A stretch of DNA of 32,000 nt from Planctopirus limnophila DSM 3776. GTDB taxonomy: Bacteria > Planctomycetota > Planctomycetia > Planctomycetales > Planctomycetaceae. The notes under the pieces are model-generated. The model was given only the letters and a program-made list of their open reading frames with translations, was not told the origin of the DNA and made no database searches. Positions 1 to 32,000 of the stretch are shown here, piece after piece (position 1 is the stretch's first letter; each line of letters opens with the position of its first letter). Position numbers and translations under genes: made by a program. The stretch covers positions 30,001-62,000 of the forward strand of contig NC_014148.1 of NCBI RefSeq assembly GCF_000092105.1, read 5' to 3'.

Positions 1-1
1 A

Positions 2-1606
2 TCGACCTATGCCGATGCCAACGACAAGTCGCAACCGGCCATCCGCTGGCTGCTTGATATTATGGCGCAGCCGCGAGTGGGTGGTGATCACCGGGTGTTG
101 CGGATCGAGAACTTTGAACTGCTGGCACTTTTGGGGCTGGAGCGTCGCCCTGGTTTTCGTTACAGCCCGATGGAAGTGGCTGATAAGCTGCCGGAACTGG
201 CCCGTCAGGCAGATCTGGCTCGAGAAAAACCTGCGACTGAGTTAACGGCTTTTGAGAAGAAGCTGCTGCAGTTTGAGCGCCAGATTGGCCAACTCGATCT
301 GCTGACTGCAGCCTTTGGATTGCCGCGGATTGGTCAGGAGAACCCGGCTAACGATCTGCGTGAAGCGATTCGTCGTCAGCAGGCGCTGGAAGTTCGTCAT
401 CCACCACTGGCAGTCCCACCGGCTGCAGATGAAGACAAATGGCAGACATTTGCTTCCGCCTGGACGATGGGCATTATTCGTTCGGTTCTTTCTCGCGAAG
501 AACAGGACAGCCAGGCACTGTCTTATCTGGTCACGATCTACTCCTCGTGGGCAGCCAATAAACCTCAGGAATTTAATAAAGCGGTTGCAGATTATCGGGA
601 GTGGCTGGCGACACAGAACCTCAAAGATGTTTCGCTGACAAAGTTACGTTTTGAAGCCTATTTCAACCGGGTCGACTGGTTTACTCAGGCGGCTGTGGTG
701 TACTTGGCGGGATTCGTGCTGGCCATGCTCTCGTGGCTCTTCTGGCAGAAGCCACTCGGGAGAGCCGCACTGGCGCTGCTGATTCTGGGCGTCATTGTGC
801 ATACGTTGGCGCTGGCAGGCCGGATGTATATTTCGGGACGACCACCCGTAACCAATCTGTATTCTTCGGCGGTCTTCATTGGCTGGGCCAGTGTACTGCT
901 GGGGATTTTGCTGGAGGCGATCTATCGCAATGGGATTGGCAATGTGATTGGAGCGACCGCTGGATATGCCACACTCCTGATTGCCTGGGGTCTGGCGGCT
1001 GATGGGGATACGTTCGATGTGCTGCAGGCCGTGCTGGATACACAGTTCTGGCTGGCGACACATGTGACGTGTATCACGCTGGGCTATGCGACCACTTACA
1101 TCGCGGGGCTCCTGGGGCTGATCTATCTGGTGCGTGGCGTGCTGACGCCTTCGCTGACTCCAAACATGCACCGCGAGCTTTATCGTATGACCTATGGCGT
1201 GTTGTGTTTCTCAATTTTCTTCAGTTTTGTCGGGACGGTGCTCGGCGGACTGTGGGCGGACGATTCGTGGGGCCGCTTCTGGGGATGGGATCCGAAAGAA
1301 AACGGCGCCCTGATGATTGTGCTGTGGAATGCACTGGCATTGCACGCCCGCTGGGGAGGCCTCGTGAAAGAACGAGGGCTGGCAGTCCTGGCTGTGATGG
1401 GGAACATCGTCGTGAGCTGGTCGTGGTTTGGCGTGAACGAACTGGGTGTCGGGCTGCATTCTTATGGGTTCAAAGAAGGAACCCTCTTCTGGCTGGGCCT
1501 GTTCGTCCTTTCGCAATTGGTCGTTGTGATGCTGGGGCTGGTTCCTAAAGGGTTCTGGTGGAGTGCCCGGAGACATCCGGAACTGCTGAGTTATTACGAC
1601 CGTTAA
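2..1606 (+). CDS. ccsA: cytochrome c biogenesis protein, CcsA/ResC family (System II heme handling); probably 5'-truncated by the window edge
   Basis: It has multiple TM helices and the Trp-rich heme-handling motif GGLWADDSWGRFWGWDPKENGALMIVLW. The reading frame is open from nt 2 (STYADANDKSQPAIRWLLDI precedes the ATG at 62), so the real start may lie upstream of the window. Confidence 0.85.
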   Translation, partial: STYADANDKSQPAIRWLLDIMAQPRVGGDHRVLRIENFELLALLGLERRPGFRYSPMEVADKLPELARQADLAREKPATELTAFEKKLLQFERQIGQLDLLTAAFGLPRIGQENPANDLREAIRRQQALEVRHPPLAVPPAADEDKWQTFASAWTMGIIRSVLSREEQDSQALSYLVTIYSSWAANKPQEFNKAVADYREWLATQNLKDVSLTKLRFEAYFNRVDWFTQAAVVYLAGFVLAMLSWLFWQKPLGRAALALLILGVIVHTLALAGRMYISGRPPVTNLYSSAVFIGWASVLLGILLEAIYRNGIGNVIGATAGYATLLIAWGLAADGDTFDVLQAVLDTQFWLATHVTCITLGYATTYIAGLLGLIYLVRGVLTPSLTPNMHRELYRMTYGVLCFSIFFSFVGTVLGGLWADDSWGRFWGWDPKENGALMIVLWNALALHARWGGLVKERGLAVLAVMGNIVVSWSWFGVNELGVGLHSYGFKEGTLFWLGLFVLSQLVVVMLGLVPKGFWWSARRHPELLSYYDR

Positions 1607-1657
1607 CTTGTTGGGCCTGATGTGTTCTCCCACGCGGACGCGGGCATAAGTCTTACT

Positions 1658-1683
1658 CCTTCTCCCGTTCCGACGGGAGAAGG
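1658..1683. terminator. perfect 11-bp stem-loop between convergent ccsA and SUI1 genes (candidate bidirectional terminator)
   Basis: ccttctcccgt (1658-1668) pairs with acgggagaagg (1673-1683) around a 4-nt loop. There is no clear U-tract. Confidence 0.45.
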
Positions 1684-1719
1684 CCGGGATGAGGGGAAGA
1701 AATAACCAGTGCAATCAGA

Positions 1720-2082
1720 TCACTTCGACTTTCCACCGGCAATTCGATAGCCCAAGGTCTTGAGCTGATCGGTGATTCGCTGTAGCTGCTGCCCCTGAAT
1801 GATGAGATCGTCTTCCTCAATCGATCCACCAGCTCCACACGTCGATTTCAGACCTGTCAGCAATGCAGCAAAGTCTGTTGTCTCTCGCTTGAGACCGCGC
1901 ACGATCGTCACAAATCGATTCCCTTTGCGCTTTTCTTCAAACAGTTTCACCGTTTGAGTCTTAGGGTCGGCCCAGGTGGGAGCTTTGACGACCGGCGGGC
2001 AAGCGCACTCGTCTTCCAGCTTCTGACACACCTCACATGTCGGTGGCCTGTCAAATGCCGTTCCGGCAAAGAGACGAGTCAT
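1720..2082 (-). CDS. yciH: translation initiation factor SUI1/eIF1 family (YciH-like)
   Basis: The 120-aa product has the SUI1-type core FVTIVRGL...LKSTCGAGGSIEEDDLIIQGQQ. Its ATG lies 12 nt downstream of the hisS stop, so it is probably co-transcribed with hisS. Confidence 0.85.
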   Translation of the reverse strand: MTRLFAGTAFDRPPTCEVCQKLEDECACPPVVKAPTWADPKTQTVKLFEEKRKGNRFVTIVRGLKRETTDFAALLTGLKSTCGAGGSIEEDDLIIQGQQLQRITDQLKTLGYRIAGGKSK

Positions 2083-2094
2083 GGCAGGTCACAC

Positions 2095-3429
2095 TCACTT
2101 TCCAGCAGCCAGAATCTCGAGTAAACGGGTTTCCAGAACCGCATCGGCAATCATTTCTTTACTGCCCGACTGCAGATCTTTGACTTGCCATTCGCCCTTC
2201 GCGAATTCATCGCTCCCTGCAATGACTGCCAGTCGGAAGCCCTTCCGATCGGCATACTGCAATTGCTTGCCCAGCTTCTTCGCTTCGGGATAAACCTCAG
2301 TCGCGATACCTGCCGCACGCAGGCGGCGGGCCAGATGCATATAGGCCCCCAGCTTCGATTCATCGAACTGGGGCACGAAGACCACTGCAGGTGTTGTGGC
2401 ATGCCCGATCATGCCCAGTTCTTCCATGGCAGCCAGCAATCGATCCAGGCCCAGGCTGGCACCAATCCCGGGCAATTGTTCCTTCGTAAAGAGCCCGGCG
2501 AGATTATCGTATCGACCACCCGAACAGACACTTCCGATGGTGGGAAGGGCTGTCAGAAAGGTCTCGTAAATGGTGCCGGTGTAATAATCCAGACCACGGG
2601 CAATCGAGAGATCAATCGTCACGGCACTGGCGGGAATTCCCGCTTCTTTGGCTGCTGAAAGCAACTCTTTGAGCCGGGCGACCCCTTCACTGGCTTTGGC
2701 ATTTGACGCCAGCAGTTTTTCCAGTTGATCGAGATCGGCTTCGCTGGAAAGCAGATCCAGGACCTGCGCAGCCTGATCACTGGAAAGGGAGACCTTTTCA
2801 ACCATCTCGGCCAACACGGCTTCCCGACCGACTTTGGGGAGCTTATCGATCGCTCTCAGCACACCCACTGATTTCTCCGCGACACCCAACTGCTCTAAAA
2901 CACCATTGAGAATCAGTCGGTTATTGACACGAATACCGAACTGTGGCTGACCATTTTGAGTAAAGCCAATCGCACTGAGGAGATCATAAATCACCATCAA
3001 CGTTTCGATATCAGCCGCATTCGAGAGGGTGCCAATCGTGTCGAAATCACATTGGACAAACTCGCGATAGCGTCCCTTCTGCGGCTTTTCGCCACGCCAG
3101 ACGGGAGCGATATGATATCGCTTGAAGGGCAACCCCAACTCACCCGCATGCATCGCAGAGAACCGTGCCAGGGGGACGGTTAAATCAAACCGCATGGCCA
3201 CATCGCGGTCGCCGTTATCGCGGAAGCGAAAGAGCTGCTTATCCGATTCATCGCCACCTTTGCCCAGCAGAATCTCGCTGTATTCGAGCACAGGGGTATC
3301 GATCGGACTGAAGCCATAGCTGCGATAAACCCGGCGGGCCGTCTCCATCAGCCGCTCACGAGCCATCATGGCATCCGGCAGATAGTCACGAAATCCACCC
3401 AGGACACGCGGTGTAATCAACTCAGACAT
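2095..3429 (-). CDS. hisS: histidine--tRNA ligase
   Basis: The 444-aa class II aaRS product starts with the typical HisS N-terminus (PRVLGGFRDYLP, RFRDNGDRDVAMRFDLTVPLARF, YHIAPVWRGEKPQKGRYREFVQCDFD) and ends in an anticodon-binding domain. Confidence 0.95.
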   Translation of the reverse strand: MSELITPRVLGGFRDYLPDAMMARERLMETARRVYRSYGFSPIDTPVLEYSEILLGKGGDESDKQLFRFRDNGDRDVAMRFDLTVPLARFSAMHAGELGLPFKRYHIAPVWRGEKPQKGRYREFVQCDFDTIGTLSNAADIETLMVIYDLLSAIGFTQNGQPQFGIRVNNRLILNGVLEQLGVAEKSVGVLRAIDKLPKVGREAVLAEMVEKVSLSSDQAAQVLDLLSSEADLDQLEKLLASNAKASEGVARLKELLSAAKEAGIPASAVTIDLSIARGLDYYTGTIYETFLTALPTIGSVCSGGRYDNLAGLFTKEQLPGIGASLGLDRLLAAMEELGMIGHATTPAVVFVPQFDESKLGAYMHLARRLRAAGIATEVYPEAKKLGKQLQYADRKGFRLAVIAGSDEFAKGEWQVKDLQSGSKEMIADAVLETRLLEILAAGK

Positions 3430-4075
3430 AAATCCACTTTTCAGGCAGTCAACAGGTTCAAATATTCAAAAATTGCTGTCAGCGACAGGGGGCTGCACAA
3501 AATCTCAGGCAACTTCCCACGGAGGGTTGAGACCTTTGTGAACCGAGTAGAGGCCAAGCCTGAGCACAGGTTCACAACTTTGCCCAATCCGATCTGAGAC
3601 AACAGCAATTCCCGCGAACCGATTGTTATACCAAGCTCGGCAAAGCATGGCATGTCAGTCGCTGTCGAACGCTTTCACTTCAAACTTGCTGACATGTTCG
3701 GGCATGGCAGCCTGTATGGCTGATTTCATCCTTTGGCCGGTGCCTGAGAGAGTCGTTAAGACTCTTTCCTTGGATACAACAGCAAAGCCAGTCAACCGAT
3801 CAGGAGGATGTTCGCGCATCAGGTCATCAAATCGTCACTATGCATTGAAACAGTAGTAGACTTTTGTGCAAACAAAGGCTCGGATTTGTGCAGATATTGA
3901 GACTGCGTTTGAACTCTCAATTCGATGCTATTGAGACGATGTGTCGATTCAATAATTTCAGTGGAGACTCGATTCCCAAGGATTGACGACACCTTTCAGA
4001 ATTGAAAGATAGACGCACGCGCTCGACACCCGATGACTCAGCAATTCTCAAGGCCGGTCGTATTGCGACCTGGCC

Positions 4076-5662
4076 ATGATCAATCGAGGTCTGTTGATGC
4101 CGATCCGTCTCGTATTTCCAAGCGTCTGCTCAGGCAATGTTCACTCGGAACGTACAGTTTCTTTGACAGCAGTTGCCCCACGTCTTTATACACGAGACGG
4201 TCAGTTTAAGACTGGCGCGCTTTTCACACCGTATCATGACCTCACTGGCACTGTGACCAGGGCATGGCACATTTTTGAAACCCATTTGCCGCTCAAGAGG
4301 TTTCGAAAACTTTGCGAGGTTCTCCGAGATTTGATTCTAAAGGTCGCCATTCTCCTGATGCTGGTATTGTTCATCGTTCAAGGGTCTGGTGCATCGTTAT
4401 CGGCTCAGGAGACTGCATCCACTTGTGAGGTAAACGCTACGAATCGTGAGCCCGAGACAACCGCTTCGCCATCTGTAGCGCTTAAGCCGAAAGCCAGGGC
4501 CGTTCGTTCTATCGAGGAACGCTCTCAGCACATTCAGCGGCTACGCAAAGAGTATGAACTTCCCACTTCGAACTGGCCTGCCCCTGCTGTTGATGCCGGA
4601 GTCAAATGGCGTGAACTCGGGACAATCGAAGCTCCACCAGTCTCGGCACTGGCACCGACATCGCCCGCGAAGATTCAACTGGGTCGAGTGCTCTTTTTTG
4701 ACCCTCGACTTTCACGGACGAAGGAAATGGCTTGCGCCTCCTGCCACGATCCCGATCTGGGATGGGCTGACGGTCGCATGTCGGCCTTCGGACTGGGGCG
4801 AACCATTCTGGCACGCAATACTCCCAGCATCCTCAATGCTTCGTTACAACCTGCATTATTCTGGGATAGTCGAGCCCGGAATCTGGAGGATCAGGCCAGA
4901 CAGGTCCTTTTGAACCCTAAAGAAATGGGAGCGACAGAAGCTGACCTGATCGCGACGCTCGGCAATATCTCTGAGTATCGCGTTCTCTTTCAGGAAGCAT
5001 TTGGGAGCGAATCGGTTTCTCTGGATCGAGTTTCGCAAGCGATTGCTGCGTTCGAAACCACTCTTCTGGGGGGACGCAGTCCTTTCGATCGATTCCTGAA
5101 TGGACAAAGCCAGGCACTTTCTGATTCTGCACTTGTGGGGCTCGATCTGTTTCGGCGCGAAGCCCGCTGTATCAATTGCCACCATGGCCCGACGTTTTCC
5201 GATGGTCAGCTGCATGGCCTGAATATCAGTCATTACGGCAACAAACGCGAAGATCTGGGTCGTTACAACGTGACCGGAGCTGCTCAGGATTCGGGCCTGT
5301 TTCGGACGCCGTCACTGCGTAATGTCACCGCCACTGGCCCTTACATGCATTCCGGCCTCTTTGAACTGGATGAACTGCTGACACTGTACAACGCCGGCAT
5401 GCCCAGAACCCCTCATGCCAACGACAACTCCAAAACACCACGATCCAGTCAATACTCCGGCACTAAGCCTCTTCCAGTCAAAAGCCCATTGCTGAAACCT
5501 TTGGGTTTGAACAGCCAGGATCTTCAGGATCTGGCCAGTTTTCTGGAAGCGCTGGCCGAACCTCGTATTCGTATTCGACCACCAGAACTTCCAGCGTCTG
5601 ATTCCCAGAGGGAGCTGACCAATCAAAAAGCTGCCAGCCGACCTGCGGATGAAAGTTCGTAA
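4076..5662 (+). CDS. di-heme cytochrome c peroxidase (CCP/MauG family), exported
   Basis: It carries two CxxCH motifs in CCP context (CASCHDPDLGWADGR and CINCHHGPTFSDG), plus FRTPSLRNV and GPYMHSG. The start is uncertain. About 85 aa precede the signal-like helix ILKVAILLMLVLFIVQGSGASLSAQ, and in-frame GTG 4253 or TTG 4286 are alternatives. Confidence 0.85.
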   Translation: MINRGLLMPIRLVFPSVCSGNVHSERTVSLTAVAPRLYTRDGQFKTGALFTPYHDLTGTVTRAWHIFETHLPLKRFRKLCEVLRDLILKVAILLMLVLFIVQGSGASLSAQETASTCEVNATNREPETTASPSVALKPKARAVRSIEERSQHIQRLRKEYELPTSNWPAPAVDAGVKWRELGTIEAPPVSALAPTSPAKIQLGRVLFFDPRLSRTKEMACASCHDPDLGWADGRMSAFGLGRTILARNTPSILNASLQPALFWDSRARNLEDQARQVLLNPKEMGATEADLIATLGNISEYRVLFQEAFGSESVSLDRVSQAIAAFETTLLGGRSPFDRFLNGQSQALSDSALVGLDLFRREARCINCHHGPTFSDGQLHGLNISHYGNKREDLGRYNVTGAAQDSGLFRTPSLRNVTATGPYMHSGLFELDELLTLYNAGMPRTPHANDNSKTPRSSQYSGTKPLPVKSPLLKPLGLNSQDLQDLASFLEALAEPRIRIRPPELPASDSQRELTNQKAASRPADESS

Positions 5663-5788
5663 GACGCGGCGGTCTCACACGTACTCTCACTCAGAGAACC
5701 TGAGGACTGGATCCTTGGGCTTTCCTATAAATCGTTTCGCGTTCGACTCAATCCTTTTGTCTCGTCATTTTCTTCAGGACTTCAGGCT

Positions 5789-6784
5789 ATGCTCTCTCCA
5801 TTACGCCCTCACGCTGCTCATCGTCATTCTTTGCGATCCGCATTTACGCTGATCGAACTGCTGGTTGTGATCACCATCATTGCGGTTCTGATTGCCTTGT
5901 TGCTCCCCGCAGTCCAACAGGCCAGAGAAGCATCCCGACGCACTCAATGCAAAAACAATCTGCATCAACTGGGTTTAGGTCTGCATAATCATCATTCGGC
6001 TTATGATGCTTTTCCTTCAACGATCAGTGGCACCATCGATGGTGTCAGTGTTTTCCATGGATGGGGTGCACAGATCCTGCCCTATATGGATCAATCGCCA
6101 CTTTCCGGGATCTACGATTTTCGCCAGCGAAATAACAACGCGGTGAATCGCACAGCCGTTGAAACGCCTCTTTCGTTTCATGTTTGTCCAAGTGTTCCCG
6201 GTGATACCCGGCGGAATTTTCGATTTGTCACAGGTGCCGCTGGATGGGGCGCAGCATCCAGCGATTACATGGGTGTTTCTTCGATTTCGACAACTCAGTA
6301 CACCAACGGATTCGTGGCGACACCTCGCCCGACGAATACCGATGGAGTTTTCCTGTTTTCGAGCAGGCCGGGTACGCCAGGTCGTAAAATCAAGGATGTC
6401 ATTGACGGCACATCGAACACCATGATGGTCTGTGAATCGGCCGGTCGTTCTCACATTTACCGCCTCGGAAACATGGTTGGTAACTGCGATCAGTCCATGC
6501 TCACAGCCACAACGACGGTTGGAAACGCCAATTGTGTTACGATTTCCTCCTGGGCTGAAGCCAATCTGGGAGCATTGCGCGGCTCACTGTCGGATGGAAC
6601 AGACACTCGAGGTCCATGCATGGTGAACTGCACCAACAACTTCCAGATCTACAGCTTTCATGAAGGAAGCGCAAACATTCTGATGGTCGATGGATCGGTT
6701 CGTTCTCTCAGTGAGAATGTCAGCAACGATATCGTGGCTGGTTTGATTACCATTGAAGGTTACGAAGTGCTTGGTGAATTCTGA
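5789..6784 (+). CDS. DUF1559 family protein with prepilin-type N-terminal cleavage/methylation domain
   Basis: It has the N-terminal leader [37 protein letters not shown] and the C-terminal H-X9-DG motif [14 protein letters not shown]. Confidence 0.9.
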
Positions 6785-6878
6785 TGCTCGACGCATTCGT
6801 TGCTCGATTCATGTCGAATGGAAAGTCGCATCTGACACCAGAATTTCGCCTGCACAATACTCACGGAAAAATTGCATC

Positions 6879-8324
6879 ATGTCTGTATCTGTCGGTTTTC
6901 TATTCCGCCCTTCCAGGCAGCGTACATTCCCCGGCACCAGAATCTTGAGCCTGCTGTCATTTGTAGCGATGTTGGTGCTCCCCTCGGTTTATGTGTTTGC
7001 CGTTGACAGCCCCTCGTCAACGAACAAACTTGAGGCTGCAGGTAACACGGCATCCATCGCCAACAAGACTTCACGACTGTCAGAGGGTGCAAATCTCCAG
7101 GATCCTTTCCCGGCTCTGACGCATCTGCTTTTCACAGACAAACTCGTTCCTGTCGAAATCGGGACGGTTGTTCCTGCTCCCGCGGGAACCGAGGTGGTGG
7201 TTGATCCGAAGCGACCTTGGTACTTCGGCAAACGTGAAGGGACTTCTGCTGACGAGCGGATCTTTGACGGGGATGTACGAGTCTCGCCACTGCTTAAATG
7301 GAACAATGACAACACTGGAAAACTGCAGCTCCTTGCAACCGAGCTTCGTACGGCACTGGCCAATCCTCAACGTAAGCCCGCACCCCTGATGCAGCTCTCG
7401 TTGCAGTGGGATCTGCTGAGTGTCTGGTGGCGTCTGGAACAAACCGAAGGAACTCCCCCCGAAGTTCTTTTGGAACTGGCCCGCCTCATTACCGATCTTG
7501 CACAACCGGCTCAAACGCTCAACTCCTTACCCGATGGCTACGAACGGGCTAAAGCCCAGTTCGCTGGTTCGAAAATGGTGGGCTATCAGACGCCCTGGTT
7601 CAGTTCTGATGAGATTCTGGCTGAACAGGATGGCTGGCAACAGCTCGCTCGCCGCTCAAGTAAGCTCTTTGTGGCCCCTCACTCGCTGCGTGCTTCGCGA
7701 ATTTATATGAAAGCCCTTGATCCCGCTGGAACCAGTGCTGATACCGAAGCCTTCCTTAAGGCGTGGGCGACTTCGGGAACCACACGTGACTGGCAACCCG
7801 ATCGACAGGTGCAGACGGCGATGATTCTGTCGCTGATCGGCATTACTCCTGATCTGCAGGCCGTTGCGACACCTGTCATTGACGAAATCCGCTTCCGTGT
7901 CGTGCATGCTCCGCAGGATCAGATTGATCCCCTGGAGACCACGTCCCGGGATGGTTCGACCATCTGGCTCTACTACCTATCCCGCTCCGGAACACAACAG
8001 GCTGGTCAACCGACCTATCGGTTTGTCAGTGGTAACGAGCAGGCACTCTTTCCCGAGTACGGCACATCCAAGCACACCACCTTTGCTGCTCAATGCACGC
8101 TCTGTCATCGACTTGAAAACTCAGGGAAGCAGGCACCTGGCGGGATCCGTTCGCTTTCGTCTTATGCTGGGGGAAAAACCACATCCGACCGGCTCCATCG
8201 CTTCCGGCTGGCGGAGACCGAAATGTCTGTGGTGACTGCCCGTCTGAAAGAACGCCTGGCTGTAGGAGCCAAAACTCTCCCACTCGCCGAGTTCGAATAT
8301 AAGAAAACCACCAACGGGCTCTAG
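6879..8324 (+). CDS. hypothetical exported protein with a single C-terminal CxxCH heme-c motif
   Basis: The long ORF is in codon-usage context. I chose the ATG at 6879 because it gives the signal-like N-terminus MSVSVGFLFRPSRQRTFPGTRILSLLSFVAMLVLPSVYVFA. The track start at 6753 would overlap the upstream gene by 32 nt. The only motif I recognise is AAQCTLCHRLE. Confidence 0.7.
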   Translation: MSVSVGFLFRPSRQRTFPGTRILSLLSFVAMLVLPSVYVFAVDSPSSTNKLEAAGNTASIANKTSRLSEGANLQDPFPALTHLLFTDKLVPVEIGTVVPAPAGTEVVVDPKRPWYFGKREGTSADERIFDGDVRVSPLLKWNNDNTGKLQLLATELRTALANPQRKPAPLMQLSLQWDLLSVWWRLEQTEGTPPEVLLELARLITDLAQPAQTLNSLPDGYERAKAQFAGSKMVGYQTPWFSSDEILAEQDGWQQLARRSSKLFVAPHSLRASRIYMKALDPAGTSADTEAFLKAWATSGTTRDWQPDRQVQTAMILSLIGITPDLQAVATPVIDEIRFRVVHAPQDQIDPLETTSRDGSTIWLYYLSRSGTQQAGQPTYRFVSGNEQALFPEYGTSKHTTFAAQCTLCHRLENSGKQAPGGIRSLSSYAGGKTTSDRLHRFRLAETEMSVVTARLKERLAVGAKTLPLAEFEYKKTTNGL

Positions 8325-8391
8325 CCATCGTGGTGGGGGCCACGGAAAAATGGTCGTCATCCGTCCCATGGCTCCCTTTCACAACGGTGTT

Positions 8392-8423
8392 GAATAGCTG
8401 GGGAGTTGAACCCTCAGCTATTC
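8392..8423 (+). terminator. stem-loop followed by a T-rich tract, downstream of 6879-8324
   Basis: gaatagctg (8392-8400) pairs with cagctattc (8415-8423), extended by ggg/ccc. The following sequence is actcattctttctt. Confidence 0.45.
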
Positions 8424-8563
8424 ACTCATTCTTTCTTGGACAACAAGACTAATCTCGTTCAGTTTTCAATCGCTCACCCCATCAAAACACTCGTGCATTT
8501 TGATGCGTTCTCAGGTAGATTGCTGAAACGATCTCATTCCTGCGTTTTGTGCGAGGCTCCCTG

Positions 8564-11500
8564 ATGTTCTCCTTTCGGCATATCGCTCACACTCTTGCCA
8601 GCTATCGTTGTGTGACACCACTTGTCTTGACGCCGGCTGTGCTCATGGCGGGCCTGGTCTTTGCTGCTGATCCCAAGCCCATTTACGAAAGCCCGATTGT
8701 CTCTGCTGAGACGAAGGGCCACAGTGTCGCCATTGATGTTCCCTTGAATGGCGCGAAAGAACTTTACCTGGTTGTCAGTGATGCCGGTGATGGCTTTGGT
8801 TGCGATTGGGCCGACTGGATTGAACCAACCCTCACCACTTCGCAAGGTCAGGTCAAGCTGACGGATCTCAAGTGGAGTCGCGCGGAATCGGGCTACGGGC
8901 AGGTTCAACTCAACCACAGTTGCGGCGGTGATGCTCTCATGGTTGCAGGTGTGCAGCCTTCCTTTGGCATTGGTACGCACGCCAACTCGCTGATTGCCTA
9001 CAAGCTTCCTGAAGGAACAACACGCTTCCAGGCCCGGGGTGCCATTGATGATGGTGGTGCCAATCAAGGCTGTGGCAGCACCGTGAAGTTCGCTGTCTAC
9101 ACGCAGGCTCCATCACCTAAAGCGACTCAAGCAACTGGCGGAAGTGCCGGGAGCCGAGAACTGGCCAAAGCGGTGGATCAGCTGGATGCCGGTGAAGGGC
9201 TCGAAGCGACGCTCTTTGCCGGTGAGCCGATGATGCTCAACCCGACCAACATCGACATCGATCCGCAGGGCCGCGTCTGGGTCTGCGAAGTGGTGAACTA
9301 CCGCCACCACAACGGCGAGCGTCCCGAAGGTGACCGCATTCTCATTCTCGAAGACACGAATGGCGATGGCGTTGCCGACAAATCGACCGTCTTTTATCAG
9401 GGGAACGATGTCGATTCGGCTCACGGGATTTGTGTGCTGGGTGATCGAGTCATTATCTCAGCCGGCGATACCGTTTTCTCACTCTATGACCGCAATCACG
9501 ATCTTAAGGCCGATCCTGGTTCCAAAGAGATTCTGTTCACCGGGATCGAAGGCAAGCAGCACGATCACGGCATCCATGCGTTTGTTCTCGGCCCCGACGG
9601 AAAGCTCTATTTTAACTTCGGTAACTCAGGCCGCCGTCTGAAAGACAAGGATGGCAAGGTCGTGGTTGATCTGAGTGGGCGTGAAGTCCACGATCATCGG
9701 AAGCCTTATCAGGAGGGGATGGTCTTCCGATGTGATCTGGATGGTTCCCATGTGGAGACTCTGGGCTGGAACTTCCGCAACAATTGGGAAGTCTGCGTCG
9801 ATTCCTTTGGTTCGATGTGGCAATCCGATAACGATGATGATGGCAACCGTGGCGTGCGCATTAACTACGTGATGGAGTTTGGCAACTACGGCTACAAGGA
9901 CGAATTCACAGGTGCCGGCTGGCAACAGCCACGCACTAATCTGGAAACAGAGATCCCCCTTCGCCACTGGCACCTGAATGATCCGGGCGTCATGCCCAAT
10001 CTGCTACAGACAGGTGCGGGTTCACCGACTGGAATTCTAGTTTATGAAGGCAAACTGCTCCCTGCGATTTTTCGCAATCAGATCATCCATTGTGATGCCG
10101 GCCCGAATATTGTGCGTGCTTATGTGACGAAACCTGACGGGGCCGGCTACTCGGCGGAAATGGTCAATATTCTCGAAGGCAAACGGGACCAGTGGTTCCG
10201 TCCCAGCGATGTCTGCGTGGCTCCCGATGGATCATTGATTATTGCTGACTGGTATGATCCGGGCGTTGGTGGACACCGCGCCGGCGATGTGGAAAAAGGT
10301 CGTTTGTTCCGGGTGGCTCCGCCGGGTGCTCCTTACAAATTCCCCAAGCCTGATTTCAGCACGGTTGAAGGTGCTATTGCCCAACTGGCCAGCCCCAATC
10401 TGTCAGCCCGGTCGCAGGCCTATCTCGTGCTGGAAAAGATGGGTGCCAAAGCCGAACCCGCGCTCTTGGCACTGTTTGAAACATCCAAAGAACCTCGCCT
10501 GAGGGGACGAGCCCTGGGGCTCTTGAAAAAGAATCCCGCCGTCTTGCAGAAGGCTCTCAAGGACAGCGATGCCGACATCCGCATCGCGGCTCTGCGGCTT
10601 ATCCGTCAGGTCTACAGCCCGGTCGCGGGTTCGAAGAACACGACGGTACTGACACAAGCGATCGGCCAGCTGGTCAGCGATCCCAACGCAGCGGTTCTTC
10701 GCGAATGCCTGGTCGCGCTGGCGACCTCCCACGCCTCAGCCGATGATGTCCACGGGAAGGGCGTACATGTCATTCCCCAGAAGGCCGAACTATGGGCTCA
10801 GTTGGCCAACCAGTATCAGGGGAGCGATCGCTGGTATCTGGAAGCCCTGGGCATTGGTGCCGAAGGGGATTGGGATGCCTGTCTGGGTGCCTATCTCAAG
10901 GCTCATCCCAACGCCGCAGAAACGCTGGCAGGCAGGGATATCATCTGGCGATCAAGAGCTGCACAAACGCCGGAACTGCTGGCGAAGATCATCTCTGATC
11001 CAAAGACACCCGCTGAGGAACTGCCGCGTTACTTCCGTGCGTTTGACTTCCTCACTTCTCCCGCGAAGGATGAGGCGATTACACAACTCGCTTTTGCGAC
11101 ACAGCCGATGCCTGATGGACGCGACAAGCTGATCCTGGCGGAAGCACTGGGAAGACTGAAATCGTTTGATCCCGAAAGCAATCCTGCTCGCAAAGCTGCA
11201 CTGGCCCGTGTGCTTGAAACAACGCGCGGGACACCTGCCTATATTACGCTGGTGGATCGCTTCAACATGCAGGCCGAATATCCTGGACTGCTGGCACTTG
11301 CGAAGGCCCAGGCCGATAGCCAGCTGGGTGTCGATGCAGCTCGTGTGCTGGTCGCGAAGAATCAGGGAGTACTCATCGAAGCAGCTCTCGTTTCGAAAGC
11401 ACCGGGTGATTTCAGTGGAGCCGCAATTCTGCGGGCGATTGGCAATGCTGGTGGTGGTGAAGCGATCAAGCTCCTCCGCAAGCTGGCCCTCGATGACAAG

Positions 11501-12169
11501 CAGCCTAACGAAGTCCGTATGGAAGCGATTCGTGGTTTGGCCAAATCTCAGCAGGGAGCTGAACAACTCATCAATCTGGCGAAAGAACAGAAGCTGCAGG
11601 GAGATTCGCTGGCGATTGCTGGTTTTGCCGTGCAGGCGGCCAATCATCCGAAACTCAAATCGCAGGTGGATGCCATCTTCCCGCCGCCACCATCCCGTAA
11701 TGACAGTCCTTTGCCACCTCTGGCACAGTTGATTAAGAACAAAGGTAACATCACCAAGGGTCGAGAGATTTACTTTGGTGTGGGGACTTGTGCGAAATGC
11801 CACCAGGTCGGTTCTGAGGGCAAAGATGTCGGCCCGGCACTCACTGAGATTGGCTCGAAGCTGAGCCGCGAGGCGATGTTCGAATCGATTCTTTATCCCA
11901 GTGCGGGGATCAGCCACAACTACGAAAGCTTTGTGGCGGAACTCTCTGATGGTACCAGTGTGATTGGCCTGCTGGTCAATCAGACCGATCAGGAGGTGGC
12001 TCTGAAGAGTGCTGACGGATTGATCAAGACGGTCAAACGATCGGACATTGAGGAATTGACGAAGCAGAAGATTTCGCTCATGCCCGCCGATCTTCAGAAA
12101 CTGATGACGGCCCAGGAACTTGTCGATCTCGTTGAGTATCTGCAGACTCTCAAGAAAAGTGGAAATTGA
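8564..12169 (+). CDS. PVC-type heme-binding CxxCH protein (NPCBM-like N-domain, membrane-bound-dehydrogenase-like beta-propeller region, HEAT repeats, C-terminal cytochrome c domain)
   Basis: The ~1200-aa architecture is typical of Planctomycetota and Verrucomicrobiota. It ends in GTCAKCHQVGSEGKDVGPALTEIG...LMPADL and has long HEAT-like A/L-rich repeats in the middle. The N-terminal domain ends in GCGSTVKFAVY. The ATG at 8564 has GAGG 7 nt upstream, and GTG 8549 is an alternative start. Confidence 0.9.
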   Translation: MFSFRHIAHTLASYRCVTPLVLTPAVLMAGLVFAADPKPIYESPIVSAETKGHSVAIDVPLNGAKELYLVVSDAGDGFGCDWADWIEPTLTTSQGQVKLTDLKWSRAESGYGQVQLNHSCGGDALMVAGVQPSFGIGTHANSLIAYKLPEGTTRFQARGAIDDGGANQGCGSTVKFAVYTQAPSPKATQATGGSAGSRELAKAVDQLDAGEGLEATLFAGEPMMLNPTNIDIDPQGRVWVCEVVNYRHHNGERPEGDRILILEDTNGDGVADKSTVFYQGNDVDSAHGICVLGDRVIISAGDTVFSLYDRNHDLKADPGSKEILFTGIEGKQHDHGIHAFVLGPDGKLYFNFGNSGRRLKDKDGKVVVDLSGREVHDHRKPYQEGMVFRCDLDGSHVETLGWNFRNNWEVCVDSFGSMWQSDNDDDGNRGVRINYVMEFGNYGYKDEFTGAGWQQPRTNLETEIPLRHWHLNDPGVMPNLLQTGAGSPTGILVYEGKLLPAIFRNQIIHCDAGPNIVRAYVTKPDGAGYSAEMVNILEGKRDQWFRPSDVCVAPDGSLIIADWYDPGVGGHRAGDVEKGRLFRVAPPGAPYKFPKPDFSTVEGAIAQLASPNLSARSQAYLVLEKMGAKAEPALLALFETSKEPRLRGRALGLLKKNPAVLQKALKDSDADIRIAALRLIRQVYSPVAGSKNTTVLTQAIGQLVSDPNAAVLRECLVALATSHASADDVHGKGVHVIPQKAELWAQLANQYQGSDRWYLEALGIGAEGDWDACLGAYLKAHPNAAETLAGRDIIWRSRAAQTPELLAKIISDPKTPAEELPRYFRAFDFLTSPAKDEAITQLAFATQPMPDGRDKLILAEALGRLKSFDPESNPARKAALARVLETTRGTPAYITLVDRFNMQAEYPGLLALAKAQADSQLGVDAARVLVAKNQGVLIEAALVSKAPGDFSGAAILRAIGNAGGGEAIKLLRKLALDDKQPNEVRMEAIRGLAKSQQGAEQLINLAKEQKLQGDSLAIAGFAVQAANHPKLKSQVDAIFPPPPSRNDSPLPPLAQLIKNKGNITKGREIYFGVGTCAKCHQVGSEGKDVGPALTEIGSKLSREAMFESILYPSAGISHNYESFVAELSDGTSVIGLLVNQTDQEVALKSADGLIKTVKRSDIEELTKQKISLMPADLQKLMTAQELVDLVEYLQTLKKSGN

Positions 12170-12190
12170 ATTCCATTTCAAGCATGGCCA

Positions 12191-12220
12191 GCCCATCTCT
12201 CACCTGGGTGGGGGATGGGC
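12191..12220 (+). terminator. 13-bp stem-loop (two G-U pairs) 22 nt after the stop of the 1200-aa gene
   Basis: gcccatctctcac (12191-12203) pairs with gtgggggatgggc (12208-12220) around the loop ctgg. There is no U-tract. Confidence 0.4.
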
Positions 12221-12474
12221 GATGACAGCCAAAGCGTTGTTTCGTGCGACGATTGAGGCTTTATCTTGCAGTCGATGGGGCATGCCTGCTCAACTCACTT
12301 CCGCAGTCTAGCCTGCTCGCGCATGCCTGTGGAAACAGGTCACTTGAGCGGACTGACTTTCTGCTGCTCCTGAAGTCGTGTACTATCAGATCCATACAGA
12401 GAGAGTCCACATTGCCTGCGGCTGCCGGGATATCTTGAGAGCCATGGGTAAGTGATGGTCTGGGAGGAGAGAGT

Positions 12475-13188
12475 ATGGATTCGTCAGGCATGCAGCTTAA
12501 GGGACTTCACACGATTCATCTGGCATTGCGTGATGTGCAGGCCTTGATTGACCGTGGCCCGAAGCAGACTCTCGCCAAGAAACAGTTGATTCAGAAGCGG
12601 CAAGCCGATCATGAAGCTGCCAGAGATCGCCTGAAGCAAGCCCGTTTGCTGGCTGATCAGAAGAATCTGCAGCTCAAGACCCAGGAAGCCCGGATTGCCG
12701 AATATCGGGCCAAGCAGAATACGGCGGCTTCAAACCGCGAGTACGACATTATCAAGGGGCAGATCGCTGCTGATGAGATGTCCAAAAGTGTGCTTGAAGA
12801 TGAAATTTTCGAAACGCTTGAGCAGATCGATAAATGTCAGCTTGAAATTGCTGAGCGTGAGAAAGAAGTCGCTGCTGCTCAGGCCGAACTGGTGCGGTAT
12901 GAAGCCGAGTACGCCGCTGAGAAACCTGGCCTCGAAGCGAGAAAAGCGACACTGGTTCAGCAACTGGCCAGTGCTGAAGGTTGCCTGCCGGCGAATATTA
13001 TCCCGGATTACCGACGACAGATTCAGGCCCATGGTGCGGATGCTTTGGCACCCGTTGAGAATCGTTCCTGCAGTGCCTGCTATCTGCAGCTGACACAGCA
13101 GCTCTTCATGGAACTGCGTGCAGGGAAGCCCATGTTCTGCCGCTCCTGCGGACGACTCATTTATCTCGATGCTGAGGCAGACGAGTAA
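12475..13188 (+). CDS. coiled-coil protein with C-terminal C4 zinc ribbon (COG1579/DUF164-like)
   Basis: A long heptad-like coiled coil is followed by CSACYLQL...CRSCGRLIY. A strong RBS, GGAGGAGAG, precedes the ATG. Confidence 0.8.
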   Translation: MDSSGMQLKGLHTIHLALRDVQALIDRGPKQTLAKKQLIQKRQADHEAARDRLKQARLLADQKNLQLKTQEARIAEYRAKQNTAASNREYDIIKGQIAADEMSKSVLEDEIFETLEQIDKCQLEIAEREKEVAAAQAELVRYEAEYAAEKPGLEARKATLVQQLASAEGCLPANIIPDYRRQIQAHGADALAPVENRSCSACYLQLTQQLFMELRAGKPMFCRSCGRLIYLDAEADE

Positions 13189-13556
13189 TTCTCTTCGCCT
13201 GCACTTCAAACCTCTCTTCTCGCCATCCGGATACAGGCTGTCTTCGATCGCCTATCTCATGTGGACTTGCACATTCCATGGCCCGGCTGTCGCCTTGTGG
13301 TGCAGGTTGCAGTTTCCAATTCATGGCGAGACTTGAACTTATCTCGAAAACTTCAACTGTTATGCTTGCAAATAAAATCTGATCAGAGCGGGGCGTCGAG
13401 AAATCCGGGTTCAGGTTGCTGTTCACCCCTGCCGTTGATCTCTACGACCGTCTCTGGACAGCGTCCGTGATCCGACGTCGGAGCTATTCTTTCCCAACGG
13501 CACGCTCCTTGCATTTCTGTGAACATAGCGCAGTGCCTCTCTTGAGTTTGTTGATG

Positions 13557-13602
13557 AAGTCAACGCGGGTGAGGTGCCCTTCGTTCAAGTCAACCCGTGT
13601 GA
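13557..13602 (+). repeat. two 16-nt direct repeats exactly 30 bp apart in the long leader of the DUF1559 tandem
   Basis: aagtcaacgcgggtga (13557-13572) and aagtcaacccgtgtga (13587-13602) match at 14 of 16 positions. Confidence 0.35.
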
Positions 13603-13881
13603 AAGACTCGTGAATTCATGATGAGTTCTCGATTCGTTGCTCTTTAAACTGGTTCGAGAAAGCCTGTTTTCACGCAGATTGATCAGTTACGACCTGTTCA
13701 GGACTGCCTAGTGCAGGAGCAGATTTCGCCCACTGGTTGGGCAGCAAACTTACCTTATGTCCCCGGCAGCTCACGGCTTTGGATTTTTGCAGGAGATTTG
13801 GGTTCGCCTGCGAGTTCTGGTCAGCCGCCCACCTTGTTTTCGTACATCCGTCTTTGCCTCGTCATTAGAGAAAGTCAGAAT

Positions 13882-14853
13882 ATGTTCCCTCGTCGTCGCG
13901 GCTTCACTTTGATTGAGCTGCTTGTGGTGATTGCGATCATTGCCGTATTGATCGCTTTATTGTTGCCAGCAGTCCAGCAGGCACGAGAAGCCGCCCGGAG
14001 GACACAGTGCCGCAGTAATCTCAAGCAAATCGGCCTCGCACTGCACAACTACGAGAGCACTTATGGTTGTTACCCGACTCGCACCACGGGATTAACCGCA
14101 AATCCCGATGCCAAGCGACATGGTATGCCAGTGCGACTGTTGCCGTTCATCGATCAAGCCGCCCTTTTCAACACTTACGACTTCCGTCAGCACTGGTATT
14201 TCCCAGTGAACGAACCCGCGATCCGCACTCCATTAACTATCTTTACTTGTCCCTCCGATCCGACGCCGAATGTGGATACTTCGACCTTTACGGTTGACTC
14301 AGTGACTTACAGTACCTTGCAGCGATCCACGACCGACTATGCCGAGAATGGTGGCGTCAGTACTAACCTGACGCTGGCCAGTGGTCTGGTCGATGCCCAG
14401 ACAGTGAACAATCCTGATGGTCCTTTTGAAGACAATTTCAAGATCTGCCGTATCCGAGACATTATTGATGGACTCTCGAACACAATTTTCGTGGGTGAGC
14501 GTGGAGGGGTACCACTGCGATACAATAGTGGTGTTCCTTCTGGAGCAGTGATTCCCGGAACGGGCATGCTTAATACTTCCGATGGTGGTGGTGGCTGGGC
14601 TGATTATCGTCAGGGTGTCCGCATGGCTGGGTCAACAGCTGGGACTGGAGCCAGGAATATCAGTAGCACAACCAATTTTGGTCGATGCGCGATCAACTGC
14701 ACCAATCATGAAGAATATTACAGCTTCCATACAGGTGGTGCTCACTTCCTGATGGGTGATGGCAGTGTGCGATTCAACTCTGAGAACATTAGCATCACGG
14801 TCATGGCCAGGCTCTTATCTGCTCAGGCTGCTGAGGTCGTGGGAGAGTATTAA
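13882..14853 (+). CDS. DUF1559 family protein with prepilin-type N-terminal cleavage/methylation domain
   Basis: Starting at ATG 13882 gives [43 protein letters not shown]. The C-terminal H-X9-DG motif is [14 protein letters not shown]. The GTG 13711 extension adds 57 aa with no family resemblance. Confidence 0.9.
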   Translation: MFPRRRGFTLIELLVVIAIIAVLIALLLPAVQQAREAARRTQCRSNLKQIGLALHNYESTYGCYPTRTTGLTANPDAKRHGMPVRLLPFIDQAALFNTYDFRQHWYFPVNEPAIRTPLTIFTCPSDPTPNVDTSTFTVDSVTYSTLQRSTTDYAENGGVSTNLTLASGLVDAQTVNNPDGPFEDNFKICRIRDIIDGLSNTIFVGERGGVPLRYNSGVPSGAVIPGTGMLNTSDGGGGWADYRQGVRMAGSTAGTGARNISSTTNFGRCAINCTNHEEYYSFHTGGAHFLMGDGSVRFNSENISITVMARLLSAQAAEVVGEY

Positions 14854-14941
14854 CGCACGATATCGGCCTAATGTTGACCGCACTATTCGTTATACATGTC
14901 TATCTTGCGATCTCAGTTTTTTACAGGAGTGATTGGGCTTT

Positions 14942-15913
14942 ATGAAACGTCGTGGATTTACGCTGATTGAGCTGCTCGTTGTCATCGCCATTATTGCAGT
15001 ACTGATTGCACTCCTGTTGCCCGCAGTTCAACAGGCGCGCGAATCGGCCCGGCGAACGCAATGCCGGAACAATCTCAAGCAAATGGGATTGGCACTGCAT
15101 AACTATCATGACCAGTACCAGTGCTTTCCTGCTGGTTTTTATCGCGGTTGGCCATTTGTGAATACGACCACCACACCAACCTCGGGAAGCCCCGGTTGGG
15201 GTTGGCAGACGATGATTTTACCTCAGATTGACCAGGCCCCGCTCTATAACCTGCTGAATGTCGGTGCGAATCGCTTGAACGGTACTGCGACTGTCACTTT
15301 TCAGGGTGTGGCGGGAACGCCCATCAAGGTTCTGGGCCAGCAACCAATTGCTGCCTATCGCTGCCCGAGTGATGTGGGTGCTCGATTGAATCCGAATCGT
15401 GGAGACTACGCGACATCGAACTACCTGGGTGTTTTTGGCCCCGCCTTCGACAATACCGTCGAAGGTTCCGATGCACTCGTTCGCGGGAGCTGGATTGGTC
15501 GAAATCGTGGTATCTTCGGTGCGAACTCCTCGACACAATTCAAGAATATTACAGATGGCACCACCAATACTGTCATGATTGGTGAAATTGCACTGGGATC
15601 TTTCCGCGTCGACTCCGCCGGATTACCAGTCAATTTTAACGGTGGCACCTGGATGGGCTTGTCGTCAGACAATACCTCGAACGTCAATACAGCACTTTCG
15701 CTCTGTGGCTACTGTATCCCCGCGAACACTGGCGCTGTCAATCGTCGGATTAACTCTCCCAACGGTGGAAACGCTTTCAGCAGTTTCCATACAGGTGGGG
15801 CTCATTTTGCCATGGCCGATGGATCGGTGCGTTTCCTGAGCGAGAATCTTGATCTGGATATTGCCGATCGCATTTCCGGAATGGCAGATGGTCTGACTGT
15901 CAGCCTGGATTGA
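14942..15913 (+). CDS. DUF1559 family protein with prepilin-type N-terminal cleavage/methylation domain
   Basis: Starting at ATG 14942 gives [41 protein letters not shown], with AGGAG 12 nt upstream. The C-terminal H-X9-DG motif is [14 protein letters not shown]. Confidence 0.9.
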
Positions 15914-15960
15914 TGATGCCTAGATATATTCCATAGCCAGTTTTATAGAAAGTCCTTTGC

Positions 15961-16794
15961 ATGTTGATGAGGTTTTCGAGCTTTTGTCTCTTTGTCGCAT
16001 TCAGTATTGCCGCATCCAGCTTGACGCTCTCGGTGGCTCAGGCTGCTGAGCCGATCCGAGTGTCAATCTATGATCACTCGGATGGATCGGCTAACGGGCC
16101 GAAAAATCTGATGAAGTTTCTGACTGAGGAAAATGGCTTTAAGTGTGTGCGTGTCAGCCCGGAAGAGATCCGCGATACCGATATCCTCACCAAGACAGAT
16201 GTGCTGATCATCCCTGGCGGGAGCGCCAGTGCGCAGTCGAAAAAGCTGGAAGAAGCTGGCTGTGGGAAGATCAAGGAGTTCGTGAAAAATGGGGGTGGCT
16301 ATGTTGGTATCTGCGCTGGTGCTTACCTGGCGACATCCGACTACTCCTGGTCACTCGGCTTAATGAATGCCAAGGTGGTCGACAAGGCCCACTGGGCTCG
16401 CGGCACAGGCCCTGTCGAACTGGAGATGAAAGAAACAGGCAAGACGTTGCTGGGTGAATCCAGCGATCTTGTGGGTGTCTATTATGGCCAGGGTCCGCTG
16501 CTCAGCCCTGGAAGTACCAAAGAACTCCCTCCATATGAACCATTAGCACTCTACGCCACAGAGATCGCGAAAAAGGGTGCTCCCTCCGGTGTCATGGTGG
16601 GTACCAGTGCGATTGCCAAAGTCAATTACGGAAATGGACGGGTCATCTGTTACAGCTGTCATCCCGAAGGTAAGAATGGTCCTCACCATCTCATCAAAGC
16701 CGGTGTGCGCTGGGCAGCAGGGATTGATGAGCTACCGGCTCCTGTCGCCTCTCCACAAAAGTTAAGTGCCGATTCGACAACGAAAGTCGATTAA
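15961..16794 (+). CDS. exported BPL_N / class I glutamine-amidotransferase-like fold protein
   Basis: It has the signal peptide MLMRFSSFCLFVAFSIAASSLTLSVAQA. The motif VLIIPGGSASAQ...FVKNGGGYVGICAGAYLA resembles the biotin-protein-ligase N-terminal / GATase1-like nucleophile elbow. Confidence 0.65.
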   Translation: MLMRFSSFCLFVAFSIAASSLTLSVAQAAEPIRVSIYDHSDGSANGPKNLMKFLTEENGFKCVRVSPEEIRDTDILTKTDVLIIPGGSASAQSKKLEEAGCGKIKEFVKNGGGYVGICAGAYLATSDYSWSLGLMNAKVVDKAHWARGTGPVELEMKETGKTLLGESSDLVGVYYGQGPLLSPGSTKELPPYEPLALYATEIAKKGAPSGVMVGTSAIAKVNYGNGRVICYSCHPEGKNGPHHLIKAGVRWAAGIDELPAPVASPQKLSADSTTKVD

Positions 16795-16865
16795 CTGCGA
16801 TAGCCATGATTTTCGCAACGGATTCGATCCGCTGCTGAATCAGGCTTGATATTGAATAAGTACTT

Positions 16866-16898
16866 GTGAGCCGCTGGTTTCATCAACCAGCGGCTCAC
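16866..16898 (+). terminator. perfect 14-bp stem-loop downstream of 15961-16794
   Basis: gtgagccgctggtt (16866-16879) pairs with aaccagcggctcac (16885-16898) around a 5-nt loop. An A/T-rich stretch, attaataaa, follows. Confidence 0.5.
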
Positions 16899-17050
16899 AT
16901 TAATAAACGTCAGGTCATCGTAACCAGATGATCTCAGGGATTTCACGGAATCATTGTGCTTCATCTGGCTTGTGACTGCATCGAGTTCGCTCTCAATTTT
17001 TCGCGAACGTCTTTCTAGGCCAGCTCATGATCAATCAGGGTCGTTGTTGT

Positions 17051-17953
17051 ATGCTACGTTCATCATTCATGGTTTCGACTCTGTTCGTTTTGGCGATGGG
17101 AGTATTTGTTCCTGCTGCCAGAGCTCAGACGGCATCGAATCAGCCAGCCGTTTCTAAAAAGCCAGCGACGACAAAACCTAAAAAAGTTGAGTTTGTGACG
17201 ATTCAAAAGGGAACATTGCCTGTCATTTTGTCGGCACCGCATGGAGGTGAACTCGATTTACCCGGTTCGTTGCCGCGAGATCGGAAAAGCGGGGGAAGCA
17301 GGTTCCAGACGGTGCGCGATGTCCGTTCCAGTGAATTGGCCGAAGCGATTGCCAATCAATTGGAAGCGGAATTTGGCCAGCGGCCTTATCTGGTGATCCT
17401 GCGAGTCTCACGCAAGTATCTTGATGCCAATCGCGAGGCCGACTACGCCTATGAATCTCCCGAGGCTCAGGTGGTTTACGATGAGTACCATGGTGCGATT
17501 GAGCAATTCAAAAAGTCGATTCTGGAAAAGCACGGCTCAGGGCTTTTGATTGATGTGCATGGTCAGAGCAAGGAGAAGGGAGCCGTCTATCGGGGCACCC
17601 GCAATGGTCTGACAATCAGTGCTTTGAACCGCCGGGTGGGCAAGGATGCCGCTTCGTTGTATTCGAAAGTCATGGAAGACGCAGGATTACGGGTGGTTCC
17701 TCCCTCGACAGCCGCTCCCAATCAGGAAGTCGAGTACAATGGGGGTGAGATTGTTGTGGCGCATGGCAGCCAGAATCCTGGTGGTATCGACTGCATTCAG
17801 ATGGAGTTTGGCGCGGATCTGCGTTCTGTTGCCGCTTTGCCACAGACTGCGAAAGATTTCGTCAAAGGGCTCAGCCCTTTTCTGAAAGAGCACTACGGTG
17901 TCTCTGAGCAGCGTCAGGCGGCTGCGGGGGGAACCTCTCCAGCGGGTCGATAG
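17051..17953 (+). CDS. exported N-formylglutamate amidohydrolase (FGase, PF05013-like) family protein
   Basis: Starting at ATG 17051 gives the signal peptide MLRSSFMVSTLFVLAMGVFVPAARAQ. FGase-like motifs are VILSAPHGG, RVSRKYLDANRE and LLIDVHGQS. Confidence 0.65.
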   Translation: MLRSSFMVSTLFVLAMGVFVPAARAQTASNQPAVSKKPATTKPKKVEFVTIQKGTLPVILSAPHGGELDLPGSLPRDRKSGGSRFQTVRDVRSSELAEAIANQLEAEFGQRPYLVILRVSRKYLDANREADYAYESPEAQVVYDEYHGAIEQFKKSILEKHGSGLLIDVHGQSKEKGAVYRGTRNGLTISALNRRVGKDAASLYSKVMEDAGLRVVPPSTAAPNQEVEYNGGEIVVAHGSQNPGGIDCIQMEFGADLRSVAALPQTAKDFVKGLSPFLKEHYGVSEQRQAAAGGTSPAGR

Positions 17954-18140
17954 CTCGGCACTCGTCGAGCGAATGCCGAATTCGCCTGCGAATCTCACCT
18001 GATGATTTTTTCGCAGGACGACCCGACATTTGACCTGCAGACAAGGTACACTTGCGGAATAGGGCCAATTCTGGCTGTTGTAAGACAGTTTTTGGACTGT
18101 CGATTCAAAAAACATATTCCCAAGTCGAGAGTTAAGTTCA

Positions 18141-19274
18141 ATGCAACTGGTTTGTCCACGTGCTGTGCTGTCTGCAGCGTTCACGGTGGTGGGTGCTGTG
18201 GTTCCTTCCCGGACGCCGCGAGAAATTCTGAAGAACGTCAAGCTGGATGCCGTCGCTTCCGGGCCGGGAGCGACCTCTTCGGCCCAACTGACAGGGACAG
18301 ATGGTGACGGTACGAGTATTCGCTTTGATTTGACAGATGTGGAATGCAAAGTGGGTGGCAGTGCCCTGTTGCCCACACAGCGATTAACGTCGATTTTGCG
18401 GGAACTGACAGACGATACTGTCTCGCTGGAAGTCAATGGCGATGCTGTCTGGCTGCGTTGTGGTGGCAGTGAGTTTCGCCTTTCGGCCGAAGATCCAGCC
18501 GACTTCCCGACAGCACCTGAATTCGTCGAAGAAGATTATTTTGTCGTCCCTGCCGATGTCTTTCGCCGGCTGATCAAGCGAACGCTTTTTGCTACTGATG
18601 CTGAGAGCACGCGGTATGCTTTAGGTGGTGTGCTCGTCGAGATTACTGCGGATCAGGTTCGTATGGCTGCGACAGACAGCCGCCGGTTGGCTGTGGCTGT
18701 CGGGGCATGTTCTGTGGAAGGTCAACCTGTCAGTGGCAGCCAGCAGCCCGTGGTTCCTTCAAAAGCGATGTCACTTATTGAGAAGTCACTGGGTGATGAA
18801 GCGACCAATGTCTGCCTCGCGATTCATACCAATGATATTTCCATTCGGGCTGGTCGTGCATCTATTACCACGCAGCTTGTGCAAGGGCGATTCCCGGATT
18901 ATCGCAAGGTGATCCCCGCCCGCTATGAGGCGGAAATTGACCTGGTCGCATCGACCTTCCTGTCAGCCGTGAGACAGTCACAGGTGGTGACCAACGAAGA
19001 GAGCCGGGGCGTCGACTTTACGTTTGCTGAAGGGACATTGAGACTTGCCAGTAAAGCCGCCGACATTGGACAATCGAAAATCGAATTGCCCATCGGCTAT
19101 CAGGGGAGCGAACTGACGATTCGCTTTGACCCTCGGTTCGTGGGAGATTTCCTGCGTGTGCTGGAGGGTTCGTCCACTGTCCATCTGAAGCTGATCAATG
19201 ATGAAAGCCCTGGCGTGTTCACCACGGATGACGATTACACCTATGTAATCATGCCACTCAGCCGCGACAGTTGA
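18141..19274 (+). CDS. dnaN: DNA polymerase III beta sliding clamp
   Basis: The 377-aa product has a typical DnaN N-terminus (L..A...V...VP.R...PIL.NV.L pattern: AVLSAAFTVVGAVVPSRTPREILKNVKLD) and a three-domain length. It ends in ...YVIMPLSRDS. Confidence 0.95.
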   Translation: MQLVCPRAVLSAAFTVVGAVVPSRTPREILKNVKLDAVASGPGATSSAQLTGTDGDGTSIRFDLTDVECKVGGSALLPTQRLTSILRELTDDTVSLEVNGDAVWLRCGGSEFRLSAEDPADFPTAPEFVEEDYFVVPADVFRRLIKRTLFATDAESTRYALGGVLVEITADQVRMAATDSRRLAVAVGACSVEGQPVSGSQQPVVPSKAMSLIEKSLGDEATNVCLAIHTNDISIRAGRASITTQLVQGRFPDYRKVIPARYEAEIDLVASTFLSAVRQSQVVTNEESRGVDFTFAEGTLRLASKAADIGQSKIELPIGYQGSELTIRFDPRFVGDFLRVLEGSSTVHLKLINDESPGVFTTDDDYTYVIMPLSRDS

Positions 19275-19290
19275 TTGTTCGCGTCTGTTT

Positions 19291-19427
19291 TCATACGGAT
19301 TCCAGTATTCGTCTACGCTCCTTGGTATGGGGTGCGCTGGGCCCAAGCGTCTTCGCGAATCCCCAGATCGTGCCGAAAATCGCTGGGGGTTCGAAGACTC
19401 AACCCCAGCCACCCGCCGCGCATTGTT
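19291..19427 (+). repeat. copy 1 of a ~135-bp extragenic palindrome-containing repeat (left arm degenerate)
   Basis: It aligns colinearly with 26951-27087. The 3' 44 nt (atcgctgggggttcgaagactcaaccccagccacccgccgcgca) match copy 2 except for one extra G in a G-run. It starts 17 nt after the dnaN stop. Confidence 0.75.
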
Positions 19428-19470
19428 TTTTGGACTTGGCTCAGCCCGCAGGATTCATGAGTTCAACAAA

Positions 19471-19519
19471 AAGGTCAGGGGTCATGGAAAGTCTCCATCA
19501 CCCCTGACCTTACATTTTT
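19471..19519. terminator. Rho-independent-type terminator between convergent dnaN and the Gfo/Idh/MocA gene
   Basis: An 18-bp stem with one mismatch pairs aaggtcaggggtcatgga (19471-19488) with tccatcacccctgacctt (19494-19511). It is followed by acattttt and preceded by caaaaa, so it could act in both directions. Confidence 0.7.
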
Positions 19520-19564
19520 CACCCGGCGGAAACTTCACCACCAGGAGGAAATCCGATATCGGAG

Positions 19565-20875
19565 TTAGACCACTTTGGTCACACCTGGCGTGGCAATGGG
19601 ATAATTGCCTTCGCTATCGGGCTTCACAGGCATGTCGGCATCCCAGCTCAGTTCCTTGGGGAAGAGACTGATCTGTGAGTTGAGGGCATCGTTCCACTCA
19701 ATGACTTTCCCTGAGTATGTCGCCATGCGGCCCAGGATCGATGTCATCGTGCTGAAAGCGCCGTTATCGGCTTCGTTGTAGGCAACACCACCCTTAATGG
19801 CCTTGAGCAAGTCGTCGTGCTCGACCACGTAAGGATTGGGGCGCGGCCCGCGATAACGCCAATCGTTCCCGGCGGCTGTAATCGAACCGGAAGGATTTGA
19901 AGTTCCCTTCGAGCCATGCACAAATTCAGAGACCTGATTCCAGGTGTTCGGAATATGGCGGCACTGGGAATAAGTGCGGGAACCATCCTTGTATTCGAAT
20001 TCGACGCAGTGATGGTCGTAGATTTCGCCATATCGCTTATCGACACGAACCTGTCGGCCACCCATCCCATTGGCACGGACTGGGTAATCACCCTTCACCC
20101 AGTTACAGACGTCGAGATTGTGAATGTGCTGCTCGACGATGTGGTCACCGCACAGCCAGTTGTAGTAGTACCAGTTACGCATCTGGTATTCCATTTCGCT
20201 CTTGGCGTTTTCGCGCTTGAGCGGTGGTTCCCACACGCCGGCATTGTTCCAGTAGGCCCGCATGGCAATCACATCGCCAATCTGGCCATCCTTGATGCGG
20301 TTGATGGTTTCGATATAGCCAATGTCATGATGTCTCTGGAGACCACAGCCCACCTTAAGGTTCTTTTCTTTGGCCAGCTTGCTGGCGGCCAGCACCTGAC
20401 GGACGCCGGGAGCGTCGGTCGCGACTGGTTTTTCCATGAAAACATGCTTGCCGGCATTAATGGCGTATTCGAACTGCTGAGGGCGGAAGCCTGGAGGAGT
20501 TGCCAGAATCACGAGATCGACACCGCTATCAATCACTTTCTTGAAGGCATCGAAGCCGAAGAAGACCTTGTCGGGAGCAACATCGACTTTGCTTCCCTTG
20601 TCGCCCAGTCCGCCCTTGATACTTCCCACGGCCCGATTGGCGCGATCTTCGAACACATCGCCCACAGCGACCAGCTTGACGTTGTGATCGGTCGAGAGAG
20701 CATCGCGTGCTGCACCTGTTCCGCGTCCACCAGAGCCCACCAGGCCAATGCGGATCACGTCATCACCTTGAGCATAGGCACTTGTGGCCAAGCCCGCCTG
20801 TGCAGCCAGGGCCGCCCCTGCCACCATACCGGTCGTCGCGAGGAACTCCCGACGTGATCCATTCAATTGATCCAT
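19565..20875 (-). CDS. Gfo/Idh/MocA family oxidoreductase with twin-arginine (Tat) signal
   Basis: Starting at ATG 20875 gives MDQLNGSRREFLATTGMVAGAALAAQAGLATSAYA, with GGAGAG upstream. The Rossmann motif is IRIGLVGSGGRGTGAA. The track extension to 21016 adds 47 aa with no signal logic. Confidence 0.9.
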   Translation of the reverse strand: MDQLNGSRREFLATTGMVAGAALAAQAGLATSAYAQGDDVIRIGLVGSGGRGTGAARDALSTDHNVKLVAVGDVFEDRANRAVGSIKGGLGDKGSKVDVAPDKVFFGFDAFKKVIDSGVDLVILATPPGFRPQQFEYAINAGKHVFMEKPVATDAPGVRQVLAASKLAKEKNLKVGCGLQRHHDIGYIETINRIKDGQIGDVIAMRAYWNNAGVWEPPLKRENAKSEMEYQMRNWYYYNWLCGDHIVEQHIHNLDVCNWVKGDYPVRANGMGGRQVRVDKRYGEIYDHHCVEFEYKDGSRTYSQCRHIPNTWNQVSEFVHGSKGTSNPSGSITAAGNDWRYRGPRPNPYVVEHDDLLKAIKGGVAYNEADNGAFSTMTSILGRMATYSGKVIEWNDALNSQISLFPKELSWDADMPVKPDSEGNYPIATPGVTKVV

Positions 20876-21132
20876 AGTTAACTCTCCGGAGGTCGTTTCG
20901 TGATTCAAAACTTCGCTGTCATGAGTGAGCATGCTCTCAATAGGGGTGCCGACCCGCCATTGATCTTCAGCGATAAAACATATCAATAGTCGATCATGCT
21001 TTGCAGCCGAAGGCAAGCGCCGTCGCGGGAAAACTGAACGCGAAAGCCGAACTCATCCTTCGACCGGTGATCATTCAGACTTCATTACGAACTGATGTCT
21101 GAGAAAATGAAGTCTTTCCATCGATTCTGCGG

Positions 21133-22110
21133 CTATTTCTTGAGAATCCAGATGTTCTGAAAGTGAACTTTATCGCCGTGGTTCTGCAGGAAGATGGCCC
21201 CTGGCTTCTGATCTTTCTGGCCACCGCCGGGTGTGGGCTTGAGTTCGAGGTTTTCGTGTATCACCACTCCGTTATGCCGAACGGTGGTTTTGGCAGGTGA
21301 TTTCACATTGCCTGCTTCGTCGAACTTGGCACAAGTGAAATCGACATCGTAAGTCTGCCAGGAAAGTGGCGGCAGGCACATATTCACTCGGGGTTTTGAG
21401 TTAATGTAGATGCCACCGCATTCGTTATCAGCCCCTTCGAGTCCGAATGAATCGAGGATCTGGGTTTCATACTGATCACCCAGGTAGAGCCCGCTGTTGC
21501 CGCGAGCCTGCCCGCGGGCATAGGGCATGTAAGGGGATCGAAATTCGATATGCAGAGTATAGTCTTCGAACTTTTCCTTGGTGCGAGTCCCCACATTCAG
21601 AAGTTTGTCTTCGGTCATGGAAGCTTTGTCCCATTGATCGACATTTGTGCCATCGAACAGCACGACGGCACCTGCAGGTGGTTTTTGCCCCAGTGTGGGT
21701 GACGTTCTTTGGACTTTGTTGAGCTCGACTGATTTGGCCGAGTGCCTCACAACAGCTTTCGTGCCTTCAATGACCACTTCGTAGTCGCTACCAGCCAGCG
21801 AGGTTTTGCCGTCTTTTGTGGCACCATTCAGCTTGAACTTGTCGGTCTTACCTTCGAAGCCGGCTCCAGGGAGCCCACCCTGGTAGAGGACTCCGCGAAA
21901 CTTGCTATCGCCATCGGCAATCACCTGCAGGCCCCAGCCATCAGCCGCATATTCGCCTTGAATGGCAAAATCCGGCCCTGCTGCAGCCGCATCGAGATAG
22001 GCCGTCTTGGGGCCGTCTGCGGCCATCGCCGTATTGTCAACCAGGAAGCAGGCCCCGGCGGCTAACCCTAACGTGAGAACTGTTCGCCAAGTGAAATTCA
22101 TGTGCCGCAT
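21133..22110 (-). CDS. exported DUF1080 (3-keto-disaccharide hydrolase family, PF06439-like) protein
   Basis: It has the signal peptide MRHMNFTWRTVLTLGLAAGACFLVDNTAMA. DUF1080 hallmarks are VVLFDGTNVDQWDKA, NSGLYL, and IFLQNHGDKVHFQNIWILK at the C-terminus. Confidence 0.85.
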   Translation of the reverse strand: MRHMNFTWRTVLTLGLAAGACFLVDNTAMAADGPKTAYLDAAAAGPDFAIQGEYAADGWGLQVIADGDSKFRGVLYQGGLPGAGFEGKTDKFKLNGATKDGKTSLAGSDYEVVIEGTKAVVRHSAKSVELNKVQRTSPTLGQKPPAGAVVLFDGTNVDQWDKASMTEDKLLNVGTRTKEKFEDYTLHIEFRSPYMPYARGQARGNSGLYLGDQYETQILDSFGLEGADNECGGIYINSKPRVNMCLPPLSWQTYDVDFTCAKFDEAGNVKSPAKTTVRHNGVVIHENLELKPTPGGGQKDQKPGAIFLQNHGDKVHFQNIWILKK

Positions 22111-22267
22111 GAGAAAACTCCCGGAATGGTCGATCAGGTGGTGAGGGCAGAGGTTGTCATCGCTCTGCGCGAATCGCAACAAACTCATCCAGAGCAGCTT
22201 ATCCGTTGGCGGGGTGCAATGTCAGCCACTTGCCAGGAAAACTTAATTGGGGTGTGGCGAAACGAAT

Positions 22268-22759
22268 TCAGTCGAGAAATCGCTCACGCTCTCCGGGTTG
22301 TGGCAGGCGGCAGGCGTCGGCCTGTCCAAACATGCGATATCGGTTGCGGGCGATAGAGCGATATATCAGATCGCGAAGAGGCCGGGGGATGATGCTCCCC
22401 AGATGGCCCAGCACTTTCCAGAAGCCACCTAACTCCTGGGCAATGGCCAAGGCAGCGGTGGAATGGCGAAAGAGTTGGCCGTTTTTGGCAACGACCATCG
22501 AATCGAGTTGCTCGCGATCAGCAGCGGGGAGCATCTCAGCCGCTGTGGTTCCTTGCAGAGGTGCGAAGAGGATTGAACCCTGTGGCTGTCGTTTCAAGAC
22601 AAACTGCACCGACTTCTGACACAGCCCGCACTGACCATCGTAGAACAGAATTACCCGGGATGAGGGCTGCACTTTTTGGCTGGCCACTTCACTCAAGGCA
22701 GGCTGACTGTTAGGCCCGACAGCCTGTGAAGTTGCCACTTCGGTGGGAGAGATCGTCAT
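22268..22759 (-). CDS. thiol-disulfide oxidoreductase DCC family (DUF393)
   Basis: The diagnostic motif is ILFYDGQCGLCQKSVQFV, and the size is ~160 aa. Confidence 0.85.
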   Translation of the reverse strand: MTISPTEVATSQAVGPNSQPALSEVASQKVQPSSRVILFYDGQCGLCQKSVQFVLKRQPQGSILFAPLQGTTAAEMLPAADREQLDSMVVAKNGQLFRHSTAALAIAQELGGFWKVLGHLGSIIPRPLRDLIYRSIARNRYRMFGQADACRLPQPGERERFLD

Positions 22760-23052
22760 GGCCTGGCCCTATCGACTTCATCGCTGATCCTTGTGCCCTG
22801 CATGGGCAACAAGCAAAACAGAATTAGCACATCAGCTCTGACATGAGAACCGCAGCCTGATCACGAAACCAACAGCTACTTCCGAATGCTGGTTCACGGA
22901 CCTCATCACTTCGCACTTCATCATTTAGCAATGGCTGTTTGTGACGATTCAGAGCAGCTTTCTTGAAACTTTTACAGGCAGAAATTGCCGAAAAATAGAA
23001 ATTGTTTCCGAACTGCTCGGAGTGATTGTAACGGTTAACTCCAATGAGAATA

Positions 23053-23068
23053 TCGAGTTATAACTCGA
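23053..23068. promoter_or_regulatory. perfect 16-bp palindrome in a divergent intergenic region (candidate operator)
   Basis: The palindrome is TCGAGTTATAACTCGA. It is followed by two GGCGCATGA direct repeats at 23072-23080 and 23090-23098. Confidence 0.25.
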
Positions 23069-23214
23069 CTAGGCGCATGACGGCAAAGTGGCGCATGATT
23101 CGCTCGTCAGAAGTTTGGCACGCCAGCAGGATGCTCAGTGCCAAATCCGGCTCAAAATCGTCCTGAACCGATTTCCGAGCCTCGGACGAACAACATAGAT
23201 CGGAAAGTTTGCGC

Positions 23215-24561
23215 ATGGATGCGACACGGGCCAGAATCGCTCTATTGGCGATTGCGTTCCTTCACTGTTCATTGCTTTCGCTCACGGCACAAGCGGCCAG
23301 CTACCGCACTCCCAACTTTATTGTCACAGCGCCGACCGATGAATTCGCTCGCGTTGTGGGAGAAGCCGCTGAAGAGTTCCGCCGGGACTTGTGCCTCTCC
23401 TGGACAGGTCGCGAAATGCCCCGCTGGGGAAAGCCTTGCCCAATTTCCTGCAAGGTGGGGAACTACCCCGCAGGTGGTGCCACCACGTTCAATTTTGATC
23501 GTGGCGAAGTCTATGGCTGGAACATGGAAGTTCAGGGGACTCCCGAACGAATCCTGGATTCGGTTCTGCCGCATGAAGTCAATCACACGATTTTCGCCTG
23601 CTACTTTCGCCGACCACTTCCTCGCTGGGCCGATGAAGGCGCCGCTTCACTCATCGAACACGAATCGGAAAGAATGCGGCTGGAAAAACTCGCCATCGAA
23701 GCCACGGGTGGACGTCGCAAAATTCCTCTGAGAACACTTCTGGGGATGAAAAACTATCCGCAGGATCAGCGGCAAGTCCTCACCCTCTATGCACAAGGCT
23801 ATCTGCTGGCGGATTATCTCATTGCCAAATCGAGCAAAGGGGAGTACCTCAAGTTCCTCCAGTCTGCTCATGAACGAGGATGGGATCAGGCACTGCAATC
23901 TCATTATGGCTACAGCAACGTCGAGCAGATTGAACAGGAACACGACCGCTGGGTACTCGCTGGCTGCCCAAGGCAGCCCGCAAGACCTGGTGAAATGCTC
24001 GCTGGCAACAATTCACAGCCTGCATCCGAACTCCAGGCGACCAGAACACAGCCAACTGCACCACTGGCGATGGTCGCTTCCAATTCCCCAGGTACGGCTA
24101 GCGAACCCCGTGGATTTTCACTGACTCGACCTTTCGAGCGTCGATCAGCCACTAATTCGAACGTCGATAACTTGCGGGTACGTGGCCAGAATCCAGAAAC
24201 CAGCCAGGCTGTCGCCATTCTGGATCGTACTGAAACCTCCGATGTTCTTGTCGCAGCGACTGCACCTGGCAATCGCCCCGAAAACAGTCGCATCGTACAA
24301 AACGAGGGTTATATTCCGGCTGACCCAGTGGCCAATCTCCGCACGACTGAGATCGAGGATGTAGCCGCTAATACTCAAAAGATTGACCCGCGACTGGCAG
24401 AAGCCCGTGCGGCACTTGCTGCAGCCACACAGGCCATGCAGTCCGGGCCTGTCGCATCCAGCTCAGCTCCAATTAAAGACCGTGCTCAATTAAGCCAGCC
24501 GCTCTTGCAACAGACAGAAATCCCGCAGTTTGAACCACGAGCCACGGCTCGCGTGGAGTAG
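23215..24561 (+). CDS. exported zinc metallopeptidase-like protein (HExxH, peptidase MA-like) with long low-complexity C-terminal tail
   Basis: It has the signal peptide MDATRARIALLAIAFLHCSLLSLTAQA. The motif VLPHEVNHTIF is followed by RWADEGAASLIEHE, a gluzincin-like third ligand. TTG 23209 is an alternative start. Confidence 0.7.
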   Translation: MDATRARIALLAIAFLHCSLLSLTAQAASYRTPNFIVTAPTDEFARVVGEAAEEFRRDLCLSWTGREMPRWGKPCPISCKVGNYPAGGATTFNFDRGEVYGWNMEVQGTPERILDSVLPHEVNHTIFACYFRRPLPRWADEGAASLIEHESERMRLEKLAIEATGGRRKIPLRTLLGMKNYPQDQRQVLTLYAQGYLLADYLIAKSSKGEYLKFLQSAHERGWDQALQSHYGYSNVEQIEQEHDRWVLAGCPRQPARPGEMLAGNNSQPASELQATRTQPTAPLAMVASNSPGTASEPRGFSLTRPFERRSATNSNVDNLRVRGQNPETSQAVAILDRTETSDVLVAATAPGNRPENSRIVQNEGYIPADPVANLRTTEIEDVAANTQKIDPRLAEARAALAAATQAMQSGPVASSSAPIKDRAQLSQPLLQQTEIPQFEPRATARVE

Positions 24562-24598
24562 CCTTTTCCGGTTGCTCACTTCAGACGGGTGGGTGGCA

Positions 24599-24622
24599 GG
24601 GGCGGATGTCTTCATCCGCCCC
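24599..24622 (+). terminator. perfect 10-bp GC-rich stem-loop after the peptidase-like gene
   Basis: ggggcggatg (24599-24608) pairs with catccgcccc (24613-24622) around the loop tctt. Confidence 0.5.
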
Positions 24623-24715
24623 CTGGTCATTCAAGGTCACCCGCACAAATACATCTGACAACATGCATTCATGACTTTTCACGCTGTTCGTTAAAAACGA
24701 TCCGAGTCCCATGAC

Positions 24716-24745
24716 CTGGGGGCAAACGAGGACGTTTGACCCCAG
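24716..24745 (-). terminator. 13-bp stem-loop (1 mismatch) just 3' of the minus-strand exonuclease gene
   Basis: ctgggggcaaacg (24716-24728) pairs with cgtttgaccccag (24733-24745) around the loop agga. It lies 34 nt beyond the stop at 24779. Confidence 0.4.
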
Positions 24746-24778
24746 CCACCCCGTAGCCTTTTTCAATGCATAAATCTT

Positions 24779-25603
24779 TTAAGCGGGTGGAGGCTGCCAA
24801 TCACCCCAATGCGAGAGATAATGCTGATAGGCCGGTGAATTGTCTGCCTGATTTTCCAGCCATGTTTTCGTTTCACCCACCAGTTGTTGCTCACGCTGAA
24901 GTGTCAACTTGCCCTGCAGAACCTGGCTTCTCAGAAAGACAAAATAGGTATCCAGCACATCACAGCGACAGTAGTCGTTGATTTCTTCGTCGCGTCCTTG
25001 ATGATGAAAATCCTGCACCATCGAACCATCGATGCCACTTTTGCCGGGCTTTCCCAGCACGTTGGCCAGGAGATTCAGCCCGCCCGAAAGTCGTGTGGCA
25101 CCAAAGTTCGAGAAAAAGTCGCACAGGTCGAAGTGAGACGAACTGTTATAGCGATTGCGGGGCTGCTCGAATGATCTCAGTTCTAATGAGAACCATGCGG
25201 GGATCGAGAAACCATAGCGCAGTGCCGCCAGTTCCAGCACAGGCATGTCGTAAGAACGGCCATTAAAGCTGACCAGTGTGGGATAGCCATAATGCTGCCA
25301 ACCCTGCCAGAAGAGCTGAGCAATCCGGTGTGGGCGATACTCCGGTGCATCAAGAACGACCAGATCGAGCAGGCGAAACTCGGGATCGATTTTGGCAATG
25401 GCCACCGAGACAGGAAGCATGTAGGTGACGGGGAGAACATCTTTTCCCGTCGTTTCCATCAACTCGGCGCGGTACTTCGCAATGGCTGCCTCTGCCGAGA
25501 GATTTTCACCGGGAAAGCGGATGCGGGAAACCAGCTCACCATCGGCAATCGCTTCAATATCAAACACGAGATAACTGACGGCCGTTCGTTTTTCATCAGC
25601 CAT
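24779..25603 (-). CDS. stand-alone 3'-5' exonuclease related to the PolB exonuclease domain (PF10108-like, RNase H-like fold)
   Basis: DEDDy-type motifs occur in order: [44 protein letters not shown]. The ATG at 25603 (MADEKR...) is preferred, and the track start 25657 is possible. Confidence 0.8.
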
Positions 25604-25774
25604 GGCGAACTTTCTTTCCCGCAATAAACCACCAGTTCCCATGAACAGCCGGGTCATGGATCGCTTTCACACCTTCAGGATTCTCCCAAAAGAATGTCCC
25701 CTTGGGAATCAAGATCCGGTACAACCTGATGACAACCTGCATCTGGAGACTGATGATTTGAGGAGTGTTGGCTG

Positions 25775-26941
25775 ATGAAGATCTGCGAAGTATCGAGGCA
25801 TTGGGGTTCTCTTCTGGATTGGAAAACCATTGGCTTCTGCCTGTCGGGACTGCTGCTGCTGGGCACACTGGAACCAGCTGCGGCCCAGTCGAAATCTTCC
25901 AGAACCAGTGCTTTACAACCGAATACCACGAAGAGTGCTGCCGTTCGAGTTGCCCCGCCTTACAACGACAAAACACCGAAGCGCTACGACCTCACCGCCC
26001 GGGCGAGTGAGATCGATCCCAGAGCCAAAGAGCATCCTGAGATTGGTTTTGTTTTTAACAAAGACGGCAAGCCGCAGGATGTGCAGCATGCCGTCGTCGA
26101 TACGCGCGTCAAACCGCGAGGCAAGCTAGTGATCTGGCTGATGGGCCACAATCAAGGGCTGTTCGAGCGGATCTCTGGCTATGGAATGCATGGCATTCAG
26201 GTGCATTATGCGAATGGCTGGTTTGGCAAGCTCAACAAAGAACCACCACCCGATGAACTCTACCTGGGGCGAATTCGCCTTGAAGCAGCGACGGGCGAAG
26301 ACTTCAGTCCCGACATTGAGATCCCGCTTCCGGACGGCATGGCCGAACGTTCGCGTCAGTTTGTGAAGTGGCTGGCCAAAGAAAATCCTCAGGGGAAATG
26401 GGAGCAATTCCTGACCGAAGAGGGTGATCTCCGCTGGGAAGATGTCATCATGAGTGGGATTTCGCACGGTTCGACGACAGCCGCCCGGTTTGCTGTCCAT
26501 CAGAAGGTGGATCGCGTGGTGATGTTTTCCGGGCCGCGCGATCAATTGGAAGGTTGGTACAAGCTTCCTTCAGCCACGCCGCATGAGCGGTTTTTTGGCT
26601 TTACGCATGTGCTGGATGGTGGCTGGACTGCAGACCATTACTGCCGGTCATGGCTGTTACTGGGGCTCAATGACTTTGGCCCGACTGTGAATGTGGATGA
26701 CGCCAAACCCCCATTCAGCAATACCCGTCGTCTGGTCACGAATGCCAATGTGGGGAACGATGCCAACAATGCTCACGGTGCTTCGGTTCCGGGCGGGCCG
26801 TCTCCCAAAAATTCGAAGGGTGTCTACCTTTATGAGGATGTCTGGAAATACCTGTTCACGCATCCGGTCGATCGGAAGGGCCCGGCAGTCCCTGCAGAAG
26901 CCGATTGCACACTCGAACATAAAGTCAAAGGGAAGAAGTAA
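25775..26941 (+). CDS. exported hypothetical protein, probable alpha/beta-hydrolase fold
   Basis: A signal-like TM segment (IGFCLSGLLLLGTLEPAAAQ) is present, and the RBS GAGGAG lies upstream. There is a nucleophile elbow GISHG in VIMSGISHGSTTAA, with later FSGPRD and NNAHGAS in Ser-Asp-His order. Confidence 0.65.
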   Translation: MKICEVSRHWGSLLDWKTIGFCLSGLLLLGTLEPAAAQSKSSRTSALQPNTTKSAAVRVAPPYNDKTPKRYDLTARASEIDPRAKEHPEIGFVFNKDGKPQDVQHAVVDTRVKPRGKLVIWLMGHNQGLFERISGYGMHGIQVHYANGWFGKLNKEPPPDELYLGRIRLEAATGEDFSPDIEIPLPDGMAERSRQFVKWLAKENPQGKWEQFLTEEGDLRWEDVIMSGISHGSTTAARFAVHQKVDRVVMFSGPRDQLEGWYKLPSATPHERFFGFTHVLDGGWTADHYCRSWLLLGLNDFGPTVNVDDAKPPFSNTRRLVTNANVGNDANNAHGASVPGGPSPKNSKGVYLYEDVWKYLFTHPVDRKGPAVPAEADCTLEHKVKGKK

Positions 26942-26950
26942 AGACGGGAA

Positions 26951-27087
26951 TGATATGGATTCCAATAATCAATTGGGCTCCCTAGTATGGGGTGGCTGGG
27001 GTTGAGCGTCTTCGCGAACCCCCAGCTAGTACCCAAGATCGCTGGGGTTCGAAGACTCAACCCCAGCCACCCGCCGCGCAGTTGTTC
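26951..27087 (+). repeat. copy 2 of the ~135-bp extragenic repeat; contains an 83-nt imperfect palindrome
   Basis: The left arm gggtggctggggttgag (26990-27006) pairs perfectly with ctcaaccccagccaccc (27056-27072). Inner segments tcttcg/cgaaga and aaccccc-agc/gct-ggggtt also pair, and the loop is ~14 nt. The element starts 10 nt after the stop of 25775-26941. Confidence 0.75.
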
Positions 27088-27211
27088 ATTTGGCTCTGAT
27101 CATGTAAGGCAAACATGTACGCAAGTCATGACTGCAGAAGAGTCTGCTCTATGACGATCGGGCCCACGACAGCAGGTTCAGTCTCAAGACGATCATTGAC
27201 CGCAACAGCGG

Positions 27212-28471
27212 TTATGTGTTCTTGATGTTCGCAATGCAGAAGCTGCCGTAAGTATGCACGCGGTCTTTCGCATGGAGTTCTTCGGCCAGCGGACGATTGT
27301 ACTCGAGGGCTTCACCCAGAGTTTTCTTCTGGCCGTTCACAGTAACCTGAATGGGATTTACGAACTCACCATTGAGGCCAGCTGAACGCCACAATACGCG
27401 GGCATTGGGGGCGGCTTTGTCCATGATCCCCTGCCATTCCTGAGTGAGGATGGCCATGGCTGGATCTTTGGAAAGCCAATCCATGTGATCGAGCAGAATG
27501 AACCGCGAAATCTGATGCGGCGTTTCCTGCAGGAACCCGAGAATGTGGTTGGTATGTGTGCTCACTCGATCGACGGCCCCAGCCTTGAGCTGTGCGAAGC
27601 CTTCGGGCTTCAAATACTCGGGGCAGCATTCGGGCGTGTACTGGCCTGTGAGGTAAACACGCCAGAAGTAGTTATCCTTGATCGGCAGCTTGGTGAAGAC
27701 GGCTTCGACGCGATCCATCACGAACTGCAGAATCCCACCGGGATACTGCTCATCAATCTGCTTACGCTGAGCTCTGGGAACCCCCAGCAGTGCCAGAGTC
27801 ATATCCCGCCGCATGGCCCAGCGGATAAAGGGCCGCCAGAGTGATTCGGCCAGCTTGTACTGCTTGAAAATATCGCGTTGCTGTTCGAGGCTGCTGGCTG
27901 CCAGGATGGCATTGACCCCGTCACGCAGCTTGGCGATCCGGTCGATGTAAACATTGATAATGTAGGCAAATGTGCCCGAAGTGCAGTGAAAATAGAACGA
28001 CTTGCGGCGGGTATCGCCCGTGAAGAAAGCCTTTTTGCGATCCCAGAACTTGCGGGTGGTATCACTCAGTTCCGGTCGCAGCTTTTGTGTGTAAATGGTG
28101 CTCCACTGGGGATGACCACCATTACCAAAAATTTGAAAGAAGTCTTCGTAATCGAGCTTGCGAATGCCAGCCTGCTTGAGTTCCAGCAGTGCATTCTGCC
28201 GCAGATTCATATCGACCGCATGGACGTGGCCTGCACCGGCCAGTGCATAATCCAAAGCGTTGCAACCGGCGGAAGTGATGACCACCACACGGTCATTTGA
28301 AGTCAGTTCGAGGGCTACCCGGTCTAAGCGAGGGTCTTCCCAGCACTGGTTGTAGACCAGATTTCGGCCATGGACGAGGTTAAACCATGTCTTGCTGAGC
28401 TTTTCGACAACCATCCGTCGATTCCCGGTTGCTGATAGTGGCCACACGGGAATCGGAGCAAGCTTCAGCAC
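27212..28471 (-). CDS. DUF3419 family protein, BtaA-like (S-adenosylmethionine:diacylglycerol 3-amino-3-carboxypropyl transferase family)
   Basis: Family hallmarks are NLVYNQCWEDPRLD and VVVITSAGCNALDYALAGAGHVHAVDMN, at ~400 aa length. The GTG start at 28471 overlaps the upstream stop (GTGCTGA). ATG 28414 (MVVEKL...) is an alternative start. Confidence 0.8.
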   Translation of the reverse strand: MLKLAPIPVWPLSATGNRRMVVEKLSKTWFNLVHGRNLVYNQCWEDPRLDRVALELTSNDRVVVITSAGCNALDYALAGAGHVHAVDMNLRQNALLELKQAGIRKLDYEDFFQIFGNGGHPQWSTIYTQKLRPELSDTTRKFWDRKKAFFTGDTRRKSFYFHCTSGTFAYIINVYIDRIAKLRDGVNAILAASSLEQQRDIFKQYKLAESLWRPFIRWAMRRDMTLALLGVPRAQRKQIDEQYPGGILQFVMDRVEAVFTKLPIKDNYFWRVYLTGQYTPECCPEYLKPEGFAQLKAGAVDRVSTHTNHILGFLQETPHQISRFILLDHMDWLSKDPAMAILTQEWQGIMDKAAPNARVLWRSAGLNGEFVNPIQVTVNGQKKTLGEALEYNRPLAEELHAKDRVHTYGSFCIANIKNT

Positions 28472-29700
28472 GGGACAGCAGCCAGATCCTGAGGTGCCAA
28501 TTCACTGCAGGCACAGGCCAGGGCAGGAATGGGCAGAGGCAAGCTGTTGTTCGTCACCGAAGTTTCATGGCTGCAATCTGCAGCACTCGTTTTCCGCGTG
28601 GAGAAAGTTTCAAAGTAATGGATCAATTCCATCTCTCCATGGGCATATTCCACAAACGCGGTGCAATTCTCAACCCAGTCCCCGGTGTTGCAGTACACGA
28701 TTCCGTGACGGTGGTCATGTGCGGGGGTATGGATGTGGCCGCAGATCACCCCTTCGCAACCTTGTTCAAGGGCATACCTGGCCAGACGTTGCTCGAAGGA
28801 GCTGATGTATCGAACAGCCTGTTTGACGCTCCGTTTGACGCGACCGCTGAATGAATAACTGCCACTGGCCGGGGCTTTAAACCATCGGCTGAAGAGCCAG
28901 TTGGCCGAAAGCAGCAAGTCGTAACCAATCGAGGCAACGCCTGAGACCCACTGCGCGCTTTGTTCGACGACATCGAATTTATCGCCGTGAATGACCAGAT
29001 ACTTCCGGCCATCGGCCGCTTCAAAGACAAATTCATCTTCAATCGTGACGAAATCAAACCCCCATTGGAACCGGCGTAAGAACGCATCGTGATTTCCAGG
29101 AGTGAGATAGATTTTTGTGCCGGAGGCGGCCAGATCGTGCAGTCGCGAGAGAATATCGTTGTACACCTGCTTCCAGGCGAACGATTTTTTCAGCTTCCAG
29201 CCATCGATAATGTCACCCACGAGATAGAGCGATTCGGGCTCGACACTCCGTAGAAAATCGAGAAGTTCGACTGCGTGGGCATGTCGGCAACCGAGATGAG
29301 TATCGCTGACAAAGACCGTCCGGATTGCTCGTTCCTGTCGATCTTCGATGGGCGAAAGTCGGCTTTCAACCGAAACACCACGCTCTCGAGGAGCCGGAAA
29401 TTCGCCGAGCAGATCCTTTCCCCGTTTTTGATCCTCACCAGGATGTCTGGGCGCGGGACGCTGAGATCCTGCTGGCCGCCAGTTCCATTCGAGTTGCTCA
29501 AGGGCTTCTCGACCGGGTAGAAAGTGCGTATTTCGTACCGAATGAACGTCAGGCAAAGTTGCCGAAACTTCGGGACTGGATGACAGAAATCGACCTTGAT
29601 TTCCTTCATCAAGCGTGCTGCCGGGGTGCTCGCCATTGGCAAACTCTCGCCCGACAGCCATGGAATTCACAAGCATTTTCGTGGCCCCCTGCAGGATCAC
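28465..29700 (-). CDS. LpxH/COG2908-type calcineurin-like metallophosphoesterase (PlcP-like candidate) with a non-homologous N-terminal extension
   Basis: Metallophosphoesterase motifs occur in order: FVSDTHLG, LVGDIIDGWKL, TPGNHD, VIHGDKFD, CGHIHTP, NTGDW. The catalytic domain begins near residue 127. Confidence 0.8.
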   Translation of the reverse strand: MILQGATKMLVNSMAVGREFANGEHPGSTLDEGNQGRFLSSSPEVSATLPDVHSVRNTHFLPGREALEQLEWNWRPAGSQRPAPRHPGEDQKRGKDLLGEFPAPRERGVSVESRLSPIEDRQERAIRTVFVSDTHLGCRHAHAVELLDFLRSVEPESLYLVGDIIDGWKLKKSFAWKQVYNDILSRLHDLAASGTKIYLTPGNHDAFLRRFQWGFDFVTIEDEFVFEAADGRKYLVIHGDKFDVVEQSAQWVSGVASIGYDLLLSANWLFSRWFKAPASGSYSFSGRVKRSVKQAVRYISSFEQRLARYALEQGCEGVICGHIHTPAHDHRHGIVYCNTGDWVENCTAFVEYAHGEMELIHYFETFSTRKTSAADCSHETSVTNNSLPLPIPALACACSELAPQDLAAVPC

Positions 29701-29926
29701 CCGCCAGATGATTCAGCCCGAAACTGTGCCAGAGGTGATTGTCTCCCAGAACGAAAACCTCTGACCAGAACTTCTGGCTACCTGTCACCGGAGGAGCCTG
29801 CCGACATTGGCAGCATTGCCACGATCCACGCTTTGGGAGCAGCAAAATCAACTTCCCCAGCTTCATATATCATCCAAAACAACATGGTTTCGCGATGAAT
29901 CTCTGGTGAAAGTTCCGCGAATCTCT

Positions 29927-29961
29927 CTCTCAAATCGAACTTTTCTCACGATTTTTGAGAG
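29927..29961 (-). terminator. bulged stem-loop immediately 3' of the methyltransferase gene
   Basis: ctctcaaatcg (29927-29937) pairs with cgatttttgagag (29949-29961), giving 8+3 bp with a 2-nt bulge. There is no U-tract. Confidence 0.3.
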
Positions 29962-29973
29962 CCGCTTTGAACA

Positions 29974-30768
29974 TCAGGCGGCTTTGCGAGCCAGAACCTG
30001 AATCTCGGTGCAGAGCGAAGGCAACGTCTCGCCGGCAGTGCGATTCAATTGCCACCACCACTTCTGGTTTTCCAGCGGCCGGAGCAATCCGCCCGAAAAA
30101 ATACGAAAACCTCGGGCTGCGACAACTTTGACCGGGGCATGCTGAGTCACGGCGCCAATAAATGTCCGCTTGCTGAAAGCCTGCAGGTGGCCGCGTGGTT
30201 TCTTTTTGCCCACGAGTTTATCCACAGCAGGAACCAGATGTTTGCGAACGAGATGAATTCCTTCCGGGAAGATCGGCACTCCGACAATCAGCAATCCCCC
30301 CGGAGCCAGCACCCGACCCAGAGTCGAAATGGCATCATCAACAGTGGGAAGATGCTCCAGTACCTGCTCGCAGACGACCAGATCGAACTGATTCGATTCC
30401 AGAAAATTGAGGCCTCCCATGAGATCGCCGGCATTGAGACTGGCCCAGTTTTCCGGCTTGTAAATGGTCGGTTGCAGAGTGAGATCGACCCCATGCAGAT
30501 CGACAATTTCTGAACCTGGCAGCGCTTCGACATAACGCATGAGCACGCCATTCCAGATCCCCACGTCGAGAATCTTGAGACGACGACCGCGAGCCTGGAA
30601 TTCGGGAATCAGCCGGGCAATTTCTTCACTGACGGCATGATACCGCGCCTGTCTCAAGCTGTACTTTTCTGGCCGAGTCGGATCGACTCCATACGCCAGC
30701 GAAGGCACTTTTGCCGTACTAGTATTTGATTCAGAAACCAGTTGGCTGGTCTTTGTATGAGCGTCCAT
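29974..30768 (-). CDS. class I SAM-dependent methyltransferase
   Basis: The SAM-binding core is KILDVGIWNGVL, followed by FDLVVCEQVLEHLP and LAPGGLLIVGVP. Confidence 0.85.
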   Translation of the reverse strand: MDAHTKTSQLVSESNTSTAKVPSLAYGVDPTRPEKYSLRQARYHAVSEEIARLIPEFQARGRRLKILDVGIWNGVLMRYVEALPGSEIVDLHGVDLTLQPTIYKPENWASLNAGDLMGGLNFLESNQFDLVVCEQVLEHLPTVDDAISTLGRVLAPGGLLIVGVPIFPEGIHLVRKHLVPAVDKLVGKKKPRGHLQAFSKRTFIGAVTQHAPVKVVAARGFRIFSGGLLRPLENQKWWWQLNRTAGETLPSLCTEIQVLARKAA

Positions 30769-31140
30769 GCTCGATCTTTAACTTATCTAGTGGTGCCGTT
30801 GTGTCACAACTGTCGCTGACTCAGACTGTTTCCAGCGAATGAATTCGCGGGATGACAGCCGGGAATAACAAATCATCTTCGTCACTGCACAAGAATGACG
30901 CAAGGTGAGTTTTCTGCCCTGGGACCGCTGCACCGCATCAGACCAGATGTTCCCCCCTCACGGTGCGCTGTTTCCGGTGAATTCGTGATCATTTCACAGG
31001 ATTGGGAACGGCCGTGGCCAACATCAGGAATTCCATTGGCATTTTCGCAAAAAGGCTATTAGGCTGACGAAACGTACCGCTGGGCGAGTACCAGTGGTCG
31101 CCAGAATGACCCGCCAGATCTCTGCCTGAGGAACACACCT

Positions 31141-32000
31141 ATGCTGCATGCTTTACCACGTCTTGCCTGCTTTTCTCCTGAGTTTCTCATGCTTTCGATC
31201 GCAGGCTGCCTGCTTTCGCTCTTTGTCGTTGCTCCTGCACAGGCTCAGGAAGATAACAATCCACCTCCGGGATTTACGGCATTGTTCAACGGAAAAGATC
31301 TGACCGGCTGGTGGGGTCTGGGCACGTATGACCCCCGCAAGCTCGATGCCATGAGTGAAGCCGACTTTGCCGCTTTCAAGGCCAAAAGCCTCGAAGATAT
31401 TGCTCGCCACTGGTCCGTCAAAGATGGCATTCTGATCAATGATGGGCATGGACTTTATCTCACAACCGACAAGACCTTTGGCGATATCGAACTGCTGATC
31501 GATTACAAGACAGTTCCCAAGGCCGACAGTGGCATTTACTTGCGCACCACGCCTCAGGTTCAGATCTGGGACAGCACAGAGACGGCCAAGTTCTCGATTG
31601 GTGCCGACAAAGGCTCAGGTGGTTTATGGAACAATCTTCCCAACCATCCTGGTAAAGATCCGCTCGCCAAAGCTGATAAACCGTTTGGAGAGTGGAATCG
31701 CTTCCGCATCATTCAAGTGGGTGCCCGCACCACGATTTATCTCAACGATCAACTCGTGGTCGATCACGCCATCATGGACAACTACTGGGATAAAGCGGCT
31801 CCTCTTCGCAAGAATGGTTACATCCAACTGCAAACTCACGGCGGTGAGATCAGCTGGCGGAATATCTTCGTCAGAGAAATCGGCAGCGAAGAAGCCAATA
31901 AAATTCTGGCCAGCAAGTCAGAGAGTGGCTTTGAATCGATTTTCGATGGCCAATCACTGGCGGGCTGGGCGGGTGCGGCCGATCAGTACGAAGTTGCCAA
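31141..32000 (+). CDS. exported tandem DUF1080 (3-keto-disaccharide hydrolase family) protein, 3'-truncated by the window edge
   Basis: It is not in the ORF track because there is no stop before nt 32000. My translation from ATG 31141 (GAGGA 8 nt upstream) is MLHALPRLACFSPEFLMLSIAGCLLSLFVVAPAQAQEDNNPPPGFTALFNGKDLTGWWG...GYIQLQTHGGEISWRNIFVREI. A second domain then begins at GFESIFDGQSLAGWAG. Confidence 0.85.
   Translation, partial: MLHALPRLACFSPEFLMLSIAGCLLSLFVVAPAQAQEDNNPPPGFTALFNGKDLTGWWGLGTYDPRKLDAMSEADFAAFKAKSLEDIARHWSVKDGILINDGHGLYLTTDKTFGDIELLIDYKTVPKADSGIYLRTTPQVQIWDSTETAKFSIGADKGSGGLWNNLPNHPGKDPLAKADKPFGEWNRFRIIQVGARTTIYLNDQLVVDHAIMDNYWDKAAPLRKNGYIQLQTHGGEISWRNIFVREIGSEEANKILASKSESGFESIFDGQSLAGWAGAADQYEVA

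Follow-up and report, generated by a model that had tools for sequence, protein, structure and literature searches.

Genomic context and features of the locus

The stretch of Planctopirus limnophila DNA that was analysed (the window, 32 kb long, with a G+C content of about 0.54) contains six copies of a short repeat unit, all intergenic, which are arranged in three inverted pairs designated A, C and B in the order of their positions. Pair A lies in the spacer between dnaN and a gene for a GFO/IDH/MocA oxidoreductase, pair C in the spacer between the ORF 23209-24561 and a PolB-like exonuclease gene (24779-25657), and pair B in the spacer between the ORF 25775-26941 and a DUF3419 gene. All three spacers are convergent (3'-3'), and each pair is located 12-30 nt past a stop codon. 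According to the ORF list, three of the four convergent junctions of the window hold a pair, while pairs are found at none of its tandem and divergent junctions. The original prediction, which described two copies of a repeat, had its intervals begin 10 and 17 nt past stop codons, and these stops were located at 26939-26941 and 19272-19274. The features of the three pairs are as follows.

26954-27101, no strand assigned: composite read as REPIN B, with left outer arm, REP unit, spacer, inverted REP unit and part-decayed right outer arm (alignment with ten related copies)
26990-27025, plus strand: REP unit B1, long form, foot GGGTGG and hairpin CTGGGGTTGAGCG-TCTT-CGCGAACCCCCAG (exact pattern match)
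27026-27041, no strand assigned: spacer of pair B, 16 nt, forming the loop of the long hairpin (fold)
27042-27072, minus strand: REP unit B2, short form, GGGTGGCTGGGGTTGAGTCTTCGAACCCCAG (exact pattern match)
19294-19441, no strand assigned: composite read as REPIN A, built like B but decayed (alignment; weak fold)
19330-19366, plus strand: REP unit A1, degenerate, GGGTGCGCTGGGCCCAAGCG-TCTT-CGCGAATCCCCAG (fuzzy search only; fold z = -0.35)
19383-19414, minus strand: REP unit A2, GGGTGGCTGGGGTTGAGTCTTCGAACCCCCAG (exact pattern match)
24591-24625, plus strand: REP unit C1, A:T lower-stem variant, GGGTGGCAGGGGCGGATG-TCTT-CATCCGCCCCCTG (exact pattern match; fold z = -4.9)
24716-24751, minus strand: REP unit C2, GGGTGGCTGGGGTCAAACG-TCCT-CGTTTGCCCCCAG (exact pattern match and fold)

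A separate long hairpin (AGGTCAGGGGTCATGGA / TCCATCACCCCTGACCT, window 19465-19519), which has one C.C mismatch, an A-run upstream and TACATTTTT downstream, lies with REPIN A on one side and the stop codon of the minus-strand GFO/IDH/MocA gene on the other. This hairpin resembles an ordinary intrinsic terminator that works in both directions, although the terminator consensus scan did not list it.

Anatomy of the REP unit

The REP unit is 31-37 nt long and can be written as GGGTGG-C(T/A)GGGG-(variable)-TC(T/C)T-(variable)-CCCC(A/T)G, in which an unpaired 5' foot, GGGTGG, is followed by a bulged hairpin whose upper stem varies and whose loop is TCTT or TCCT. The exact unit pattern has five matches in the window and none in 100 shuffles of it, and A1 surfaces only by fuzzy search. 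In addition, the 12-mer CCCCAGCCACCC, allowing up to one mismatch, occurs five times in the window against 0.2 occurrences expected. Within each pair the GGGTGG ends point outward, and the units of pairs A, C and B are separated by spacers of 16, 90 and 16 nt, respectively, 16 nt being the commonest gap in the A/B subfamily. When B1 is folded alone, its foot stays unpaired, and the minimum-free-energy structure leaves CT and the terminal CAG unpaired as well.

Pair C (24591-24751), which was absent from the original prediction, is a more diverged third REP doublet. Its unit C2 was first seen in an inverted-repeat search, in which the left arm of B matched 24716-24755 on the opposite strand. 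C1 and C2 each fold into a hairpin of their own, and their two feet can pair with each other. Pair C is a REPIN of a sister subfamily with a conserved spacer of about 90 nt, of which nine more pairs, with gaps of 79-90 nt, are found in relatives.

The foot is GGGTGG, which contains GTGG, rather than the canonical GT[AG]G, and this places it outside the GTAG superfamily sensu stricto and does not exclude the REP class as such. Two other resemblances of the unit were set aside, namely a tRNA-like reading of GGTTCGAA, which is specific to one stem variant, and the similarity of GGTGGCTGG to E. coli Chi, which was judged a coincidence.

Extent and decay of copies A and B

The interval 26951-27087 had been described as colinear with 19291-19427 in the same orientation, and the two copies indeed align with 86% mean column identity over 179 columns, 20-nt flanks included. 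The repeat search found 37 nt to be identical between the copies (19386-19422 and 27044-27080) and a further 53 nt to match at 81%. In order to define the boundaries of the element, A and B were aligned with ten related copies from one close relative. Homology among the aligned copies opens at TA(C/T)GGATTCCA, and the well-kept copies close at TGGAATCCGTA, while the sequences beyond the TACGG...CCGTA ends are unrelated to one another. The outer arms are inverted repeats of each other, with the layout ...CAACTGCGC[+TCCTTGGTAT]-REP ... REP'-GCC-GCGCAGTTG..., and the right outer arms are decayed in both window copies, so that the elements span about 19294-19441 and 26954-27101. The repeat as originally delimited was retained, with its start moved to TA(C/T)GGATTCC (19294 in A and 26954 in B) and its 3' end to about 19441 and about 27101. 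Element B is an imperfect palindrome about 148 nt long.

Folding of copy B reproduces both the 17-bp perfect outer stem (26990-27006 with 27056-27072) and the roughly 32 paired positions that had been read from the letters of the sequence. The palindromic character of the 83-nt segment was likewise upheld, and the view of it as a single structure was amended, since the units fold singly as a foot plus a hairpin and the segment thus consists of two inverted REP units facing each other, each with its own hairpin.

A contig from the MAG 'Planctomyces sp.' D1_MAG_00040 (L041, positions 1-8000) is 95.3% identical to window 16088-24088, the dnaN region. REPIN A is present at the same site in this ortholog, the one orthologous region compared, where the already damaged left unit bears extra substitutions. 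The retention of the copy at the same site, together with these added substitutions, indicates that the insertion of REPIN A is old and that the copy is decaying in place. Taken with the G+C content and the three DUF1559 paralogs of the window, the L041 match points to a Planctopirus genome.

In two other related copies (L042 176-330 and L045 151-297) the central REP doublet, with its long and its short unit, is flipped relative to the differing outer arms when compared with A and B of the window, and this suggests inversion or recombination inside the palindrome.

Folding and covariation

As RNA, copy B folds at -71.2 kcal/mol (z = -5.8), and none of 200 shuffled sequences folds as well; as DNA, the interval 26954-27101 folds at -38.6 kcal/mol (z = -7.1). 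Copy A, the left arm of which is damaged, folds much worse (z = -2.1 as RNA and -0.8 as DNA). Altogether, 52 distinct units were found, and most of the 46 that were folded give the 6-nt unpaired foot GGGTGG followed by a hairpin, in which a single T.C mismatch often separates the constant lower stem from the variable upper stem.

The variable pair of the lower stem is T:A in 41 of the 52 distinct units, A:T in 6 and mismatched in 5, and three of these five are matches from outside Planctomycetota. The upper stem occurs in at least seven complementary versions (CGGCG/CGCCG, CGGATG/CATCCG, CAAACG/CGTTTG, CGAACCG/CGGTTCG, CGAATG/CATTCG, CGGGCG/CGCCCG and TCTCG/CGAGA). Covariation was tested by shuffling partners among units, because the alignment made with MAFFT was not structure-aware and put length differences of the 3' halves at the end rather than symmetrically. 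Contiguous pairing outward from the loop has a mean of 2.54, compared with 1.47 +/- 0.10 when the 3' halves are shuffled among units, and the maximum in 1000 shuffles is 1.88. Pairing above that of every partner shuffle indicates that the hairpin is selected, while the foot, the lower stem and the loop are conserved in sequence. The original prediction had proposed a check for structural covariation, and it is present in both the lower and the upper stem across the 52 distinct units.

Distribution in other genomes

The unit pattern was scanned over 185,579 species genomes and occurs at at least 120 loci, and the figures given here for relatives rest on the loci listed. Among the titled matches listed, nearly all belong to Planctomycetota, including Planctopirus hydrillae and MAGs of Schlesneria, Planctomycetaceae, Pirellulales/Pirellulaceae, Isosphaeraceae and Phycisphaeraceae, and several of these genomes were matched on many contigs. 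The foot and lower stem, GGGTGGCTGGGG...CCCCAG, are almost unchanged across Planctomycetaceae, Pirellulales, Isosphaeraceae and Phycisphaeraceae, that is, across families and even classes. The original prediction had named one outcome that would point away from a dispersed element, namely just two copies genome-wide with no covariation; on the contrary, the unit is present at at least 120 loci and its hairpin covaries. Three matches outside Planctomycetota, in Thermaerobacter, Clostridia and Streptomyces records (L031, L039 and L060), show a mismatch in the lower-stem pair or an unusual loop, and they appear to be fortuitous, arising in DNA rich in G+C.

A fuzzy search of the loci listed (at least 120) plus the window yielded 215 units, compared with 9 in shuffled sequence. 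Among the matches listed, 72 neighbour pairs are no more than 200 nt apart, and 64 of them are in the +/- arrangement with the feet outward, whereas 4 are -/+ and 4 are tandem. Likewise among the matches listed, feet-outward pairs account for 128 of the 215 units and 77 units (about 36%) are single, and the gaps within pairs cluster at 9-27, about 45 and 79-90 nt.

The placement of REP clusters in relatives was assessed with a rough greedy gene call and is to be read as a trend only: 44% of the clusters (63/143) fall inside ORFs, compared with 87% coding sequence overall. Clusters are thus under-represented in ORFs. By the same rough call, they are over-represented at convergent junctions (23 of 58 against 128 of 628) and under-represented at divergent ones (7 of 58 against 124 of 628). 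The clusters located inside called ORFs are tentatively attributed to over-calling of ORFs in G+C-rich DNA.

In the viral collection the pattern was matched once in 2.9 million contigs, which indicates that the element is not phage-borne. In addition, a Logan contig (L001, SRR017854_138) that matches window 24725-27012 and carries the gene 25775-26941 ends inside REP units on both sides, as expected for multi-copy repeats.

Linkage to RAYT genes

Quentin et al. (2018, BMC Genomics 19:475, PMC6006769) listed in Table S1 two REPs, GGGTGGCTGGGGTTGAGTCTTCGAACCCCCAGC and GGGTCGCTGGGGTTGAGCGTCCTCGCGAACCCCC, for the RAYT of PlimA01 (ADG68431.1, subclass 2.2). The first of these, a 33-nt P. limnophilus REP, is identical to window 19382-19414 on the minus strand, that is, to A2 plus base 19382, and B2 is one C shorter than it. 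B1 and A1, the long-form units, are the counterparts of the second published variant. Bulged hairpins were reported to be typical of subclass 2.2 REPs, and GTGG-type feet to occur in marginal members of that subclass (PMC6006769). The class 3 TnpA of Planctomycetes, which goes with a CnGA foot, was considered as a partner and rejected, since it is a subclass 2.2 RAYT with which this unit has been linked in the literature (PMC6006769).

A tblastn search of the 32-kb window found no RAYT gene (best E = 0.66). In a relative (L011), the product of one ORF contains HVH and YVHQNP motifs; against NCBIfam NF047646 'REP-associated tyrosine transposase' it reaches 87.1 bits, the cut-off being 80, and its match to Pfam Y1_Tnp is weak. 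Two units precede this RAYT gene on the coding strand and a single inverted one follows it, and two more RAYT-adjacent units were found in L009 and L029. Moreover, 80 metagenome loci encoding relatives of the L011 RAYT were retrieved with that protein, and 16 of them have units within 400 nt of the RAYT gene. In those 16 loci, with the strand of the gene taken as plus, the upstream units are on the plus strand in 10 cases and on the minus strand in 5, while the downstream units are on the minus strand in 13 cases and on the plus strand in 3; the full frame, with upstream plus and downstream minus units around the RAYT gene, is present in 8 metagenome loci. The RAYT linkage of the source genome itself would accordingly be that given by the published Table S1 and by these relatives.

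Eleven further RAYT loci lack the TCYTC loop, and on inspection all eleven are flanked by related foot-plus-hairpin repeats. About eight of them keep the GGGTG[GC]C foot and the CTGGGG lower stem with differing loops and upper stems, and in the three remotest (45-55% identity) a related foot sits on different stems. The differing loops and stems of these eleven loci indicate that the repeat changes with the RAYT, and it appears to co-diverge with its transposase.

The flanks of eight RAYT homologs (L125, L132, L137, L141, L148, L164, L181 and L193) carry the GGGTG[GC]C foot, often together with the CTGGGG lower stem. Loops around more distant RAYT relatives include, for example, GCGCAGC, GCGAAGC and CCGACAGG, and GGGTGCCACTGGCGG repeats occur there in tandem.

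Identity of the element and alternative explanations

With high confidence, B can be identified as a REPIN, an inverted REP doublet, of a RAYT-associated REP family, with A as a second, decaying copy and C as a pair of a sister subfamily. This identification draws on the identity with a published REP, on how the units are built and oriented, on their covariation, on their spread in many copies and their extragenic placement, on the contig breaks inside units, and on their linkage to RAYT genes in relatives. Each unit consists of a foot and a hairpin, as expected of a REP; the units form inverted pairs, which make up one long hairpin and have a dominant orientation, as expected of a REPIN; and units frame the RAYT gene in relatives (L011, the metagenome loci, L009 and L029). 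Counting against it are the lack of a RAYT gene in the window, the non-canonical foot, the proportion of singlets (about 36%), the decayed state of copy A and the 63 of 143 clusters that lie in called ORFs. A REP/MITE-like dispersed element was one of the options of the original prediction; it was the correct one, and the published unit, the spread and the RAYT linkage now allow it to be named as a RAYT-associated REPIN.

The repeats might instead be primarily host-selected RNA structures, that is, bidirectional terminators or 3'-end stabilisers after stop codons, the repetition of which would reflect function rather than mobility. Such a role is consistent with the presence of all three window pairs in convergent 3'-3' spacers, at three of the four convergent junctions, with the great stability of copy B as RNA and with the T-rich runs beyond the right arm, TTGTTTTTT in A and TTGTTCATTT in B. 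Furthermore, REPs of E. coli protect upstream mRNA. However, the T-rich runs begin at least 8 nt past the stem, and the intrinsic terminator consensus scan found no site at A, B or C. The spacer of A has, apart from the repeat, a further hairpin of ordinary appearance with runs of A and T (about 19465-19519). Copy A has moreover been retained in the ortholog L041 despite having lost most of its pairing. RAYT genes are framed by the same units, which occur on either strand and also as singlets, and a conserved foot and lower stem with co-variation of the rest are typical of a DNA substrate recognised by a protein. In the whole window, Rfam gave no matches at the gathering threshold, and an E-value search of 26900-27150 returned only sub-threshold eukaryotic miRNA hairpins, with at most 28 bits against thresholds of 74-100; these miRNA-precursor matches were discarded as the generic noise of long hairpins. 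With units on both strands, symmetric pairs, no Rfam match and no match in the terminator scan, a dedicated 3'-UTR stabiliser or terminator family and a 3'-UTR-derived sRNA, both raised originally, gained no positive support, and we regard a primarily host-selected structure as improbable.

It is still more improbable that a DDE transposase of the IS630/Tc1 kind, with TA target duplication, moves the composite of about 148 nt as a conventional MITE that happens to hold a REP doublet. The well-kept copies do have terminal inverted repeats (TACGGATTCCAATA...TATTGGAATCCGTA), and a target duplication might explain the TA found at each end, but this TA is also simply part of the palindrome and indistinguishable from it. 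In about 1.1 Mb of related DNA the 14-mer terminus occurs only at about 15-25 nt from a REP foot, never alone or beside a transposase. No DDE transposase was found in the window, and no IS with matching termini was seen in the same 1.1 Mb or so. Doublets of other lineages (L030, L057 and L078) share the core and differ in the outer arms, and it is the core that frames RAYT genes. As for a local segmental duplication or chance similarity, the window does hold only two full-length copies of the A/B subfamily, 7.6 kb apart in the same orientation; yet their flanks are unrelated, the unit pattern is absent from shuffles, and it is found at at least 120 loci in many genomes, and we give this explanation no weight. 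Integron attC sites and CRISPR were also rejected, as housekeeping genes occupy the 7.6 kb that separates the copies, and no integrase, cas gene, R'/R'' cores or array is present.

Proposed mechanism

For a RAYT-associated REPIN, the course of events can be proposed by analogy with the family, from which the chemistry of cleavage and transposition as well as any effect on RNA would be carried over. As a class, REPs are the DNA substrates of RAYT, a domesticated transposase of the HUH/Y1 kind related to the TnpA of IS200/IS605; genomes have one or a few RAYT genes, framed by the REPs on which the enzyme acts. On single-stranded DNA, RAYT might bind the hairpin, read the foot, and cut and rejoin next to the foot, and the doublet would thereby be excised or copied and then inserted elsewhere. 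Copies would persist where they are least harmful, which would be the 3'-3' spacers of convergent genes, and singlets as well as copy A may represent decay products. Where the long hairpin is transcribed, it may stabilise or end the upstream mRNA, an effect that would be secondary and would not account for the existence of the family. For E. coli TnpA_REP, REP-specific nuclease activity has been reported, and a co-crystal structure shows recognition of the hairpin and of GTAG (PMC6006769).

The near-invariant foot and lower stem, the upper stem and loop that track the RAYT, and the placement at convergent gene ends raise the possibility of an ancient, vertically inherited REPIN-RAYT partnership that has been co-opted by the host and is not a mere passenger, although we consider this rather unlikely. 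Possible roles under such co-option include those of a terminator or insulator working in both directions and of a binding site for a conserved protein of the nucleoid or of DNA topology. To our knowledge, transposition of a REPIN has not been directly observed in any organism.

Relation to known systems

The REPIN concept has been described for Pseudomonas fluorescens SBW25 (Bertels and Rainey 2011, PMC3116915; PMC3337134). Like the REPINs of SBW25, the elements described here consist of inverted REPs with a short spacer that form one long imperfect hairpin of about 100-150 nt; they are extragenic, have a preferred relative orientation, and their cognate RAYT is framed by the same REPs. They differ in the phylum of the host, in the foot (GGGTGG here and GTAG in SBW25) and in that two spacer classes, of about 10-27 nt and about 80-90 nt, coexist here. 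The REP/BIME elements of E. coli with TnpA_REP are comparable in that a foot plus hairpin is read on single-stranded DNA by an HUH/Y1 enzyme, in their inverted pairs and in their location 3' of genes, whereas their sequence is unrelated and their foot is GTAG. BIMEs of E. coli are also bound by IHF, gyrase and Pol I.

The subterminal hairpins of IS200/IS605 share the protein superfamily and the combination of a hairpin with a short guide or foot on single-stranded DNA; they bound an element that carries its own transposase, whereas the repeats here are non-autonomous and dispersed, with the transposase gene elsewhere. Intrinsic (Rho-independent) terminators resemble the element in having a G+C-rich hairpin just past a stop codon, with some T-rich sequence after the right arm. 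By contrast, the stem is far longer here (about 32 bp), no adjacent U-tract is recognised by the rules of the scan, and the element is conserved across genomes and linked to RAYT.

The element class is well described, and the core unit has already been tabulated for P. limnophilus. REPs have been mentioned in Planctomycetes by Di Nocera et al. (2013; PMC3733652), the main text of which gives neither species nor sequence, while the P. limnophilus REP in Table S1 of Quentin et al. covers only RAYT-adjacent units, and the dispersed doublets, the outer arms and the convergent placement are not described there (PMC6006769). The new details are modest, and they comprise the doublet with its outer arms, the two spacer classes, the third locus, the concentration at convergent junctions and a foot and lower stem that are conserved throughout the phylum. 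Annotation can make use of the pattern GGGTGGC[AT]GGGG-N4-9-TCYTC-N2-8-CCCC[AT]G, which identifies REP units throughout Planctomycetota, accounts for breaks in assemblies, and cautions against calling such hairpins sRNAs, terminators or miRNA-like hairpins. The comparative value, which is also modest, lies in a non-proteobacterial REPIN-RAYT system with a non-GTAG foot and a core conserved phylum-wide, and this core fits the published view of REPIN-RAYT systems as long-lived and vertically inherited.

Other repeats in the window

Three DUF1559 (SBP_bac_10) paralogs that carry N-terminal methylation motifs, a hallmark of planctomycetes, are also encoded in the window (5789-6784, 13711-14853 and 14933-15913), and they account for the direct-repeat families D1, D2 and D6 of the window.

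Follow-up and report, generated by a model that had tools for sequence, protein, structure and literature searches.

A plcP-btaA gene pair with its own upstream control region as a candidate lipid-remodelling module in Planctopirus limnophila

We analysed a window of 32,000 nt from Planctopirus limnophila DSM 3776 (NC_014148.1:30001-62000) and focused on positions 27212-30768, minus strand. With a probability of about 0.78, we read this locus as a two-gene lipid-remodelling module, plcP-btaA, which has its own upstream control region (~29929 to 27212, minus strand), while btaB lies at a distance and the neighbouring methyltransferase gene is unrelated to the module. This reading draws on gene identities, orthology and synteny, on where btaB lies and on how well the upstream region is conserved, each of which was determined in the analysis.

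In the proposed mechanism, PlcP, an intracellular phospholipase C of the metallophosphoesterase type, would convert zwitterionic phospholipids into diacylglycerol (DAG) and a phosphoalcohol, by which phosphorus is freed. BtaA would then transfer the SAM-derived 3-amino-3-carboxypropyl (homoserine) group onto the PlcP-released DAG to give DGHS, and the distant canonical BtaB (ADG69813.1) would trimethylate DGHS to DGTS. The class I methyltransferase gene would be an unrelated gene with its own transcription unit, moved beside plcP by a genus-specific rearrangement. The activities of PlcP, BtaA and BtaB in P. limnophila are predicted by homology to characterised enzymes. Our search of the literature found no biochemical or lipidomic data for any planctomycete, and for this reason DGTS production in P. 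limnophila is something that we infer.

Gene models at the locus

Three minus-strand open reading frames (ORFs) were found, at 29974-30768 (264 aa), 28465-29700 (a 411-aa ORF) and 27212-28471 (a 419-aa ORF). An earlier note, made from the sequence alone, had described three same-strand genes here; its coordinates were right, each peptide motif that it quoted is present in the translations, and the profile HMM search that it proposed recovered Methyltransf_23/11/12, Metallophos and DUF3419 in the respective ORFs. The methyltransferase and the DUF3419 protein are 100% identical to P. limnophila DSM 3776 ADG65898 (ADG65898.1) and ADG65896 (ADG65896.1), respectively. The phosphoesterase is 100% identical to WP_148226927.1, of 403 aa, and the GenBank model ADG65897 is 363 aa long. 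For plcP, the start with the best support is the ATG at 29676, which yields the 403-aa protein, and the gap between the methyltransferase gene and plcP is thus 297 nt; the 273-nt gap described earlier (29701-29973) is also there, as measured from the 411-aa ORF. A search of the minus strand in this gap yielded neither an intrinsic terminator nor a sigma-70-like promoter.

RefSeq has a 419-aa btaA model for P. limnophila. Homologues of BtaA are, with few exceptions, 398-400 aa long, with a start matching the ATG at 28414, and in P. hydrillae the GTG is no longer in the btaA frame, as a 1-nt insertion lies between it and the ATG; the homologue lengths and this frameshift indicate that the ATG at 28414 is the likely btaA start. 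Since a 16-nt insertion in P. hydrillae also ends PlcP early, the overlap of stop and start is not conserved even inside Planctopirus. The string GTGCTGA is indeed found at 28465-28471, where translational coupling had been proposed, but the GTG overlap behind that proposal is lost with the two insertions. Co-transcription of plcP and btaA is suggested by the 50-nt gap between them. The features are collected in Table 1.

Table 1. Features of the locus, in positions of the window
Feature	Position	Strand	Basis or remark
Methyltransferase gene	29974..30768	-	Class I SAM-dependent; neighbour outside the module, not BtaB
Candidate operator, four tandem pentamers	29884..29921	-	Sequence reading
plcP 5' leader, possibly structured RNA	29677..29885	-	Near-invariance, RNAalifold consensus
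plcP, predicted phospholipase C, 403 aa	28465..29676	-	Pfam Metallophos, PlcP similarity
PlcP N-terminal extension, ~110 aa	29347-29676	-	Clade-specific
PlcP catalytic domain	28465-29346	-	Mismatches 26/27 at codon position 3
btaA, SAM:diacylglycerol 3-amino-3-carboxypropyl transferase homologue (DUF3419), 400 aa	27212..28414	-	Pfam, homologues

The phosphoesterase is a PlcP-type protein

The plcP product matches Pfam PF00149 (Metallophos, E 6e-13) from residue 127 of the 411-aa ORF, and the metal-binding motifs of the calcineurin-like metallophosphoesterase domain (DxH, GD, GNHD, HGD, GHxH) are intact. Its motifs SDTHLG, VGDIIDGW, GNHD, VIHGD and CGHIH align with those of the PlcPs from Sinorhizobium meliloti and Pseudomonas aeruginosa. 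The protein is nearer to experimentally characterised PlcPs than to LpxH: it scored 199 bits (44%; tblastn 5e-55) against the S. meliloti PlcP-type protein, a reference assigned as PlcP indirectly, since it is the single homologue in the chromosome and is 47% identical to PA3219 (published 46%), and 193 bits (41%) against the P. aeruginosa PA3219-type protein, versus 47 bits (23%) against E. coli LpxH.

Alternatively, the phosphoesterase might be the lipid A enzyme LpxH, as it is automatically annotated, and its adjacency to btaA might be coincidental. Many of its homologues are labelled UDP-2,3-diacylglucosamine diphosphatase at NCBI and JGI, and its top NCBIfam and PDB matches are LpxH, with which it shares the metallophosphoesterase superfamily and overall architecture and which is its closest solved structure. 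However, the scores fall far under the LpxH equivalog cut-offs of NCBIfam (59.5 vs 134 bits for NF003743; 42.9 vs 190.35 for TIGR01854), the LpxH structures match at only about E 1e-6 to 2e-6, and the characterised PlcPs score about four times higher than E. coli LpxH. Moreover, the phosphoesterase carries the PlcP-specific motifs GDIIDGWKL and NTGDWVENCTA, unlike LpxH, and differs from it in genomic context: btaA, a predicted DAG-consuming synthase gene for a phosphorus-free lipid, adjoins plcP here, and across Planctomycetaceae the relatives' plcP is repeatedly linked to btaA, btaB and glycosyltransferase genes. The identical automated label is attached to the P. aeruginosa PlcP, which is characterised; for the P. 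limnophila protein the label is probably wrong as well. We therefore hold the LpxH reading to be most improbable. The PlcP-type role suggested by the earlier note is borne out by the PlcP and LpxH scores and the missed cut-offs, which support a PlcP-type enzyme, not LpxH, whose activity is predicted by homology to characterised PlcP. The ~110-aa N-terminal extension is conserved only in Planctopirus and the metagenome-assembled genome (MAG) DS3.3.33, and it could alter the activity or localisation of PlcP.

The DUF3419 protein is a BtaA homologue in a conserved gene pair

The btaA product matches DUF3419 (PF11899) over the full length of the family, at profile positions 3-383 of 385 (E 1.7e-126), and is 29-31% identical to Sinorhizobium btaA regions over 96-100% of its length. 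Its homologues carry the name BtaA at JGI and NCBI, and its orthologues are paired with btaB: of 80 related BtaB loci, 43 have btaB directly behind btaA. The full-length match and the Sinorhizobium homology uphold the previous assignment to the BtaA family and support a full-length BtaA orthologue, which by homology would form DGHS from DAG and SAM.

The order plcP-btaA-btaB was found in three loci of relatives (L001, L008, L021), followed by a glycosyltransferase gene in three more (L057, L064, L101), while plcP-btaA occurs without btaB in L006 and L092. Nucleotide homology to the sister lineage spans only 29922-27210, that is, from the repeat motif through the btaA stop. These results support plcP and btaA as a conserved gene pair.

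The upstream methyltransferase is not BtaB

The methyltransferase was rejected as BtaB on the following evidence. Its Pfam matches are generic only (Methyltransf_23/11/12), and it matched S. meliloti BtaB at E 0.58, the BtaB-like gene of a close relative at E 0.008 and P. limnophila BtaB at E 0.004; the close relative's gene matched S. meliloti BtaB at 2e-21, and another true planctomycete BtaB matched S. meliloti BtaB at 6e-28. The BtaB N-terminal block before the SAM motif (FYSGQA.GYD.FRRR.LHGR) is absent from the methyltransferase in the alignment. The 80 related BtaB loci contain no homologue of this methyltransferase, and neither do the other plcP-btaA loci; the gene adjoins plcP-btaA only in the genus Planctopirus. 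In addition, canonical BtaB is encoded in P. limnophila, P. hydrillae and P. ephydatiae, each time at another genomic locus.

The earlier note had proposed that all three steps, from phospholipid to DGTS, are linked at one locus. The plcP-btaA part of that claim stands as a conserved pair; the methyltransferase part falls, since the gene is not btaB and the real btaB is distant, and the note's own caveat that the gene might not be a BtaB orthologue was correct. A three-gene module, in which the upstream methyltransferase, whether orthologous to BtaB or a functional stand-in for it, N-methylates DGHS to DGTS, would be in keeping with a same-strand neighbour in three Planctopirus species that belongs to the class I SAM methyltransferases and evolves under purifying selection (46/54 mismatches at codon position 3). 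Besides the lack of BtaB-specific similarity and the canonical BtaB elsewhere in all three genomes, this is opposed by the sister lineage, where the two genes coexist: the methyltransferase gene stays with a 3keto-disac_hyd block ~6 kb from canonical btaB, and plcP-btaA is on a separate contig. Orthologues elsewhere have unrelated gene neighbourhoods, a putative LPS-core/glycosyltransferase cluster (PF06293 Kdo family, GT2, GT4, PMT_2) among them, and the ~300 nt between the methyltransferase gene and plcP hold a separate conserved control region. We consider the three-gene module very unlikely, and recruitment of the methyltransferase into the betaine-lipid pathway is a more speculative idea with equally poor prospects. 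The result corrects an over-reading: a methyltransferase adjoining btaA is not automatically BtaB.

A candidate operator and a conserved leader precede plcP

Upstream of plcP, pentamers are arranged at 11-bp spacing, TTCGC (29921-17), TTCAC (29910-06), TTCAT (29899-95) and ACCAT (29888-84), and are flanked by the inverted repeat TTCGCG...CGCGAA. We regard these tandem pentamers as a candidate response-regulator operator with Pho-box-like architecture. Exact TTCAY-N6-TTCAY occurred 16 times in ~1.0 Mb of loci on both strands (2.0 Mb total), and half of the occurrences (8/16) were sense-oriented and preceded plcP. When at most one mismatch was allowed, the repeat was found in 7 of 8 plcP-first loci, versus 0.04 expected per region, and in 3/38 btaA-first and 1/28 btaB-alone loci; it is also present in L101, which was fetched later, and with one mismatch in L008. 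No enrichment appeared upstream of the stand-alone btaA-btaB or btaB loci (38 btaA-first, 28 btaB-alone), and a shared Pho regulon is therefore unproven. The tandem-repeat site may mediate induction under phosphate limitation.

Between P. limnophila and P. hydrillae, 29929-29677 shows 3 mismatches in 253 nt, versus ~17% at the third positions of codons in the genes on either side, and sequence blocks of the leader are also conserved in the sister MAG (L092). In the RNAalifold consensus, the conserved blocks GGAUGAU (29875-69) and AUCAUCU (29712-06) pair with each other, with 8 compensatory pairs versus 0-2 in slid controls; the single-sequence z-score is only -1.6, and an Rfam search of the leader gave no match. 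Tentatively, an undescribed cis-regulatory unit consisting of the TTCAY operator, which plcP genes would share throughout Planctomycetaceae, a nearly invariant ~200-nt structured leader RNA and the ~110-aa PlcP extension might control plcP-btaA in the Planctopirus clade, which we regard as possible but doubtful. If true, lipid remodelling under phosphorus stress would have a new regulatory variant in this combination. To our knowledge, no Pho box has been defined in the phylum Planctomycetes; the plcP-specific repeat and the conserved leader offer testable handles on planctomycete phosphate-stress regulation.

Canonical btaB lies at a distant locus

P. limnophila BtaB (ADG69813.1) is ~3,900 accession numbers from ADG65896-98 and is 33% identical to S. 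meliloti BtaB. If this distant btaB is not co-expressed, plcP-btaA might work without it, and the end product would be DGHS or another DAG-derived lipid, not DGTS. That btaB is hundreds of genes off fits such a scheme, as does the distribution of the TTCAY repeat, which is rare in the btaB-alone loci and absent at the btaB of the sister lineage. However, BtaB is 93% identical between Planctopirus and the sister lineage, which suggests that it still functions. Separation of btaA and btaB is also common: among the 80 related BtaB loci, 27 lack btaA in the available sequence upstream of btaB (at least 1.5 kb). The plcP and btaAB of S. meliloti likewise work together although they are not linked (PMC3972451). 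A pathway that ends before BtaB is thus unlikely, and we favour plcP-btaA acting with the distant btaB.

Relation to known lipid-remodelling systems

The order plcP, btaA, btaB has been published as the "type 1" plcP cluster, and mutants of Phaeobacter sp. MED193 served to validate it (Sebastián et al. 2016, PMC4796936). The earlier note knew of no characterisation of its arrangement in Planctomycetota; the gene order as such is already described. As in the type 1 cluster that Phaeobacter sp. MED193 shares with other marine Alphaproteobacteria, plcP in Planctopirus directly precedes a same-strand btaA and has a candidate regulator site ahead of it, and the full order is found in close planctomycete relatives (L001, L008, L021, L101). 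In contrast, Planctopirus belongs to another phylum and has btaB outside the cluster, a ~110-aa N-terminal extension on PlcP and the TTCAY tandem repeat instead of the proteobacterial CTGTCAT Pho box, and its module is predicted from sequence.

The betaine-lipid pathway with PlcP, BtaA and BtaB was described for S. meliloti (PMC3972451). The same three families are present in P. limnophila (PlcP, SMc00171, 44%; BtaA ~30%; BtaB 33% identity), and in neither organism are all the genes linked; btaA-btaB are adjacent and plcP apart in S. meliloti, whereas plcP-btaA are adjacent and btaB apart in Planctopirus. In P. aeruginosa, PA3219-PA3218 form the plcP-agt1 operon, in which PlcP is followed by a glycosyltransferase (Jones et al. 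2021, PMC8528852). Here too, a PlcP homologue (41%), likewise auto-labelled UDP-2,3-diacylglucosamine diphosphatase, is paired with a DAG-consuming enzyme for a surrogate lipid, but the partner is a glycolipid-making glycosyltransferase, versus BtaA in Planctopirus. The plcP-btaA pairing is already known from other bacteria, and the Planctopirus locus adds to it.

Planctomycetes are better known for ornithine and trimethylornithine lipids. Our results lend sequence-level support to the view that Planctomycetaceae carry a complete PlcP/BtaA/BtaB betaine-lipid route. P. limnophila DSM 3776 can be cultured and is amenable to genetics, which makes it an organism for a direct test. The PlcP/BtaA/BtaB genes of Planctomycetaceae are often in a single cluster, sometimes with a glycosyltransferase gene, and both partner types, BtaA and glycosyltransferase, occur together in one cluster in the planctomycete relatives L057, L064 and L101.

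A PlcP-BtaA gene pair at a locus with a variable junction

Three ORFs were found on the minus strand (see the table), and their translations contained every peptide string quoted in the earlier note, which had read these adjacent genes as a candidate one-locus route from phospholipid through diacylglycerol and DGHS to the betaine lipid DGTS. The plcP-btaA pair within that reading is real and was correctly recognised, whereas the idea of three steps at one locus is unsupported. The DUF3419 protein, BtaA, matched its Pfam model over the whole length and was 100% identical to ADG65896.1 of DSM 3776, and the UniProt entry D5SMH6 already carries a BtaA-like label. A PDB sequence search with BtaA gave no match at all, and the same search with the methyltransferase, which was 100% identical to ADG65898.1 of DSM 3776, returned generic methyltransferases only. 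The phosphoesterase was 100% identical to P. limnophila WP_148226927.1 (403 aa), while the GenBank entry for DSM 3776, ADG65897.1, is a shorter 363-aa model. For plcP, the best-supported start codon is the ATG at 29676, which yields a protein of 403 aa. Nearly all BtaA homologues start at the ATG at 28414 (398-400 aa), and the 419-aa BtaA model also exists in RefSeq.

Features of the window with their coordinates
Feature	Position	Strand	Remarks
Methyltransferase ORF	29974-30768	minus	264 aa; generic class I methyltransferase domains (Pfam)
Methyltransferase-plcP gap	29701-29973		273 nt
Four pentamers TTCGC, TTCAC, TTCAT, ACCAT	29921-29884	minus	11-bp spacing
Phosphoesterase ORF (plcP)	28465-29700	minus	411-aa ORF; Metallophos from residue 127 (Pfam)
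PlcP N-terminal extension	29347-29676	minus	~110 aa
GTGCTGA	28465-28471		plcP stop/GTG overlap
DUF3419 ORF (btaA)	27212-28471	minus	419-aa ORF; DUF3419 full-length, E 1.7e-126 (Pfam)
388-aa protein	25775-26941	plus	convergent with btaA
dnaN	18141-19274		
DUF1559/N-terminal-methylation gene	5789-6784	plus	pseudopilin-like; paralogue
DUF1559/N-terminal-methylation gene	13711-14853	plus	pseudopilin-like; paralogue
DUF1559/N-terminal-methylation gene	14933-15913	plus	pseudopilin-like; paralogue
Exact TTCAY-N6-TTCAY	~13599-13614		intergenic

Both the GTGCTGA string and the methyltransferase-plcP gap were present in the sequence, and the former had been taken to fit translational coupling of plcP and btaA. 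However, this overlap is not kept within the genus, because P. hydrillae carries a 1-nt insertion between GTG 28471 and the btaA ATG (window ~28421) and a 16-nt insertion (window ~28523) that cuts off the PlcP C-terminal tail early; the PlcP tail therefore varies inside the genus, as does the junction of the two genes. The two genes were also free of overlap in all plcP-btaA loci with listed gene calls (L001 from a close relative, L006, L008 of Maioricimonas, L092 of the sister MAG, L005 of P. hydrillae, and L101), being separated by 47-109 nt in five of these six and by 536 nt in L101.

The phosphoesterase resembles PlcP rather than LpxH

We compared the phosphoesterase with E. coli LpxH, the lipid A enzyme, with a P. 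aeruginosa PA3219-type protein whose downstream glycosyltransferase fits the characterised plcP-agt1 pair (PMC8528852), and with the single S. meliloti chromosomal homologue. The last was identified as PlcP indirectly, being the sole chromosomal homologue and showing 47% identity to PA3219 against a published 46% for PlcP. The catalytic domain encoded in the window was 44% identical to the S. meliloti PlcP-type protein (199 bits) and 41% to the PA3219-type protein (193 bits), but only 23% to E. coli LpxH (47 bits). LpxH was the nearest NCBIfam model, yet the score of 59.5 bits fell short of its cut-off of 134, and solved LpxH structures matched at only ~2e-6. The higher PlcP than LpxH scores, together with the weak LpxH-structure matches, identify the protein as PlcP-type, a predicted phospholipase C, as the earlier note had proposed; by sequence comparison the protein did not group with true LpxH, and the automated LpxH label is probably an over-annotation of a known sort.

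Most PlcP homologues have ~290 aa; outside Planctopirus, the N-terminal extension was seen in one sister MAG alone, DS3.3.33. Its conserved islands are few (FANGEH, LEWNWRP and LL.EFP); it shows a weaker codon-position mismatch pattern than the catalytic domain, and is apparently disordered.

The upstream methyltransferase is not BtaB, and btaB lies elsewhere

Sebastián et al. 2016 (PMC4796936) described the order plcP, btaA, btaB as their type 1 context and validated it in Phaeobacter, and the pathway logic is taken from S. meliloti (PMC3972451); published phylogenies already include planctomycete BtaA and BtaB sequences. In the close relative L001, whose BtaA is 79% identical to that of the window, the order is Metallophos, DUF3419 and then a methyltransferase that matches S. 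meliloti BtaB at 2e-21. The window methyltransferase, in contrast, matched S. meliloti BtaB at E 0.58 and the L001 enzyme at E 0.008, and lacks the conserved N-terminal block of BtaB; it was thus rejected as BtaB. No BtaB-like ORF was found across the 32-kb window by tblastn with three BtaB references, the sole signal being a generic methyltransferase-fold likeness to the upstream gene (E 0.04). Elsewhere in the Planctomycetaceae, orthologues 55-65% identical to the window methyltransferase are set among unrelated genes, which in one case form a putative LPS-core/glycosyltransferase cluster (PF06293 Kdo family, GT2, GT4, PMT_2).

No Planctopirus occurred among the 80 BtaB loci listed from our genome survey, but absence of BtaB from the genus was dismissed when an exact-sequence cluster look-up with the BtaB of the sister lineage gave members from all three Planctopirus species: ADG69813.1 (P. 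limnophila DSM 3776), ODA29009.1 (P. hydrillae, on another contig than plcP-btaA) and QDV28702.1 (P. ephydatiae). ADG69813.1 was 93% identical to the sister BtaB and 33% identical to S. meliloti BtaB (E 6e-28), and was unrelated to the window methyltransferase (E 0.004). Judged from accession numbers, btaB is far from plcP-btaA both in P. limnophila (ADG69813 versus ADG65896-98) and in P. ephydatiae (QDV28702 versus QDV28881-83). The one-locus module with an upstream BtaB thus gives way, on gene content, to a predicted betaine-lipid gene set that is complete but divided over two loci. Our literature search on cultures of Planctopirus or other planctomycetes found no report of DGTS or betaine lipids, and it gave no planctomycete in which lipidomics or genetics had tested the pathway.

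Gene order in other genomes and in the sister lineage

Searching GTDB genomes with an alignment of planctomycete BtaB sequences yielded at least 80 loci. Among the 80 listed, btaA lay directly upstream of btaB in 43, five of which also had plcP; btaB stood alone in 27, btaA was nearby in another arrangement in three, and seven were too short to judge. The window-type methyltransferase was present in none of these 80. Other relatives have plcP-btaA alone (L006 and L092), and larger plcP-btaA-btaB-glycosyltransferase (Glyco_trans_1_3) clusters were found at L101:4397-10497, which additionally has an Exo_endo_phos gene, L057:3686-8180 and L064:3604-8057. These three clusters join the betaine-lipid and glycolipid branches at one locus. 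Separately, Maioricimonas carries a second PlcP paralogue (L008:8737-12079) within a few kb of its plcP-btaA-btaB cluster; after this paralogue come genes for a Glyco_trans_1_3 glycosyltransferase and a radical SAM/SPASM protein.

The sister lineage is represented by the MAG Planctomyces sp. DS3.3.33, with a BtaA 94% identical to that of the window. There, plcP-btaA lies behind a beta-lactamase gene on one contig with no methyltransferase upstream. A separate block elsewhere runs from a 3keto-disac_hyd gene through the window-type methyltransferase, GD_AH, a gene for a 586-aa protein and a kinase gene to canonical btaB. Nucleotide homology between the window and DS3.3.33 is confined to 29922-27210; therefore, the portable unit consists of the control region, plcP and btaA. 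The methyltransferase became a neighbour of plcP-btaA only in Planctopirus.

A plcP-specific tandem repeat and a conserved leader

Of the new leads, the most useful are the tandem repeat, which is specific to plcP, and the conserved leader behind it. Coding DNA of the window and P. hydrillae is ~93% identical, with at least 85% of mismatches at codon position 3, and the methyltransferase-plcP stretch (29929-29677, minus) is ~99% identical, with three mismatches in 253 nt. At its upstream end stand four pentamers at regular spacing. A search of both strands of ~1.0 Mb of fetched loci gave 16 exact TTCAY-N6-TTCAY matches in all, eight of which lay upstream of plcP in sense orientation. When one mismatch was allowed, the motif was found in seven of eight plcP-first loci (expected number per region, 0.04), and no enrichment was seen upstream of btaA-first or btaB-alone loci. 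A position weight matrix from six sites placed its two best non-training matches upstream of plcP, in L087 and L006; L101 has an exact copy there, and Maioricimonas has one-mismatch copies upstream of both plcP paralogues. The tandem architecture resembles OmpR/PhoB-family binding sites, and by this analogy the repeat may be a Pho box. A sigma-70 promoter and terminator scan of the methyltransferase-plcP gap gave nothing on the minus strand. In L057 and L064 the motif also precedes a downstream HNH endonuclease gene.

The leader blocks downstream of the repeats are conserved and complementary to one another. Across what amount to two lineages, their consensus fold had eight compensatory pairs compared with 0-2 in slid controls; for a single sequence the z-score was -1.6. 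An Rfam search of 29200-30100 gave no match. When metagenomes were scanned for the 19-nt core of the candidate operator, one contig resembling P. hydrillae was found, plus three matches without flanking similarity, which were taken to be chance; the L095 and L096 metagenome matches have identical flanks, and the scan supplied no extra sequences for covariation analysis. A small leader ORF (29866-29609, 85 aa) was discarded, its frame being broken by a 2-nt indel in the sister MAG.

Other observations

Two fetched loci (L003 and L097) are CP090106.1, a 3.72-Mb PLSDB record labelled S. meliloti plasmid pSymB. It carries btaA/btaB and plcP-type genes given SMc (chromosomal) tags in the literature, and is therefore probably a chromosome under the wrong label. 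No CDS is annotated in its btaA region, which aligned in two pieces, so that a frameshift is possible in that strain.

The 388-aa protein encoded beside btaA has a signal-peptide-like N-terminus, a GxSxG-type motif (GISHG) and no Pfam match; it is kept in P. hydrillae and missing at the sister lineage's locus. The window also holds dnaN and three paralogous DUF1559/N-terminal-methylation genes of a kind typical of Planctomycetes, and the exact TTCAY-N6-TTCAY copy listed in the table lies upstream of one such gene.
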